Part shown: piece after piece, positions 1-64,000 of the stretch
Position numbering within the stretch: position 1 is the stretch's first letter
How the letters are laid out: every line of letters begins with the position of its first letter
Assembly (NCBI GenBank): GCA_037134895.1
Contig: JBAXLI010000009.1
Coordinates: 3,855-67,854 of the forward strand
Direction of reading: 5' to 3'
DNA length: 64,000 nt
Source of the DNA: Bacteroidota bacterium
Lineage (GTDB): Bacteria > Bacteroidota > Bacteroidia > Bacteroidales > FEN-979
The notes under the pieces: model-generated
What the model was told of the DNA's origin: nothing
Database searches by the model: none
The model's input: only the letters and a program-made list of their open reading frames with translations
Program-made: the position numbers and the translations under genes

Positions 1-598
1 CAGGGACCTGTCGTATAAGCACCACCTTGTTCCTGTTGCCAAAATCAGTGATGTCATTGGCAAGGGAAATTGCTTCAAAGAAATTGATCTTGTCCTGGTA
101 AATAGTGAATTCACCCGGGCGGCCGACTTCACCGAGTATCGTTATCTTGAAGTTCACCATTTTTACAACGACGACAGTTTCTTTCAGATATTCGTCAACC
201 AGTTTCTGCAGTACATCCTTAACCTGTGTTACAGTCAGGTCTTTGATCATGATCCTTCCGACGACGGGAAAATCGATATACCCGTCGGGGCTTACCGAAT
301 AAGAATTCAGGTAGATGCTGGCATCATTGGCATAGTCATTATAATTGCTCGACGACGACTGCTTGTTAAAGAACATATTGCTCTTGTCGTCAAGGCTGAA
401 CAATTTGATGTACACATTATCCCTGGGCTGTATCCTGTAGTCGGGCGGATGTTTGTGTGCATAGATGCTGGCAGTGTCTTTCTCCTGCTGCTTTTGTAAA
501 TAAAGGATCTTTTTCTGAGGTACGCAGGACGAAAGTATTACAGTAATTACAAGCAAAAGAAAAGCTACTTTGGGTAGCAGTTTATGGAATTGCTTCAT
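1..598 (-). CDS. Polysaccharide export outer-membrane protein (Wza-like), N-terminal part; the C-terminus lies beyond the window edge
   Basis: Not in the ORF track because it is open at the window edge. My reverse translation from ATG (cat at 596-598) gives MKQFHKLLPKVAFLLLVITVILSSCVPQKKILYLQKQQ... This is a lipoprotein-type signal (LSSC). It is followed by ...YRIQPRDNVYIKLFSLD... and ...GYIDFPVVGRIMIKDLTVTQVKDVL..., a Poly_export/SLBB-like pattern. Confidence 0.6.
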   Translation of the reverse strand, partial: MKQFHKLLPKVAFLLLVITVILSSCVPQKKILYLQKQQEKDTASIYAHKHPPDYRIQPRDNVYIKLFSLDDKSNMFFNKQSSSSNYNDYANDASIYLNSYSVSPDGYIDFPVVGRIMIKDLTVTQVKDVLQKLVDEYLKETVVVVKMVNFKITILGEVGRPGEFTIYQDKINFFEAISLANDITDFGNRNKVVLIRQVP

Positions 599-619
599 GG
601 ATGCCGGAAATTGAGTGCG

Positions 620-647
620 CAAAATTAAGGAATTTCAGGCAAAACTA
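620..647 (-). promoter_or_regulatory. Two candidate Bacteroidetes -7 boxes (TAATTTTG at 620-627, TAGTTTTG at 640-647 on the minus strand) upstream of the Wza-like gene
   Basis: Both match the TAnnTTTG consensus of Bacteroides sigma-A promoters and lie 22-50 nt upstream of the ATG at 598. Confidence 0.35.
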
Positions 648-690
648 ATAAAATAGGCCCATATCCTAAAATTTTCATGACAAAATAAGT

Positions 691-721
691 TGGTTGTTGG
701 TTGTTGGTAGTTGGTAGTTGG
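691..721. repeat. Degenerate heptamer tandem tract TGGTTGT TGGTTGT TGGTAGT TGGTAGT TGG
   Basis: Read directly from the sequence. It has period 7 and is intergenic, 24 nt beyond the miaB stop codon (745-747, minus strand). Confidence 0.85.
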
Positions 722-744
722 AAGATATTCAATAAGTTGTCACT

Positions 745-2079
745 TTAAATAGCTTCTCCTATCAAAGTGGCCGAAGTGGCCTTTTTTACGACAACCTTCG
801 CATATTCACCAGGTTTCTGAGCTGTTTTGGGGAACACGATCACCTTGTTCTGGGAGTTGCGGCCAAAGTACTGTTTATCAGAGCGCTTTGATTCACCTTC
901 GATCAGGACTTCGAACGTTTTACCGATATCATAATGGTTGCTGGCCGATGAAAGCTCCTGCTGAAGATCGATAATTTCTCTCAACCTGCGTTCCTTGACC
1001 TCTTCAGGAACATTATCGTCAAACTGATCAGCCGCCAGGGTTTGGGGCCTTTCGGAATACTTGAAAGTAAAGGCATAGTCAAACGCGGCTTCCCTCATCA
1101 GAGCTAGGGTTTGTTTATGGTCTTCTTCGGTCTCGTCGCAAAATCCAGTGATGATATCGGTTGATACGGCGCATCCGGGGATCAGGCTCCTGACAGCACG
1201 AACCTTATCAAGGTATTCCTCACGGGTATATTTCCTGTTCATTTTATCGAGCACTGCGTTGCTCCCGCTCTGTACCGGGAGGTGGATGGCCCTGCAGATA
1301 TTTGGCTGCCTGGCAATTACATCAATCAGTTCCTTTGACAGGTCTTTGGGATGCGAAGTGGCAAAGCGGACCCTGAGCTGAGGATCGAGATCAGCGATCC
1401 GTTGAAGCAGGATGGGAAAATTCACCCTTTGAGTGCCCGTTTCCCATTCATAGGAATTCACGTTCTGTCCAAGCAGGGTGACTTCCCTGTATCCTTGTAT
1501 AAACAAGTCTTTCGATTCGCGGATAACCGATTCCGGATCCCGGCTTCTTTCCACTCCACGGGCATAAGGCACCACGCAGTAGGTACAGAAATTCTCGCAT
1601 CCGCGCATGATCGAAATGAAGGCCGAAACCCCATTCGAATCAAGCCTCACCGGGTTGATATCCGCATAAGTCTCATCCGCAGACAACATAGTATCTATAG
1701 CTTTTTGTCCTGAATTTACCTGTTCAAGCAAATGGGGAAGGTGGCGGTATGAATCGGGGCCGGCGATCAGGTCGAGAAGCTGTTCTTCCTCCATCAGGGC
1801 GGTTTTCGTTCGTTCTGCCATGCAGCCCAGCAGTCCGATAGTCAGTGAGGGCTTCTTCTTCCGCAGTGAACGGAAATACTGAAGGCGTTTTCTCACCCTG
1901 TCTTCGGCATGTTCACGTATCGAACAGGTATTTAGTAATACAATATCGGCTGTTTCAAGTTCAGTTGATGCCTCAAAACCTTCGGCAGTCAGGATTGATG
2001 CAACGATCTCACTGTCAGAGAAATTCATCTGGCAGCCATAGGTCTCTATATAGAATTTTCTGTTTTTTTCTGCTGTCAT
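745..2079 (-). CDS. miaB: tRNA-i6A37 methylthiotransferase MiaB (radical SAM)
   Basis: 444 aa. The N-terminal UPF0004 domain has YIETYGCQMN. The radical-SAM cluster motif is CENFCTYCVVP. A C-terminal TRAM-like domain is present, and length and order are typical of MiaB. Confidence 0.93.
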   Translation of the reverse strand: MTAEKNRKFYIETYGCQMNFSDSEIVASILTAEGFEASTELETADIVLLNTCSIREHAEDRVRKRLQYFRSLRKKKPSLTIGLLGCMAERTKTALMEEEQLLDLIAGPDSYRHLPHLLEQVNSGQKAIDTMLSADETYADINPVRLDSNGVSAFISIMRGCENFCTYCVVPYARGVERSRDPESVIRESKDLFIQGYREVTLLGQNVNSYEWETGTQRVNFPILLQRIADLDPQLRVRFATSHPKDLSKELIDVIARQPNICRAIHLPVQSGSNAVLDKMNRKYTREEYLDKVRAVRSLIPGCAVSTDIITGFCDETEEDHKQTLALMREAAFDYAFTFKYSERPQTLAADQFDDNVPEEVKERRLREIIDLQQELSSASNHYDIGKTFEVLIEGESKRSDKQYFGRNSQNKVIVFPKTAQKPGEYAKVVVKKATSATLIGEAI

Positions 2080-2123
2080 ATATCACTTTTCCGGTTTCGG
2101 CGGATTAAGGATTAAAATGGGCA

Positions 2124-2131
2124 CAAAGGTA
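2124..2131 (-). promoter_or_regulatory. -7 box TACCTTTG for miaB
   Basis: TAnnTTTG match on the minus strand, 45 nt upstream of the miaB ATG (2079). It is part of a divergent promoter pair with topA. Confidence 0.4.
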
Positions 2132-2150
2132 CGTATTATGTTAATTGTCG

Positions 2151-2158
2151 TACTTTTG
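2151..2158 (+). promoter_or_regulatory. -7 box TACTTTTG for topA
   Basis: TAnnTTTG match 35 nt upstream of the ATG at 2193. Confidence 0.45.
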
Positions 2159-2192
2159 TAGCCGGATTGGGATATTGAAATCCATAACTACG

Positions 2193-4511
2193 ATGACGAA
2201 AAACTTAGTGATTGTTGAGTCTCCCGCGAAAGCGAAGACCATTGGCGGATTCCTGGGGAACGATTTTACAGTAAGATCATGCATGGGACATGTGGCAGAT
2301 CTTTCAAAGAAAGACCTTGGGGTTGATGTTGCAAAAGGGTTTGAACCAAATTATATTGTGTCTCCCGACAAAAAGAAGATCGTTGGCGATCTTAAGAAAC
2401 TGGCCCATGAGAGCGATTTTATCTGGCTGGCGTCTGACGAGGACCGTGAGGGTGAAGCCATTTCATGGCATCTCATGGAAACGCTGGGATTGAAGAAAGA
2501 GAATACAAGGCGGATAGCATTCCACGAAATTACCAAAACTGCTATCCTTGAAGCCATTGAAAATCCAAGAGAGCTAGATATGAACCTGGTCGATGCCCAG
2601 CAGGCAAGGCGCATCCTCGACAGGCTTGTAGGCTTCGAGCTTTCGCCTCTTCTCTGGAAAAAGATCAAACCTTCCTTATCTGCAGGGAGGGTGCAGTCTG
2701 TTGCCGTCAGGCTGATTGTTGAGCGTGAAGACGAGATCAGGAATTTCCAGTCGGTATCTTCTTACCGTATCAGCGGGGATTTCGTGATCCAGGACGGCAA
2801 GAAGCTGAAATCGTTCAATGCTGAACTTAACAAGAGATTCCAGACTAAAGACGAAGCTCTGAATTTCCTGAAACAATGCATTGCGGTTCAATATACCGTT
2901 GAAGATGTTGAAACCCGGCCTTCGAAGAAATCGCCGGCCCCGCCTTTCACAACTTCGACACTTCAGCAGGAAGCCTCACGCAAACTTGGTTTCTCTGTAG
3001 CAAATACCATGAGGGTGGCCCAGGAGCTTTATGAATCAGGGAAGATCACCTATATGAGGACCGACTCTGTCAACCTTTCAGATATGGCAATTGCCATGGC
3101 AAAAAAGGAAGTGACTGACAGTTTTGGCGAGGAATATGTGAAAACCCGCCGGTATGCTACAAAGTCGAAAGGCGCACAGGAAGCTCACGAAGCCATCCGC
3201 CCCACATACCTGCGTGATAAGAACGTAGAATCTGACCGCTCAGGCAAACGACTGTATGACCTGATCTGGAAACGCACCATTGCTTCCCAGATGGCCGATG
3301 CAGAACTTGAAAAAACCAATGTTACCATCGGGATCACAGGCAAATCAGAAAAGTTCATTGCAAAAGGGGAAGTGATCAAATTTGACGGCTTCCTTAAAGT
3401 TTATATGGAGTCTTCGGATGAGGAAGGCCCTGAAGACCAGGAAGGTGTTCTGCCCCCGCTCAAAACGGGAGAGAAGCTTTCGTTGCAGGAAATGATAGCC
3501 CAGCAGAAGTTCACACAGCAGCCTTTCAGGTATACCGAAGCAATGCTTGTTAAAAAGCTTGAAGAACTTGGCATCGGCCGGCCTTCGACCTATGCACCCA
3601 TCATCTCTACCATTCAGAAACGGGAATACGTGGTTAAGGAAGAAAGGACCGGTGTACAGAGGAATTATGATTTCATCAGTCTTACAGACAGCAAGATCAA
3701 AGAAGAAGTAAGGACCGAGACCGTTGGGTATGAAAAGGGGAAACTGTTTCCCACGGATATAGGCGGACTGGTTACCGGTTACCTTGTTGAGAATTTCGAT
3801 AATATTATGGATTACAATTTCACCGCTACGGTGGAAGAGGAGTTTGATGTCATTGCCGAGGGCAAGCTGAAGTGGAAGCAAATGCTGAAGGAGTTTTATT
3901 TCCCCTTCCATGAAAAAATTGAAGGCGCACTCGAGAGTACAAAAAAAGTCAAAGGTGAAAAGCTGCTTGGGACCGACCCTGTTACCGGGTTGAATGTGTA
4001 CGTGAAGATCGGACGTTTTGGCCCAATGGCCCAGCTCGGGGAATCGGATAATGAGGAGAAACCAAGGTTTGCAGCGCTTAAAAAAGGCCAGAGCATAGAT
4101 ACCATCAGCCTGCCGGAAGCCCTTGAATTGTTTAAACTCCCACGCTCACTGGGGGATTTCGAGGGAACAGAGGTCATTGTTTCGGCCGGCAAATTCGGAC
4201 CGTATGTAAAGCATAAATCAGCTTTTTATTCCCTGCCTGCTTCTGATGATCCCTTAAGCGTGGCTCTCGCCAGGGCTATAGAGATCATCCAGGCCAAGCG
4301 GCATGAGGAAATCAAGAAGGTGATCAGGGAGTATCCCGAGGATCCGGATATCAAAGTATTGAATGGCAGGTATGGTCCGTACATCACCCTTAAGAAGGAA
4401 AACTACAAGATCCCCAAGGGAAAAACTGCAGCTGAACTAAGCTACGAAGATGTGAAGGCCATCATAAGCTCAAGCGAACCTACGAAATCCAAATCCAGAA
4501 AGAAAAAATAA
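2193..4511 (+). CDS. topA: DNA topoisomerase I
   Basis: The TOPRIM N-terminus is MTKNLVIVESPAKAKTI, followed by DEDREGEAISWH. The active-site region is ITYMRTDS. The lysine-rich C-terminal tail is typical of Bacteroidetes TopA. I chose the ATG at 2193 (M17 of the track ORF) because it sits directly before the TOPRIM motif and after the -7 box. Confidence 0.95.
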   Translation: MTKNLVIVESPAKAKTIGGFLGNDFTVRSCMGHVADLSKKDLGVDVAKGFEPNYIVSPDKKKIVGDLKKLAHESDFIWLASDEDREGEAISWHLMETLGLKKENTRRIAFHEITKTAILEAIENPRELDMNLVDAQQARRILDRLVGFELSPLLWKKIKPSLSAGRVQSVAVRLIVEREDEIRNFQSVSSYRISGDFVIQDGKKLKSFNAELNKRFQTKDEALNFLKQCIAVQYTVEDVETRPSKKSPAPPFTTSTLQQEASRKLGFSVANTMRVAQELYESGKITYMRTDSVNLSDMAIAMAKKEVTDSFGEEYVKTRRYATKSKGAQEAHEAIRPTYLRDKNVESDRSGKRLYDLIWKRTIASQMADAELEKTNVTIGITGKSEKFIAKGEVIKFDGFLKVYMESSDEEGPEDQEGVLPPLKTGEKLSLQEMIAQQKFTQQPFRYTEAMLVKKLEELGIGRPSTYAPIISTIQKREYVVKEERTGVQRNYDFISLTDSKIKEEVRTETVGYEKGKLFPTDIGGLVTGYLVENFDNIMDYNFTATVEEEFDVIAEGKLKWKQMLKEFYFPFHEKIEGALESTKKVKGEKLLGTDPVTGLNVYVKIGRFGPMAQLGESDNEEKPRFAALKKGQSIDTISLPEALELFKLPRSLGDFEGTEVIVSAGKFGPYVKHKSAFYSLPASDDPLSVALARAIEIIQAKRHEEIKKVIREYPEDPDIKVLNGRYGPYITLKKENYKIPKGKTAAELSYEDVKAIISSSEPTKSKSRKKK

Positions 4512-4516
4512 GGGCC

Positions 4517-5689
4517 ATGGACATTTCGACCTTTTTTTCCCCTATCGATTTAACAGAATTCGAATTGACGAATGAAGGCCAGCAGCGTTTTGGCAATATT
4601 ATCGATATCTATTCCGAAACAGGGAGTTTCCCTGATTTCACGACTTCGGATCTCGCTATCATCGGAGTTAAGGAAGACCGGAATTCGGTTGGTAACGAGG
4701 GCTGCGACCTTGGCCCCGACAGTGTGAGGAAATTCCTGTACAGGCTGTTCCCCGGTCCGTATACAAACAAAATTGCCGATCTCGGGAATATCCGCAAAGG
4801 TTTTTCTGCAAGCGATACATATTTTGCCCTCAGCAGTACGGTTGCAGAACTGATCAGCAATAATGTGATCCCGGTGATCATAGGGGGCGGACAAGATCTG
4901 ACTTTTGCGAATTATAAAGCCTATGAAAGCCTTGGCCAGATAATTAACATCGTGGCAATAGATCCGACTTTCGATCTTGGTAAAACCGAGGCAGAGCTTG
5001 ATTCCCAGTCCTTCCTTAGCAGCATCATCCTTCATCAGCCCAACTACCTGTTCAATTATGCGAATATAGGCTACCAGAGTTATTTCATCGACCAGGATGC
5101 CCTTAAACTGATGAAGAACCTGTTTTTCGACACTTACAGAATCGGAATAGTGAGGGAGAGCCTCGAAGAGGTTGAGCCTATTGTCAGGAATGCCGATATG
5201 CTCAGTTTTGACATCTCCGCAGTGAGGTATTCAGATGCCCCGGGTAACGGTAATGCCGGGCCGAACGGATTTTACGGTGAGGAAGCCTGCCAGATCGTGC
5301 GGTATGCAGGCATCAGCGACAAGCTTACTTCAATTGGGTTTTACGAGGTCAATCCCAGGTTCGACAGGCAGGGACAGACTGCCCACCTTGTTTCACAGAT
5401 GATCTGGTATTTCATCGACGGTTTTTATAACAGGGCTCATGATTTCCCTTTCAAAAATGAAGAGGATTACCTGAAGTACAGGGTTTCGATCAGCGACCAT
5501 AAGGAGGAGATCGTATTTTTCAAAAGCAAGAAGACCGACCGCTGGTGGATGGAGATCCCCCTTCCTGCCGAGCAAAAAATCAAATACGAAAGGCATTACC
5601 TTGTGCCCTGTTCATACAAGGATTACCAGCAGGCCTGTGCCAACGACATCCCCGACAGGTGGTGGATGGTGTATCAGAAACTCATGTGA
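4517..5689 (+). CDS. Arginase/formimidoylglutamase (ureohydrolase) family protein with non-canonical metal-ligand motifs
   Basis: 390 aa. Family-like blocks are VIIGGGQDLT, IVAIDPTFD and LSFDISAVRYSDAPG. These align with GGDHS/GGGH(E/D), DAHxD and SxDxDxxDP of ureohydrolases but carry substitutions (see finding). Confidence 0.7.
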   Translation: MDISTFFSPIDLTEFELTNEGQQRFGNIIDIYSETGSFPDFTTSDLAIIGVKEDRNSVGNEGCDLGPDSVRKFLYRLFPGPYTNKIADLGNIRKGFSASDTYFALSSTVAELISNNVIPVIIGGGQDLTFANYKAYESLGQIINIVAIDPTFDLGKTEAELDSQSFLSSIILHQPNYLFNYANIGYQSYFIDQDALKLMKNLFFDTYRIGIVRESLEEVEPIVRNADMLSFDISAVRYSDAPGNGNAGPNGFYGEEACQIVRYAGISDKLTSIGFYEVNPRFDRQGQTAHLVSQMIWYFIDGFYNRAHDFPFKNEEDYLKYRVSISDHKEEIVFFKSKKTDRWWMEIPLPAEQKIKYERHYLVPCSYKDYQQACANDIPDRWWMVYQKLM

Positions 5690-5800
5690 ATATCGAATAT
5701 CGAATAACGAATTTCGAATGTTGAATTTTTCTTTCCGTTCGACATTCAGTGTTCAATATTCAATATTCGATATTCGTAAATCGGGCTTCGGGCTTCGTAA
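5688..5800. repeat. Heptamer-periodic inverted repeat filling the convergent intergenic gap; probable bidirectional terminator hairpin
   Basis: The left arm is GAATATC GAATATC GAATAAC GAATTTC GAATGTT GAATTTT. After an 8-nt spacer comes TTCGACA TTCAGTG TTCAATA TTCAATA TTCGATA TTCGTAA ATCGGGC TTCGGGC TTCGTAA. The arms are imperfect reverse complements of about 32 nt. The tract starts inside the TGA stop (5687-5689) and ends 1 nt before the ruvC stop (5802). Confidence 0.75.
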
Positions 5801-5801
5801 A

Positions 5802-6368
5802 TCACTTCCCTTTAATCCTTTCCGGGTTTGCGCTGAGGAACGACTTCCATCCTGTAAACTTCTTTCCAACCTCGGGTCTTCCGTTCTGGAAATGATGGCA
5901 TACGGCCACGGCCAGTGCATCGGCTGCATCAAGGCTTTCGACTGGTTCTTTGAGGGTGAGCAAACGCTGAAGCATGGCTGCGACCTGTTCCTTGGATGCC
6001 GAACCTTTGCCGGTGATCGACTGCTTGATTTTGCGGGGTGAGTATTCAAAAATGGGGATGGTACGGTAAAGTGCGGCGGCGATAGCCACACCCTGGGCAC
6101 GGCCAAGTTTAAGCATCGATTGCACATTTTTTCCAAAAAACTGGGCCTCTATGGCCAGTTCATCGGGGTGGTACTGATCGATAAGCGATAGTGTTTTCTC
6201 GAAAATAATTTTTAACCTCAGTGGGTGATCGTCATATTTATCTAATTTCAAAACTCCGAAAGCGATCATACTGAGCGTATTGGCCTTAATAGATATGATG
6301 CCGTACCCCATGATCGTGGTACCAGGGTCTATACCCAGAATGATCTTTTCACTCGGTGGATGCGGCAT
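5802..6368 (-). CDS. ruvC: Crossover junction endodeoxyribonuclease RuvC
   Basis: The 189-aa version starts MPHPPSEKIILGIDPGTTIMGYGII (catalytic Asp motif). It also has ELAIEAQFFGKNVQS and DAADALAVAVCH near the C-terminus. The upstream 46 codons of the track ORF overlap the divergent gene and were trimmed. Confidence 0.92.
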   Translation of the reverse strand: MPHPPSEKIILGIDPGTTIMGYGIISIKANTLSMIAFGVLKLDKYDDHPLRLKIIFEKTLSLIDQYHPDELAIEAQFFGKNVQSMLKLGRAQGVAIAAALYRTIPIFEYSPRKIKQSITGKGSASKEQVAAMLQRLLTLKEPVESLDAADALAVAVCHHFQNGRPEVGKKFTGWKSFLSANPERIKGK

Positions 6369-6389
6369 TTTTCCGTTAAATTTGCAGGC

Positions 6390-7406
6390 ATGACAAAGGT
6401 ATATAAAAGGTACAATCTTATTATCCAGCTGGGCATCTTTGTCATTTCCTACTTTTTTATCATCAACCAGGTATTCTGGAAGCAGGACCTTCCTTCCCTG
6501 GTGCAAACCCTTATTAAAGATTTCAGCTCATCCCGTTTCCTCTGGACGCTGGTTGTGCTTTTGTTTTTAATGGTGTTTAACTGGTTGCTTGAAGCCCTGA
6601 AGTGGAGGTTTCTTATCTCCAAAGTTGAGGATGTAAGTTTCGGGCGTTCGGTAATGGCCGTACTAACCGGGGTTACCATCAGTTCATTCACTCCCAACAG
6701 GATCGGGGAATTTTTCGGCAGGGCATTTGTCCTGAAAAAAGCCAGTCATGTCGAAGGCATCCTCATCACTATAATCGGGAGCATGAGTCAGCTCCTGATA
6801 ACAATCATTACAGGATCCCTGGCGTTCCTGGTCTTTTTGCCCGTTTTCATGCCTGACGCAAAATTTTTCACCGGGTACCTCTATTATGCACTGGTTGCAG
6901 TGGTCCTGCTTTCTAACGTACTTCTGCTCGGGCTGTTTGTTAATGTATCCTTTCTGTCAACCTTCAAGGAAAAGATTCTGAAAAACGGCATTTCGAAGAT
7001 AAGGAAATACTTCAGGGTCTTCACACTTTACACGAACAGGGAACTCTGGATCATAATGGGGCTAAGCCTGTTGCGCTATGCAGTCTTCTCAACACAATAC
7101 CTTCTACTGTTATGGGCGTTTGATGTGAATTTCCCCTTCTATATTGGTTACCTGTTGATCGCCCTGATCTATTTCATCATGGCGGTCATCCCGACCATCG
7201 CTCTCACGGAACTGGGAATAAGAGGTTCGGTGGCCATATATTGTTTTGGTTTTTATTTTGCCGCAATGGCACCGGCAATGGCCACACTTAACCTTGGAAT
7301 ATTAATGGCCTCCGTGCTCATTTGGGTCATCAACCTGGGCATTCCGGCAGTTGCAGGCAGTGTATTCCTTTTCCGACTTCAGTTCTTCCGCAATAACGAA
7401 GCTTGA
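6390..7406 (+). CDS. Flippase-like / lysylphosphatidylglycerol-synthase TM-region family (UPF0104) membrane protein
   Basis: About 338 aa and polytopic, with roughly 8 hydrophobic segments. The block WRFLI...FTPNRIGEFFGRAF resembles the UPF0104 signature. Its stop overlaps the GT2 reading-frame start region. Confidence 0.6.
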   Translation: MTKVYKRYNLIIQLGIFVISYFFIINQVFWKQDLPSLVQTLIKDFSSSRFLWTLVVLLFLMVFNWLLEALKWRFLISKVEDVSFGRSVMAVLTGVTISSFTPNRIGEFFGRAFVLKKASHVEGILITIIGSMSQLLITIITGSLAFLVFLPVFMPDAKFFTGYLYYALVAVVLLSNVLLLGLFVNVSFLSTFKEKILKNGISKIRKYFRVFTLYTNRELWIIMGLSLLRYAVFSTQYLLLLWAFDVNFPFYIGYLLIALIYFIMAVIPTIALTELGIRGSVAIYCFGFYFAAMAPAMATLNLGILMASVLIWVINLGIPAVAGSVFLFRLQFFRNNEA

Positions 7407-7411
7407 TCAAC

Positions 7412-8611
7412 ATGCTGTTCATATCTGCACTTGCTATTCTTTTAACTCTGACAGCCCTGTGCTATATTCTTATGATCCTCTTTATTACTATGGGGATCCT
7501 CAGGAAGCAAAAACCACACAAGACTGTCTTTAAGCTCAACAGCTACTATAAGTCGGCCCAAAGACTTCCCTTAGAAGCTGAGATCCTGAAGATATCAGTT
7601 GTTCTGCCGGTTCGCAATGAGGCTGCTGTTATAACAAACATCCTTGACGATCTTGCCGGCCAGGATTATCCCGTGGGATTCTTTGAGATCATAGTCTGTG
7701 ATGATTTCTCTGAAGATTATACTGTTGAAAAGGTCAGAAAATGGGCGAAAGATCATCCGGGGACAAGCCTGAAACTGATAGTGGGGAGGACGAACCTCAG
7801 GGAGAACCACGGTAAAAAAAGAGCCATTGAAGCCGCGATCGAAGCCTCCACTGGCGATCTGATTATAACTACCGACGCAGATACATATCACGGCAGATCC
7901 TGGCTGAAAGCCATGGTTTCGGTATTCGCCGATCCCTTAGTCAGGATGGCATTGGGGCCGGTGGGTTTTACAGGAGAGCAAGGGATTTTCCAGAAAATCC
8001 AGATGCTTGAATTTCTGGGCCTGATCGGGGTGACAAACGGTTCGGCGAACCTCGGCTTTCCCCTGATGTGCAACGGGGCGAACCTGGCCTACCGCAGGCA
8101 GGCTTTTATTGATGTGGGCGGATTTGCGGGGAACACAGTCTTCCAGTCGGGCGATGACCAGTTCCTGATGATGAATTTCGCAAAACAGTTCGGACGAAAT
8201 GCCATTGTATTCGTAAAGGACCGGGAAGCTATAACCCTAACCAGTCCATGTAAAAACTTTGGTGATTTCTGGGAACAGAGGCTGAGGTGGGTTTCAAAAA
8301 GCAGGGGGTATAATGACAAGGCAGTGCTTTTGGCCGGCATGCTTACATTCGGCTTTCCTTTCCTTATCCTCATTGGAGGCATAACCGGAATATTTCATCC
8401 TTTCATCCTGCTTCTTGCGTCCCTTTTATGGCTCCTGAAAATTCTTGCCGAATACCCAATGGTTTGGCTCATGGCAGGATTTTTTGGAAAGAAACATCTT
8501 CTGAATTACTATTTCGTCGCCCAGGTCTTCCAGTTTTTCTATGCTATAGCCGTAACCGTTGCCGGACAATTCAGCGGGTATTCCTGGAAAGGACGGAGTT
8601 TCAGAAAGTAG
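7412..8611 (+). CDS. Family 2 glycosyltransferase (processive type, QxxRW)
   Basis: The motifs are VVLPVRNE, IIVCDDFSED, TTDADT (DxD) and QRLRW, followed by C-terminal TM helices. The track start at 7403 is TTG; the first ATG is at 7412. Confidence 0.85.
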   Translation: MLFISALAILLTLTALCYILMILFITMGILRKQKPHKTVFKLNSYYKSAQRLPLEAEILKISVVLPVRNEAAVITNILDDLAGQDYPVGFFEIIVCDDFSEDYTVEKVRKWAKDHPGTSLKLIVGRTNLRENHGKKRAIEAAIEASTGDLIITTDADTYHGRSWLKAMVSVFADPLVRMALGPVGFTGEQGIFQKIQMLEFLGLIGVTNGSANLGFPLMCNGANLAYRRQAFIDVGGFAGNTVFQSGDDQFLMMNFAKQFGRNAIVFVKDREAITLTSPCKNFGDFWEQRLRWVSKSRGYNDKAVLLAGMLTFGFPFLILIGGITGIFHPFILLLASLLWLLKILAEYPMVWLMAGFFGKKHLLNYYFVAQVFQFFYAIAVTVAGQFSGYSWKGRSFRK

Positions 8612-8614
8612 TGT

Positions 8615-9292
8615 TCAGTATCCCTGTTTGAATTTCATCAGGGATTCGGCAATTACCAGGTCTTCGGGGTAAGTAATTTTAACATTATACACATCGCCCT
8701 CGATCAGGCTGATAGTATGGCCATCGGCTTCAAGAACACTGGCATCGTCGGTAAAGGATTCCCGGTAAGCCTGTTCATAGGATTTCAGCAATGGCCCTGC
8801 CATGAATACCTGAGGGGTCTGGATCAGCCTGAGAGTGTTCCTGTCGAGGGGGCAGTTTGAAGTGCCGTTCAGGCTTCTAACCGAATCTGTAACGGTTGAG
8901 ACAGGGATTGCGTTTCCATGTGTGAAGGCATGATCAAAAGCACGTTGGATCAGGCCATGGCTTAACAGCGGTCTTACCCCGTCATGCACCGCCACGATGC
9001 CATCCGCAGTCACATAAGAAAGGGCGTTTTTTACTGTATCGAATCGTTTTTCGCCTCCGGGGGATAGAATATGAGGGATTATAAGGTCATGTTGACGGCA
9101 CAGGGTTTCCCACAGGGAAAAGAGACCAGGATGAAGTGCGACAATGATTCTGAGCGTTGGATCGAAGGCATTAAACGCCAGGATTGAATGCATCAGAACA
9201 GGTTTTCCGCAAAGAAGTAGGAATTGTTTGGGGATGGTGGAATTCATGCGGTTGCCCGTTCCGCCCGCGACGATGATGGCAAATTTATCCAA
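8615..9292 (-). CDS. ispD: 2-C-methyl-D-erythritol 4-phosphate cytidylyltransferase
   Basis: 225 aa. It has the N-terminal AIIVAGGTGNRM motif, a block ending ...VAVHDGVRP, and LIQTPQVF. The start codon is TTG (caa at 9290-9292), 0-3 nt after the queA stop. Confidence 0.9.
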   Translation of the reverse strand: MDKFAIIVAGGTGNRMNSTIPKQFLLLCGKPVLMHSILAFNAFDPTLRIIVALHPGLFSLWETLCRQHDLIIPHILSPGGEKRFDTVKNALSYVTADGIVAVHDGVRPLLSHGLIQRAFDHAFTHGNAIPVSTVTDSVRSLNGTSNCPLDRNTLRLIQTPQVFMAGPLLKSYEQAYRESFTDDASVLEADGHTISLIEGDVYNVKITYPEDLVIAESLMKFKQGY

Positions 9293-9294
9293 AG

Positions 9295-10344
9295 CTACAT
9301 GATAAGCATGGGATTGCCGTAAGTAAAGAACTTGTATTTCTTTTCTACGGCTTCTTCGTAGGCTTTCATGGTGAAATCGAATCCTGCGAATGCTGAAGTG
9401 AGCATCATCATTGGTGTTTGCGGAAGATGGAAATTGGTGATCATCGCGTTGGCAATGCTGAATTCATATGGCGGGAAGATGAATTTATTCGTCCAGCCTT
9501 TATAGGGTTTCAGGAGTCCGCCAACAGTAACCGACGATTCAATCGCTTTCATCGTAGTAGTGCCAACGGCGACGATTTTTTTCTTGTCCATCTTGGCCTT
9601 GTTGACGATCTCGACGGTTTCGGGTTCTATGATCACTTCTTCCGAATCCATTTTATGTTTTGTAAGGTCTTCAACGTCGATGGTGCGGAAGTTGCCAAGG
9701 CCGACGTGCAAGGTGACTTCTGCAAAATGAACGCCTTTAAGCTCAAGGCGTTTCATGATCTCGCGGGTGAAATGGAGCCCGGCAGTGGGAGCTGCAACAG
9801 CGCCTTCGTGTTTTGCAAAAATAGTCTGGTAACGTTCGTTGTCCTCGCTGGTAACAGGCCTGTTATGGATCTTTGGCAGAGGTGTTTCGCCAAGCTTTTG
9901 AATGGTTTTCTTGAATTCGTCGTAAGGGCCGTCGAAGAGGAAACGTATGGTACGGCCTCTTGATGTTGTATTGTCGATCACCTCGGCAACCAGGGTGTCG
10001 TCGTCTCCAAAATACAGTTTGTTCCCGATCCTGATTTTACGGGCCGGGTCAACCAGGACGTCCCATAGTCTTGATTCGCGGTTCAGTTCGCGAAGCAGAA
10101 AAACTTCGATTTTGGCGCCGGTTTTTTCTTTTTCGCCATAGAGGCGGGCAGGAAAAACCTTGGTGTTGTTGATGATAAACACATCACCATCGCCGAAGTA
10201 GTTCAGAATATCTTTAAAATGTTTATGTTGGATAGATTGCTTCCTGCGGTCGAGGATCATCATGTTGACATCGTCGCGGTGTTTGGCAGGATTGTTAGCA
10301 ATAAGATCAGGAGGCAGATGGAAACGAAACTGAGATAGCTTCAT
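9295..10344 (-). CDS. queA: S-adenosylmethionine:tRNA ribosyltransferase-isomerase
   Basis: 349 aa. [37 protein letters not shown] and GNPMLI are all hallmark QueA blocks. Confidence 0.95.
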
Positions 10345-10366
10345 GCTTGTCGATTAAAAAGGCGTG

Positions 10367-10374
10367 CAAAAGTA
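10367..10374 (-). promoter_or_regulatory. -7 box TACTTTTG for queA-ispD
   Basis: TAnnTTTG on the minus strand, 23 nt upstream of the queA ATG (10344). Confidence 0.4.
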
Positions 10375-10427
10375 ATACTTTTTTCGCTGAATGTCAAGCC
10401 TTTTTTATCTTTTTGGTTTTGGAGCGC

Positions 10428-11084
10428 TTACTCAAACAGTCCGTTAATCTCCTGCGGAGGCTTCAGGTGATAGGTCAGCAACCCAACATTCGAGGCTGTT
10501 TCGACATGCTGGGAAGAGTCATCGATGAACAAGGTTTCTTTGGGATCCAGTTTACCGTCGCGGATGACAAATTCGAAAATTTCGCGGCTGGGTTTCTGGA
10601 GATGGATCTCAAATGAGAACCAGGTCTTCTCAAACAAGTCGAGGAAAGATTTGTACCCGTAATTTTTGCTGAAATCTCCCAGGTACTTGTTGTAATGGAT
10701 TTCATTTGAATTACTGAGAATGAAGATCCTGTATGATTTTCTGACCTCTTCGAGCAGCCTCACCCTTTGAGCAGGGATATTGAGGATCATGGCATTCAAG
10801 GCATCGAGGATTTCCTGTTCGCTGATACCGGGTTTAAGGTGTTTCTTCAGGATGGCTGTAAATTCGGGAATTGAGATTTTTCCGCCTTCAAGTCTGCGGA
10901 AAACATCTTCCCCTTCCTCGAATGAGTATGAAGGATTAAATCCTTTAAAACCCAGATCCCTGAATTTCTGTTCCGAAAGTTTAAAGTCTATATTGCCGAT
11001 CACTCCGCCGAAATCAAAAATGATGTTCCGGATGGTACGGCCCTGTGAGGCCTGGGGGGTCAGTGTAAGCATGGCATGAAGCAT
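10428..11084 (-). CDS. HAD-superfamily hydrolase (subfamily IA, YihX-like)
   Basis: Motif I is IIFDFGGVI. The SNSN block is motif II. The C-terminal FIDDS block is motif IV. Confidence 0.75.
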   Translation of the reverse strand: MLHAMLTLTPQASQGRTIRNIIFDFGGVIGNIDFKLSEQKFRDLGFKGFNPSYSFEEGEDVFRRLEGGKISIPEFTAILKKHLKPGISEQEILDALNAMILNIPAQRVRLLEEVRKSYRIFILSNSNEIHYNKYLGDFSKNYGYKSFLDLFEKTWFSFEIHLQKPSREIFEFVIRDGKLDPKETLFIDDSSQHVETASNVGLLTYHLKPPQEINGLFE

Positions 11085-11112
11085 TCAGCTTGCAAAGATG
11101 GCAAAATAGTTT

Positions 11113-11120
11113 TACCTTTG
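11113..11120 (+). promoter_or_regulatory. -7 box TACCTTTG upstream of the tRNA
   Basis: TAnnTTTG lies 47 nt upstream of the tRNA 5' end. A TTG at 11090-11092 sits at the right spacing for a -33 element. Confidence 0.4.
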
Positions 11121-11166
11121 CACCCCGATTTCGTGAAACGGATTCAGTGAAACGTGGATCGGATCA

Positions 11167-11240
11167 GGGCCCATAGCTCAGACGGTTAGAGCAGCTGACT
11201 CATAATCAGCGGGTCACAGGTTCAAGTCCTGTTGGGCCCA
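11167..11240 (+). tRNA. tRNA with anticodon CAT (elongator Met, or Ile2 if C34 is lysidinylated)
   Basis: I folded the cloverleaf by hand. The acceptor stem is GGGCCCA/TGGGCCC, the D stem GCTC/GAGC, the anticodon stem GCTGA/TCAGC with loop CTCATAA, and the T arm ACAGG-TTCAAGT-CCTGT. The discriminator is A and the length is 74 nt. The G1:C72 pair argues against an initiator tRNA. CCA is not encoded. Confidence 0.9.
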
Positions 11241-11262
11241 CAGCAAAAATATGTTTTAAGTA

Positions 11263-11291
11263 AAAGAGTATCAGCATGGTACTCTTTTTTT
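11263..11291 (+). terminator. Rho-independent terminator after the tRNA
   Basis: An 8-bp stem AAAGAGTA/TACTCTTT with a 9-nt loop is followed by a T-run (TTTTTTAT). Confidence 0.55.
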
Positions 11292-11378
11292 ATTGCTTCT
11301 ATCTTCATTCGTCGCCTGGGAAACCGAATCAGGCTTTTTTTCCGGTAATATATTGTTGATTTTTTCTGTAAGTTTTTG

Positions 11379-11386
11379 TATATTTG
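11379..11386 (+). promoter_or_regulatory. -7 box TATATTTG for the C45-like gene
   Basis: TAnnTTTG lies 41 nt upstream of the ATG at 11427. A TTG sits 20 nt upstream of the box. Confidence 0.4.
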
Positions 11387-11426
11387 ACAAAGGGCAACCA
11401 AATTCAATGACCAAAGTAAAACCATT

Positions 11427-12878
11427 ATGGAAACAAATAAAACCAGAAAGGGCCTTGAAATAAAAGTCAAAAAAATTGCAGGTATAGCTTTGCTGATCGC
11501 TGGAGTCGCGATTATGCTGTTGGGTTGCCATAAAAGCGACAACAGCCCCGTGAATAACCCGGTCTCCATTAAGAAAATGGAAAACTACTATAATGTTACC
11601 CTGGATTATTCGAACTGCTCACATCGTGAGATGGGACGTCAGTTTGCATTGTCTATCAAGCAGGTGATGCCGGAATATGAAGCAACCATTGATTTTTTGC
11701 TGGCCATGCACATGGTTTTACTGGAGAATGCACCAAATCCATTAACATTTAATACTGTAAAAGAACGGGCAAAAATAATCTATGAAAATCTCAACAATGA
11801 CTATAAAGAAGAGATTGCCGGAATGCTGGATGTTTTTAACTATGATGTGGACAAACTGGTAGACGGACGGCTTTCGAAGAATGAATTTATCATTTACCAG
11901 ATGTTTTCTGAAGTTATGCGGCCCAACTCCTGCTCTGCATCTGCAGCAATCGGTAGTGCGTCTGCTACAGGAAGCACCATCGTCGCAAGGAACTGGGACT
12001 GGCTAAGCATGGCGCGTTACGGCATTGCTCATCTGCACTCAATTACCACGTATAAGAACGGCAGCAAGACAATAACGAATATGGGTCCTATGGGGCAGTT
12101 AAACGGACTTACCTTGTTCAACCAGCATCATCTTTTCGGTGCGGTTATCAACTCAACTACTGGCGCCCTGTATCCAACGGATCTTTCAAACAGGCGTTCC
12201 TTCTTCTTTGACCTGCGTTATGCATTCGAAAATTTTTCGACACTTGCCCAGGTTTCCGATTACATGAAGGATGCAAATAAACTTTACTTGTACAATCATT
12301 TGATACTGCTTGCTGATCAGGCTACGGCAGGTGTCGTAGAAAACCAGGTAAACAATAAGCAGGGCGGAGCCCCGGGAAACCGCAGTTTCAGAACAGAGTC
12401 ATCAACACTGAACCCTTTGCTGACAATGGGTCAGACCTGGGGAATTCCCGGCATCTTTGCAGCCGTTAACGATTATCGTCTGCCCAACAATGACTGGGAT
12501 AGCACGAACCTTGAAAACACGACACGCTGGACCTCGTTCAGAGAGAAATATGCGGGAGTTGCTTCGGGCCAGCGTATCGATATTGAGACTCTGAAATCAA
12601 TTACAGGATATCCCGGACCGAACAGCAACGGCAAAATGACCGATGGGGCGATTTTCAATTCCGAAATGCAGCAATTATGGGATACAACCTATCCTATACC
12701 TGCATTTAATGTAGGGGCAGGCTTACCGGGAATTTCAAAGGCTTATACAACAATGCAGTCTGTAATAATGGATATGAAAACCATGGAATTATGGATCCAC
12801 TTTGTTCCGCCAACTTATTTTGGGGAAAGACCGCCCTTACGCCCAACCTATCAGAAAATTCCGAACCCGATCTATTGA
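11427..12878 (+). CDS. Putative Ntn-hydrolase of the C45 (acyl-CoA:6-APA acyltransferase-like) family; lipoprotein
   Basis: 483 aa. The N-terminal anchor or lipobox is LLGC. The internal block NSCSASAAIGSASATGSTIVARNWDW resembles the self-cleaving Gly/Cys nucleophile region plus the RNxDW motif of C45 and choloylglycine-type hydrolases. The assignment is from memory of motifs only. Confidence 0.45.
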   Translation: METNKTRKGLEIKVKKIAGIALLIAGVAIMLLGCHKSDNSPVNNPVSIKKMENYYNVTLDYSNCSHREMGRQFALSIKQVMPEYEATIDFLLAMHMVLLENAPNPLTFNTVKERAKIIYENLNNDYKEEIAGMLDVFNYDVDKLVDGRLSKNEFIIYQMFSEVMRPNSCSASAAIGSASATGSTIVARNWDWLSMARYGIAHLHSITTYKNGSKTITNMGPMGQLNGLTLFNQHHLFGAVINSTTGALYPTDLSNRRSFFFDLRYAFENFSTLAQVSDYMKDANKLYLYNHLILLADQATAGVVENQVNNKQGGAPGNRSFRTESSTLNPLLTMGQTWGIPGIFAAVNDYRLPNNDWDSTNLENTTRWTSFREKYAGVASGQRIDIETLKSITGYPGPNSNGKMTDGAIFNSEMQQLWDTTYPIPAFNVGAGLPGISKAYTTMQSVIMDMKTMELWIHFVPPTYFGERPPLRPTYQKIPNPIY

Positions 12879-12913
12879 CAAATTAGCCTTAGCTGAAAGG
12901 ATTCAAGTCCTGT

Positions 12914-13363
12914 TTAATTTCTTGTAATGGGACTTGAATTGTCACATACTGGTGGGCATGCATTGGTGCTGCCTGAAGGTGTGTTGTAAATGGTATTCCC
13001 CACGGCATCCTTTCCACTGCTGTTTATGCCAACCACAATAGCAACACTGTTCGAATTATTGTCTTTCCCGAAATAAATCCTGAAACCTGTCAGGCCTGAG
13101 TTTTCCTGGGCAATGGCATTCATTGCGTCCAACTGGGTTCTGTCTATTACAAGACCATCGATCACCTGGTTGTAATTTGCTGCACCGGCCAAATAGTTCT
13201 TAAAATACTGGTTCGCATCGACTGTGGATATCGGGGTCATCCCGCCTCCCGATGCTGAAGGCGCCGGAGCATTTTGAAAAGCAAGCAAACCGACGATAGA
13301 AATTCCGGACACAATCCCTGTTAAAAAAACCAGGGCCATATAAAGATATTTGTTTGTTTTCAT
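12914..13363 (-). CDS. Hypothetical membrane-anchored or secreted protein
   Basis: I started at M17 of the track ORF (MKTNKYLYMALVFLTGIVSGISIVGLLAF), which gives an N-terminal TM or signal anchor. No recognised domain. Confidence 0.45.
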   Translation of the reverse strand: MKTNKYLYMALVFLTGIVSGISIVGLLAFQNAPAPSASGGGMTPISTVDANQYFKNYLAGAANYNQVIDGLVIDRTQLDAMNAIAQENSGLTGFRIYFGKDNNSNSVAIVVGINSSGKDAVGNTIYNTPSGSTNACPPVCDNSSPITRN

Positions 13364-13455
13364 AGAATTATTATTTAGAAGTAAATTAAATAAAAGATTA
13401 ATTTTGCTCAAAGATAACCTTTTATGAATATTGTTGTCAAATTTATTTTTTAATC

Positions 13456-15297
13456 ATGAGAGCGGATGTTTATTCTGATTTCTGTTTCCCGGGAGGTGTA
13501 AAAAGGACTATTGTCCGAACCTGCATTGTTCTGATGACCCTGTTAATATTTCCGGAATCGGAGATGTTCAGCCAGGTGGATCCGCTGGCTCAATATGGTA
13601 AATTAAAGGATGAAATTGCTTTGACAAATACCGACAGCCTGAAGATTGAAAAGCTGTTTGACCTTGCTTGTTTTTATTCCGATTACCTGGGTGATGATAA
13701 TCTGGCCGACAGTGCCAGCGTGATTGCCATCAGGCTTGCAGAGGAGAGTCACCGGCCTGAATTACTTGTCATTGCATATAACAGGTATATAGAATCCAAT
13801 AACTTATCCGCCAACAATAAAAAGGCCCTGGGATATGCTATTAAAGCCGGGCAGCTTTCAAACACAGATGACCCCGGAATTGATTTCAGAATTACAAAAA
13901 ACCTGGTCACCGTTTATTTGTCGGGATATGAATACGATAAAGCTCTTGAATATGGCTATAAAGCGCTTTCATTGGCCACGATGACCGAAAATGTAAACTG
14001 GAAAGCCGAAGGTTATCTTGATATCGGGAAATGCCTTGAAGGTAAAAACCAGAAAATTGAAGCTTTCAGGAATTACCTCAACGCAGAAAGCCTGGCTCAG
14101 AAAATCAAGGATACAAGTCTGCAAATAAAATGCGCAAGCTGTTTATCCCACTTTTATAACCTGAATAAAATTTATAACCAGGCAACCCGCTATAAACTGA
14201 TACAGTGCGACCTTCTGAGAAAAATGAATCCGGTTGATTCCATCGCCCTGATGTGGACACAATATGATCTCCAGGTGATTGACCTGAACTCGAACAACAA
14301 CCAGCTTGATGCAGGAAGCTTCAGGAAAATCCTTGATTTTGCCGTCAGAAGGAAATTCACCCGTTTGCTGACCGACGAAATTGCCCTGATCAGGACGCAC
14401 CTGATCCAGGCAGACAAGATAGGCTTGCTACATGACTTTTACACCAAAGAATTTCCGCAAGAGTTGAAAAAAATGGCAACAGAAAATCCCGGCATGTATT
14501 ACAGGCTGAAGGCATTCTTCTGTGAGGAGGAGCATAGGCCCGATTCAGCATTATATTATTTCAATAAAGCTGAATTAACTCTGCAAACCAATCCGAATAA
14601 AGTATTAAGGGCTAATTTTTTTAAAAGGTTCGGACAGTTTTTTCTTCGACAGGGGTTGAAAGACAAAGCCATTGAGAAGTTTTCAGATTCCTATAAACTG
14701 GCCTGCGAAGCAGGATATTTTGATTATATGCTCAGTGTATCCAGGCAGTTGGAAACTCTTTATGCCGGGAAAGGAGATTTCAGGAATGCTTTCAATTATG
14801 CCGTGTTAAACAGGACTCTTTCAGACAGCATTAGTAACATGTCGAAACAAGACCAGTTACTGATCATGGAAATAGATCATGAGACAAGGCAAAGGGACCT
14901 TGCAGCTCAAAGCGAAAAGCAATCCACCGAAAGGAGGCATTACCTGCAGTACAATGCCATCATTGTTATTATCATTTCGGTCTTCGTAGTATTATTAATG
15001 CTTGGAAGTTTGAAGGTTCCCGAGTGGATCATAAAAATGCTGGGCTTCTTTTCATTTATTTTCCTGTTCGAATTTATCATTCTTATAGCGGATCATAAGA
15101 TCCACGAGATCACCCAGGGCGAACCATGGAAAATATTACTGATTAAAATCTGCCTCATCGCGATACTGCTCCCGATGCATCACTGGATTGAAAAGAGGGT
15201 GGTTTCCTTTCTCCTTAACCCTGGCCTGATCAACATTTCCCGCTATCCGGTGCGTAGCAAACTGAGGGCACATCTCAACAGGTTAAAACGGAAATAA
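13456..15297 (+). CDS. TPR-repeat protein with a C-terminal multi-TM region and no recognisable output domain
   Basis: 613 aa. It has an N-terminal signal-like segment and a long helical-repeat region with TPR-like A/Y/L periodicity. Three or four hydrophobic helices lie after residue 500 or so. Confidence 0.55.
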   Translation: MRADVYSDFCFPGGVKRTIVRTCIVLMTLLIFPESEMFSQVDPLAQYGKLKDEIALTNTDSLKIEKLFDLACFYSDYLGDDNLADSASVIAIRLAEESHRPELLVIAYNRYIESNNLSANNKKALGYAIKAGQLSNTDDPGIDFRITKNLVTVYLSGYEYDKALEYGYKALSLATMTENVNWKAEGYLDIGKCLEGKNQKIEAFRNYLNAESLAQKIKDTSLQIKCASCLSHFYNLNKIYNQATRYKLIQCDLLRKMNPVDSIALMWTQYDLQVIDLNSNNNQLDAGSFRKILDFAVRRKFTRLLTDEIALIRTHLIQADKIGLLHDFYTKEFPQELKKMATENPGMYYRLKAFFCEEEHRPDSALYYFNKAELTLQTNPNKVLRANFFKRFGQFFLRQGLKDKAIEKFSDSYKLACEAGYFDYMLSVSRQLETLYAGKGDFRNAFNYAVLNRTLSDSISNMSKQDQLLIMEIDHETRQRDLAAQSEKQSTERRHYLQYNAIIVIIISVFVVLLMLGSLKVPEWIIKMLGFFSFIFLFEFIILIADHKIHEITQGEPWKILLIKICLIAILLPMHHWIEKRVVSFLLNPGLINISRYPVRSKLRAHLNRLKRK

Positions 15298-15326
15298 ATC
15301 CAATATGCCAGCAAGTGGAGAAAACT

Positions 15327-15893
15327 TCAGTCCGTACCTTTTGTCAATACAGGAAACCGTTTGACTTTTTTAACCAGAAGTTCTGCTTGTTTAATACTTG
15401 CATCGTTTGCATAATCATAGGTTTCAACATCCTGGTAACCCCAGGGTGTGAAAAATCGAAGTATTTCAACACCATGTCCTTTTAAAAAATAAAACTGTTG
15501 AGGGGACAGACAGTATCTAAGTTTCACTCCCTCTGTAACGGTTCCAGCGGGATCATTGGGTATTTTGGCACCGCCAATAAGGCTTTTAGCATCATATTCG
15601 ACATACAGGGAAATGGTCTGGAACCTGTCAAACTTCAGCCATAAGCTGTCTTTTTTATGAATTGAAAATGGCTCTCGTTGTCCGAAGTCACATTTTACTT
15701 CAAGGAAAAAATCAGAATTAATTCGCTGCATCCTGATATTAACGAGGTATCTGGAAGTTGAGGCTAGATGAATCCAGTTTGTAGTTCTGATGGTGTCTTT
15801 TGATTTAGAATCAATATAGCAACTGTCAAGTCTTTGAGCTGGCAAGGCCAACCAGACGATTACAAAGTATGCGATCAGGAAAAACTTCTTCAT
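15327..15893 (-). CDS. Hypothetical secreted protein
   Basis: It starts at MKKFFLIAYFVIVWLALPAQ (signal peptide). No recognised domain. Confidence 0.45.
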   Translation of the reverse strand: MKKFFLIAYFVIVWLALPAQRLDSCYIDSKSKDTIRTTNWIHLASTSRYLVNIRMQRINSDFFLEVKCDFGQREPFSIHKKDSLWLKFDRFQTISLYVEYDAKSLIGGAKIPNDPAGTVTEGVKLRYCLSPQQFYFLKGHGVEILRFFTPWGYQDVETYDYANDASIKQAELLVKKVKRFPVLTKGTD

Positions 15894-15965
15894 GGTTGAG
15901 AATTTAAACAAAGAATGTGACACAATTTGCAAATTCCAGTGAAGACATCCGCCTGAAACAGTAAT

Positions 15966-18071
15966 TCAGGTCATCAGGGTAAAAAAGAAAGTGGCCCCTT
16001 TACCGGGTTCGCTCTCTGCCCAGATCTTCCCATCATGCTTATGGATAATTCGCATTACAGTTGCAAGGCCAACACCTGTGCCTGAGAATTGGTCGGCAGA
16101 ATGCAATCGCTGGAAAGGGGTAAACAATTTGTCATAGAGGTTCATGTCAAAACCAATCCCGTTATCGCGCAAGAAAATGACAACTTTACCATCCTGATTA
16201 ATAAATCTGCCAAAATGAATGTATGGTTTGATTGTCTTCCCGGTATATTTCCAGGCATTATCAAAAAGGTTCTGGACGACGATCCTGAGGAGATGCCGGT
16301 CCCCCGAGACCATAATCTTTGATTGGATTTCAATGTCAACATCCCTGTTCGGATCACTTTCACTGATGGTTTTACAAACATCTGCCGCAATTTCACTTAA
16401 GTCAAACTCCTCTTTGATTAACTCCTTGCGGCTAATCTTAGATAAATTGAGAATATCCTCAATAAGTTGATTCATCTCTAGTGAAGAGTTTTCAATCCGG
16501 GTGATATAATCTTTCCCCGCCTCATCCAGAATGGAAGAATAATCTTCAAGCAAAGCCTGGCTCATTCCTTTAATTCTCCTGGCAGGGCCGCGTAAATCGT
16601 GAGATACGGAATATGAAAATGATTCAAGTTCCGAATAGGCCGCCTCCAGCTGGGCTGTCCTGGAAATGACCTTTTGTTCAAGCTCATCGGCAAATTGTTT
16701 CACCTCTTGCTGGGCCTCTTTTCTGATCTGAACTTCTTCAAGAAGCTCTTTGGTCCTTTCCGACACAAGTACCTCAAGCTCTTTTTCCCGGATCTGCCGT
16801 ATGCGGTATTTAAATATAAAAACCAAAACGGTAAGAAACAGGATGATCACAATGAGGATGAAATAGTTAATATACGTTCGTTGCTTCCCCACTTTTAACG
16901 ATTCAATCTGATTCTCCTTTTTCAGGATCTGTATCTGGGCCTCCTTCTTTTCAGTTTCGTATTTAGCTTGGAGATCAATCATTTGCCTTTGACTTTCAGA
17001 GTTAAGCAGGCTGTCTTTGAAGATGCCTGCCTGAAGACTATAGTAAAGCGCCTTTTGAAAATCCTTTATCTGGGTGTAGATCAATCTCAGGCTGTCGCAA
17101 ACCGCCTTTTTCAGCTCAATGTCCTTGCTGATCTCCATGGCTTTTTCTTTATACTGAATAGCCCTGGAAAAATCGCCGGACTTCCTGTAGATTTCTGCGA
17201 TATTTGAATAGGAAGCGGCAATTCCTTCGTGGTTATTCTGTTCTTCTTCGAGCCTGAGCGATTTGCGCTGAAAAATGAGCGCCCTTGAAATATCCCCGTT
17301 ATCCAGGTAAATTATTGCCATGTTGCAAAACATGGTTGCAAGACCTTTTTTATCATTGAGTTTCGTGTATATCGCAAGTGCCTTTTTATAATACTCCATG
17401 GTTTTCCCCGGATCCCTGTCATCAATATACCGGTAAATGATGCCGATATTGTTCAGGTTAAGAGCAATTCCTATCTGATCTCCCCTGATGCTGTCTATTT
17501 CGAGAGATCGCTTGTAATACTCAAGCGCTTTCTTGTAATCATGCATATTATGATACAGATGAGCAAGAGAATAAACCGCTGCTGATATTCTCTCCTGGTC
17601 ACCGATCTCTTCTGCAACGGAAAGGCTCTTAAGGTGAAATTTAAGAGCTTCGTTATACTTGTTTAAAAGCCGGTAGGAAACTCCTGTTGCATTCAGGCAA
17701 TATGCCTCTGCCTTGCGATCATGCCGCTCCTGATTTAACCTTGTCGCCCTCTGGTACCAAATGATGGCATTCTGGTAATCATTAAGCCCCCAATAAGCCT
17801 CAGCAATATTTTTCATTGCATCGCTTTTCTCTTTAGAGAATGCTCCTTTTTCAGAAAGACTCATGGCTTCTTCAGCCACTTTCCTTGACTGGTAATAACG
17901 GCTATTGTTATAGTAAAAAAGGGAAAGAGCATTTAAGGTATCTGCCTGTTCCTTCTCTGACAGACCTGAAATTGTACGCATGATGCTGTCGGTCTGATCA
18001 GTTTGCCCAAAGGCAGATGTTGTATGCAAGCAAAGAAAATACAGGAGACAATATGAAAGTATATGTTTCAT
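15966..18071 (-). CDS. Sensor histidine kinase with a periplasmic TPR domain
   Basis: 701 aa. Order is signal peptide, TPR repeats, a coiled segment AKYETEKKEAQIQILKKEN, one TM helix, HisKA (SYSVSHDLRGP), then HATPase_c (DNGIGF, GTGVGLA, GKGATFFFTL). Confidence 0.85.
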   Translation of the reverse strand: MKHILSYCLLYFLCLHTTSAFGQTDQTDSIMRTISGLSEKEQADTLNALSLFYYNNSRYYQSRKVAEEAMSLSEKGAFSKEKSDAMKNIAEAYWGLNDYQNAIIWYQRATRLNQERHDRKAEAYCLNATGVSYRLLNKYNEALKFHLKSLSVAEEIGDQERISAAVYSLAHLYHNMHDYKKALEYYKRSLEIDSIRGDQIGIALNLNNIGIIYRYIDDRDPGKTMEYYKKALAIYTKLNDKKGLATMFCNMAIIYLDNGDISRALIFQRKSLRLEEEQNNHEGIAASYSNIAEIYRKSGDFSRAIQYKEKAMEISKDIELKKAVCDSLRLIYTQIKDFQKALYYSLQAGIFKDSLLNSESQRQMIDLQAKYETEKKEAQIQILKKENQIESLKVGKQRTYINYFILIVIILFLTVLVFIFKYRIRQIREKELEVLVSERTKELLEEVQIRKEAQQEVKQFADELEQKVISRTAQLEAAYSELESFSYSVSHDLRGPARRIKGMSQALLEDYSSILDEAGKDYITRIENSSLEMNQLIEDILNLSKISRKELIKEEFDLSEIAADVCKTISESDPNRDVDIEIQSKIMVSGDRHLLRIVVQNLFDNAWKYTGKTIKPYIHFGRFINQDGKVVIFLRDNGIGFDMNLYDKLFTPFQRLHSADQFSGTGVGLATVMRIIHKHDGKIWAESEPGKGATFFFTLMT

Positions 18072-18283
18072 ATTTAAACGACCTCAGGCAATTCAAGAGT
18101 AAACCGGGGCTGTAAAATGTTAAAGTAAATTGCTCCTATCCGGTATATTAGGTCAAATATAGGGAAGAAAAGACCATTGTCAACAGTTACAATAATAATT
18201 TCGTTGCAATGGGAATTAGTTCAGTTACTTACTTTTTAGCTACTTTTACTTATTACAGGTTGCAATTGCCTGATTATAAATAA

Positions 18284-18291
18284 TATCTTTG
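18284..18291 (+). promoter_or_regulatory. -7 box TATCTTTG upstream of the LruC-domain gene
   Basis: TAnnTTTG match 17 nt upstream of the ATG at 18309 and 56 nt upstream of the ATG at 18348. Confidence 0.35.
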
Positions 18292-18347
18292 ATGGTAAAT
18301 ATCATGCCATGAAAACTCTGCACTGTAAAAACGGTAAAAGATCTGAA

Positions 18348-20375
18348 ATGATGAATCTTTTAAGTATCGGAATGATCTTGTTACTTTTAATTATAGGTTC
18401 CTGCAAGAAGAATAGTTCAGTTGATAATTCTGCACCAAAACCCATTGACCAGATCTCTTTCCCGAATAATTTCGACTGGGCTACTGCCAGGGATGTAAAT
18501 TTCCAGATAACGGCTCTTGATAACTCTGACCAGCCTTTGATTGGCGTCAGGTTTGACGTGTATACAAAGAGTCCGGAAGAGGGAGGTGTTCTACTGCACA
18601 GCGGAGTTACAGATGCCAGTGGCCAACTCAAGTTCATACGACCTGTACCAACCTATCTCACCCAGGTCACGGTCACAAACAAATATATTGGGCTTCTTTT
18701 TCAAAAAACTGTTCCGGTTTCATCAAATTCGGTTATCGTTTCATTTGGAGGAAAAACTCCGAATCCGGTCCATACGAAATCTTCACAGGGACTCATTCCC
18801 ACCGGAATCCCAAAAGTATGGGTTCTTGGTACCTACACAGCATTGGGAGCGCCTGATTACCTTGAGTCTCAGAACGCGGTTATCCCGGCTTCCCTTCTAA
18901 ACGACATCAATGCTTCCCTGCCCGAAGGCCAGAATGTAGCCAATCATCATCCGCAGTACCTTACGAATACAAATGAAACCAACCTTCCATTACAGGAAAT
19001 GTGCGATGTATGGATTACTTATATAAGTTCTTATTGCGGATTTCACAATATCGTTGGTTTCTTCACTTATCCTACTAATAATCCCCCCACCTCAGCCAGC
19101 CAGATCGATTCAATAAAAGTAATCTGGCCGAATGTTGCACTTACTGGAAATGCAGGCGGACTTGCCTCGGGGAATAAGGTTTACCTGGGAAGATATCCTG
19201 CCGGCAGGTCTATTGGGTGGGTTATATTCGCTAACGGCTGGAATGGGTCAACGATCACAGCAGGCCAGTGGATTTTTTATTCGATTGATAACCTGAACCC
19301 GGAGTCAAATCCGAGCCTCAAGCGCCATGCGATTTTATTAAGAGATCCGGGACGGCATCATATTATATTTTCTTGGGAAGACTGGAAACGTGACGAAGGA
19401 TCCGACTCAGATTTCAATGATAATGTGTTCTCTGTGACTGCCAGCCCTGTTTCGGCTATCAAAACCGATAACATGCCTAACTGTGACAACACCCGACCTG
19501 ATCGCGACCATGACGGTGTTTGTGACCTGGATGACGATTTCCCTGATGATGCAACAAAAAGCTTTCACAACTATTATCCAAGTGCTTCCGGCTTTGGGTC
19601 TCTCGCTTTTGAGGACCTCTGGCCATCCAAAGGGGATTATGATCTGAACGACCTGGTTGTAAGTTATCGTTTTGACCAGATCACGAATAATCTCAACAAA
19701 GTTGTCGAAATTAAAGCCACTCTCAGTACCGAGGCTATGGGAGCAAATTACCACAATGGATTTGGTATTATGCTGCCGATACCCTGGAACAAGGTAGCAA
19801 ATGTAACCGGGACTTCTATTCTGCATGGTGCGATCACTCTGAATGCAAATAAAACCGAGTCGGGACAAGCCAATGCAGTTATCATTGTTTATGACGACGC
19901 ATATGACAGGCTTCCTCCCTCAGACCCGGGTTGCGGGATCGGAACCAATACCACTATTGGCTGCCCATATGTTAATCCCGATCTGATTACCCTTGACATT
20001 ACATTGACCGAAGCGATACCTGTTTCAACAATAGGGACACCCCCATACAATCCATTCATTTACGTGAACCAGATCAGGAGCCGGGAAGTCCATCTTCAGG
20101 ATAAACCACCAACCGACAAGGCAAATATTGCTGAATTTGGAACCTTCGACGATAACAGCAACCCGGCAACAGGAAGATATTACAAAACTTCCAATAACCT
20201 GCCATGGGCTTTTAACCTGGCTGAAAAGTTCTCATACCCCAGTGAAAAAAGTCCTGTAAACACTGCGTATCTGCATTTTATTGAATGGGCGCAGAGCAGC
20301 GGAGTTTTGTTCCCCGACTGGTACAAGAATACTGCCTCCGGATACAGGGACAATTCGAAGATTTACACCCACTGA
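18348..20375 (+). CDS. LruC-domain (DUF4842-like) lipoprotein with a thrombospondin-type-3-like Ca-binding stretch
   Basis: The lipoprotein signal is MMNLLSIGMILLLLIIGSC. It carries DSDFNDNVF, RPDRDHDGVCDLDDDFPDD and FEDLWPSKGDYDLNDLVV, motifs I associate with LruC/DUF4842 proteins. The ATG at 18309 is an alternative start. Confidence 0.65.
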   Translation: MMNLLSIGMILLLLIIGSCKKNSSVDNSAPKPIDQISFPNNFDWATARDVNFQITALDNSDQPLIGVRFDVYTKSPEEGGVLLHSGVTDASGQLKFIRPVPTYLTQVTVTNKYIGLLFQKTVPVSSNSVIVSFGGKTPNPVHTKSSQGLIPTGIPKVWVLGTYTALGAPDYLESQNAVIPASLLNDINASLPEGQNVANHHPQYLTNTNETNLPLQEMCDVWITYISSYCGFHNIVGFFTYPTNNPPTSASQIDSIKVIWPNVALTGNAGGLASGNKVYLGRYPAGRSIGWVIFANGWNGSTITAGQWIFYSIDNLNPESNPSLKRHAILLRDPGRHHIIFSWEDWKRDEGSDSDFNDNVFSVTASPVSAIKTDNMPNCDNTRPDRDHDGVCDLDDDFPDDATKSFHNYYPSASGFGSLAFEDLWPSKGDYDLNDLVVSYRFDQITNNLNKVVEIKATLSTEAMGANYHNGFGIMLPIPWNKVANVTGTSILHGAITLNANKTESGQANAVIIVYDDAYDRLPPSDPGCGIGTNTTIGCPYVNPDLITLDITLTEAIPVSTIGTPPYNPFIYVNQIRSREVHLQDKPPTDKANIAEFGTFDDNSNPATGRYYKTSNNLPWAFNLAEKFSYPSEKSPVNTAYLHFIEWAQSSGVLFPDWYKNTASGYRDNSKIYTH

Positions 20376-20401
20376 ACATTAAGAACAGGATTTCTTTGCT
20401 C

Positions 20402-21337
20402 TTAGTTGTTCAGGATTGAATTTTCTTTTAAATACTGCCTTATTTCGGGAAAAGATGATTTCCACTCACTGGAGAAGTCCATGGCCTGAATTACATGGGG
20501 AAAATCAAAGTAATTATCAAATACAACGGTTAAAAATCTGTGTTTCAAATACCAGCTTTCGAGTAAATTCTTTTCTGATTCAGATAGTTTAAATGCCTTT
20601 TCAAAAGTATCCTTGTCTCCAAAAGCATCTATCCATTCCTGTTCGGTATAATTTTTCCGGTGTTCATCCAGTTTTTTCTGGATCACTGTTTTTATTTTGC
20701 TTTTTAAGGCGGATAACATGGCAGGCTTAATTTCATTCAACAACGAAATTTCTTTATTGTTTGTCAGATCAAACGTATGATAAATCGTCCCGGACGACAG
20801 GTAAGCTCCCATTGTTTCCCATGCAAATGACAGGCTTAAAATATTCTTTTCAGAAAAGAGGTAAACCAGTTTTGGTTTTTTACTTCCTTCACCTGCATAT
20901 TCGTTTAACTCCTCGCTCAGTGCCTTTCCATTTAGCAGAATAAGTTTTGAAGCGGCTGGTATTTTAGCAAACTGTTTAAATGAAACATCAGTTTTATACA
21001 ACTTCACTGATGATGATTTTGTGCTGTTCGCCTTACTCCAGTTCCCTGTTATACTGTCTCCGAAATTTGTACATGTGAAAACACCTGTACATACTCCGTC
21101 TTTGCTGGTTTCATTAAGTGTTATCTGGCTGCCTTTGATTATTCCGGAAAGCGGAATGCTGCCTCCGTCTTTTTTATAGAAATACACACCGGTGACCGTG
21201 CCATCATTTGCCGCCAAGTTTAAATCGACCCAAACAGGGAAGGTTCCAGAGATATAGCCCTCAAATGATTGGGCATTACAAGTTGTTACAGCTCCTAAAA
21301 CAATTAAACAGGTCAGGAGCAATGATTTCTTTTTCAT
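20402..21337 (-). CDS. Hypothetical secreted protein
   Basis: 311 aa with signal peptide MKKKSLLLTCLIVLGAVTTCNAQ. No domain recognised with confidence. Confidence 0.5.
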   Translation of the reverse strand: MKKKSLLLTCLIVLGAVTTCNAQSFEGYISGTFPVWVDLNLAANDGTVTGVYFYKKDGGSIPLSGIIKGSQITLNETSKDGVCTGVFTCTNFGDSITGNWSKANSTKSSSVKLYKTDVSFKQFAKIPAASKLILLNGKALSEELNEYAGEGSKKPKLVYLFSEKNILSLSFAWETMGAYLSSGTIYHTFDLTNNKEISLLNEIKPAMLSALKSKIKTVIQKKLDEHRKNYTEQEWIDAFGDKDTFEKAFKLSESEKNLLESWYLKHRFLTVVFDNYFDFPHVIQAMDFSSEWKSSFPEIRQYLKENSILNN

Positions 21338-21445
21338 TTGCGGGTTTGTGTAAAATTAAAGAAGGCAGCCTCTTTCGTTTCAGTAAAGAATTCCAGGCAA
21401 GTTACGACAGTGCAGTGAAATAAAGGATGCTGTAATGATTGAATT

Positions 21446-22288
21446 TTAGTTGTCTCTGATCATCACCCTGCCGGTGTAGCAGGTGTTGTCTTGAGTCAGC
21501 CTGATCAAATAGATTCCGGCCCTGAGGTCGCCGCGATCAAAATCAACCGTTTGTCCGGAGACACTTTGAACTTGGCTTACCTGCTGCCCCTGGGAGTTAT
21601 AGACTGTGAGGCATGCGTTTCTAAGAAAAGTCCCGCATTGAAGTGTTGTCAAAGAACAAAATGGATTGGGATGAAATGAAATGGCTTCTTTATTGACAGT
21701 TTCATCCACTCCTGCATTACTTGTGATCCGGTTCGTGCCTTGCCAGAACCCGTTCTTTAAGGTGTCTATCAAAGCATTGTATTTTATTATAAAGAATCCT
21801 TCCTGTGAATCGGGATCCATGTAATAGATGTTGTCACCGTTGATGCCATGCCCGACGACAAAGTGCCCTGTCGTGTCTTTCCACTGCAGGCGAATAACGA
21901 ACAGCCTGTTTTTCTGCATATCCGATCTCACTTCATTAAGGTCTGAAGGCTTGTCATATCCCTGGTTCTGAATGCTTCCAAAATGAATCAGAATGTCCTG
22001 GATACTGCCGGCGTAACCGTAATTGTAATTCCAGTAATTACAGCCCACGCTTGGATCCACGCAACAATTAACCTGGCCAAAATTGTGAAATTTGGACGTA
22101 TTTCTTACCCATTCGGCAATCTCGCATTGTGATTTTGGAAACTTGTAATAATCGAGAAGTGCTTTGGAACTTGCTGCCCAGCACCATTGCGTCTGTTCCT
22201 GTTTCGTTATAGGGATGGTAATTACCTGGGCCGTGGCTGTAAGACACATACAGGCTTGTACGGCTATTAAGAGAATTAGTTTTTTCAT
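21446..22288 (-). CDS. Papain-fold cysteine peptidase (C39/C70-like) with a T9SS C-terminal sorting domain
   Basis: After the signal peptide the putative catalytic residues are Cys in QEQTQWCWAASSKALLDYY, His in TGHFVVGHG, and Asp/Asn in YYMDPD. The last ~75 aa (FHPNPF...GIYLIRL...GRVMI) fit a type-A T9SS CTD. Confidence 0.6.
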   Translation of the reverse strand: MKKLILLIAVQACMCLTATAQVITIPITKQEQTQWCWAASSKALLDYYKFPKSQCEIAEWVRNTSKFHNFGQVNCCVDPSVGCNYWNYNYGYAGSIQDILIHFGSIQNQGYDKPSDLNEVRSDMQKNRLFVIRLQWKDTTGHFVVGHGINGDNIYYMDPDSQEGFFIIKYNALIDTLKNGFWQGTNRITSNAGVDETVNKEAISFHPNPFCSLTTLQCGTFLRNACLTVYNSQGQQVSQVQSVSGQTVDFDRGDLRAGIYLIRLTQDNTCYTGRVMIRDN

Positions 22289-22310
22289 AGGTATACTAAT
22301 TTGGCCTTTG

Positions 22311-22946
22311 TTATTTTATTTCCTTTTTACTGTTGACCAGGTTCATGGTCTCACGATAAAAAACGTCTATGCTTGTTTTCATCGGCATTCCTTCATTCAG
22401 TTCATAAACCGCCTGGAGCGTAGCGGTGTTGATTTCAATAAAACCATTACCTTTTTTCTGACCGCATAGAGGGGTGAAATTTGCCGTTATAAAATACTTT
22501 TCTGTATAAGAGTTTCGGATTATGACACGCTCGTTTGGTTTATCGGGGTATAATGTCTCAAACTTCTGAATGTTACGGGCAAGCACACTCCCCCCCAATC
22601 CAACAACCTCCGCTTTTCCTTCATGGATTTGCACGGTAAGCAGGGTCTGATACGCACCATCAACTGAAACCGGTACCCTCCATTCATTGCCTGAAAAGAA
22701 TTCCAATTGATTGTTCCTGACAGAAACGTAATAGGCTTGCCAGGGCTCCTCAATTTTTATTTTTGAGAAATCGCTTCTACTTATGAAACCATAATTAGTT
22801 TCACTTCCAACCGGAATCAGATCCAGGAAATACATGGCTTTCGCCGCTGCCGCCTCTTTAATCAGTAAAACCTGATTATCATTTTGGGCGGATAGTTTTA
22901 GCGAAATGAATACGATTAAAAACAGGTAAAAAACTTTGGTTTTCAT
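22311..22946 (-). CDS. Hypothetical secreted protein
   Basis: I started at MKTKVFYLFLIVFISLKLSAQ (signal peptide; M14 of the track ORF). It lies 22 nt upstream of the peptidase gene on the same strand. Confidence 0.5.
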   Translation of the reverse strand: MKTKVFYLFLIVFISLKLSAQNDNQVLLIKEAAAAKAMYFLDLIPVGSETNYGFISRSDFSKIKIEEPWQAYYVSVRNNQLEFFSGNEWRVPVSVDGAYQTLLTVQIHEGKAEVVGLGGSVLARNIQKFETLYPDKPNERVIIRNSYTEKYFITANFTPLCGQKKGNGFIEINTATLQAVYELNEGMPMKTSIDVFYRETMNLVNSKKEIK

Positions 22947-23140
22947 GGTGTTATGTGTCTGAGTGTTTTTTTTCGGGATCAACAAAGATCCAATTTACAG
23001 GCTGAAAGATAAATTCCCAGTCTTTTTAAATACAACGAAATGTACGAAAAGTTTGGTCAGAAAGGCCAACAATTCAGGGAACTCTTTAGTGAATTTTTTT
23101 ATTCCGCCAATCAGATGTACCTTAGCCTTGAATCTGAAAA

Positions 23141-24556
23141 TTGTCTCCCCTGGGAACTTACAAAATATATCTTGCTGGCATTGCATGTATGTCAATCCTT
23201 TTGATCTACGAACAGGCCTGCCTTGCCCAGGCTGTTAAGATCAGGGGAACACTCGTGAATGAGCTTACCTCTGAGCCGGTTTCTCAAGCCAGTATCAGTA
23301 TTTTTGGGACAGGAAAGGGAACTTCAACCGATAAAAACGGAAGATTTTCCCTTGAGGTTGCGAAATTTCCCGTTTCAATTGCCATAAGTTGCATCGGGTA
23401 TGAAAAAGTAAGATTCCGCATTGAGGAGTATTCAGGAAAATCGATTGAACTGAGCATAAGGCCTGTTATTTACAATCTCAGGGAAGTCGAAGTTTCTTCG
23501 GTAAGACATACCATATTGTTCCAGGACAGATCATATTCTGTTCTTGATTATGAGTTGATGGATGACAATATTTTGCTGCTGGTTTTCCGTACCGCCCTGA
23601 AGCGATCGGAACTGGTACTGCTGAACCGAACCGGGGACACACTTGCTGTTCAGGATCCTCCAATGCTTCCGCCGCTGAAGTTGTATAAGGATTTCCTGTC
23701 AAACGTGCATTATTATTCAAAATCAGGGTATACCTGGCAGTGTTACTATGATAAGGAGAAAAAGCTCATTGGCTTCCTTGACCCCCAGCCTGCCGATACC
23801 CTCGAAAAACATGTGAAACCGTTTCTATTCCGGCTATCGAACCGCCTTTACTTCCAGGAAAAGATTGCCGGGGGGTTTGGGACTATTCTGGGTTATTACA
23901 GCAGGGATAGAGGCAAATGCGTGATAAAAACTTGTCTTAATGAGAAAAAGATCAATGAATACGCTGACGACCAGAAATTCTACCTGGGATGGAATGCCAT
24001 GACCGGGGCTCCCTATGCCTTAGATACAGGTGGTATCGGTAGTCCTTCGGAGTTTGATTTTTCAATTTCTGTAACCGAAGGCGGATCATATGGAAAGAAC
24101 GAAGTGAGGGCTCACCGGTTTGAATTTTACAACATGATCTTCCCATTGATCCGTATCAGTAACGACAGTCTTGCATTTTTTAATTTTGGCAGCGATAAAA
24201 TAGAAATACTTGACAAAGACGGTACAACCACAAGGACCGTTCCCGTGAGTTTTCACAAGGAAGTTTCAGTTAAAAGCGGTGCTGACGGATCAGGTGCATT
24301 GGAAACATCGGGATGGAGATGGGGGACAAGGATCTTTACCGATGCGGCCACAAATGCGGTATACACCATGTTCATCAAAAACGGCATGGTGAAAATAAAA
24401 AAGATCGATCTCAACATAGGTAAGCTGGATACCGGGACGATTATACCTTTCCCTTTCCCCGAAAAAATAATCATATACCAGGGCGAGTCCTATTTCCTCT
24501 TCAAGGAAAGCGGGTACAAAGAAAACTGGAAGCTTGCGAAATGCAGGCTTGATTAA
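23141..24556 (+). CDS. Carboxypeptidase-regulatory-like (CarboxypepD_reg) domain protein
   Basis: The N-terminal block is VKIRGTLVNELTSEPVSQASISIFGTGKGTSTDKNGRFSLEV. The rest is unrecognised. The track start is TTG, and the ATG at 23189 is an alternative. Confidence 0.55.
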   Translation: MSPLGTYKIYLAGIACMSILLIYEQACLAQAVKIRGTLVNELTSEPVSQASISIFGTGKGTSTDKNGRFSLEVAKFPVSIAISCIGYEKVRFRIEEYSGKSIELSIRPVIYNLREVEVSSVRHTILFQDRSYSVLDYELMDDNILLLVFRTALKRSELVLLNRTGDTLAVQDPPMLPPLKLYKDFLSNVHYYSKSGYTWQCYYDKEKKLIGFLDPQPADTLEKHVKPFLFRLSNRLYFQEKIAGGFGTILGYYSRDRGKCVIKTCLNEKKINEYADDQKFYLGWNAMTGAPYALDTGGIGSPSEFDFSISVTEGGSYGKNEVRAHRFEFYNMIFPLIRISNDSLAFFNFGSDKIEILDKDGTTTRTVPVSFHKEVSVKSGADGSGALETSGWRWGTRIFTDAATNAVYTMFIKNGMVKIKKIDLNIGKLDTGTIIPFPFPEKIIIYQGESYFLFKESGYKENWKLAKCRLD

Positions 24557-27130
24557 TCAATACTTCAGGATTTTTGTGCTCCCCGAATAGTTTTTGCCTT
24601 CAATTCTCAAGAGGTAAAGCCCCGATTGCAGGTCAGCATGCAAAGCATTGCCTGGGCTCCAGTTGATCTTTTGAGTGCCGGCCGAAAGATTTCCTGAGAA
24701 AATGTTCTGACACAGCTTTCCGTCAATAGTATAAACACAGATACTGATAAAATCTGGTCCGGGAAGAGTAAACCTCAGGGTGGCATAGTTAGTGAATGGA
24801 TTTGGATCAGCAGCAAGAGGCAGGGTAATGGTTTTCCCAGGAGTAGCTATACCTGTAAAGATCTGGTCCAGGCTGGCCTTATAACACGATAACCCATACG
24901 TTCCGACCACGATTGTTCGGGAAGGAGCATGAATCTTCATGGTGTAAACCGGTACTGCAGGCAAGCCATCCCAGACCCATGACCATGTTTGTCCGCCATC
25001 GGTAGTCCCATATACCCCTGCATCCAGAGCAACAATGATTCTGTTTGGAATTCCCGGATCCAGCGCAATATCATTTACCGGGAATTCTGGCAGATTACCT
25101 GAGATATCAGTCCAACTTGCTCCCAGGTTGGTCGATTTGAAAACATGGGGGAGAGGTTCATCCCAGCGGAAGCCTGAAATCGTGGCATAGATCGTTTGGG
25201 CATTGAAAGGATCAAAAGCCACTTTTGTTATCCATCTGTTTGGCAGGCCTGCGGATATGTTTTCCCAGGTTTGCCCGTCATTTGTCGAAATATGGACCTT
25301 TCCATCGCCTGTCCCGGCAAGTACCATGGAAGGATTCAGGGTGGAAACCGCGATGGTTGAAACGGTATAAAAATACTGGTTGATTCCGGCAGTGAGGTCA
25401 TCGCTGACTGCAGTCCATGAATTCCCCTGGTCTGTCGATTTCCAGACCCGGTAAGTCCCGAAATACAGTGTTGACGGGTCGACAGGGTGCATTGCCAGAG
25501 GGGCTGACCAACTGACACGGTCGCCCGACATCGGACCGGCAATGTAATTCATATTAAATCCCCCGTCATCAGAGCGGTATAAATTACCCCACTGATATTC
25601 GGCATAGATGGTGTTTGAATAAGTATAATCAACCAGGGTATACATTCCGTCACCCCCTAGAATAGGCTCCCAGTCGCTTGTCCCACCGGTAAGCGTCCTG
25701 ATGGTGTTGTTGTCCTGTGTGCCCCCGTAAATTCGTTGAGGCACCTGGTAATCGATATCTATGGCATAAAACTGGGTCAGAGGCAAGTTGCCGATCTTGG
25801 TCCAGGTATCACCGTTGGTCTGGCTCCTGTACAAACCTCCGTCGTTCCCTTCGATGATCCTGCTGTTTGCTTCATCAAAGAGCATGGCATGATGGTCAAC
25901 ATGAATGTCCCATGAAGAAAGGTCGGTCCACAAACTGCCGCCGTCATCGGTCCTGAAGAGGTTGACTCCCATCACAAATACCCTGTTTTCGTTCTGCGGA
26001 TCAACCCTGACCTGGCCGAAGTACCAGCCGAAGTTGCTGTTCATACCGCTTAGCGCCGCATCGTTGGTCCTGGTCCATGATTGTCCGCCATCAATGGTTT
26101 TAAATACCGCAACTTCCATATTATCAAGGTCATAGAAAGCATAAAGGATGTCAGGATTCGATTTGGCTATTGCAATGCCGATACGGCCCACATTACTACC
26201 CTTGATCAGTCCGTTTGTCATCTCGTTCCAGGTCGTGCCTCCGTCGGTACTTTTCCAGATACCCGACGTTTGTCCGAACGACCGCCGGTAGGTCAATCCG
26301 CGTACCCTCTCCCACATTGAAGCATACAGTATCTGGGGGTTAGTCGGATGCTGAACAAGGTCGATTGCGGATGTTGAATCGGTAAGATACAATACCCTCT
26401 GCCATGATTGTCCGCCATCCTCACTGCGGAATACGCCCCTCTCGTCATTCGTGGAAAACAGATTTCCGCAGGCAGCGACAAATATCTTTTGTGAATTGGA
26501 ATAATCGACGAGTACCCTGGCTATATAGGCGGAATTTGCAAGACCGATATGGTCCCAGGTGGCCCCGGCATCGGTCGACTTATACATTCCATTTCCAAGG
26601 AAACTGAAACTCGACGAATTGGCCTCGCCTGTGCCACAGTAGATAACCTGGTTATCGTTCGGGTCGATGGCGATATCACCGACAGATATAACAGGCACAT
26701 TCGTAAACAGGTTCGTCCATGTAAGCCCGAGGTCTGTTGTTTTAAGGATCCCTCCGGTGGCGGCACCGACATAGATCGTTGACGGGCTGCCCGCAGGGGA
26801 TTCGATATCCGTTATCCGCCCTCCTATATTATCAGGCCCGGCGAAAGTCCATGGATTGCTGCCCCTGGCCGATTTTTTCATGAGGTCACTGGCCTGTTGC
26901 GTTGCGGAAAGGAATGCGGCCGTATTGATCCTGTCATACGGGTACATCCTCTGGATCGCCATCCAGTCGTTCGGTTCAAGTGAAGGGGGTTGCCACCTGG
27001 AGGAAGATCTTTCTTTACTGCTGTTCAGTAGCAGCAATATTATAAGAAACATCAGCATGGCCGATAAAAATGAGGATCTCAGAACAAGACGGGATAAACC
27101 GGCAGAGGAAAATGGTTTTATGGTTTTCAT
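24557..27130 (-). CDS. BNR/Asp-box repeat beta-propeller protein (sortilin/Vps10-like) with a T9SS C-terminal sorting domain
   Basis: 857 aa. There are at least 8 Asp-box motifs, including STDAGATW, SEDGGQSW, STDGGTTW, TIDGGQSW, TDDGGSLW, STDQGNSW, TNDGQTW and TTDGGQTW. The C-terminal block PNPFTNYATLRF...GLYLLRIEG...KILKY is a type-A CTD. Confidence 0.8.
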   Translation of the reverse strand: MKTIKPFSSAGLSRLVLRSSFLSAMLMFLIILLLLNSSKERSSSRWQPPSLEPNDWMAIQRMYPYDRINTAAFLSATQQASDLMKKSARGSNPWTFAGPDNIGGRITDIESPAGSPSTIYVGAATGGILKTTDLGLTWTNLFTNVPVISVGDIAIDPNDNQVIYCGTGEANSSSFSFLGNGMYKSTDAGATWDHIGLANSAYIARVLVDYSNSQKIFVAACGNLFSTNDERGVFRSEDGGQSWQRVLYLTDSTSAIDLVQHPTNPQILYASMWERVRGLTYRRSFGQTSGIWKSTDGGTTWNEMTNGLIKGSNVGRIGIAIAKSNPDILYAFYDLDNMEVAVFKTIDGGQSWTRTNDAALSGMNSNFGWYFGQVRVDPQNENRVFVMGVNLFRTDDGGSLWTDLSSWDIHVDHHAMLFDEANSRIIEGNDGGLYRSQTNGDTWTKIGNLPLTQFYAIDIDYQVPQRIYGGTQDNNTIRTLTGGTSDWEPILGGDGMYTLVDYTYSNTIYAEYQWGNLYRSDDGGFNMNYIAGPMSGDRVSWSAPLAMHPVDPSTLYFGTYRVWKSTDQGNSWTAVSDDLTAGINQYFYTVSTIAVSTLNPSMVLAGTGDGKVHISTNDGQTWENISAGLPNRWITKVAFDPFNAQTIYATISGFRWDEPLPHVFKSTNLGASWTDISGNLPEFPVNDIALDPGIPNRIIVALDAGVYGTTDGGQTWSWVWDGLPAVPVYTMKIHAPSRTIVVGTYGLSCYKASLDQIFTGIATPGKTITLPLAADPNPFTNYATLRFTLPGPDFISICVYTIDGKLCQNIFSGNLSAGTQKINWSPGNALHADLQSGLYLLRIEGKNYSGSTKILKY

Positions 27131-27318
27131 AAGAAGTTCCTGAATGTGAATTTGAACGGTAAAGTTACAACAACAGTGGTGAAATTCAAAGCATGAAAGT
27201 TATGACTGCCTGATCCTGAATGGATATTTCGCCTTGTTCTCAGCTTAATTTTAATCGGGGTATTCATGAAAATTCACCTGTGATTTTGGATGGTCATTTT
27301 ATTTGACCTATTTTTACA

Positions 27319-29907
27319 ATGTTAATGATTGGCAGTATGGATGATAACTCACATACGAAAGAAGACCTTATTGATGAGATTAAGAAGTTACGTAAGGAAC
27401 GTGATGAACTGAAGTCGTTTTACCAGGGAAGTAAAGATGCGTTGAAGTATTCAGGGAAACAGCAGATTTCGGGCCTGGTAAATCAGAATGACCTTATATT
27501 CTATTCGGTCGATATTCAATGCAGGTATTTGTCGTTCAATAAGCTGCATGCCGAAATAATGAAACAGGCATTCGGCGCGGAGATTGAAACCGGAAAGAAC
27601 TTCCTGGATTATATCAGTTCAGCCAATGATAAAAAAGCTGCTGCGGAGCATCTTAACCGGGCTTTTAAGGGTGAATCTTTTTCTCTGCTCCAGGTAGTTA
27701 TGGATTCTGAACCCATATACTTTGAAGCTTTTTACAATCCTGTTGTTGACGATAAAAACGGGGTAGGTTCGGTAATAGTCCTGGCCCGTAACATCACGGA
27801 GACGAAAAAGACCGAGATATCAAAGCAGATCAGTGAAGAGAGGCTTGCAGGCATAATCCAGAGCCTGGCCGACTGGGTATGGGAGGTTGACGAAAATGGG
27901 ATTTATACGTTTTGTTCACCAAAAGTGTTTGAGCTTCTCGGCTACCCCGAAGAACATGTAATCGGGAAAAGCCCGTTTGATTTCATGCCTCCCGAAGAGG
28001 CGATAAGAGTAGGGGAGATATTTTCGGAACTTATGTCAAAAAGAGCTCCGCTTAAGGACCTTGAAAACTGGGTTCTGAACAGCAAAGGTGAAAGGATATG
28101 CCTTCTTACAAACGGGGTACCTATTATTGATAAAAGCGGGAATCTTAAGGGATACCGGGGGGTGGACAAGAATATCACTGAGCGAAAGAATGCTGAATTG
28201 CAGCGTGAAAAGGATTTCCTGTATACCACTGCCCTGAAGGAAATTGCCGAGGTGGTGATTTTTAAAAATAAGCCGGAAGAGATATTGGAGAACGCCAACC
28301 GGATTATAGGGGAAACGCTGAAGCTTGACAGAAGCCTGATCTATGATGTCTCCTTTGATGAGAACCGGATAACTGCCTTATGCGAATGGCTGAGGATCGA
28401 ACATACCGATATCAAAGAGACCAGGGGCGAATATCCGATCGAAATGTTCATGGCGCCATTTTCCGAAATATTATCAACAAGAAATCATCTCGTCAGCCAT
28501 AGCGACAATGTTGGTGAAATTTTCACACGTGATGAATCAGGCAGGTTGCTGCATGAGCAGTTCAAGATCAAAAGCCTGATCTGGTATCCGTTCGCCTTTG
28601 ATGATCACGGTTACCATTTGTTTACCCTGAACCAGATCCTTGAACACAGGGCATGGACCCCTCAGGAGTTTGAATTTCTTGACTCAGCAGCCCGAAAAGT
28701 CAGTCTTGCCCTGATGAAGATAAAACTTCTTAATGAAAAGGAAAAAGCCAGCCATGAGTTGAGGAAAGCAAAGGAGAAAGCTGAGGAAAGTGACCGCCTG
28801 AAATCGGCTTTCCTTGCAAATATGAGCCATGAGATCAGGACGCCGATGAATGGCATCCTGGGGTTTGCACAACTCCTGAAAGAGCCGAAGCTTGCTGGTG
28901 ATGAGCAACAGGAATATATCCGCATTATCCAGAAAAGCGGCGCCCGTATGCTGAAAATTATAAACGATATTGTCAGCATTTCGAAGATTGAATCAGGGCA
29001 GATGGACGTCTCGATAACTGAGATAAATGTTATTGAACAGCTTGATTTTATCAGTAACTTCTTTAGCATAGAAGCGCAGAAAAAGGGGATCAGTCTCTTG
29101 GTTAGCAACTCCTTACATAGAAATGAATCCATCATCATGACCGACAGCGAGAAACTCTATGCGATTCTTGCAAATCTTGTCAGCAACGCTATAAAATTCA
29201 CCGATAAAGGCAAAGTTGAAATAGGGGCTGAGAAAAAAGGGAATTGGCTTGAGTTTTTCGTCAGGGATACCGGCCAGGGTGTTTCTTCAAAACAACTCAG
29301 TATCATCTTTGAGAGGTTCAGGCAGGGAGGAGACGATAAAACCCAGTATACCGAAGGAGCAGGCCTCGGACTTTCGATCTCCAGGGCATATGTTGAAATG
29401 CTTGGAGGTAATATCAGTGTTGAAAGCGAACCCGGAAAGGGCTCGGTGTTTTTCTTCACTGTTCCTTACGTCCCATTTGAAAAACACAGGAAAGTCATTG
29501 AGGAGATTCAATCCGTGACCGACCTGGTTGAAGAGATCAGGAAACTGAAGATCCTGGTGGTCGAAGATGACGAAGATTCACAAAACCTGATGAGAATCAT
29601 TTTCGATAAATTAGGAAAGGTATTTTTAACTGCGGCAAGCGGCTCAGAAGCAATTGAATTGTGTAAAGCCAACCCCGACATCGACCTTGTTCTTATGGAT
29701 ATCAGAATGCCGGAGATGGATGGTTTAGAGGCCACCCGGGAGATCCGGAAATTTAACAGGGAAGTGGTTATTGTTGCCCAGACTGCATACGGACTTACCG
29801 GCGACCGGGAGAAGGCATTAAAAGCGGGTTGCAATGAGTATATTTCAAAACCTGTTGTTATTGAGGAGCTAAAAAGCTTAATAAAAAAGCTGTTCGGCAA
29901 CTGCTAA
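27319..29907 (+). CDS. Hybrid sensor histidine kinase/response regulator with PAS and GAF-like sensor domains
   Basis: 862 aa. It has two PAS-like modules (...NITETKK..., ...DKNITERKN...). HisKA is SAFLANMSHEIRTPMNGILG. HATPase_c has DTGQGV and GAGLGLSISR. The REC domain has ILVVEDDEDSQ and DLVLMDIRMPEMDG. Confidence 0.9.
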   Translation: MLMIGSMDDNSHTKEDLIDEIKKLRKERDELKSFYQGSKDALKYSGKQQISGLVNQNDLIFYSVDIQCRYLSFNKLHAEIMKQAFGAEIETGKNFLDYISSANDKKAAAEHLNRAFKGESFSLLQVVMDSEPIYFEAFYNPVVDDKNGVGSVIVLARNITETKKTEISKQISEERLAGIIQSLADWVWEVDENGIYTFCSPKVFELLGYPEEHVIGKSPFDFMPPEEAIRVGEIFSELMSKRAPLKDLENWVLNSKGERICLLTNGVPIIDKSGNLKGYRGVDKNITERKNAELQREKDFLYTTALKEIAEVVIFKNKPEEILENANRIIGETLKLDRSLIYDVSFDENRITALCEWLRIEHTDIKETRGEYPIEMFMAPFSEILSTRNHLVSHSDNVGEIFTRDESGRLLHEQFKIKSLIWYPFAFDDHGYHLFTLNQILEHRAWTPQEFEFLDSAARKVSLALMKIKLLNEKEKASHELRKAKEKAEESDRLKSAFLANMSHEIRTPMNGILGFAQLLKEPKLAGDEQQEYIRIIQKSGARMLKIINDIVSISKIESGQMDVSITEINVIEQLDFISNFFSIEAQKKGISLLVSNSLHRNESIIMTDSEKLYAILANLVSNAIKFTDKGKVEIGAEKKGNWLEFFVRDTGQGVSSKQLSIIFERFRQGGDDKTQYTEGAGLGLSISRAYVEMLGGNISVESEPGKGSVFFFTVPYVPFEKHRKVIEEIQSVTDLVEEIRKLKILVVEDDEDSQNLMRIIFDKLGKVFLTAASGSEAIELCKANPDIDLVLMDIRMPEMDGLEATREIRKFNREVVIVAQTAYGLTGDREKALKAGCNEYISKPVVIEELKSLIKKLFGNC

Positions 29908-29934
29908 TCAAATATTAATCAAATTATTACAATT

Positions 29935-31368
29935 ATGGCAGATAAGTTAGTTGAAAAAGCTAATGACATCCTGGAAAGAGCAGTTTTTGCAGCGGCTGAA
30001 TTCCAGGAATTTAACCAGGAACAAACTGATAAAGTTATTGAGGCTGTATACAGGGCGGCTCTGAATGCAAGGGTTAAGCTCGCAAAAATGGCTGTAGAGG
30101 AAACGGGGATCGGGATTTGGGAGGATAAGGTGTGGAAGAACGTTATCGGGACACAGCTTGTTTATGAGAACATCAAGGATGAAAAGACGGTCGGGGTTAT
30201 AAATTGCGATCCTATAACAGGGATTTCGGAGATTGCCCAGCCTCTGGGACCAATTTTAGCCGTTACACCGGTTACAAATCCAACATCGACGGCTATATAC
30301 AAGATCCTGATATGCTTGAAAACACGTAATCCTATAATTATCAGCGCCCATCGGAATGCGGCACATTCAACCGGAGAGGCCGCCCGGATTTGTTATGAAG
30401 CCGCGCTTGCGGCCGGTGCCCCGGAAGATTGCATTCAGATGATCCCTGCCGGTTCAAGGGAATTCACCCAGATGGTTATGTCTCATTCAAGGATTGCCCT
30501 GATCCTTGCAACAGGTGGCACCGGGCTGGTTAAGGCAGCTTATAGTTCAGGCAACCCTGCCATCGGGGTAGGACCGGGAAACGTTCCTGTTTTTATTGAT
30601 AAAAGCGCCGACATCCCTTTTGCCGTTTCTTCGATAATCAAATCCAAAACGTTTGATAATGGTACGGTTTGCGCCTCCGAGCAATCGGTAGTGGTGGAAG
30701 AAAAGATTGCCAAGAAGGTAAGGGAGGAATTTACCAGGCAATACTGTTATTTTCTGAGCCAGGAAGAAATTCAGAAGGTTGAGAAGGTTGCGGTGATGAA
30801 AGAGACGATGACGATGAGCCCTTTCATCGTCGGACAATCGGTTGAGACTATTGCCATGAAGGCCGGGATCAGTGTGCCTTCTGAAACAAAAATCCTCCTG
30901 GCTGAGCTTGAAGGGGTTGGCAAGGATCACCCACTCTCGGTTGAGATCCTGGCGCCAATTCTTGCGTTTTATTCGGCAAAGGATTATCATACAGCCATTA
31001 AGCTCTGTATCGACCTTAATTATCTGGGTGGGATAGGGCATAGTGCCGGGATCTATTCCAATGATGAAAAAAGGATACTGGAATTCAGCCAGCTGATCAA
31101 TGCCGGGAGAATACTTGTTAATACGCCAACAGCGCACGGAGCTTTGGGAGGAACCTATAATATGTTGTCTCCATCTCTCACACTGGGATGCGGAACCGGC
31201 GGAAAAAATATCACTACCGAAAACATCAGTGTCAAACACCTGATCAATATTCAGAGAGTATGCCGGAGAAAAATGAACGACAGGTTCTTCAGCATCGACA
31301 GGAACAAATACCTTGACGATGAATGGGATGAATCAGATCTCCGGAATGAGTATCACAAAAACCATTAA
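29935..31368 (+). CDS. Acetylating (CoA-dependent) aldehyde dehydrogenase, AdhE-N-terminal/EutE-like
   Basis: 477 aa. The catalytic Cys context is FDNGTVCASEQSVVV. It also has ILATGGTGLVKAAYSSGNPAIGVGPGN. No alcohol dehydrogenase domain follows. Confidence 0.8.
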   Translation: MADKLVEKANDILERAVFAAAEFQEFNQEQTDKVIEAVYRAALNARVKLAKMAVEETGIGIWEDKVWKNVIGTQLVYENIKDEKTVGVINCDPITGISEIAQPLGPILAVTPVTNPTSTAIYKILICLKTRNPIIISAHRNAAHSTGEAARICYEAALAAGAPEDCIQMIPAGSREFTQMVMSHSRIALILATGGTGLVKAAYSSGNPAIGVGPGNVPVFIDKSADIPFAVSSIIKSKTFDNGTVCASEQSVVVEEKIAKKVREEFTRQYCYFLSQEEIQKVEKVAVMKETMTMSPFIVGQSVETIAMKAGISVPSETKILLAELEGVGKDHPLSVEILAPILAFYSAKDYHTAIKLCIDLNYLGGIGHSAGIYSNDEKRILEFSQLINAGRILVNTPTAHGALGGTYNMLSPSLTLGCGTGGKNITTENISVKHLINIQRVCRRKMNDRFFSIDRNKYLDDEWDESDLRNEYHKNH

Positions 31369-31385
31369 TTAATTTGGAACGCATT

Positions 31386-31715
31386 ATGTTAGATTTTGAT
31401 TTTAACCCTGAGAAGAGAGTGTTAACCTGTATATTCAGAGGTCGCCTCGACACGGTTCTGTGCAACCAGGCAGACCTTGAACTTCAGTCAAAATACAATT
31501 CCCTCACCGAACATGGGAACCCTGATGAACTTCTGGATTTTGAACTTGTATTCGAACTTAAGGATGTCGATTTTATATCTTCTTCATTTATAAGGCTTTG
31601 TGTGGCAGGAATGAAAAAAGTCAAGGACGGTGGTTTTTCGATCCTCAATGTTAATCCCTTTATAAAGAAAACTTTTAAGATCGCAGGCCTGGATGAGATC
31701 CTGCATGTTACCTGA
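31386..31715 (+). CDS. STAS-domain protein (anti-sigma-factor antagonist-like)
   Basis: About 109 aa. The block LKDVDFISSSFIRL resembles the SpoIIAA-type phosphorylatable Ser region, and the C-terminus has FKIAGLDEIL. The first ATG is at 31386; the track start at 31374 is TTG. Confidence 0.6.
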   Translation: MLDFDFNPEKRVLTCIFRGRLDTVLCNQADLELQSKYNSLTEHGNPDELLDFELVFELKDVDFISSSFIRLCVAGMKKVKDGGFSILNVNPFIKKTFKIAGLDEILHVT

Positions 31716-31733
31716 ACTTCAGGAGCAGGATGA

Positions 31734-32219
31734 TCATCTCCAGAATATAAGCTTCCAGAGATTCGATAACACTTTAAGTGCCGATACGATCATCCCGATT
31801 ATTAAAAACCAGGGAAGGACAATATCTATCCAGCTTAATCCGTGCGAATTGGAAAAATCGAAGGGATAGAGGTAGTAAAAGCAAATCATGGCAAGAAATG
31901 AGGCTGCTTCCATGAAAATGCCTGTGAAATATCCTGTTACCCTGGAGTAAACCAACAATCTCAGTAAGTTGCCGGCTATCTGAACGATACAGGAAAACAT
32001 TAAAATTGGAGATATGGCCGGGTACTTCCCAATGATGAAATCGAGGTGCCAGTCGGGAATTTTATAAAGTACAAAAAGGGCAATCAGGTTGAAAACAATC
32101 GAGGATACGAACTCTGACCTCTGGTTCCGGTGATCACGGTCACGATGCCAGCGCCTGGGACCGGCTGCATCAATTCGGCGCACCCAATCGGGCATTTTTT
32201 CATTTTCCTGAATTCCCAT
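31734..32219 (-). CDS. Hypothetical 4-TM membrane protein
   Basis: 161 aa. A basic N-terminus (RRWHRDRDHRNQR) is followed by four hydrophobic helices. No recognised family. Confidence 0.45.
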   Translation of the reverse strand: MGIQENEKMPDWVRRIDAAGPRRWHRDRDHRNQRSEFVSSIVFNLIALFVLYKIPDWHLDFIIGKYPAISPILMFSCIVQIAGNLLRLLVYSRVTGYFTGIFMEAASFLAMICFYYLYPFDFSNSHGLSWIDIVLPWFLIIGMIVSALKVLSNLWKLIFWR

Positions 32220-32337
32220 AAAAAAAGTTTTTGAATTAATTGGTTCAAAGATAAGATGAAAGGACTGCAGTGAGGTTACATACCCCCTGGGAAATTAAAA
32301 AATTCCGAAATTGCCCAAACGGATTGCTGGTAAGCAT

Positions 32338-32345
32338 TATATTTG
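32338..32345 (+). promoter_or_regulatory. -7 box TATATTTG upstream of the TPR-AraC gene
   Basis: The TAnnTTTG match overlaps the track start (32343), so the ATG at 32382 is the more likely start. Confidence 0.4.
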
Positions 32346-32381
32346 TATTACTATATCCTGGCACGACTCCGGTCACTTTGT

Positions 32382-34298
32382 ATGAAACCCCGCCAAAGAC
32401 TACAATTCACTGTTTTCTCCCGAACTGCTTTCTTCTTTGCAGGGTTGCTGTTGCTGAGCTCGGCCGGCGCTGCTATCGAGAAACCCGATTCCGCCAAATT
32501 GTTTTCACAACTGAAATCCGCAGACGATCATACTAAGCTTAATGCCCTGGAGAACATTTATAAGGAATTCTACAGCTCTTTCCCGATAATAGCATATCCC
32601 TATGCAGTTCAGGCACTTGCCATTTCCGGGAGGCTGGATGACAAGGAATCAGAGGTTAATGCATATTATTTTCTTTCATATTATTCCCTGGTCAGGGGGG
32701 TGATAGATTCATCTTTTTACTTTTGCCAGATTGGCCTGGATATCAGCGAATCGGTCCATTCTACTGCATTACTTGCCAGAGGTTTTGGCAGGTTGGGTGA
32801 TATTTACCGAACAAAGGGTGACAAAGCCAAAGCTATCGAATATTTGAAAAAAGCCGTAATTACTGATCCAGTCAACAGGGATCTGGTTGCCCGTTGTTCC
32901 ATGAGTCTTGGCATACTTTATGGAGATGCAGGCTGTTCCGAAGAATCCGTGTATTACTATCTGAAGGCACTTAAGATCAGGGAGGATCAGAATCAGTTGA
33001 TAGATGCAGGATATTTAAGTTGTAATCTTGCTGGTTTTTATTATGAATCATCCTCCGGAACATACGGAATGGCTGCCTATGAAAAGGCAGTATCTCTTTT
33101 CAGGAGGGCGAATTTCCTCAAGGGTGAAGGCTACGCATTTAACCTCATGGGACTTACCTATTTTGACCGGAAGGACTATCAGAACGCCCTGAAATATTTC
33201 AGAAAATCGATGGCCATTAATTTGCTTGACACCATCACAGTGCGCTCAACTTATGCTTTTAACCTCACTAACATTGGTAATGTATGGCAGCAGCTGAACC
33301 GTCCTGATTCGGCCCGGTATTACTATACCCGTTCATTGAAATTTTTATCAGGCGATCAGGAATACATTCCCCTCTCATGCACGTATCTTTCGCTGGGGCA
33401 GTTGAATACTACCCTGAAAAACTATCCGCAGGCAATTAAGTTCCTTAACAAAGGGCTTAGCTATTCCCAGCTTGCCAATTTCAGGGCGCAATGGGAGGAT
33501 GCGTATAACCTGCTTTCTGAATGTTATGCTGCGAGCGGCGACAATGCAAAGGCTCTTGAATACCTGAAAAAGCGCAATGCGATCAGGGATAGTATTGTTA
33601 CTGAAAAGGCCCACCAGGCGGTGGCCAATATGAAGATAAAATATGAGACTGAAAAAAAGGATGCTAAGATCCTCAGCCTGAATGCCGAATCGGATTGGCA
33701 GGAAAAGAAAATCAAAATGGCTGTTATTACTATTTTAATCCTGATTTCAGTTGCCGGCGTAATTACGTACCTCACATGGCTCTATTACAGGAAGAAATTA
33801 ATGCCTAAAGTCAGGACCCTGAATTTCATCCAGGAAAAAATTTCTGTTGAGAAAGAAGGGGACAACCGAAGGCTGAGGGCCCTCGACAAGGTTCTTCCAC
33901 CTGAGCTCAAACCTTTTCCTGATGTAGTTCCTGTCGAAACGAAAATGAACCATGACCTGCTTTTTCAGCTGGAGGAGATATTTACAAAAGAAAAGATCTA
34001 TCTTGATGAACATCTTACACTTGCACAGGCAGCCCACAGTCTGAAAACAAACACCACCTATCTTTCGAGGCTGATAAATGAACATTATAATATCAATTTT
34101 TCTGCCTTTACAAACAAGTACAGGATAGAAGAAGCGAAAAAAATGATACTTGATGATAATTTCAACAACCTGTCGATTGAGGGGATAGCTAAAAACTCGG
34201 GATTCAGGTCAAAATCAACGTTCAACCAGGTATTCAAGCAGTCGACAGGCTTCACGCCCTCCGATTTTGCAGTTAAAAACGGGAAAATCCGCGCCTGA
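32382..34298 (+). CDS. Membrane-anchored AraC-family transcriptional regulator with a periplasmic TPR sensor domain
   Basis: Order is signal peptide (FFFAGLLLLSSAGA), TPR repeats, the coiled motif MKIKYETEKKDAKILSLNAE, one TM helix (MAVITILILISVAGVITYLTWLYY), then a C-terminal HTH_AraC (LTLAQAAHSLKTNTTYLSRLINEH...IEGIAKNSGFRSKSTFNQVFKQSTGFTPSDF). Confidence 0.8.
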   Translation: MKPRQRLQFTVFSRTAFFFAGLLLLSSAGAAIEKPDSAKLFSQLKSADDHTKLNALENIYKEFYSSFPIIAYPYAVQALAISGRLDDKESEVNAYYFLSYYSLVRGVIDSSFYFCQIGLDISESVHSTALLARGFGRLGDIYRTKGDKAKAIEYLKKAVITDPVNRDLVARCSMSLGILYGDAGCSEESVYYYLKALKIREDQNQLIDAGYLSCNLAGFYYESSSGTYGMAAYEKAVSLFRRANFLKGEGYAFNLMGLTYFDRKDYQNALKYFRKSMAINLLDTITVRSTYAFNLTNIGNVWQQLNRPDSARYYYTRSLKFLSGDQEYIPLSCTYLSLGQLNTTLKNYPQAIKFLNKGLSYSQLANFRAQWEDAYNLLSECYAASGDNAKALEYLKKRNAIRDSIVTEKAHQAVANMKIKYETEKKDAKILSLNAESDWQEKKIKMAVITILILISVAGVITYLTWLYYRKKLMPKVRTLNFIQEKISVEKEGDNRRLRALDKVLPPELKPFPDVVPVETKMNHDLLFQLEEIFTKEKIYLDEHLTLAQAAHSLKTNTTYLSRLINEHYNINFSAFTNKYRIEEAKKMILDDNFNNLSIEGIAKNSGFRSKSTFNQVFKQSTGFTPSDFAVKNGKIRA

Positions 34299-34308
34299 TA
34301 GTAAGAGC

Positions 34309-35829
34309 TCAGTTCAGAACCATCGCGTCCATGATCTTTCCCATCAGTTTTTTGATCTCTTCCGATTGCCCGTCGAAATTGTTTGCTATCAGGGCGAATA
34401 CCAGTGTTTTACCTGATCTGGTATGCGCATAACCTGCATAACTTTTTACTCTCGACATCGTTCCGCTTTTTGCATGAACATTACCCCTGGCCGGAGTGTT
34501 GAAGCAAATCGAACTCAGGGTCCCTGACACCCCGGCTATTGGAAGCGATGCTATAAAAACCCCTGAATCAGGGGAGGAATACATATATCTCAAGAGCCAG
34601 ACAGCCTGCCTGGCTGTGAATGTATTGAAACGCGAAACCCCGCTGCCATCGAACTGTGCAAATCCGCCCATATCCATACCTTTTGATTCCAGGTATCTCC
34701 GTATGGACAAGGCCCCCGACTCAGTGCCTCCATGCTTCATTACCTTAAGCCCGATATGCTTCAACAGGTTTTCAGCGAAAAAATTGTAACTGGCCTGGTT
34801 TGTTGTGTTGATTATTGTAGCCAAAGTGGGAGACGATACCGACGTAATATCCTTAATTACAGCCTTTTTCAATCTCTCAGCAAGAGAATCCGAATCCGTA
34901 ACACTCATTGCCTTCCCTTTTATCACCACCCCGTTCATAACCAGGAAATTCTGAAACTCCATGGCGGTGGCAAGGGGAGGGTTGTTAATGGTTGCATAAA
35001 ATGAAACTTCCTGCTTCCACTTTGGAACTGTCCCTTTAATAGTTTTTTGATTTGTCTGCGGATGGCCGAGCACGAAAACCAACTCCTCGTCCGTCTCCGA
35101 TCCGTAAGTCTGATTGAAAAACAGTTCCTCAGGGATCAGTGGAGTGACTTTTTTAAGGGTGGAAGAGAACCGCCTGTCTTTGAATGGTTCGAAAAACATC
35201 TGGTATACATTCCCGTTTACCGAAAGTCCGGATGCTGCTGCGCAATAACCAATGTTGATCTCCCCCCAGGTCCAGGTATAAGGGATGTAATCCTGGTCAA
35301 AAACCCGGCCATCGCCAATAACAGAACCGTCGACGGTATCTATCCCTGTCTTCCTGATCGCTTTCGACCAGTTTGTAAGCAGGAGCTTCATAGACTGTTC
35401 ATTCAGGCAGAAAGTGGGATCCCCCCCGCCTTTAATGATGATGTTCCCATGAAGGGTGCGTCCACTGATAGTTCCCTCGTATTGCAGGCAGGTTTTGAAT
35501 CTTATGTCCGGCCCGAGTATTTCCAATGCTGCTGCAGTAGTGAAAAGCTTCATGGTGGATGCGGGAACAAGACTTAAATTCTCGTTTCTTGCAGCAATCA
35601 CGCTGTCGGTTGACACATCTGCAATCAAATATGACAGGGATGCGTGCTTTAGCAGCGGATCCTGTTCAAGATCATCCAGGCACTTTTTCAGGAAGGTTCG
35701 TGGTTTAGGAATGTCGGTTCTGACCAATGCTGATCCTGAAGGTTTTTCCACAGGAGTGGAGGTGTTACTGCGGGTGCAGCCGCACAATAAAACCACCACT
35801 CCAAGGACTACTGCTAAACTTCTGTACAT
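34309..35829 (-). CDS. dacB: D-alanyl-D-alanine carboxypeptidase/endopeptidase (PBP4, peptidase S13)
   Basis: The SxxK motif is PASTMKLFTTAAAL. It has a KSG-type motif (HAKSGTM) and the lipobox LLCGC. I started at M14 of the track ORF (cat at 35827-35829). Confidence 0.85.
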   Translation of the reverse strand: MYRSLAVVLGVVVLLCGCTRSNTSTPVEKPSGSALVRTDIPKPRTFLKKCLDDLEQDPLLKHASLSYLIADVSTDSVIAARNENLSLVPASTMKLFTTAAALEILGPDIRFKTCLQYEGTISGRTLHGNIIIKGGGDPTFCLNEQSMKLLLTNWSKAIRKTGIDTVDGSVIGDGRVFDQDYIPYTWTWGEINIGYCAAASGLSVNGNVYQMFFEPFKDRRFSSTLKKVTPLIPEELFFNQTYGSETDEELVFVLGHPQTNQKTIKGTVPKWKQEVSFYATINNPPLATAMEFQNFLVMNGVVIKGKAMSVTDSDSLAERLKKAVIKDITSVSSPTLATIINTTNQASYNFFAENLLKHIGLKVMKHGGTESGALSIRRYLESKGMDMGGFAQFDGSGVSRFNTFTARQAVWLLRYMYSSPDSGVFIASLPIAGVSGTLSSICFNTPARGNVHAKSGTMSRVKSYAGYAHTRSGKTLVFALIANNFDGQSEEIKKLMGKIMDAMVLN

Positions 35830-35843
35830 CAGAAAAAAACAAT

Positions 35844-36272
35844 TTAATTTCCAATCACCATAAACCAATCACCATTCACTTTTTTAAGATTCACCTTATC
35901 TTCAGAATCGGTATTGTTATTGAACAGCAGTTTATACTTGACCGTTGCCGTGTTCCCATCATCTGAAATTTTCTCTTCGATGATCTGTACTTCCTTCAAT
36001 CCCTGTTTTTTATCGTATTCCTGCGATGCCCAGGCACATAGCCCGTTGAATTTCTGGGTGTCTTCTTTTGTAAAAGCAACCCCGTCTTTTCTTACATAAT
36101 ACTTTATTACTCCTGGATAATCCTTGGCTTTTAAATTATTTAAGGCTGTTTTTACTACATCCGAAGGGGTTTTACTAAGAATTCCACCACCTGCTCCGCT
36201 TCCCCCGCATGAACTGAGTAAAACGGCAAATAAAAAGCCCGATAAAATTAAACAAACATTTAACCTTTTCAT
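35844..36272 (-). CDS. Small lipoprotein, DUF4878-like
   Basis: The lipobox is LLSSCGG. The C-terminus ...GNTATVKYKLLF...VNLKKVNGDWFMV is typical of the small SnoaL-like lipoproteins annotated DUF4878. Confidence 0.5.
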   Translation of the reverse strand: MKRLNVCLILSGFLFAVLLSSCGGSGAGGGILSKTPSDVVKTALNNLKAKDYPGVIKYYVRKDGVAFTKEDTQKFNGLCAWASQEYDKKQGLKEVQIIEEKISDDGNTATVKYKLLFNNNTDSEDKVNLKKVNGDWFMVIGN

Positions 36273-36300
36273 AATTGTAAGTTTTTAAGTGAATAATAAT

Positions 36301-36936
36301 TTATTGACTGCATATTTTGTAAAATATTCGACTGCGGATAAACGCTCCCGGCATAAGAATTTTTCGCCTTGCAACAAGGATGCCGACATCTTCCATGTTA
36401 CTTAGAATGCTGTTTATTGTCGGATCCCCATATTGATAGGCCTTTAAAATGAGTTCAGAGCAATACATGCGTTGATCTGTAAGAAGATCATATGAATTAT
36501 CGAAACGGATCTTACCGTAAAAGAAACTTTTGGCTTTTACTGTGGCCCTTGAGAGGCCTTCCTTTCTTAAATGCGATCTGTAAATTGCAAAATGACTGGC
36601 TTTTTCATTTCCAAGGAAATCAATGAGGGATTCTTCTTTTACCCGGTCGTCGGGATCATTATTTTCGGCGGGTTCGACATGTATAGCAAAAGGTTTCTTC
36701 CCATTCATAATAATCATACCAATATGGGAATAAGCAGCATTGTTATCTGCCACCAGAACTGCTAGGCTTTCAATGCTTTTACCCCTTCTGAACACCAGGT
36801 CCCCGTCCCGGAGTGTCACCGAATCCAATACCATTAAATTACAACTGACTCCCGACCTGAAGATCAGGAACCCGGCGGTTAAAATGCCGACCGGGGCAAG
36901 AATTAGAAGACAGACGATCAATTTCCAGGGTTTCAT
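36301..36936 (-). CDS. YiiX/YebB-like permuted papain-fold (NlpC/P60 superfamily) hydrolase
   Basis: It has an N-terminal TM. The motifs are GDLVFRRG, YSHIGMII, AIHVEP and a late Cys in MYCSELILKAY. This His-before-Cys order marks the permuted family. Confidence 0.55.
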   Translation of the reverse strand: MKPWKLIVCLLILAPVGILTAGFLIFRSGVSCNLMVLDSVTLRDGDLVFRRGKSIESLAVLVADNNAAYSHIGMIIMNGKKPFAIHVEPAENNDPDDRVKEESLIDFLGNEKASHFAIYRSHLRKEGLSRATVKAKSFFYGKIRFDNSYDLLTDQRMYCSELILKAYQYGDPTINSILSNMEDVGILVARRKILMPGAFIRSRIFYKICSQ

Positions 36937-36972
36937 TGACGTTTATCAGCAGGTCACAATAAAAGTCAATCC

Positions 36973-38232
36973 TCAATTCTTAATGCAACGGACTGAAAAA
37001 CCATCTGAATGAACGGAATTGTATCGGCTCACGGTCCCGTTATTGCGGCTAAGATCCCTTGCCCAAGAAGCACTGGAAGCGAATAACGACGACGACCAGA
37101 AAGAGCCGAGGCTTGAGAGTTCAAAGAAAGAGCCGGCATAATTCCGCCAGCCGCCGGGCAGCGCAGTAAATCCGCTGTTGTTTGAGGCTTCTGCATTTGG
37201 AGCCCACCAGAGGCCGGTTCCAGCCTCTATGGTACCTGTTGATTTTATTTTTCCACCTGCCACAATTAAGCCTCCAAGGTAATCGGTCAGGGTGGTCCAT
37301 TCAGTATCCGAGGGTAGATGCCAGCCGATCGGGCAAATTCCCGGGGCGCTTTCAACAGAAACATACCTCATCATTTCATTCCATTGATACAAGCCCCCGT
37401 AAACAACACAATTTGATTCAAGATCGGCATTACAGTATTTTTCAATGATACCGTTATCTGTTTGATCCAGAACACCATTAATCCTGATCCCCACATTCAG
37501 GTTTTCAGCCATCCATGTCTGTGAACCTACAGCCACAATAGTGTAATTTTGGCCATCAGCATCCTTACAAAGAAGAAAATTGAAATTTATAGTTTTACTA
37601 TTGGTTGGCACATCGGTTACTATTGTACTGTATCTGCCACTCATACCTGTGTAAAGCAACTGATCGCCCGATGTGTAAAGCATGTCAACAGTAGCATTTA
37701 TGCTTTTCAAGGTTTTAGCAGGAAGATCCCCGGTTTGAGAGATATGCTCGATACTTGCACGCTTACCCGAATTCCCCAGGCTGACCAGCTTTGTTGAATA
37801 GCAATAGTTGAGACCGATTACTTTCACAAAATACCAACCTTCGGCGATGCCGGAGACAGAAAAGCTTTGTACACCATATGTGAGCATAATGCTAAGCTGA
37901 CAAACAGGTTTACCAAATAAATCAATTAAGTAAATGAAAGAATTGCCGCTAACCGGAGCAAGGAATGTTAAAGTTGATTGCTCTCTCATTGGATTAGGAT
38001 ATAGGTTCAAAGCGCCGTTGTCAACATCCGGGTTACCGATTCCTACTGTATGGATCAGATGCAAAATATCATTCCCACTCAGCGTTAATGTAGCCCCACT
38101 TGTTAAATTATCAACTTTAACAGTGTTCACCCCTGTTGTGTCACCTGAACCTGCGAAAATGATCAGATAGTCCTGTGCTTGTACTTTTAACATGCCAAGC
38201 AATACGAGGATAAGCAATATATGTTTTTTCAT
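36973..38232 (-). CDS. FISUMP-domain (Fibrobacter succinogenes major paralogous domain) secreted protein with an internal T9SS-CTD-like Ig module
   Basis: The C-terminal ~190 aa fit the FISUMP pattern: YTIVAVGSQTWMAENLN, YGGLYQWNEMM, CPIGWHLPSDTEWTTL, GFTALPGGWR, GSFWSS, GFSVRCIKN. Residues ~75-150 (LNLYPNPMREQSTLTF...GWYFVKV...STKLV) resemble a type-A sorting domain. Confidence 0.8.
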   Translation of the reverse strand: MKKHILLILVLLGMLKVQAQDYLIIFAGSGDTTGVNTVKVDNLTSGATLTLSGNDILHLIHTVGIGNPDVDNGALNLYPNPMREQSTLTFLAPVSGNSFIYLIDLFGKPVCQLSIMLTYGVQSFSVSGIAEGWYFVKVIGLNYCYSTKLVSLGNSGKRASIEHISQTGDLPAKTLKSINATVDMLYTSGDQLLYTGMSGRYSTIVTDVPTNSKTINFNFLLCKDADGQNYTIVAVGSQTWMAENLNVGIRINGVLDQTDNGIIEKYCNADLESNCVVYGGLYQWNEMMRYVSVESAPGICPIGWHLPSDTEWTTLTDYLGGLIVAGGKIKSTGTIEAGTGLWWAPNAEASNNSGFTALPGGWRNYAGSFFELSSLGSFWSSSLFASSASWARDLSRNNGTVSRYNSVHSDGFSVRCIKN

Positions 38233-38271
38233 GGTTTATTGTCGCTAAATTGTTATTTTCCAAAATGGTTC

Positions 38272-38550
38272 TTATTGCATGAATATCAATACGTTTGTAT
38301 AATCACAAAGTCGAAATTCAGATTTATGAAGCCCTTCTCCGAAAACATAATTCTCACCGTCATCGAACCTGACTTCTTTTGCATTTGCAACAGAAGGGAC
38401 TTTTGCTGCTATCTTATTGATGACCTTATACACTACAGGCCAGACTTCATCCGGTTTAAGTGCGGTTACCTGCGCCTCCGACTGGGCCAATAAACTTTGT
38501 ACTACGAGCACTGATGCAAGCATCAACCAAAACCTGATTGAGTTTTTCAT
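38272..38550 (-). CDS. Small hypothetical secreted protein
   Basis: 92 aa with signal peptide MKNSIRFWLMLASVLVVQSLLAQ. It is the first gene of the minus-strand string that runs down to dacB. Confidence 0.4.
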   Translation of the reverse strand: MKNSIRFWLMLASVLVVQSLLAQSEAQVTALKPDEVWPVVYKVINKIAAKVPSVANAKEVRFDDGENYVFGEGLHKSEFRLCDYTNVLIFMQ

Positions 38551-38631
38551 AGATCTTTTTTTAGGTATTTGTAAAGAATTTCATCAAGGCAAAAATATGT
38601 CCTGTCAATCCCGATACAAAATAATGATTGG

Positions 38632-38697
38632 ACGGATTTATAAATCCGCACCGGGTGATCCTTTTTAAGCTGAAGATTCACGTACGGATTTATAAAT
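38632..38697. promoter_or_regulatory. Candidate operator: perfect 16-nt palindrome CGGATTTATAAATCCG (38633-38648) plus a second 14-nt copy ACGGATTTATAAAT (38684-38697)
   Basis: Read directly from the sequence. The copies are 52 nt apart, about 5 helical turns. They sit in the 268-nt divergent intergenic region, 40-100 nt upstream of the -7 box of the 8-gene operon. Confidence 0.4.
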
Positions 38698-38736
38698 TCA
38701 ACCTATAAATACTTGTATTTACCAGTCTATAAAAGA

Positions 38737-38744
38737 TATATTTG
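38737..38744 (+). promoter_or_regulatory. -7 box TATATTTG (with TTG at 38713-38715, 21-nt spacer) for the 8-gene operon
   Basis: It matches the Bacteroides TTTG/TAnnTTTG promoter architecture, 75 nt upstream of the ATG at 38819. Confidence 0.45.
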
Positions 38745-38818
38745 CCGGCATAGGAGAGTTGACCCGCAAAAAATCAACCCAAAGAAATTTCACAAAATAA
38801 AATGTCAAATCAAATCCA

Positions 38819-39841
38819 ATGATCATGAAAAAGCTGATTCTTTTTTGTTTAGTACTGTGCTTGTTTATCCTATCAGGATTGAATACCGGGAGAGCTGCAG
38901 TAAGCAGTACCGCTAATTCGATTCTTACTGTTTCTTCATCAATGCTTGTGCAGGGCGCCGATCAATCCGTGAAAGCTGATGCCACTTCAGCCACAACCGC
39001 TGAAACAGACAAACCGTTTAACTGGAAAGGCCTCATAATCGGGCTTTTCTTTCTTAGCTTCTACGGATATGCAATTGTTATGATTATTGTCACGCTTGTC
39101 CAGGCGAGGGCCATTAATACCATCACCAAGGAAGAATTCATGAGTCAGAGAAAACTGGCAAATAAATCGGAGATGGCAACTGAAGAGGAAAATCAACAGG
39201 CCTTGGCTTTGATCAATGAAGCGTACTTTTCCTGGAAAATTGTTTCTGAGCCGGGAGAAGAGGAATTGCGCAGCCCTGTGACGATGAGCCAGTTAAAAAA
39301 GAGCAGAGAACTGCATGCACAGGCTGCAAAAGTAATGCCGACCGATAATAAGGTGGTTGATCGTTTCAATACAATGGCCGGAGTCATTAACAGTTCGGAA
39401 ACAAGAAGTTTCTCAGGCTCATGGAAGCTGATCATTGTCGCTGTTGTTGCCTGCTTTATCACATATCTCATGACAAAGAGCTATGATCCGGGAATCTGGG
39501 CCTGGCTGAAAGGCTTCTGGTTTATGCCAATGGGAATTATTATGTATTACTTTGCAAGTCTTGCCCCGGCATTTCTGCAGGACAAACGTGGCCGCTGGTT
39601 CAAAGGAAAGAATATTCACAATGTTTTGATCGCTACCGTTTTGGGTCTGTTCCTTGCTACTCCTGCTACTGAAACCTACGTTACAAAATGGAGTGATGGC
39701 CGCAAGACAAAGTCAGAGGAATTCAATCCTGTCTTTTTTGTCATGATGTTCCTCGCATTCATGGTCCTGATGTTGCTCGGGTTCCTGATTATCATATTTG
39801 CAGGGCTCAATTTTATCAGGAACTACCTGATTTATATATAG
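38819..39841 (+). CDS. Operon gene A: hypothetical polytopic membrane protein
   Basis: 340 aa. Order is signal peptide (LILFCLVLCLFILSG), an S/T/A-rich linker, TM (LIIGLFFLSFYGYAIVMIIVTLV), and a ~130-aa charged helical loop. At least 4 TM helices follow. No family recognised. Confidence 0.55.
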   Translation: MIMKKLILFCLVLCLFILSGLNTGRAAVSSTANSILTVSSSMLVQGADQSVKADATSATTAETDKPFNWKGLIIGLFFLSFYGYAIVMIIVTLVQARAINTITKEEFMSQRKLANKSEMATEEENQQALALINEAYFSWKIVSEPGEEELRSPVTMSQLKKSRELHAQAAKVMPTDNKVVDRFNTMAGVINSSETRSFSGSWKLIIVAVVACFITYLMTKSYDPGIWAWLKGFWFMPMGIIMYYFASLAPAFLQDKRGRWFKGKNIHNVLIATVLGLFLATPATETYVTKWSDGRKTKSEEFNPVFFVMMFLAFMVLMLLGFLIIIFAGLNFIRNYLIYI

Positions 39842-39865
39842 ACTATTATTAAACTGATATTGATT

Positions 39866-41539
39866 ATGAAACGATATAGTATTTCGATAGTACTTCTCCT
39901 TATATGCTCATTCGTTTTCTCCCAGCAAGCCATCCCAGCCGATGGCTTGCTGGGTTTTTTTAAGCTCGACGGCAGCTCCAAAGAAACTGACGGACGCATT
40001 AAGCCAGGGAAGAGCCAGGGAGTAAAACCTGCAGCTGACCGATTTGGTAATCAGGGTAAAGCAAGCGGATTGTCATACGATTTCAAAAAAGGCAAAAGAA
40101 GCAGTATTTCAATTCCGCTTGACATCAATCAGTCGAAACAGCCTTTTCTTACTGTTTCTTTCTGGATATGTTTGAATACCAGTAACATGGAGTCTGGTAT
40201 TTTATACCAGTCCGACAATGACTGGAGCCAGACTGATCATTACCGAGGGATCTATGTTGAGCGTGAGGGTGGTTTAATAAAGTGGACAGCCTGCTGCGGA
40301 AGTGACGGCAGTTTAGTAGGACCTGAAGTCCTTGCAAAGAGCTGGACGTTCATTGCCCTGGTTTATGATCGTGACGACCAGGCTTTGCGCATGATTGTCA
40401 ATGACAAGGTATATGCCAGCCCGGCAAAAATGAGGGACGGGGCAGGTAATCTCAGGATTGGACCTTTCGACGGACAGGTTGATGAACTCAGAATATACTC
40501 GAGGGTTCTAACCCTTCCTGAACTGGAAGCTCTTTATGGGAAACCCATTACAACAGATACCTCTGAATACGCCATCCTTAAACGGGAAGATTATAAAAGC
40601 AGGATGAAGAAGGAAGAGATGGACAAGGTTCAGCCAAATATGACCTTTGTGGTGTCTGAAGATAAGTTTCCAGTTCATGATTCTGCTGGCAGTAACAATT
40701 CCGTTGCATTCCTTTCAAAGGGTGACACTTTCAGGATCCTGAGCATAGTGAAAAAGTCGGCTTTGGTTCTTATTCCCGACGGCCGGCAGGGATATATGAC
40801 CATCAGTTCTATCAATGACGGAGCTTACCTCAAAGGAAGCAGTTACATGGCCCACGAGGCGAAAGTAATTCTCGGAAGCATTTTTAACTTCACCAATATC
40901 AGGTCATGGATCGTTGCAGTATTGTTTGCTATCGTCCTGTATTTTGTTTACAGGAAGTACGACATTATAGACAATACCCTAAACCGGATCGGAAGACGGG
41001 ATCCTCTGTACCAGGGTGGTTCAAAAAGTGAAGGAGGAATCTCTGGCAATATCCTGAATAAAGTTTTTCCCTTAAGGCGGATGAGATGGTGGCCATTGAC
41101 CATAGGTGCAATTCTGGCCCTGGTTGTTTTCATTGCGCTCATATGGAACGGAGGGGAAACGGAATGGTTCATCAACAGCGGTTTCAGCCTGATACCTTCG
41201 GGTTACACCAGGACCATACACTGGGTGCTTTACATCACGTTTATGACACTGATGTTCATGTATATTGTTATGATCATCGAGAGTTTTGTGGTTGTAGGGC
41301 CCATCATGGCCATTCCCAGGATACTCATTTTATCGATCCTCATTTGCATGGCAATACTGGTAACTTACTATTTAAGTATATTGATAGTCATTATTGCAAT
41401 CGTTATGCTTGTACTTTACATTATTGCAGCAGGAGGCTCGGAAAGCAAGTATAAGTGCCCTCACTGTTACCGGACGTTCACCTCGAGCGCCGGCTCCAGC
41501 GGTACCTGTCCGCATTGCGGCGGGGGAGTCAGAACCTAA
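39866..41539 (+). CDS. Operon gene B: LamG-like + SH3-like + 4-5 TM + C-terminal zinc-ribbon protein
   Basis: After the signal peptide comes a LamG/Laminin_G_3 pattern (LTVSFWI..., ALVYD..., GNLRIGPFDGQVDELRIYSRVLTLPELEALY). An SH3b-like stretch follows (PVHDSAGSNNSVAFLSKGDTFRILS...GRQGYMTISSI). Hydrophobic helices come next. The end is KCPHCYRTFTSSAGSSGTCPHCGG, a CxxC-x15-CxxC ribbon. The ATG is at 39866; the track start at 39860 is TTG. Confidence 0.65.
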   Translation: MKRYSISIVLLLICSFVFSQQAIPADGLLGFFKLDGSSKETDGRIKPGKSQGVKPAADRFGNQGKASGLSYDFKKGKRSSISIPLDINQSKQPFLTVSFWICLNTSNMESGILYQSDNDWSQTDHYRGIYVEREGGLIKWTACCGSDGSLVGPEVLAKSWTFIALVYDRDDQALRMIVNDKVYASPAKMRDGAGNLRIGPFDGQVDELRIYSRVLTLPELEALYGKPITTDTSEYAILKREDYKSRMKKEEMDKVQPNMTFVVSEDKFPVHDSAGSNNSVAFLSKGDTFRILSIVKKSALVLIPDGRQGYMTISSINDGAYLKGSSYMAHEAKVILGSIFNFTNIRSWIVAVLFAIVLYFVYRKYDIIDNTLNRIGRRDPLYQGGSKSEGGISGNILNKVFPLRRMRWWPLTIGAILALVVFIALIWNGGETEWFINSGFSLIPSGYTRTIHWVLYITFMTLMFMYIVMIIESFVVVGPIMAIPRILILSILICMAILVTYYLSILIVIIAIVMLVLYIIAAGGSESKYKCPHCYRTFTSSAGSSGTCPHCGGGVRT

Positions 41540-41542
41540 GTT

Positions 41543-42823
41543 ATGAAACGAGAGGAATTCGTACTATATCGCACCTTCCCGTCGGATGCCATCAGTGATG
41601 GATGGAAAGCCGGGATCGATATTTCACATGTTGCCTATGGAAGCAGGAGCTGGGCAGTTTTAATGGCCGAACAAACGGGCTTCACAAGTCAGCGGTATTT
41701 TCAGAGGGATGATTTCCCATCCAAAAGTATTGATGATGGCTGGAAAGAGAATTATTACATTACCAATATTACCTGGGGGGACTCGACCTGGGTCCTGATC
41801 ATGTCGGAGGGATGCGGATTTACCGATCAGCAATGGAGATGCGGTAGCAAATTCCCTGCCAGGGACGTCGAGAAAGCTATCAAGGCGGGGTTTCATATTT
41901 CTTTCGTGACCTATGGACAGGAACGCTGGGTTGTGGTGCTTTCGAGAACTGAAAGGACATATGAGCAGAAATGGGAAATGTCGAAGGACTTTCCTGAGGA
42001 GGCCATTGAAGAATACTGGAACCAGGGATATATCATAACTTCCCTGGCCTATGGCGACCAGAAGTGGCTGCTGGTTGTCTCCAAAGGAAGCGAGGTGTTA
42101 TACCAGAGCTGGTCTTTCCGCCGCAGCTTCCCGGAGTCGGAAATTTCAGAGAAACGTAGTGAAGGGTACTGGGTTTCAAGTCTTACATATGGAAACGGTC
42201 TCTGGGTTGTTGTGATGTCGATGACTGAAGAGGAATACCAGAAACGGACAACTCAAAAGCCACAGGAAACAAAGAAAAAACCTAGGATTCCCAAACCCCG
42301 GGAACAAACCCCGGTGCAATCTTCCGACACTTCAGCCCCTGATGAAGTGAAATTTGAACTGGCGATGGGTGAGTTGCGAAAGCTCACTGGCCTGGCTAAG
42401 GTCAAGGATGAAGTTGATGCCCTGATGAAATACATCAAAGTCGAAAAGTTAAGGAAAACAAGGGGACTGGAGAATGATTTCGGGCAGGAAGCCATTGATA
42501 CCTTGCTTAAACGAATGGAAGACGAAAGGGATAAGCTTATTGTTATCCTTGCAGGGTACACGACCCTGATGAAAAAGGTTGTCGACTCAAACCCGGGACT
42601 TCCTTCAAGGTCTACCAGGTCTTTCATCTTCAGCAATTATTCGGTTAATGAGATGACAGAAACTTCCTGCTACAACTGCAAAAAAAAAGGGGATTTTATT
42701 TTAAAAGATTCTATTGAACAGATTTCTGATTATTTTTCTAACTTTGAAGGGAGGACCTCAAGCGATTTCGGAAACGCAAGATTTGTAAGAAATCTTTTCG
42801 ATAAGACGGTGCAGGAACTTTAA
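41543..42823 (+). CDS. Operon gene C: five tandem ~46-aa repeats fused to a CbbX/SpoVK-type AAA+ remnant lacking Walker A/B; possibly degenerate
   Basis: The repeat pattern is FP..xI...W..GY.I[TS]...YG...W.VVMS......Q.W, five copies across residues ~12-242. The C-terminal part has LTGLAKVKDEVDALMKYIKVEKLRKTRGLE, joined directly to NDFGQEAIDTLLKRMEDERDKLIVILAGY...NPGLPSR...FGNARFVRNLF. This is the AAA+ family pattern with the P-loop core missing. See the finding for the in-frame TAA. Confidence 0.6.
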   Translation: MKREEFVLYRTFPSDAISDGWKAGIDISHVAYGSRSWAVLMAEQTGFTSQRYFQRDDFPSKSIDDGWKENYYITNITWGDSTWVLIMSEGCGFTDQQWRCGSKFPARDVEKAIKAGFHISFVTYGQERWVVVLSRTERTYEQKWEMSKDFPEEAIEEYWNQGYIITSLAYGDQKWLLVVSKGSEVLYQSWSFRRSFPESEISEKRSEGYWVSSLTYGNGLWVVVMSMTEEEYQKRTTQKPQETKKKPRIPKPREQTPVQSSDTSAPDEVKFELAMGELRKLTGLAKVKDEVDALMKYIKVEKLRKTRGLENDFGQEAIDTLLKRMEDERDKLIVILAGYTTLMKKVVDSNPGLPSRSTRSFIFSNYSVNEMTETSCYNCKKKGDFILKDSIEQISDYFSNFEGRTSSDFGNARFVRNLFDKTVQEL

Positions 42824-42921
42824 ACCAGGCTTGCTTATATTGACAATCCTGCAACAGAAGAACTCAGTACGATCACAAAGGAGGATTTTTTTCAGGCAAT
42901 AAAAAAAGAAAAAACAACATC

Positions 42922-44757
42922 ATGAAAAGGATTCTGATTATTGCTGCATTACTGATAACGGGGTTCTTGTATGCACAGGATGCCGTTAAAAGCGGATCTA
43001 TGTTAAAAGGAAACGAGTCAGCGGGGAAATACGACCGTGTTTCACTCACCATGCTGATGCTTTCTATGCCGGGTGAGCGTTATACCGATGACATTAAAAC
43101 CGTGTTCAGGGATGTTCACATTCCCGACAAATTCAATGACAACCTTGTAACAACCCGGTTCCTGAACCCATCCCTTCAGAGCAACAAGTCTGGCAGTCCG
43201 ACTTATAATTTCACGAATCCCGGCAATGGAGTAATAGGTGGCCCGGAACTGAAAAATATAATGGTAAACGGCAAGGTTTCCAACCAGATCATTGCAAAAT
43301 GGTTCGGAAGGAAGCCTGATGGTACTTTTTCGGAAGACGTGCTCAAGGAAAGAGGCTTGTACAATGCTGTTGACGGGGATGTGCTCATTGCCAATGCCAG
43401 TGTGGCTAAACAAAGGCTGAGTGACCAGGGAGAGCGGATGATAGGCAGGAGCTTTATTATTGTAATGGATTATAACTGGGTAAGAAGTGTGGCAGAGATC
43501 CGTTCGGGAACCGACGATAAGAGCAAGGCGATGGCTTCGCAATATGCCGATAAAAACGGTTATGTTGGCCAGGGCCAGGCCTATATTTTCCAGCTCGTCT
43601 GGAATGACTCGGTACAGTCTGTTTTCTATAATGATTTCTGGGCAGGCCCTAATGACAAAACCTCGGTCATCCAGGCCCGTGAGAAGGCCTTTAACGAAGC
43701 CCGCTTCGAGGTACGGTATCTTTTAAGTGTGTCGGTGGATGGCGATGGTACCCAGCCCAACCCCGATACATTTCTCGGAAAGCTTACCAGGCAGAAGTCG
43801 AGGGACGAATTATTTCAGAAGCTGGTTTATACAAGCATCGACAATGCCGTATTCAAGATTGAAAGGGTTGTCGAAGATTTTAAAGTCAAAGTCCCTGTTG
43901 CTGCCATCCATCCAATACGGGCAAAAATTGGCCGTAAGGAAGGGCTGAGGGTCGACCACCGCTATTACGTATTTGAAGCGGTGCAGACCGACCAGGGTGT
44001 AAAAATGAAACGAAGGGGTGTGATCAGGGCTACAAGTAAGATTGCCGACAACCGCCAGGTTGCAACCGGAACCACATCCGCAGAAATGATGTCAAAATTT
44101 TACCAGGTTGCCGGGCGCAGGCTTGACGTGGGCATGAGGATGCAGCAACGAAATGATATAGGCATCGGGATCAACCTTGGAGTAATTGCACAATCATCAG
44201 ACTATTCGAACCTGTTATTCACAGGTGGGCTGGAATATAATCTCTCCCCGCTGCTCAGCCATATTATCAGGCGGATACCCCACTCAATCAAGCTGGGGGT
44301 GGATTTCAGTTACGGCACACCCAAATATCCTATCGACTACCAGACCCTTCTCCCGGGGTTTGTTCCACCTTCAGATGCTGCGACGGAATTTAAGCTTTCA
44401 ACAATGCGCTTCAGTTTCAGTCTTTCAAAGGATTTTCACTTTTTCAGGGTGATGCGTTTTACTCCTTTTGTAGGATATGCAATGGAAACTGCGAAATTCA
44501 ACTCCGATCTGGTTTATTATTACGGGTATGACAAATCGAAAGACTTTACAAAGATTAAGAAAGACAGTACCTATGCTAAGATCAATTTCTTTACCGTAGG
44601 GGCAAAACTCGGGATCAACATCACAAGTTTTATGCAGCTGATGCTTTATTTCAATGCCCTCGGGCCAAATTACAAGGGATATGACGCGGGACTCTATCAG
44701 CCAGCTATTAAAAACAACTGGATGGAGTTCGGGGCCTTCCTGCATTTTGAATTTTAA
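42922..44757 (+). CDS. Operon gene D: putative outer-membrane protein (soluble N-terminal region + C-terminal beta-barrel)
   Basis: 611 aa with signal peptide MKRILIIAALLITGFLYAQ. The last ~200 aa show alternating hydrophobic beta-strand periodicity (IKLGVDFSYG, MRFSFSLS, FFTVGAKLGINI). The terminus is ...FGAFLHFEF, ending in an aromatic residue as in OMPs. Confidence 0.55.
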   Translation: MKRILIIAALLITGFLYAQDAVKSGSMLKGNESAGKYDRVSLTMLMLSMPGERYTDDIKTVFRDVHIPDKFNDNLVTTRFLNPSLQSNKSGSPTYNFTNPGNGVIGGPELKNIMVNGKVSNQIIAKWFGRKPDGTFSEDVLKERGLYNAVDGDVLIANASVAKQRLSDQGERMIGRSFIIVMDYNWVRSVAEIRSGTDDKSKAMASQYADKNGYVGQGQAYIFQLVWNDSVQSVFYNDFWAGPNDKTSVIQAREKAFNEARFEVRYLLSVSVDGDGTQPNPDTFLGKLTRQKSRDELFQKLVYTSIDNAVFKIERVVEDFKVKVPVAAIHPIRAKIGRKEGLRVDHRYYVFEAVQTDQGVKMKRRGVIRATSKIADNRQVATGTTSAEMMSKFYQVAGRRLDVGMRMQQRNDIGIGINLGVIAQSSDYSNLLFTGGLEYNLSPLLSHIIRRIPHSIKLGVDFSYGTPKYPIDYQTLLPGFVPPSDAATEFKLSTMRFSFSLSKDFHFFRVMRFTPFVGYAMETAKFNSDLVYYYGYDKSKDFTKIKKDSTYAKINFFTVGAKLGINITSFMQLMLYFNALGPNYKGYDAGLYQPAIKNNWMEFGAFLHFEF

Positions 44758-44775
44758 TCAAACACTGAAACAAGT

Positions 44776-45282
44776 ATGAAAACTCTGAGAATCCTTTTTC
44801 TTTTTTTATTGGTAAGCGGATTAAGTTCTCCCGCTTTTACGCAATCTAAAAGCAAGAAAAAACTTGCCGGTTACACGATTGACAATTACGAAATTGAATG
44901 TGTGGGAGTGGGATCAGAAGGAACTAAACTCTGGAAGGTATGGGGTTACGGAAAAAAGCCCGATGTGGCGATACTCCAGGCAAAGCGAAATGCAGTGCAT
45001 GCCGCCATTTTCAAGGGAGCCTGGGTGGGAAAATGCCCGAAGACAGAGCCTCTTGTGTCAGATCCTGCCGTTGAGGAAAACAACCAGGAGTACTTCGATA
45101 AATTTTTCGAGAACGGAGGCACATACCTGAGTTTTGTTGCCCTGAGCGGCGACGGGATGGAAGAAAGGGTGAAGGTTGGGAAGCAATACAAGGTTGCAAT
45201 CGTGGTATCGGTCATGTATGCCCAGCTGCGAAAGGAGCTTGAGAGGGCAGGAATAGTGAAATCATTGAATAACGGCTTTTAA
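44776..45282 (+). CDS. Operon gene E: small secreted protein
   Basis: 168 aa with signal peptide LFLFLLVSGLSSPAFTQ. The motif GVGSEG...AILQAKRNAVHAAIF is weakly reminiscent of LPP20-type periplasmic lipoproteins. Confidence 0.5.
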   Translation: MKTLRILFLFLLVSGLSSPAFTQSKSKKKLAGYTIDNYEIECVGVGSEGTKLWKVWGYGKKPDVAILQAKRNAVHAAIFKGAWVGKCPKTEPLVSDPAVEENNQEYFDKFFENGGTYLSFVALSGDGMEERVKVGKQYKVAIVVSVMYAQLRKELERAGIVKSLNNGF

Positions 45283-45294
45283 ACATCAGGGGAT

Positions 45295-46242
45295 ATGAAA
45301 AATATTTTTATCGCAGTTCTTTTAACGGCCTTCTCGGCAATAGCCTTCGGCCAGGCCAAAAAGCCAACTATAATGGTTATGCCCAGCGATGTATGGTGCC
45401 AGAAGAACGGGTTCATGACAGTTTACGATAACCAGGGCACACAGCAGAGCGTACCTGATTACAAGAAAGCCTTGCAGAATGACCCGGATCTGCTGCTTGT
45501 CATTGCCAAGATTAATACCATGATGACCGACAGGGGTTTCCCTTTGAAGAACCTCGAATCGGTTATTAAAAATAACGAAAACCAGGCGGCCCAGGACAAC
45601 ATGAGGACGAGTAAGGCTGGCTCTGCGCTGGCCGAAAGTCCGCTCGACAAACTGAAGAAAGCTGCCAGGGCTGATATTATCATGTATCTCACTTATACTA
45701 TCAACCAGACCGGGCCCAAAAAATCGGTTACATTTAACTTGCAGGGCATCGATGCCTATACCGGGAAACAAATCGCCGGGGCACAGGGCACCGGACAACC
45801 TTCCTTTTCGGCCGAACTCCCTGTCCTGCTCGAAGAAGCTGTGATCGCCCATCTTGACAACTTCAATGCCCAGCTCCAAAAACATTTTGACGACCTCTTC
45901 GCAAACGGACGTGAGATCACGGTTAGGGTACAGATGTGGGACAATGGCTCCGGCACCGACATGGAAACAGAGTACGGAGGCAAGGAACTGAACGAGATCC
46001 TTGATGAATGGATGGCTGCGAATACAGTCAAAGGCCGTTACAGCAAGTCGGAGTCGAGCGAAAATTACATGTTCTTCGAGCAGGTGAGGATCCCACTGTT
46101 CAACGAATCAGGAAAGTCCCAGGATGCGAAGGATTTTGTTCAGTTACTGCGGAAGTTCCTGAAAGACCCGCCTTACAGCCTGAGCTGCAAAGCCGATATG
46201 AACGGGCTTGGGGCAGGACTGCTTTATATTGGAGAAAAGTAA
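45295..46242 (+). CDS. Operon gene F: secreted protein of unknown function
   Basis: 315 aa with signal peptide IFIAVLLTAFSAIAFGQ. The mature N-terminus is AKKPTIMVMPSDVWCQKNGFM. No catalytic motif recognised. Confidence 0.5.
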   Translation: MKNIFIAVLLTAFSAIAFGQAKKPTIMVMPSDVWCQKNGFMTVYDNQGTQQSVPDYKKALQNDPDLLLVIAKINTMMTDRGFPLKNLESVIKNNENQAAQDNMRTSKAGSALAESPLDKLKKAARADIIMYLTYTINQTGPKKSVTFNLQGIDAYTGKQIAGAQGTGQPSFSAELPVLLEEAVIAHLDNFNAQLQKHFDDLFANGREITVRVQMWDNGSGTDMETEYGGKELNEILDEWMAANTVKGRYSKSESSENYMFFEQVRIPLFNESGKSQDAKDFVQLLRKFLKDPPYSLSCKADMNGLGAGLLYIGEK

Positions 46243-46260
46243 ACCTTAAAAGGAATTCTT

Positions 46261-47235
46261 ATGAAGAAGATTTTGCATTTTTTACTGCTCATGGTTGTAT
46301 TCTCCCCCTTTGCCACTCATGCTCAGAATACCCAGGGAAAGACCGCAGATGTTGGAAGATTATCCCTCACACCTGTTGTGTCCGATGAGGTTTCAGCCAT
46401 CCCTGCCGAAGCAAAAAACTATCTTGCCAATAAACTCCAGCAGATAGCCACCCTTAACGGGCTGGGCGGCAAAGCCCATAATCCCTGGTTTGTGATAACG
46501 GCAAACATATCGGTGGTCTCGAAAGATGTTCTTGCAGGTCCTCCCCAGATGATTGCCCAGAACCTTGAAGTTACGCTGTATATTGCCGATTACAGGCAAA
46601 AAACCGTACTGAGTACATTAAGCCTTTCGGTCAAAGGAGTTGGCACAAACGAAACCAAAGCTTTCATGGAAGCGATAAAGAATATCAAAGCGGTCAATCC
46701 GGAGATCAAGCTGTTTGTCGAAAACGGAAAAAACAAGATCATTGAATTTTACAATTCAAACTGTGATTTTGTATTGACAGATGCGGAAACTAAATGTGCC
46801 CAGAAGAAATACCAGGAAGCGATCTTTACACTTACTGCGGTACCAGATGTGTGCAAAGATTGTTACATGCAGGCAAACAAGGCAGTAGGCCCGATCTACC
46901 AGCTCTATGCCGATTTTAATTGCAAAGTCATGCTGAACATGGCTCAGAATGCCTGGAATGCACGGCCGAACAGTGCAGGTGCAGAACAGGCTGCAAGGGC
47001 CCTTTCAACTATTGACCCCGAAGCGGCCTGCTATGCAGACGCAAAACAATTCATGACGCAGATCGCACAGAAGGTGCTTGAGGATGAGAAGCGCGATGTG
47101 GCTATGGAAATGAAAGTTCATGACGACAAGGTTGATCTTGAAAAGCAACGGATCGAAGCCGCCCGGGCCGTTGGAGTGGCTTACGGGACAAACCAGCCTC
47201 AGCAGTCATACAATTTCAAAGGATGGCTTTGGTAG
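46261..47235 (+). CDS. Operon gene G: secreted protein of unknown function (Cys-rich helical C-terminal half)
   Basis: 324 aa with signal peptide ILHFLLLMVVFSPFATHAQ. Six Cys residues lie in the C-terminal half (NSNCDF, ETKCAQ, PDVCKDCYM, DFNCKV, EAACYA). Confidence 0.5.
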   Translation: MKKILHFLLLMVVFSPFATHAQNTQGKTADVGRLSLTPVVSDEVSAIPAEAKNYLANKLQQIATLNGLGGKAHNPWFVITANISVVSKDVLAGPPQMIAQNLEVTLYIADYRQKTVLSTLSLSVKGVGTNETKAFMEAIKNIKAVNPEIKLFVENGKNKIIEFYNSNCDFVLTDAETKCAQKKYQEAIFTLTAVPDVCKDCYMQANKAVGPIYQLYADFNCKVMLNMAQNAWNARPNSAGAEQAARALSTIDPEAACYADAKQFMTQIAQKVLEDEKRDVAMEMKVHDDKVDLEKQRIEAARAVGVAYGTNQPQQSYNFKGWLW

Positions 47236-47254
47236 AAATTTTTAATCAGGAAAC

Positions 47255-48568
47255 ATGAGAAAAGTATTATCAGCAATAAGCATCAGCCTGCTTGTTTTAA
47301 TGATATCGGCTGCTGGCATCTGCGCCCAGGAAAAGGTCATTGAAAAAAGCGGGAAAAAGCCCGCCTGGGTGAACTCGGTCGAAAAAGGATATATCATCGA
47401 GATGGGCCATGGGACCACTGCCGATGAGGCAAAGGAAAAAGCCATGCTGCAGATCAAGGAATCTATGATACGCTCTGTTGCCGACCTGGTTTCTTCCAGT
47501 ACCACCATGACCTCCATTGTAAAAATGACAAACAACAAGTCGCAGATAAACGACGATTTCACCACGGCGGTTCGGTCGAGGACTGCTAAAATGCCTTTCA
47601 TCAAAGGGATCTCGGTGAGCAAGGCCAGCGATTTTTACTGGGAGAAGGTGAAGGATCCGAAAACCGGTGCAGTTTCGGTGAATTATCATATCAAATATCC
47701 ATTCCCAAACTCAGAGCTCAATGCGATCATTGCTGAATTCGAGAAGGATATGAAGGAGAAGGCCATGATGGTTGAGGCCCTCTGCCAGCCTGCAGCGAAT
47801 TCAACGAACCTCGATGAAATCGTTCAGAAATTCAGGGAACTGCTGAGCCTGATCCCCCAGCTCGAGGAACCCGTTAAAACCAATGCCCTGGTTTGTGAAG
47901 CTACCTACAGGAACCTCCTGAAATCCTTATCCATCCTTTCAACAGCATCTTCGGCGGGCAATCTTTCGTATATCATCAGCTCAGGGGGTAAGACCTTCAG
48001 GTCGACGTCGAAACCCCTTATTAAATCGAACTGTGCAGGGAACTTCACCTTCACCACATCCGCCGACACCAGTAAAATAGGATATTCCTATAATGGATGT
48101 TATGAAAGCCAGGCGAATAAGGTGAGCGTGGAATACCATTTCGAAGACATCACAATGAAATCGGAATTCCCTTTCGAGATTGGCGCAGGCAAGATTGAGT
48201 TTTCCCTGTCCGACGGGGTCTCCATTACCGAAACCGATGGTGATTCGCTAAGCATCAGGCAGTGCCAGGTAAGGGTGAACCTGAATTTGAAATTCGCCAC
48301 CGGTTTTATCGTTAAACGCATCACCCTCGAATTGCCGGGAGCAAGTCCGGTAAGGTTTGAAGGACTCAGTATCAAAGTGAGCGGAAAGGGGCTGCATGCG
48401 ATAAGCGCCGAAGGCAGTGCAATGATCAGGAAGAGCACGGTCTCGTCGAGGCAGGGCCTGGGAAACCAGGCTTCAGGAAGCATTGAATACTTTGACCCCA
48501 TGAGCGGGACAACTGCTGTTTACAAGTTCTACAACGAAAAAACCGACATTCGTTTATTGCAACAGTAG
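47255..48568 (+). CDS. Operon gene H: secreted protein of unknown function
   Basis: 437 aa with signal peptide SISLLVLMISAAGICAQ. The N-terminal block KPAWVNSVEKGYIIEMGHGTTADEAKEKAMLQIKESMIRSVA is LPP20-like. The C-terminal half is predicted beta-rich. Confidence 0.5.
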   Translation: MRKVLSAISISLLVLMISAAGICAQEKVIEKSGKKPAWVNSVEKGYIIEMGHGTTADEAKEKAMLQIKESMIRSVADLVSSSTTMTSIVKMTNNKSQINDDFTTAVRSRTAKMPFIKGISVSKASDFYWEKVKDPKTGAVSVNYHIKYPFPNSELNAIIAEFEKDMKEKAMMVEALCQPAANSTNLDEIVQKFRELLSLIPQLEEPVKTNALVCEATYRNLLKSLSILSTASSAGNLSYIISSGGKTFRSTSKPLIKSNCAGNFTFTTSADTSKIGYSYNGCYESQANKVSVEYHFEDITMKSEFPFEIGAGKIEFSLSDGVSITETDGDSLSIRQCQVRVNLNLKFATGFIVKRITLELPGASPVRFEGLSIKVSGKGLHAISAEGSAMIRKSTVSSRQGLGNQASGSIEYFDPMSGTTAVYKFYNEKTDIRLLQQ

Positions 48569-48591
48569 TCGCAGCAGTAGGAATTTTCCTT

Positions 48592-48599
48592 TACCTTTG
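48592..48599 (+). promoter_or_regulatory. -7 box TACCTTTG upstream of the START-like gene
   Basis: The TAnnTTTG match lies 24 nt after the gene H stop. It overlaps the track start codon (48597), which I therefore reject. Confidence 0.4.
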
Positions 48600-48617
48600 T
48601 TGCATAAAAATTACGAT

Positions 48618-49271
48618 TTGATAACATTACCAAAACAGAGGCGCAGGGATAAATCCTCGACTGCGTTGTTCCCTATACTCATTTTCTCAGTGATGTTTGT
48701 TTTGAGTTTGAGCTCGTTCGCCCAGACCTGGAATTTCATAAAAGAAAAAGACGGGATAAAGATCTATACAAGAACCCCCGAAAATTCAAATTTCAAATGT
48801 TTCAAGGGAGAAACGGTATACAATACCACCATGGATAAAATTAATAATTATATCGGTAATGTTGAGAACATCAACTGGTGGGACAAAAATTTACGGGAGA
48901 TCAAGGTGTTGTCATCTGTACGCGATAAGGAGATGAGGTATTACCTGATCTATGATGTCCCCTGGCCATTAAGTGACAGGGACCTTTGCGTGGAAGCAAA
49001 GATCACTACCGATCCGTTGACGGGCGAGAGGGTGGTATTTGCGAAACCTTTGCTTGATGTAGTCCCTGAAAAGGAAGGCATAGTAAGGATCAGGAATTAC
49101 TGGCAAAAATGGACCCTTAAGCCCATGGGGAATAATAAAGTTCAGGCTGTACTCGAAGGGTTTGTCGACCCGGGAGGAAGTGTGCCGGCCTGGTTGTATA
49201 ACATGGTCATCGTTGACACCCCGCTCAAGGTGATGAGGGGGATTAAATCCCTGGTGGAAGAAAAGAATTAA
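48618..49271 (+). CDS. START/SRPBCC lipid-binding domain protein (secreted)
   Basis: The block TWNFIKEKDGIKIYTR...YLIYDVPWPLSDRDLCVEAKITTD...GGSVPAWLYNMV fits the START-domain pattern. The start is uncertain. TTG at 48618 gives a good signal peptide (RRRDK...LFPILIFSVMFVLSLSSFAQ). ATG at 48693 is an alternative. Confidence 0.65.
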   Translation: MITLPKQRRRDKSSTALFPILIFSVMFVLSLSSFAQTWNFIKEKDGIKIYTRTPENSNFKCFKGETVYNTTMDKINNYIGNVENINWWDKNLREIKVLSSVRDKEMRYYLIYDVPWPLSDRDLCVEAKITTDPLTGERVVFAKPLLDVVPEKEGIVRIRNYWQKWTLKPMGNNKVQAVLEGFVDPGGSVPAWLYNMVIVDTPLKVMRGIKSLVEEKN

Positions 49272-50560
49272 GGTTTTGTCTGCTGGTACATTTCATTAAT
49301 ATCTTCCATAGACAGTTCTGTATGGAAAATCCTCAGCTCGTCAAGCCAGCCCCTGAAATGATCTGCGAAAGGAGAGTTGTAATTTCCCCAGGAAGTGCCG
49401 GAATAGGCCTGTGAACCTGCTGAATGATTGAATCCCATGGCGAAATCAGGTTCCTGGAGGGGAAGTGTGCCGGCGTATTTCATACCTGTAATGTTCCTGG
49501 CAGGATCCCCTACAGGCCATTGATTGAAATCCTGTTGTTTCATAATCAAACTGTTGATGTAAAGAGTCCCGATCCTGGTCGAACCGCTGTAAGTGAAACA
49601 GATAAATGCCCATTTATCTTCAACCAGGGCCTGCAATCCGCCAGTTAAGGTGAGGTCCTTGCAAAAAATCCATCCCGGCTCTCCTCCATTGTTCTGGGTT
49701 TTTCCATCGCCTGCAAATGTAAGAAGCTCGGTGATCGCCGTGCTGTCGGGCAGGGCATAGGAAGCACCCATCTCGCAGAAAGTGTAATCTTCGCCGATCG
49801 AAAATTCAAACCCTTTGTAATCTCCGAGGCCAAGAATGAGATGCCCTTTCGGGTTCCCTGCAGAATCGAGCTGGTGATACGGGTTGGCTTTGACCCAGAA
49901 TGAGATGGAGAAATCGTTTGTGTTAAGCAGCTGATCGGCGTTAAGAATCTCGATGATAGCTGAAGTGCCGTTAAACGCAACGCATTGCCCCAGAGACCTT
50001 CTAAAGGAATTAGCATAATTCACATCTGTCATTGTGCTCGCATTGTAATTCCCCAGCTGGTCATAGATATTCCCGTTAAAATTCCAGTAAGCGACCTGTC
50101 CCGGGGGGCCGAAACTTCCTGCGGTCGTAAACGCCCGCCATAGATAGGTCATCACAAGTCCGTCAGTCGAACGTATATTCAGGAAGGTCAGCTGGTAACT
50201 GATGCCGCTGCCAAGATCAGCTTTAGGAATGGCTGTGATGGTATTTCCAAAAACAACGTAATTCATGTCAACGTAGGATGAATCGAATACTCTGAAAAGT
50301 TTTATCGTGTTTGCGTTAACGCTCGCCGGGTCGATATTCGACGTCAGGGATGCAACGATTTTTGCATTTGACGGGACATTTGTAGGACTTACAAGGCTGA
50401 GCCCGACTCCTCCTGCCGAAAGTGAATTAAAATCCAGGGTTGGCGGATCGCTTTGCTTGGAACAGCTAAAGATAAATAACAGAACAAAGAAACCAGAGTA
50501 AAAAATTATTCGTTGCACGATGCTTATGTTTTTCGGTAAAATAACGGTAAAGGTACTCAT
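49268..50560 (-). CDS. LamG-like jellyroll domain lipoprotein with an N-terminal Ig-like domain
   Basis: 430 aa with lipobox LFIFSCSK. The LamG/Laminin_G_3 pattern is FSISFWVKAN, WAFICFTY and WLDELRIFHTELSMEDINEMY. Confidence 0.65.
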   Translation of the reverse strand: MSTFTVILPKNISIVQRIIFYSGFFVLLFIFSCSKQSDPPTLDFNSLSAGGVGLSLVSPTNVPSNAKIVASLTSNIDPASVNANTIKLFRVFDSSYVDMNYVVFGNTITAIPKADLGSGISYQLTFLNIRSTDGLVMTYLWRAFTTAGSFGPPGQVAYWNFNGNIYDQLGNYNASTMTDVNYANSFRRSLGQCVAFNGTSAIIEILNADQLLNTNDFSISFWVKANPYHQLDSAGNPKGHLILGLGDYKGFEFSIGEDYTFCEMGASYALPDSTAITELLTFAGDGKTQNNGGEPGWIFCKDLTLTGGLQALVEDKWAFICFTYSGSTRIGTLYINSLIMKQQDFNQWPVGDPARNITGMKYAGTLPLQEPDFAMGFNHSAGSQAYSGTSWGNYNSPFADHFRGWLDELRIFHTELSMEDINEMYQQTKP

Positions 50561-50775
50561 TTATTTCAGAATCATTAAATCTGTATTAATAAATTGTTAA
50601 CAATGAATGCGTTGCGGATATTTTATAGATATTTGCGACGCAGGCTGGTCCTAATAATTATTGATCGAAAGTTAGAAAAATTCTTATCTTTACGATATTG
50701 CAAAGCTTAATTGATTCGGCTAAAATTCAATCAAGTGACTACAAGTAAGGAAATTGATGATCAATACCGGGAAAC

Positions 50776-51333
50776 ATGAAAATCAGGGCAGGAAAATTCA
50801 AAAAACCAGGCAATACTGTAAAAGAATTGACTATTGCGGCAGGCAAAGCCATGAAAAGCGGTTTTTACACTGAAGCCATCTGGTTGCTTTCTGATATCAT
50901 GGAAGCCCGGCTGAAAAAGCTGATCCTGGTCAGCGAAGGGAAAAAGCCAGGCGCAGCCTCCGGCCTGGAACAGCATTTGAAGAGGATCAGGCTGCTGCAG
51001 ACGAGGGAGCAATATTCGGTACTGAGAGAACAGTTTCATATTTCATTGATCAGCAGGCTGAGGGAATGGAAAAATAACCGTAATATCATGATGAAAGACA
51101 TGCTTGAGATGCATGTTTCATATGAGCGGAAAGAAAGAATGGCAAAGATGGGGATCATACTTCTCAAGGAGCTTGACAAGGTTTACAAGCATTATAAACT
51201 GGCTTTCCATTTGCCGCAAGCTGTTGTGGTGCTTTCACCGGAACCTCCTGCCGAGCCTGCTCCCTCAAAAGTGGAAAGCCTGGAGCCACACCCTGACAGG
51301 CATGACAATGAACAAGTAATCAGCAAACTATGA
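50776..51333 (+). CDS. Hypothetical helical protein (first gene of the CHAD-CopA operon)
   Basis: 185 aa with no signal peptide, predicted all-helical, with a Pro/Glu-rich tail. Its stop overlaps the next ATG (ATGA at 51330-51333). Confidence 0.5.
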   Translation: MKIRAGKFKKPGNTVKELTIAAGKAMKSGFYTEAIWLLSDIMEARLKKLILVSEGKKPGAASGLEQHLKRIRLLQTREQYSVLREQFHISLISRLREWKNNRNIMMKDMLEMHVSYERKERMAKMGIILLKELDKVYKHYKLAFHLPQAVVVLSPEPPAEPAPSKVESLEPHPDRHDNEQVISKL

Positions 51334-52205
51334 CATCCTCCAGGGTTCGGGAATTTTACTGGAGATTTTTCAGGAAAAGGATCACATCCCTTCTTGCAAA
51401 TATTTACCGTTCAAGCATAACCGGGGCCGAAAAGGACATTCACAGGGCGAGGCTTGACATGAAAAAGATCTATGCCATCCTCGAGATGTTTGAAATGCTG
51501 AACCCCGAGAAATTCGATCCCGGGAACTTCGAAGTGTTCAAATCCTTATTCAGGTTTTCGGGAAAGATAAGGGAATTGCAGGTAAACGAGATCGTCATCG
51601 CAAGGTATGGAGAGCCCAGTCAGGGCATGCTTGCCTTCAATAAATACCTGCATTCGAGGGAAAACAAGCTTACAAAGCAATTCCTTTCGGTAGTTCAGGA
51701 TTTTGATGAGAAAAAACTGAAAACGGCCGAGCGTTCCATAAAGAAATTATGTAGTGAGATCAAAGTTAAAACCCTCAAAGCGAGATCTGAAAAGTTCATC
51801 CTTAAAAAGGCAAAAAAGATAAGCCTTCTGAGATTTTACCCTGGCAATCCTGAAAATATCCACGGGATCAGGAAACAGCTAAAATCAATGGTTACTATTC
51901 TTACGCTGGTAGCAATGGTATTCAGGGACGAGAAACATGAAGCCATACTCGGTAAACTGAACCAGACAGAAATGCTTATCGGGAACTGGCATGACAACCA
52001 GGTCCTGATGGAATACATCGATCAGTTCCTTCACAAGCATAAGTCATTCAGCAGGGAGTGCCAGCTTCAGCTCCTTGTTGTGAGAAATAAAATCATCAAA
52101 GACAATCAGGAGCTTCTAAAGGCGTTATTCCCAAAAATAGAGGAGGTTCTAAGTGTAATTTTCCCCTCTGAAGAAGCCCATGACGAAAATCAAGGAAATT
52201 TATAA
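51330..52205 (+). CDS. CHAD-domain protein
   Basis: 291 aa, helical. It has two copies of the CHAD-type His/Arg motif: [20 protein letters not shown] and [20 protein letters not shown]. The 3' end overlaps the copA start by 26 nt. Confidence 0.65.
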
Positions 52206-54399
52206 GGTTGAAGGCATGTCATGCACTGCCTGTGCGGGCAGTGTCAACAGCATACTCGCATCGGTCGAAGGTGTAGCGATGGCAAATGTGAATTTTGCGA
52301 ACCAGACCGTGCTTATTGAATTTGATCCTGAAACTGTTTCAGTTCAACAGCTTGAGAAAGCAGTTGCCCAGATCGGGTATAAGCTTTTAACTGATAAGGA
52401 ACTGATTGCGGATGAGGAAGTGCGTGAAGCAAGGCGGCTGAAAAAGACAAGGATAAATCTTGCAGCTTCCTTCGCTTTCGCCGTTCCGGTATTCATCATT
52501 TCGATGTTCCTTCCTTCTTTACCTTACAGGAACATGATCATGCTGGCCCTGTCGTGCCCGGTGATGTTCTGGTTCGGAAGGGAATTCTTTGTCATTGCCT
52601 GGAAACGCGCCCGTCACGGCTCAACCAATATGGATACCCTGGTGGCGATGGGTAGCGGTACTGCTTTCCTTTTCAGTTTGTACAATTCGTTTTTCCCGGC
52701 AATGGGTGGTATGGAAGGCATGGGGGCTGGAATATATTATGAGGCAGCGGTAGTAATCATTTCATTCATCCTGCTTGGCAGATATCTTGAGGAGAGAGCC
52801 CGCAATAAGACATCATCGGCTATCAGAAAGCTTGTCAACCTCGGGGTTAAAACCGCGAGGGTGATCAGGAACGGGGAAGAGAAGGAAATCCTGATCTCGA
52901 AAGTCAGGATAGGCGACATTGTTGTGATCAGGCCGGGGGAAAAGATCCCTGTCGACGGTCATGTAAGCGAAGGTGAAAGCCTGGTCGATGAGAGCATGAT
53001 CACGGGCGAAAGCGTACCAGTCACAAAAAGTGCTGGCGACCAGGTCATTGGAGCGACCCAGAACCAGACGGGCAGCCTGATGATGGTAGCCGAAAAAGTA
53101 GGGGAGCAAACGGTGCTTGCGCAGATCATCAGGCTGGTGCAGGAAGCCCAGGGAAGCAGGGCGCCGGTTCAGAAGACTGTCGACAGGATCGCTTCGGTTT
53201 TCGTACCTGTTGTGATTGTCATCGCTTTCATTACACTGATCACCTGGCTTTTCTTTTCGCCTGAACCCGGAATCTCCTTTGCGATTAGAGCGGCTGTGAG
53301 CGTTCTTATCATAGCCTGTCCGTGTGCACTTGGACTGGCAACCCCCACGGCCATCATCGTCGGGCTTGGCAAAGCCGCTGAACATGGGATCCTGATCAAA
53401 GATGCCGGCAGCCTCGAGGATTTCTGCAAACTAGATCTGCTGGTCCTCGATAAAACAGGGACCATAACCACAGGAAAACCCAGTGTAAGTGAGGTCATGT
53501 GGAATAAGACAGGGCCAGCTGACCATGAAGAAACCGGCGCCGCCGTGAGTGCAATAGAATGGCGTTCAGAACACCCTTATGCCCGGGCACTGATGGAGTA
53601 TTTCGGAGTTCCTGAAAACACTCCCAATACAGTTGAGGCATTCGAAAGTGTAACAGGGAAGGGAGTATCGGGAATTTATAATGGCAAACAATATCATATC
53701 GGCAGTCCCACTTATGTTGTTTCAAAAGATTGCCTTCTGCCTGAAGAACTAGAGGAATACCGGCAGCTGCTGCAGAAGCAGGCGTTTTCAGTAGTTTTCA
53801 TAGCGCAGACTCAGAGGGTGCTTGGTGTTGCGGCAATAAGTGACAGTATCAAGCCCGGATCGCCAGGGGCTGTTCAGGAACTTAAGGCCATGGGCGTTGA
53901 AGTGCATATGCTTTCGGGCGACAGTGTGGCTATCAGTTCCCAGGTTGCTGCAAAAGCCGGGATTGATTTTTACAAAGCTGAAGCATCTCCCTTGGAGAAG
54001 TCTGATTATATCAGGAATATGCAGGCCAAAGGGTATAAAGTCGGGATGGTTGGTGACGGGATCAATGATTCACCTGCCCTGGCGCTTGCCGATGTGGGAA
54101 TTGCGATGGGTAACGGCACCGATATAGCCATCGAATCGGCCAGGATTATACTGCTGAAAGGAGATCTTACAAAACTTGCAATGGCGCTGAAGATTTCCCG
54201 TCAGACGGTTAAAACAATAAGACAGAACCTGTTCTGGGCCTTTTTTTATAATATCCTCAGCATTCCTCTTGCCGCGGGTGTATTGTACCCATTCACCGGC
54301 TTTCTGCTCAACCCCATGATCGCCGGAGCCGCCATGGCATTTTCTTCGGTCTCGGTTGTAAGCAACAGCCTGCTTTTGAAAACCAGGAAAATTGTTTAA
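52180..54399 (+). CDS. copA: Copper-translocating P1B-type ATPase
   Basis: The N-terminal HMA domain has [11 protein letters not shown]. The TM metal motif is [10 protein letters not shown]. The phosphorylation site is DKTGTIT. It also has [15 protein letters not shown] and the hinge. Confidence 0.93.
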
Positions 54400-54448
54400 T
54401 GTTGCGCTGATTTTCTTAATTTTGATCGGTCAAGCTTGATTTTCAGGG

Positions 54449-56803
54449 ATGAACTTCTTTCATAAGGTTACATGTTTACTGGTCCTGCTTTTTATCCTGG
54501 CCCATCCGGCTGGACTGCTTGCTGATAATGACCATACTAACCATGGCAGAGAGCGGGAAGATGACATCCGCAGTATTAAAAGCATGATGTCAGCTTTTAA
54601 GAGTGACAGTATCACAGAAGAAGAAAAATTCCTGCTTGCATACAAGACACTGAAACTATCGATTGAACAGTCTTTTACCGAAGGGAAAGCTGAAGCCTAT
54701 CTCCAGATAGGGAATTATTTTGTGCATAAAAGGAAGCATGTCAATGCCATCAGGTTTCTTCTTTCGGCCACCCAGCTGTTTAGTGATTTGAAGGACACTA
54801 CCGGCCTTATGAAGGTTGACCATGCCATTTTCGCCATAGAAATTTACCTTAAAGCGTTTGATAATGCAGAGAAAACAGCAAGGCATGGACTGGAACTCGC
54901 GCGACAGAGCAAGGATCTTTTAAATACGGGATTTTTCCTTGAGCGGATGGCCGATGTTTTCCATGAACAGAACGATACTTCAAGATCACTTGATTATTAC
55001 ATGGAGTCCCTGAAATATTATAATGAAGCGGGAGCGAAAAAGAACATCCTTGAAGTATATATGTCGGTCGGAGGTATTTATCTTGACCAGAAGCGGTATG
55101 ATGAGGTCCTGGTGATGTACGACACTCTTGCCCCTCTGGCCGATTCTATTGATCCGGCAACGGCAGGCACCATGTATACAAGGATTGCTCATGTGTATGA
55201 TCAGAGGAAGAATTACAAAAAAGCTTTGGTTTATAATAAAAAAGCGCTCCTGTTCAGGAGAAAAGCAAGAACAGGAGATGCAGAGAACAGCTCCATCATT
55301 AATATTGCAGGTGATTTTTACATGCTCAACATGCCTGATTCTGGTGGGTATTACATAGATATCGGGCTGAGAGATGCGAAAGCCAACAACAGGGTATTTT
55401 ATCTTAGAAACGGGTATAATGTTTTGTATAATTACTACCTGTCCAAAGGTGATGACAAAAAGGCCCTGGAATTTTTCAAACTGAAGCTGGCTGTGAACGA
55501 CAGTATTCTGAAAGAAAGACTGAACACAAATATCAGCGTTATCAGGTCGGGCCAGAACATAAGGATACTCAGGGAAGGTATCAAGCAGCTTGAACGCCAG
55601 AATTCCCTTCAGAAGCTTTTTATCCGAAACCAGAAGATCTTCAAGATCCTTCTGACAGCAATTGCCCTTGCCGTCATCATCGCAGTGTTTATCATTTTAA
55701 GAATAAACCTGAGGCACAGGAGGTCGAAAAGAGACATTGAAACCCTCAATATTAAGCTTCAGCATGAGGCTGCGGAACGAAAGCTGATACAAAAGAAAAC
55801 GACCGAAAAAGAAGATCAGTACCGGTTCATTGCCGAACATTCACTCGACCTGATAACAAGGATTGACAAAAACCATATTTTCACATATGCTTCATCTGCC
55901 TCCGTGGATGTTTTGGGATATGAGCCAGGGCAGATGGTTGGGATGAACCTGTTCGACATTGCGATTCCGGGTTACATTGATTTCCTGAAAGAAAAACTTA
56001 ACCAGGCAATTTCGACCCGCAGGCCTCATTCCATTGCCTTTCTTGCAAAGAAGAAAGCAAATGAACCAGTATGGGTTGAGATCACGCTGAATCCTGTGTT
56101 TGACAGCAAGAACGGGGAGTTCAGGGAATTCGTTTCAGTTACCAGGAATATTCAGGAATTAAAAAAGAGAGAAATGGGGATCGTTGAAGGAACAAAGCAA
56201 AAGGAAAACCTCCTGAGGGAGATCCATCACAGGGTGAAGAATAATTTCGCAATCCTGGTCAGCCTTATTAATATGCAGAAATCCCAGACCCAGAGTGAGG
56301 ACGTAAAGCAGAGCCTGACCAATCTTCAGCTGAGGATACGAACAATGGCTCTTGTGCATGAGATGTTATACCGCTCCGAGGATTTCGAGAAGATCTCTTT
56401 CCCCGATTATGTGCGTTCGGTGGCTTCGGTGATCTCTTCAACCTATGGGCGGATGAATGTGAACCTTGATTTCAAACTGGATCCTTTTATTATAAATATT
56501 GAGACCGCTATTCCTCTCGGATTGATTCTGAATGAATTATTGAGTAATGCTTACCGTCATGCATTTGATGAGAACGCAGGCGGAGCGATAACAATTTCCT
56601 TCTGCAAGGATCCTTCACCTAGCCTTTTTGCTCTGACCATTTCAGATACCGGAAAAGGCATGCCTGATGGTTTTATAATGGAAGGAAGCAAAACCATGGG
56701 GTTGCAGATCGTCGACCTTCTTGTCAAACAGATAGAAGGAAGAATGATCATTAAACAGGGTGGCGGTACTTCTTTTTCTATTGTATTTCCAATTGAGGGT
56801 TAA
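54449..56803 (+). CDS. Sensor histidine kinase: periplasmic TPR + TM + PAS + HisKA_2/HATPase
   Basis: 784 aa. Order is signal peptide, TPR-like repeats, TM (ILLTAIALAVIIAVFIIL), a PAS module (YRFIAEHSLDLITR...VTRNIQELKKRE), then an HisKA_2-type H-box (EIHHRVKNNFAILVSLINMQ) and a C-terminal ATPase (NELLSNAYRHAF, DTGKGMP). Confidence 0.85.
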   Translation: MNFFHKVTCLLVLLFILAHPAGLLADNDHTNHGREREDDIRSIKSMMSAFKSDSITEEEKFLLAYKTLKLSIEQSFTEGKAEAYLQIGNYFVHKRKHVNAIRFLLSATQLFSDLKDTTGLMKVDHAIFAIEIYLKAFDNAEKTARHGLELARQSKDLLNTGFFLERMADVFHEQNDTSRSLDYYMESLKYYNEAGAKKNILEVYMSVGGIYLDQKRYDEVLVMYDTLAPLADSIDPATAGTMYTRIAHVYDQRKNYKKALVYNKKALLFRRKARTGDAENSSIINIAGDFYMLNMPDSGGYYIDIGLRDAKANNRVFYLRNGYNVLYNYYLSKGDDKKALEFFKLKLAVNDSILKERLNTNISVIRSGQNIRILREGIKQLERQNSLQKLFIRNQKIFKILLTAIALAVIIAVFIILRINLRHRRSKRDIETLNIKLQHEAAERKLIQKKTTEKEDQYRFIAEHSLDLITRIDKNHIFTYASSASVDVLGYEPGQMVGMNLFDIAIPGYIDFLKEKLNQAISTRRPHSIAFLAKKKANEPVWVEITLNPVFDSKNGEFREFVSVTRNIQELKKREMGIVEGTKQKENLLREIHHRVKNNFAILVSLINMQKSQTQSEDVKQSLTNLQLRIRTMALVHEMLYRSEDFEKISFPDYVRSVASVISSTYGRMNVNLDFKLDPFIINIETAIPLGLILNELLSNAYRHAFDENAGGAITISFCKDPSPSLFALTISDTGKGMPDGFIMEGSKTMGLQIVDLLVKQIEGRMIIKQGGGTSFSIVFPIEG

Positions 56804-56857
56804 ACCTTAAATCATCATAACGAAATCCTGCGCTGTTCCTGCATTATTTGAATCCCA

Positions 56858-56896
56858 TTAACAATTATTTAACATTATTGTAATGTTGCCGTAACA
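56858..56896 (+). promoter_or_regulatory. Four hexamer direct repeats with exact 11-bp phasing (TTAACA, TTAACA, GTAATG, GTAACA): Pho-box-like array
   Basis: Repeat starts are at 56858, 56869, 56880 and 56891. The last repeat ends 20 nt before the -7 box, so the array occupies the -33 region of the porin-pst operon promoter. Confidence 0.45.
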
Positions 56897-56916
56897 TGGC
56901 CGGTTTGGGCAAATTC

Positions 56917-56924
56917 TAATTTTG
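56917..56924 (+). promoter_or_regulatory. -7 box TAATTTTG for the porin-pstSCAB-phoU operon
   Basis: The TAnnTTTG match overlaps the track TTG start (56922). This favours the ATG at 56943 or 56949. Confidence 0.45.
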
Positions 56925-56942
56925 CCGCAAACAATAAAAGCT

Positions 56943-58514
56943 ATGTTTATGAAGAAATTTACAAGAATCATTATGTTAAGCGGATTTGTGCTTCCGCTTT
57001 TGCTTCTTTCACTAACCATGAAAGCACAGTTACCGGTCCAGAATCAGCTGGATACCGTAAAACAAAAAGTTTCGACCCTGAATGATAAAGTTTCAGGCGT
57101 TGAGGAAAGACTGGCAACAGCTGAAAGTGACCTTGCCAAGCTCACGAAGATCAAGATCTCGGGTTATATCCAGGCACAGTGGGTCAATAATGAAGCCTCT
57201 AATGTGTTCCCGAACAATTATTTCCAGATTCGCCGCGCAAGGATCAAATTCCAGTACGAACCGGTTAACGGAGTTGTTTTCGTACTGCAGCCCGATTTCC
57301 AGCCGGGCAATATTACAATTAAGGATGCTTACGCAAGGGCAAATGATCCCTGGCTCAAGACCTTCTCATTATGGGCAGGTAAATTCAACCGTCCCAACTA
57401 CGAAGTTGAATATTCATCCAGCAGCCGTGAAGTTCCCGAGCGTTCACGCGTGATCAGGGCTATCTATCCCGACGAACGTGCCATCGGTGCAAAATTGGAA
57501 ATTGCTCCCCCGAAGGTACCCCTCCTGGTTCAGTTCGCCGTTTTCAACGGGAATGACGGAATTTCAATCAACAATCCCACATTTAACTATGGTACTTTAA
57601 AATGGGATAATGTTTCAACGGTTGGTCAGAACATTGATTTTGACAATTACAAAGACCTTATGTTACGTGCCACCTATGCATTTAAACTTGGCAGATGGGG
57701 CGGACTTACCATTGGCGCTCATGGTTATTACGGACAGATCAAAGCCAATACCGTGGATGTTCTGAATTCAGACTATACATACAACAAGACCCTCAGCAGT
57801 GTTGGAAAAGGTGTTCCCAAGCAGTGGGTTGGTTTCGAAGCTCAGTTTTATGCTGATCTCTGGGGCGGACTTACTCTTAAAGGCGAATACATTTTTGGTG
57901 TGAACTCAACACCCGGTTATAACGGAAGTGCATCATTTGTAAGCCAGGTTAATGCTTACAATGCAGCAAAAGACACTCTCACTATGATCGCTCTTACTAC
58001 CAAGACGGTCAATAATGCACCTGCAATCTCCAGGAATTTCAATGGTTACTATGTTTACCTCATCAAGAACATCGGAAAGAGGAACCAGGTTGCTGTTCGT
58101 TACGATTATTATAACCCGAACACTAAACTGGCAGCTGACCAGATCGGTATTGCAAACTGGAATGCCAAAACCCCCGATAAAGTTGATGCAGCAAAATTAA
58201 CCTACGCTGGTTCCGCTCCGGTAATTGCAACAGGCACCCAATCTAAAACTGTTACAACGAATAAGCTTACCAGTGGAGTTAATGATATTGCTTACGGCAC
58301 ATGGACTTTCTCATACAGCTACTTTTTCAGCGACAACATCAAATTCATGATCGCTTATGAAATGCCGATGAACAAGAAGGTTGGTGTTGATTCCAAGACA
58401 AACCTTGGCAACGTGATCGTTCCTTACACTGTTAACAATGTAACCAGCGCTTACGATTACAGCAACGTGATCAAGCAGAATATTCTTACAGTAAGAATGC
58501 AGGTGAAATTTTAG
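56943..58514 (+). CDS. Phosphate-selective porin O/P-family outer-membrane protein
   Basis: Order is signal peptide (IIMLSGFVLPLLLLSLTMKAQ) and an N-terminal coiled coil. The block ISGYIQAQW...FQIRRARIKFQYEP is Porin_O_P-like. Beta-strand periodicity continues to the C-terminal ...LTVRMQVKF. The gene sits directly upstream of pstS. Confidence 0.65.
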   Translation: MFMKKFTRIIMLSGFVLPLLLLSLTMKAQLPVQNQLDTVKQKVSTLNDKVSGVEERLATAESDLAKLTKIKISGYIQAQWVNNEASNVFPNNYFQIRRARIKFQYEPVNGVVFVLQPDFQPGNITIKDAYARANDPWLKTFSLWAGKFNRPNYEVEYSSSSREVPERSRVIRAIYPDERAIGAKLEIAPPKVPLLVQFAVFNGNDGISINNPTFNYGTLKWDNVSTVGQNIDFDNYKDLMLRATYAFKLGRWGGLTIGAHGYYGQIKANTVDVLNSDYTYNKTLSSVGKGVPKQWVGFEAQFYADLWGGLTLKGEYIFGVNSTPGYNGSASFVSQVNAYNAAKDTLTMIALTTKTVNNAPAISRNFNGYYVYLIKNIGKRNQVAVRYDYYNPNTKLAADQIGIANWNAKTPDKVDAAKLTYAGSAPVIATGTQSKTVTTNKLTSGVNDIAYGTWTFSYSYFFSDNIKFMIAYEMPMNKKVGVDSKTNLGNVIVPYTVNNVTSAYDYSNVIKQNILTVRMQVKF

Positions 58515-58548
58515 TAATTGGTGATTGGTAATTGGTGATTGGTGATTG
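58514..58548. repeat. Heptamer tandem tract GTAATTG GTGATTG GTAATTG GTGATTG GTGATTG
   Basis: Read directly from the sequence. It has period 7 and 5 units. It starts at the last base of the porin TAG stop and lies 44 nt upstream of the pstS ATG. Confidence 0.85.
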
Positions 58549-58591
58549 TTACCAGGCACAGAAAAATTAAAAAATACAAAAATAGAAGATT

Positions 58592-59431
58592 ATGAAAAGT
58601 TCAAGAAAATTAGCCCTGATTGCAAGTGTTGTCCTGGTGGCAATAATTGGCTTTGCGTTCATGCCGGCTCCGAAAAAAATCACAGTCAAAGGTTCAGATA
58701 CCATGGTGATCCTTGCCCAGAAATGGGCTGAGATCTATATGAAATCTCACCAGGATGTAATCATCCAGGTAACAGGTGGCGGATCGGGTACAGGTATTTC
58801 GGCCCTGATCAACGGCTCGACCGATATCTGCAATTCCAGCCGTCCGCTGAAATCATCAGAAATGGACAAGCTGAAAGATCGTTATTCATCACTTGGAGTG
58901 GAGATCCCTTGTGCCAAAGACGGTATCACCATTTTTCTGAATGAGGGTAATCCCATTTCAGAACTTTCCATCAAACAGCTTGGTGCAATTTTCAGTGGTA
59001 AGATCAGGAACTGGAAAGAAGTTGGTGGCCCCGATGCAGAGATCAGGTTATATGGTCGTGAAAACAGTTCCGGTACCTATGTATTCTTCCAGGAAAAAGT
59101 TGTAAAGGGAGATTATGCCCCGAACTGCCAGACCCTTCCGGGAACAGCTGCTGTTGTTAATGCAGTAAGCAAAGACAAGAATGGTATTGGTTACGGCGGA
59201 GCTGCTTATGCAACAGGCGTGAAGCATTGCAAAGTAAAAAAGGATGATAAGAGTCCCGCTTACCTCGCAACAGCTGAAACCATTGCAAAAGGAGAATATC
59301 CTATCACCCGTTACCTGTATATGTATACAAGGAACAGGCCTACAGGCGATATAAAAGCTTATATTGACTGGGTTTTAAGCGCCGAAGGACAGAAGGTCGT
59401 GACAGAAGTTGGTTATTTTCCGGTTAAGTAA
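58592..59431 (+). CDS. pstS: Phosphate ABC transporter substrate-binding protein
   Basis: 279 aa with an N-terminal anchor. The motifs are KGSDTMVILAQKWAE, VTGGGSGTGISALINGSTDICNSSRPLK and GYGGAAY. Confidence 0.9.
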   Translation: MKSSRKLALIASVVLVAIIGFAFMPAPKKITVKGSDTMVILAQKWAEIYMKSHQDVIIQVTGGGSGTGISALINGSTDICNSSRPLKSSEMDKLKDRYSSLGVEIPCAKDGITIFLNEGNPISELSIKQLGAIFSGKIRNWKEVGGPDAEIRLYGRENSSGTYVFFQEKVVKGDYAPNCQTLPGTAAVVNAVSKDKNGIGYGGAAYATGVKHCKVKKDDKSPAYLATAETIAKGEYPITRYLYMYTRNRPTGDIKAYIDWVLSAEGQKVVTEVGYFPVK

Positions 59432-59478
59432 TATTTTTGTTAGTTAATGTGTGTTAAGCGATTGGCAGCATTGGATAA

Positions 59479-60720
59479 ATGTTGCCTTTCGCTTTTATCA
59501 GAAAGTACATGGATACCCCTGGAGGAAAAAACAAATTTGTATTTACCGCTGAGTCACTGAGAAAGAAATTCAGGTTTTCAGAATACTTTGCTGAGAAACT
59601 GATCACCTCTGTGGCTTTTCTCTCTATTGCAGTAATCATACTAATTTTCGTGTTTGTTTTCAGGGAGAGCCTTCCCGCATTCAGGCCGAAAGTCAAACAC
59701 AATATTGAAAAGTTATCAGAAAACGCAAATAAACCTGAAAGTTACGGAAGTTCTGAAACAGCAGGCAGCGGGCAGAAACCAGAATCATATACGGGGAGTG
59801 ATTCTACGGTTACCGAAACAAAACCTGGAACGGCAGCAGCAAAACCGGCAGTTAAACAGGATCAGCCTGAAGCTTACGGAATTGTCAAAGACACTGCCTT
59901 ATCTTCTGACTATGTGAATCCCGACGGGGACCTTGTTTCTTCTGAAAACAGGAATGATGAAGGTTCACTGAGCAGTTTGTTTTCGAATCAGTGGTACCCT
60001 GTTTCAGAAAATCCAAGATACGGGCTTATCCCGCTTTTCATCGGCACCTTTAAAGTTACTCTTATCGCTATGCTGTTCGCCGCACCTATCGCAATCCTTG
60101 CGGCCTTGTTTTCTTCATCTTTCGCTTCCCCCTGGCTTAGAGAATGGATCAAACCCGCGATTGAACTTCTGGCAGGATTTCCTTCAGTGGTCATAGGTTT
60201 TTTTGCCCTTATGGTCATGGCAACAGTATTGCAGAATCTTTTCGGGTACCAGACCCGCCTGAATTCTTTCGTCGGCGGTATTGCAATGGCCCTTGCAGCC
60301 ATCCCCATAATATTCACAATCACTGAGGATGCGCTTACTGCAATCCCTGCCACTTACAAGGAAGCCAGCCTTGCGCTTGGGGCCTCAAAGTGGCAGACTG
60401 CCGTTTTTGTCACCCTGCCTGCTGCAACTCCTGGAATTTTCGCAGCTGTTCTCCTGGGGGTCGGCCGTGTATTTGGTGAAACTATGATTGCCCTTATGGC
60501 CACGGGAAATGCGGCATTAAGTTCTTTAAATCCCTTTGAATCGGTGCGTACCCTGGCAGCAACAATCGGCGCTGAAATGGCCGAAGTGGTATTTGGAGAC
60601 ATGCATTACGGGATACTTTTTCTTATTGGTTCACTGCTCTTTATCTTTAATTTTACCATAAATGCCGTTGCAGAGTTTTATGTAAAAGGCAAACTGGTAA
60701 AGAAAATTCAGGGGAGGTAG
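59479..60720 (+). CDS. pstC: Phosphate ABC transporter permease PstC (with an extended low-complexity periplasmic loop)
   Basis: The permease core has GLIPLFIGTFKVTLIAMLFAAPIAI, the EAA-like block EDALTAIPATYKEASLALGASKWQT, and ALMATGN. Confidence 0.9.
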   Translation: MLPFAFIRKYMDTPGGKNKFVFTAESLRKKFRFSEYFAEKLITSVAFLSIAVIILIFVFVFRESLPAFRPKVKHNIEKLSENANKPESYGSSETAGSGQKPESYTGSDSTVTETKPGTAAAKPAVKQDQPEAYGIVKDTALSSDYVNPDGDLVSSENRNDEGSLSSLFSNQWYPVSENPRYGLIPLFIGTFKVTLIAMLFAAPIAILAALFSSSFASPWLREWIKPAIELLAGFPSVVIGFFALMVMATVLQNLFGYQTRLNSFVGGIAMALAAIPIIFTITEDALTAIPATYKEASLALGASKWQTAVFVTLPAATPGIFAAVLLGVGRVFGETMIALMATGNAALSSLNPFESVRTLAATIGAEMAEVVFGDMHYGILFLIGSLLFIFNFTINAVAEFYVKGKLVKKIQGR

Positions 60721-60721
60721 T

Positions 60722-61621
60722 ATGAGGCTGAAAAATAAAATCATCGGTGGCGCCATCACTTCTGCTTCTGCCCTTTCGGTCATATTGATCATTGGGATCA
60801 TTATCGTGATCCTGGTGGTCACAATAATCGGAGGAAAAGATACTCTTTCCTGGAAATTCCTCACTTCATTCCCCGAAGAAGGGATGATGAAAGGTGGCAT
60901 CTTTCCTGCAATATACGGCACCGCCCTGTTGGTGATCATCATGTCAATAGCGGCTGTACCCTTCGGGACTATCACTGCTCTTTATCTGTCAGAATATGCC
61001 CATGAGAAATCCTGGCTTGCTCAAACAATCAGGTTTGCAGTGAGGACTCTCGCAACTGTTCCTTCGATTATTTTCGGATTGTTTGGCCTTGGGTTTTTTG
61101 TCAAGTTTGTCGGGGTTGGAATGGATAACTGGTTTACAGGAGGTCAGCTTAAATGGGCGCAGCCAAACTTGTTATGGGGGAGTCTCACCATGGCACTGCT
61201 TACACTTCCTGTTGTTATAGTTTCGGTTGAAGAGGCGATCAGAACAGTCCCCAGGGAACTACGTGAAGCAAGCCTTGCATTGGGGGCGACAAAATGGCAA
61301 ACGATAAAAAAAGTAGTTATCCCGGGCTCCATTTCCGGTATAATGACAGGGACTATTCTGGCTGTCAGCAGGGGAGCAGGAGAAGTTGCACCTATACTTT
61401 TTACAGGAGCAGCGTATTACCTGGCCACCTTGCCCACTTCAGTTTCCGACCAGTTTATGAATCTCGGATACCATATTTACGTTATGTCAACACAATCTTC
61501 GAACGTAGACCAGACATTGCCCATCCAGTTTGCAACAACCCTTGTACTGTTAATGCTCACTTTTACCCTTAACCTTACGGCTGTACTTATCAGGTCAAGC
61601 CTGAGGAGAAGAGTGAAATGA
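60722..61621 (+). CDS. pstA: Phosphate ABC transporter permease PstA
   Basis: 299 aa. It has GGIFPAIYGT and EEAIRTVPRELREASLALGATKWQTI. It starts 1 nt after the pstC stop. Confidence 0.9.
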   Translation: MRLKNKIIGGAITSASALSVILIIGIIIVILVVTIIGGKDTLSWKFLTSFPEEGMMKGGIFPAIYGTALLVIIMSIAAVPFGTITALYLSEYAHEKSWLAQTIRFAVRTLATVPSIIFGLFGLGFFVKFVGVGMDNWFTGGQLKWAQPNLLWGSLTMALLTLPVVIVSVEEAIRTVPRELREASLALGATKWQTIKKVVIPGSISGIMTGTILAVSRGAGEVAPILFTGAAYYLATLPTSVSDQFMNLGYHIYVMSTQSSNVDQTLPIQFATTLVLLMLTFTLNLTAVLIRSSLRRRVK

Positions 61622-61629
61622 ATTGAACT

Positions 61630-62388
61630 ATGAAAGAATCAAAAATTATTACCAGGGAGCTTACCCTGCATTACGGCCAGAAGATGGCTCTTAATTCAAT
61701 CAACATGCAGATTCCTGAAAAGGAAGTTACTGCATTTATAGGCCCTTCAGGCTGCGGTAAATCGACCTTCCTGAGGTGCCTGAACCGTATGAATGACCTT
61801 ATCCCCAGCGTAAAGATCACCGGGGAGATCCTGATTGACGGATTAAACATCTACCAGAAAAAAATAGATGTTGTGAATCTCAGGAAAAAAATCGGGATGG
61901 TATTTCAGAAATCCAATCCGTTTGCAAAATCAATTTTCGAAAATATTGCATACGGGCCCAGGATCAATGGCATTAATAATATGAAAGTCCTTACCGAGAT
62001 TGTGGAAAGGTCCTTAAAAAATGCTGCAATATGGGATGAGGTCAAAGACAGGATGCATGATTCGGCCCTCGGATTGTCGGGAGGACAACAGCAGCGCCTT
62101 TGCATTGCCCGCACACTGGCTGTTGAGCCGGAGATCATTCTTATGGATGAGCCCGCAAGCGCACTCGATCCTATATCCACAGGGAAAATTGAAGAATTAA
62201 TTTTCGAGTTGAAAAAGAATTATACGATCGTGATCGTTACTCATAATATGCAGCAGGCTGCCCGTGTCAGCGATTACACTGCATTTTTCTATCTTGGTGA
62301 ACTTATTGAACATGGGAAGACAAGGAAGATCTTCACTGCTCCTGATAAAAAACAAACAGAGGAATACATCACCGGGAGATTTGGTTGA
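61630..62388 (+). CDS. pstB: Phosphate ABC transporter ATP-binding protein
   Basis: Walker A is GPSGCGKST, the ABC signature is LSGGQQQRL, and Walker B is ILMDEP. The length of 252 aa is typical of PstB. Confidence 0.95.
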
Positions 62389-62427
62389 TGAACCTGAAAT
62401 TAAGCGTGAATTCATAAAAAAAGAACA

Positions 62428-63189
62428 ATGGAACGTCATTTTGAACTCGAATTGGAAAAGCTCAACAAACGTATTATAAAGATGGGCAACCTGGTTGCCG
62501 AACAGGTACACAATGCCTTTGACGCCCTGCTCAGGGGGGATGTTGAACTAGCCGAAAAGATCATTGAGAATGACCGGCTGGTTGACAAGCTGGATACCAA
62601 GATTGATAAATTATGCCAGAGGATATTCGCCCTCACACAGCCTGTTGCCACAGACCTGAGGCTTATCATGGCAGCCCTCAGAATGAATAATGACCTTGAA
62701 AGGATGGGCGATCATGCGGTGACTATTGCCCAGAAAAGTGAAGGAGTGAGCGAATACAGGGAAATCATAAACGAGCTTCATATTGATGAACTCGTCAGGA
62801 TGACCGATATGATAGTCAATGACGTTATCACTTTGCTGAACACCAGGAACATAGCATTTGTCAAGGATGTTTTTGAACTTGCAGTTTCTATCGAAGAAAA
62901 GGTGACTGCTACGGAGACAAGGATCATCGAAGAGATGATGCATAAAACCGAAGTGATCGTAGTTGCTACCAACCTCATCGTGATCCTTACAGCAATTGAC
63001 AGGCTGGCAGGGTATTCCACCAATATCGCCGAATCGGTTGTGTTTATTGTCGATGGCAGGATCATCAAGCATAAGAAGAAATCTTTCGAAGCCTCCCTCT
63101 CAGCTGAAGCCGGGAATGGTAACGATTCTAAAACGCCTGAACGCGATAGTCAACCACCTATTTCTGAAGCCACACCCTCAGAAGGCTGA
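62428..63189 (+). CDS. phoU: Phosphate signalling complex protein PhoU (with a ~35-aa low-complexity C-terminal extension)
   Basis: There are two PhoU repeats: D..VD.L...I ... DLERMGDHA, and a second with IDRLAGYSTNIAE. The tail KKKSFEASLSAEAGNGNDSKTPERDSQPPISEATPSEG is extra. Confidence 0.9.
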   Translation: MERHFELELEKLNKRIIKMGNLVAEQVHNAFDALLRGDVELAEKIIENDRLVDKLDTKIDKLCQRIFALTQPVATDLRLIMAALRMNNDLERMGDHAVTIAQKSEGVSEYREIINELHIDELVRMTDMIVNDVITLLNTRNIAFVKDVFELAVSIEEKVTATETRIIEEMMHKTEVIVVATNLIVILTAIDRLAGYSTNIAESVVFIVDGRIIKHKKKSFEASLSAEAGNGNDSKTPERDSQPPISEATPSEG

Positions 63190-64000
63190 GAAGTTTTTCG
63201 GTCTGAACCGGCTTTGACATATAATCATTCGCCCCGGCATCAATACACTTTTCCCGATCGCCTTTCATAGCCTTGGCTGTTAAAGCGATGATAGGCAGAA
63301 AGGCGTATTTTTCTTCTTTCCTGATCTCCCTCATTGCGGTATAGCCGTCCATCTCGGGCATCATGATATCCATTATGATAAGGCTGGTATCGGGGTTCTG
63401 ATGCAATTTTTCAATGCCTTCCCTGCCTGTGCGGCCAACGACAATATTCACATTCTTTTCCTGGAGGATCTTCGAAAGCACGTATACGTTCCGCATATCA
63501 TCATCCACCACCAGAATCTTCTTTCCCTTGAATACAGTGTCGGGAAGGAAGCCCTGGCTTTCATGGTGAGGCTCTTCTTCGGCAGGAGGAACATCCTTTT
63601 TAACCGCAGGATGTTTTTTCGTTACCAGCTGATCAGAGTCATTATTCCCGCCTTCGCCTTCAGCAGGACCAGGATATTTCGAAGGGATATAAATAGTAAA
63701 TGTACTGCCTTCCCCTACCTTGCTGTTCATGCGGATCTCACCACCGAGCAAACGGGCAAGGCTGCGGGAAATGGTGAGCCCAAGCCCGGTACCTCCGAAC
63801 CTCCTGCTTACAGTACCGTCGGCCTGCTGAAACGCCTCAAAAATCGCATGCTTCTTGTCATCCGGGATGCCGATGCCTGTATCGGTAACCCTGATGGCAA
63901 TGATATTCCCGGTTTTCAGGGCCAGGTTATTGAATCTCACCCCCTCTTCGGCCTTTGCAATAGTAAGGGTGACACTGCCCTGTTCTGTGAATTTGATCGC
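63158..64000 (-). CDS. Hybrid sensor histidine kinase/response regulator, C-terminal part (N-terminus beyond the window edge)
   Basis: HATPase_c has DTGIGIP, GGTGLGLTISR and GEGSTFTIYIP. After a linker, the REC domain has KILVVDDDMRNV, LIIMDIMMPEMDG and LTAKAM. The frame stays open upstream of the track start (63940) to position 64000. Its 3' end overlaps the phoU 3' end by 32 nt (convergent). Confidence 0.8.
   Translation of the reverse strand, partial: AIKFTEQGSVTLTIAKAEEGVRFNNLALKTGNIIAIRVTDTGIGIPDDKKHAIFEAFQQADGTVSRRFGGTGLGLTISRSLARLLGGEIRMNSKVGEGSTFTIYIPSKYPGPAEGEGGNNDSDQLVTKKHPAVKKDVPPAEEEPHHESQGFLPDTVFKGKKILVVDDDMRNVYVLSKILQEKNVNIVVGRTGREGIEKLHQNPDTSLIIMDIMMPEMDGYTAMREIRKEEKYAFLPIIALTAKAMKGDREKCIDAGANDYMSKPVQTEKLLSLLRVWLQK

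Follow-up and report, generated by a model that had tools for sequence, protein, structure and literature searches.

An eight-gene array in a Bacteroidales genome very probably combines two separable modules, one of them a candidate phylum-wide periplasmic assembly

An array of eight tightly spaced genes (A to H), all on the + strand, very probably consists of two separable modules, A-B-C and D-E-F-G(-H). It lies within the window, the whole 64,000-nt stretch of DNA that was analysed. On the best reading, A-B-C is a lineage-restricted module that adjoins the other without being related to it and is served by a conserved promoter and operator of its own. D-E-F-G, together with H, is best read as an uncharacterised periplasmic assembly found across the phylum, with an outer-membrane tether in this clade and many others. 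The D to G proteins likely form one physical complex, which by analogy with known systems is tentatively proposed to be a ring or scaffold lying beneath the outer membrane. Two juxtaposed modules, one of them a periplasmic scaffold, were favoured, though less firmly than the separability itself, as the explanation of the whole array.

Organization of the array and its promoter

The coordinates and spacing matched the initial annotation of eight co-directional ORFs, with successive gaps of 18 or 24, 3, 98, 18, 12, 18 and 19 nt, the first depending on whether B starts at a TTG (39860) or at the ATG given in Table 1. The 98-nt gap between C and D becomes a 4-nt overlap if the stop of C is ignored, as had been suggested, since read-through of the TAA at 42821-42823 keeps the frame as far as a TGA (42923-42925) that overlaps the start of D as ATGA.

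Table 1. Positions of the genes and promoter-associated elements in the window.
Feature	Position	Strand	Description
Palindrome, upstream copy	38633-38648	.	Perfect 16-nt CGGATTTATAAATCCG; from sequence and repeat finder
Operator-like block	38682-38716	+	GTACGGATTTATAAATTCAACCTATAAATACTTG; contains second palindrome copy, -33-like TTG at its end
-7 box	38737-38744	+	TATATTTG; TAnnTTTG, 75 nt 5' of A ATG
A	38819-39841	+	Signal peptide and polytopic membrane protein, no family; module 1
B	39866-41539 (ATG)	+	Signal peptide, Laminin_G_3, TM segments, Zn-ribbon; module 1
C	41543-42823, remnant frame to 42925	+	DUF7477 and double CbbX/SpoVK-type AAA+ remnant, decayed; module 1
D, whole ORF	42922-44757	+	
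D, N-terminal part	42922-44154	+	Conserved core of the D family
D, C-terminal barrel	44155-44757	+	Predicted 8-stranded OmpA/OmpX-like outer-membrane anchor
E	44776-45282	+	Small exported protein, no Pfam family
F	45295-46242	+	DUF6175, two alpha/beta domains
G	46261-47235	+	Exported, no Pfam family
H	47255-48568	+	Exported accessory, weak LPP20-like N-terminus
TAnnTTTG box	48592-48599	+	3' of H, ahead of a START-domain gene; marks array end

The promoter and palindromic operator placed upstream of the array were also found, in the form of a Bacteroidota-type -7 box and a perfect 16-nt palindrome with a second copy at 38684-38699, and the new promoter box described after the array was present at 48592. 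A generic sigma-70 scan gave 28 sites where 17.5 were expected and was uninformative here. The upstream palindrome copy was common to relative L087 only. Five relatives, those without D-H among them, had the operator-like block in almost unchanged form, and the -7 box was kept in five relatives as GATAyATTTGCCG. Since the block is conserved also where D-H are missing, it was assigned to the A-B-C module. No -7 box was present in the C-D gap. Because A-B-C and D-H run on together, tightly packed and co-directional, both in the window and in three relatives (L089, L095 and L096), with no -7 box between C and D, their co-transcription is possible, and they may be functionally linked locally.

Synteny and separability of the modules

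Synteny was sampled at 80 genome loci anchored on DUF6175, the family of F. D, E and G were each found at 73-76 of these loci, in the order D-E-(E')-F-G. In more than 70 (70+) other species of Bacteroidota, D-E-F-G forms a syntenic core, its order kept across Bacteroidota orders at 26-60% protein identity. At the 74 D/E/F/G loci of other species, none of A, B or C was found within about 10 kb. The conserved neighbourhood anticipated across Bacteroidota was thus seen for D-G and not for A-C.

Close relatives showed the modules both apart and together. In L090 and L094, the START gene comes immediately after A-B-C (with a C of 821 aa), and D-H are absent. In L087, a Peptidase_C14/TPR-SH3/CsgG cassette occupies the D-H slot between A-B-C and the START gene. 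The near-identical contigs L089 and L095, and L096, carry A-B-C-X-Y-D-E-F-G-H as one tight 10-gene array.

The only recurrent neighbours among 141 flanking proteins were small OMP barrels (10 OMP_b-brl, 7 OMP_b-brl_2 and 4 DUF3575); the 141 included no inner-membrane or ATPase partner that recurred. Model searches of the array products gave no match to an enzyme or to Tol-Pal, Lpt, Bam, Lol, T9SS, curli or efflux systems, in agreement with the initial annotation.

The A-B-C module

Hydropathy agreed with the description of A as a polytopic membrane protein with a signal peptide. No Pfam or NCBIfam model matched A above cut-off, and its orthologues, 65-73% identical, were confined to the close clade. 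B exhibited a signal peptide, a Pfam Laminin_G_3 match (40 bits), about 4-5 TM segments by hydropathy and a C-terminal CxxC...CxxC ribbon with weak zinc-ribbon matches; its orthologues were 70-78% identical. B could be a single-gene sensor-like protein, with a periplasmic LamG domain, a TM bundle and a cytoplasmic Zn-ribbon. The domains assigned beforehand to A-H mostly stood, the exceptions being an SH3-like domain in B, which had no database support, and the LPP20-like label discussed below.

The repeat domain and AAA+ lid remnant attributed to C were identified in Pfam as DUF7477 and AAA_lid_6. The intact orthologue in L096 and L090 has 821 aa, with two AAA and two AAA_lid_6 domains. Residues 1-309 of C correspond to residues 1-309 of this orthologue and residues 306-457 to 670-821; 360 aa are deleted, and both P-loops (both Walker A/B cores) are lost with them. 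In addition, the TAA nonsense codon stands in place of a Ser codon and truncates the lid. The read-through translation aligned to the CbbX C-terminus and to the intact orthologue, with CbbX positions 57-140 missing, and the NCBIfam SpoVK, EccA and CbbX models matched C in part. C is a relic in this genome. Lacking P-loops and carrying a premature stop, it can supply no ATPase activity, and its proposed role as an ATPase-type partner was discarded.

The D-E-F-G module

The D family was present at 73 of the 80 loci. Alignment of the N-terminal part of D (about residues 1-411) indicated a signal peptide, an alpha/beta and helical region and a small beta domain. In the AF2 model (pLDDT 83), this part gave a weak Foldseek match to FlgT and the LPHT ring (probability 0.92-0.96). 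The remainder (about residues 412-611) was an 8-stranded barrel of the OmpA/OmpX type, and its matches to OprF-N, the OmpA TM domain, Ail and NspA (probability 1.0, TMt 0.56-0.70) upheld the earlier call of an OMP-like C-terminal barrel ending in ...LHFEF. D itself had no Pfam OMP_b-brl match and only a weak match to DUF6588; a homologue (P0194) has a precomputed PF13505 match. Based on the model, D is predicted to join a periplasmic part of about 410 aa to an OmpA-like anchor barrel of eight strands. A large pore or conduit was considered for D and rejected, the barrel being of the small anchor type and fused to D at only 12 of 73 loci, all of this clade. Since D is without a fused barrel at 60 loci, many of which also have no adjoining barrel gene, outer-membrane attachment is not universal.

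F matched Pfam DUF6175 with 405 bits and showed the strongest conservation of all components, at about 60% identity phylum-wide. Its AF2 model was confident (pLDDT 85, pTM 0.78) and matched GNA1162 (E 2e-4), CsgG, PelC, LpoB, XCC0632 (PqiC-like) and the FlgT/LPHT ring, with probabilities of 0.9-1.0 and target-normalised TM-scores of up to 0.64 for PelC and 0.53 for GNA1162. These fold matches are remote, with query-normalised TM-scores of 0.2-0.3 and 9-16% sequence identity. No sequence-level matches were found in the PDB, and F had no Pfam match to CsgG, LpoB or DUF799. E is often duplicated elsewhere, and all eight of the long E-family representatives scanned (456-520 aa) carried a complete DUF6175 behind E, representing independent E-F fusions in other organisms.

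G was found at 75 of the 80 loci. Its middle is helical and TPR-like, its C-terminus has a GW(L)W tail, and four of its Cys are conserved. H was present in this clade, on three relative contigs and at six other loci. LPP20 is a Pfam family that includes FlgP-like lipoproteins. Of the weak LPP20-like motifs reported for two of E-H, that of H was recovered below threshold only (E = 0.1, 13.5 bits against a cut-off of 25.9) and that of E was absent; accessory Y of the relatives' array also matched LPP20 below threshold. As annotated, E, F, G and H all have signal peptides. A signal peptide with Gln at +1 was seen in 62 of 78 D, 99 of 128 E, 74 of 80 F and 72 of 75 G sequences. The sequences thus indicate that D-E-F-G and H are Sec-exported proteins cleaved by signal peptidase I.

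Alternative explanations

The initial annotation had proposed one dedicated trans-envelope machine, with A and B in the inner membrane, C as an ATPase-type component, D as an outer-membrane conduit and E-H as periplasmic accessories. The co-directional genes, with gaps of 3-24 nt save for the 98-nt pseudo-gap, the sole recognisable -7 box 5' of A and the 10-gene array of L089, L095 and L096 all suit such a machine. However, A, B and C are missing at all 74 other-species D-G loci, D-H are not beside A-B-C in L087, L090 and L094, and the promoter and operator track A-B-C with or without D-H. C has lost its P-loops and gained a nonsense codon while D-H are intact, and the 8-stranded barrel of D, which most lineages can do without, is too small to act as a conduit. 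Comparative genomics thus appears largely to refute the eight-part complex, which was considered very unlikely.

The opposite view, that D-G are unrelated periplasmic proteins travelling together without forming a complex and that the eight-gene adjacency is genomic happenstance, was judged the least probable. It is consistent with profile-profile comparisons, in which E, F, G and H showed no mutual homology, but not with the gene order kept across orders, the E-F and D-barrel fusions or the extreme conservation of F, features that are typical of obligate complex subunits. It was also considered, and thought unlikely, that D-E-F-G is the outer-membrane end of a PelC/PelB- or CsgG/CsgE/CsgF-type export route, in which a ring of F would funnel a polymer or secreted protein, possibly E, to a channel. 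The best fold matches of F (CsgG, PelC and GNA1162) are known or presumed components of outer-membrane export complexes, small OMP barrel genes recurrently adjoin the cassette, and CsgG-family fragments lie in the equivalent chromosomal slot of L087. Against this, no glycosyltransferase, polymerase, amyloid-repeat subunit or channel of at least 16 strands was found in or near the cassette at 45 loci, the barrels are 8-stranded and without a pore, F has neither the transmembrane hairpins nor the lipid anchor of CsgG and no Pfam CsgG match, and the E-F fusion in several lineages suits a subunit rather than cargo.

For the preferred two-module reading, the D barrel would insert in the outer membrane and display the FlgT-like part in the periplasm. 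On the periplasmic side of that membrane, F with E bound may oligomerise to give a ring or a lattice, and G (TPR-like, disulfide-stabilised) and H (LPP20-like) could be adaptor or peripheral subunits. Such an assembly would be an envelope scaffold or periplasmic vestibule, not an energised trans-envelope conduit.

Comparison with known systems

The lid and C-terminal helices of C align to CbbX 141-280 and to EccA1 (E about 1e-16), and the paired AAA and AAA_lid_6 domains of its intact orthologue likewise place it with CbbX/SpoVK/EccA-type AAA+ proteins. These proteins have no N-terminal DUF7477 repeat domain, whereas C has one and has lost the Walker A/B cores and part of the lid. The barrel of D resembles OmpA, OmpX, Ail, NspA and OprF-N in fold and in its terminal Phe. 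Relative to OmpA, the domain order is reversed, the barrel being C-terminal to the periplasmic domain, and the OmpA_C peptidoglycan-binding domain is absent.

GNA1162/DUF799, CsgG, PelC, LpoB and PqiC form a fold group whose members are located at the outer membrane, on its periplasmic side; CsgG and PqiC, like PelC, act as rings. These structures are matched by the AF2 model of F, which differs in a second C-terminal alpha/beta domain. CsgG, PelC, LpoB, PqiC and FlgP have a lipobox; F lacks one and carries instead a signal for signal peptidase I, and the neighbour census found no pel, csg or pqi genes near the F cassette. PelC forms a 12-mer lipoprotein ring under the PelB barrel (PMC12141448).

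The Vibrio flagellar H-ring is an outer-membrane-attached set of concentric rings made of FlgT and the lipoproteins FlgP and FlgO (bioRxiv 10.64898/2025.12.02.691832). The periplasmic part of D and F weakly match FlgT (3w1e) and the LPHT-ring chain 8z5n_0, with TM-scores of only 0.14-0.25. No flagellar genes accompany the cassette, and Bacteroidota are not known to be flagellated. Anchoring in the H-ring is by lipidation and here would be by a beta-barrel. The H-ring is composed of several small alpha/beta-sandwich proteins, an arrangement that the cassette products would share, and H and Y have sub-threshold LPP20 matches. The likeness to the H-ring is one of analogous architecture rather than of family membership.

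Organization of the array

The eight plus-strand ORFs A to H, separated by gaps of 18/24, 3, 98, 18, 12, 18 and 19 nt, had been read in the initial annotation as one eight-part trans-envelope machine. On comparative genomic evidence the supposed machine separates into two modules, and one of the genes has decayed. The data support an array composed of A-B-C (module 1) and D-E-F-G, with H in this genome (module 2). The observation of the array was confirmed and its interpretation only partly supported. An unrelated, partly decayed module adjoins a real cassette. The coordinates of the array, its signals and its surroundings are listed below.

Coordinates of the array and associated features (window positions unless a related locus is named)
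Feature	Position	Strand	Remarks
TPR + AraC-type HTH regulator	32343-34298	+	Membrane-anchored; 52% identity with the L096 gene immediately upstream of A
Fib_succ_major secreted protein	36973-38232	-	T9SS C-terminal sorting domain; stays by A-B-C, not D-H, in relatives
Perfect palindrome CGGATTTATAAATCCG	38633-38648; second copy 38684-38699		Upstream of A
Bacteroidota-type -7 box TATATTTG	38737-38744		Upstream of A
Genes A-H	38819-48568	+	
Perfect 14-bp hairpin followed by T7	39921-39954		In the 5' coding region of B; terminator/attenuator-like
Gene C	41543-42925	+	
TAnnTTTG box	42739		Within C
In-frame TAA	42821-42823		Within C
TAnnTTTG box	48592		After the array, ahead of the next gene
LamG/Big_5 secreted protein	49268-50560	-	Weak TafC-like fimbrial match; adjoins A-B-C, not D-H, in relatives
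CHAD-domain protein, heavy-metal P-type ATPase (HMA/E1-E2), PAS/HWE histidine kinase	51330-56803	+	Downstream; order kept in near-identical contigs; apparently unrelated to A-H
Peptidase_C14 (caspase-like), 168-aa ORF, TPR+SH3_3, CsgG fragments, Fe-ADH	L087 10715-14490		Between C and the START-domain gene; envelope-type
X and Y, lipoprotein genes	L096 14167-16417		Between C and D; missing in the window

Module 2 is conserved across the phylum

To define the conserved unit, tblastn and clustering of all ORFs were applied to loci encoding F. Relatives of F numbered more than 6,600 at 90% clustering, with approximately 60% identity across the phylum, and scanning a single genome for each species gave at least 583 confirmed loci of its family, DUF6175. 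The best 80 of these at least 583 loci formed the comparison set, spanning Flavobacterium, Chitinophaga, Saprospira, Cytophagales, Bacteroides, Prevotellaceae, Paludibacter, Muribaculaceae and others. Synteny was upheld for D to G, the order D-E-(E')-F-G being found in 73-76 of the 80 loci, and H was present in only six. Synteny of A, B and C with D-H did not hold, since, apart from the species of the window itself, none of the best 80 loci carried any of the three.

When the domains of 141 flanking proteins (45 loci) were tallied, small OMP barrels (OMP_b-brl, OMP_b-brl_2 and DUF3575) were the only recurrent neighbours, the remainder being unrelated housekeeping proteins. This indicates that the conserved unit is a self-contained cassette of exported proteins without an inner-membrane or cytoplasmic partner. 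The small OMP genes of other loci were not detected with an HMM of the barrel of D, so their link to D is one of position and Pfam class only. Two further candidate partners of D-G were considered unconvincing: a TPR-histidine kinase family, as recurrent partner or regulator (11/80 loci only), and proteins with a T9SS tail (8/141 neighbours).

Module 1 is confined to a narrow clade

Relatives of B and C were found in a narrow clade only, where four layouts of the region were distinguished.

Layouts of the A-B-C region in the window and its close relatives
Layout	Locus	Arrangement
1	L090, L094	A-B-C (821 aa), START-domain gene directly after, minus-strand LamG gene; no D-H
2	L087	A-B-C, other cassette, START-domain gene
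3	L089, L095, L096	A-B-C-X-Y-D-E-F-G-H, all tight
4	Window	A-B-C (decayed)-D-E-F-G-H-START-domain gene; X and Y cleanly absent

These four layouts show that the modules are separable and that the content of the slot from C to the START-domain gene is variable. Of the two additional genes of layout 3, X encodes a 539-aa lipoprotein with no Pfam match and an acidic stretch immediately behind the lipobox Cys. The product of Y is a 202-aa lipoprotein, weakly LPP20-like (17.9 bits in L096; gathering score 25.9), a homologue of which sits between G and H in another locus (L080).

Transcription signals

The promoter and palindrome reported ahead of A were both present, with a single recognisable -7 box upstream of this gene, and the new promoter box reported after the array was likewise found. 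Alignment of five related contigs revealed a near-invariant block upstream of A, in which GTACGGATTTATAAATCCAACCTATAAATACTTG is followed after approximately 20 nt by GATAyATTTGCCG. The block was equally conserved in relatives without D-H, and therefore the promoter/operator belongs to A-B-C. The nearby TPR-AraC regulator is a candidate for binding to the GGATTTATAAATCC palindrome.

A search of the C-D gap for TAnnTTTG gave none; the box inside C could provide a predicted start for D-H. Where the two modules are adjacent, in part of the clade, they may be co-transcribed. Scanning for generic sigma-70 promoters and terminators gave no useful information in Bacteroidota DNA. The hairpin within B resembles a terminator or attenuator but was not counted as a terminator: in relatives its arms coincide with a conserved peptide, QQAxPxDGLLGFF, and the T-run is not conserved.

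Gene C is a pseudogene-like relic

C carried DUF7477 and AAA_lid_6 together with partial matches to SpoVK, EccA and CbbX (Pfam, NCBIfam). The AAA+ lid remnant noted initially was confirmed (AAA_lid_6, 26.4 bits; cut-off 24.3), its domain being truncated by a TAA codon. This in-frame stop also accounts for the 98-nt gap as had been proposed: past the TAA, the frame reaches a TGA overlapping the ATG of D (ATGA), so the apparent gap is the tail of C.

Homology to CbbX runs past the stop codon, with residues 279-311 and 310-449 of C corresponding to CbbX 24-56 and 141-280, respectively. No part of C aligns to CbbX 57-140, and the Walker A/B core is therefore missing. The intact orthologue in relatives has 821 aa arranged as DUF7477-AAA-lid-AAA-lid. 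Residues 1-309 of the window protein matched residues 1-309 of this orthologue (79% identity) and residues 306-457 matched 670-821 (70%), and from this split alignment 360 aa (orthologue 310-669), including both P-loops, are gone. The TAA stands where relatives have a Ser codon. The same region was found, identical, on several independent metagenomic contigs of an uncultured Bacteroidota lineage, with C always 426 aa, so that sequencing error does not explain the lesions. C is a pseudogene-like relic that has become fixed. The 'ATPase-type partner' formerly assigned to the array cannot act as an ATPase here, as both P-loops are deleted and neither Walker motif remains. Module 1 as a whole, which has its own conserved promoter/operator, resembles a membrane-sensing or membrane-associated set, and its cytoplasmic AAA+ partner is dead in this genome.

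Family assignments

Hydropathy analysis agreed with A being polytopic and with C, which has no hydrophobic segment, being cytosolic. For B, the signal peptide, C-terminal TM bundle and Laminin_G_3 domain were recovered (hydropathy, Pfam/NCBIfam), the proposed zinc ribbon giving only weak matches. Of the signal peptides proposed for E-H, those of E, F and H, as well as that of D, appeared as a single N-terminal hydrophobic segment; G fell below the scan threshold, and its N-terminus reads as a signal peptide.

F matched DUF6175 (PF19672) at 405.1 bits (cut-off 23) over the full profile (positions 1-293 of 293). Pfam and NCBIfam assigned no family to A, E or G, and only sub-threshold matches to D (DUF6588) and H (LPP20). 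The suggested LPP20-like (PF02169) motifs were not substantiated: H scored 13.5 bits (E 0.1) against a gathering score of 25.9, E had no match, and 0/30 E-family members matched. When every member of the E and G families was scanned with Pfam, the only matches were HTH_CodY on the C-terminal helix of E, considered spurious, and weak TPR/ARM matches for G. Profile-profile comparison of E with H and of G with F for hidden paralogy gave probabilities below 8%.

As proposed, no component of Tol-Pal, Lpt, Lol, Bam, T9SS or efflux machinery exceeded the curated Pfam/NCBIfam cut-offs, the best match being A to TolQ (21.7 bits; cut-off 221). A PADLOC search of the eight proteins returned no anti-phage defence system, its sole match, H to Cas8b, being at chance level (E 0.0067, 14 bits). 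When D, E, F, G and H were compared as sequence profiles with the whole set of PDB sequences, nothing meaningful was returned, and thus no solved sequence-level relative; two alignments were used for E, the second built from 60 diverse representatives.

Structure and export of module 2 proteins

The core of the D family is the N-terminal portion of approximately 410 aa. The C-terminal barrel (approximately 200 aa) was present in 12 loci only, all from the window's wider clade, and a small OMP gene often lies beside the cassette where D has no barrel. AF2 modelling of D (pLDDT 83) yielded an alpha/beta and helical region, a small beta domain and a barrel of eight strands. The claim of an outer-membrane barrel ending in ...LHFEF was borne out by the AF2 strands and by Foldseek matches to OmpA TM, OprF-N, Ail and NspA, all with the highest possible probability. 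For the N-terminal part, Foldseek matches were weak (FlgT; the LPHT ring of Vibrio).

F was modelled as two alpha/beta domains (AF2; pLDDT 85, pTM 0.78), and its Foldseek list was dominated by GNA1162, CsgG, PelC, LpoB, XCC0632 (DUF330, PqiC-like) and FlgT, all remote fold matches. E is often duplicated among the loci. In an exhaustive representative search, many E-family members were 456-520 aa long, and all eight tested were E fused to a complete DUF6175 (P0324, P0348, P0367, P0374, P0386, P0394, P0398 and P0432), from many separate 50%-identity clusters. These natural fusions indicate that E and F act together. A tandem E-E protein, P0321, was also observed. Four cysteines are conserved in G, whose middle region is TPR-like.

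Signal peptidase I substrates of Bacteroidota tend to carry Gln at +1. D, E, F and G nearly always have such signals, with cleavage before Gln in 80-96% of the family members checked and lipoproteins only among some E' paralogues. In the window, the signal peptides of D-H are all cleaved before Gln (AQ|, FG|Q, T|Q); for F the site is ...AFG|QAKKPT, with Gln at +1 in 74 of 80 family members. A lipoprotein assignment for F was rejected, as the four regex lipobox matches had their Cys inside the signal-peptide core, followed by the xQ site, and not at the cleavage position.

Interpretation

Bacteroidota dominate gut, soil and aquatic communities, and much of their envelope biology is without a counterpart in Proteobacteria. 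What remains of the array is a real, widespread, uncharacterised Bacteroidota cassette. This set of four exported proteins, found at no fewer than 583 representative genome loci, has no name, and only F, approximately 60% identical phylum-wide, has a Pfam family; no paper was found in the literature searched for DUF6175, PF19672 or combinations of the fold-group names. Such conservation is usually the mark of an obligate multi-subunit assembly. On the negative side, close co-directional packing by itself gave the false inference of an eight-part machine.

D-E-F-G, with H here, most likely form one physical complex in the periplasm. F, with E bound, would be its oligomeric core, and in this clade the barrel of D would tether it to the outer membrane. 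From remote fold similarity and by analogy, we infer a ring or scaffold. The proteins in the F fold-match set are located on the inner, periplasmic side of the outer membrane, where a number of them function as rings. The main alternative is an export funnel of the PelC or CsgG type. Such a funnel is disfavoured by the absence of a biosynthetic or substrate gene, by the absence of a large channel and by the E-F fusions.

The ring or scaffold can be extended to a broader proposal, put forward tentatively as a possibility: D-E-F-G, a small OMP barrel and optional LPP20-like subunits might constitute an undescribed, phylum-wide periplasmic ring or scaffold organelle of Bacteroidota. It would correspond, outside flagella, to rings of the PelC/CsgG/PqiC type or to the flagellar H-ring, and might help to shape the outer membrane or to guide a cargo. 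A ring or scaffold beneath the outer membrane, if real, would be a new structural element of the Bacteroidota envelope and one that cryo-ET and genetics could address in Flavobacterium or Chitinophaga.

Comparison with known systems

PelC forms a 12-mer ring (PMC12141448), and rings are also formed by FlgT/FlgP/FlgO (bioRxiv 10.64898/2025.12.02.691832). Unlike in the PelC/PelB system, F is not lipidated, and no pel genes, PelB porin-TPR or large barrel were present in the window or among the neighbours. With CsgG of curli type VIII secretion, F shares a remote fold only: it has no lipobox Cys, none of the eight proteins matched CsgG (PF03783) in Pfam at E <= 1, and neither csgE/F nor the csgA/B amyloid subunits were found among the window genes or the 141 neighbours from 45 loci. 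C shares the lid of the CbbX/SpoVK/EccA AAA+ proteins but not their Walker A and Walker B motifs. D has no match to Pfam OMP_b-brl, but shares with OmpA-like barrels eight antiparallel TM strands and a C-terminal aromatic residue.
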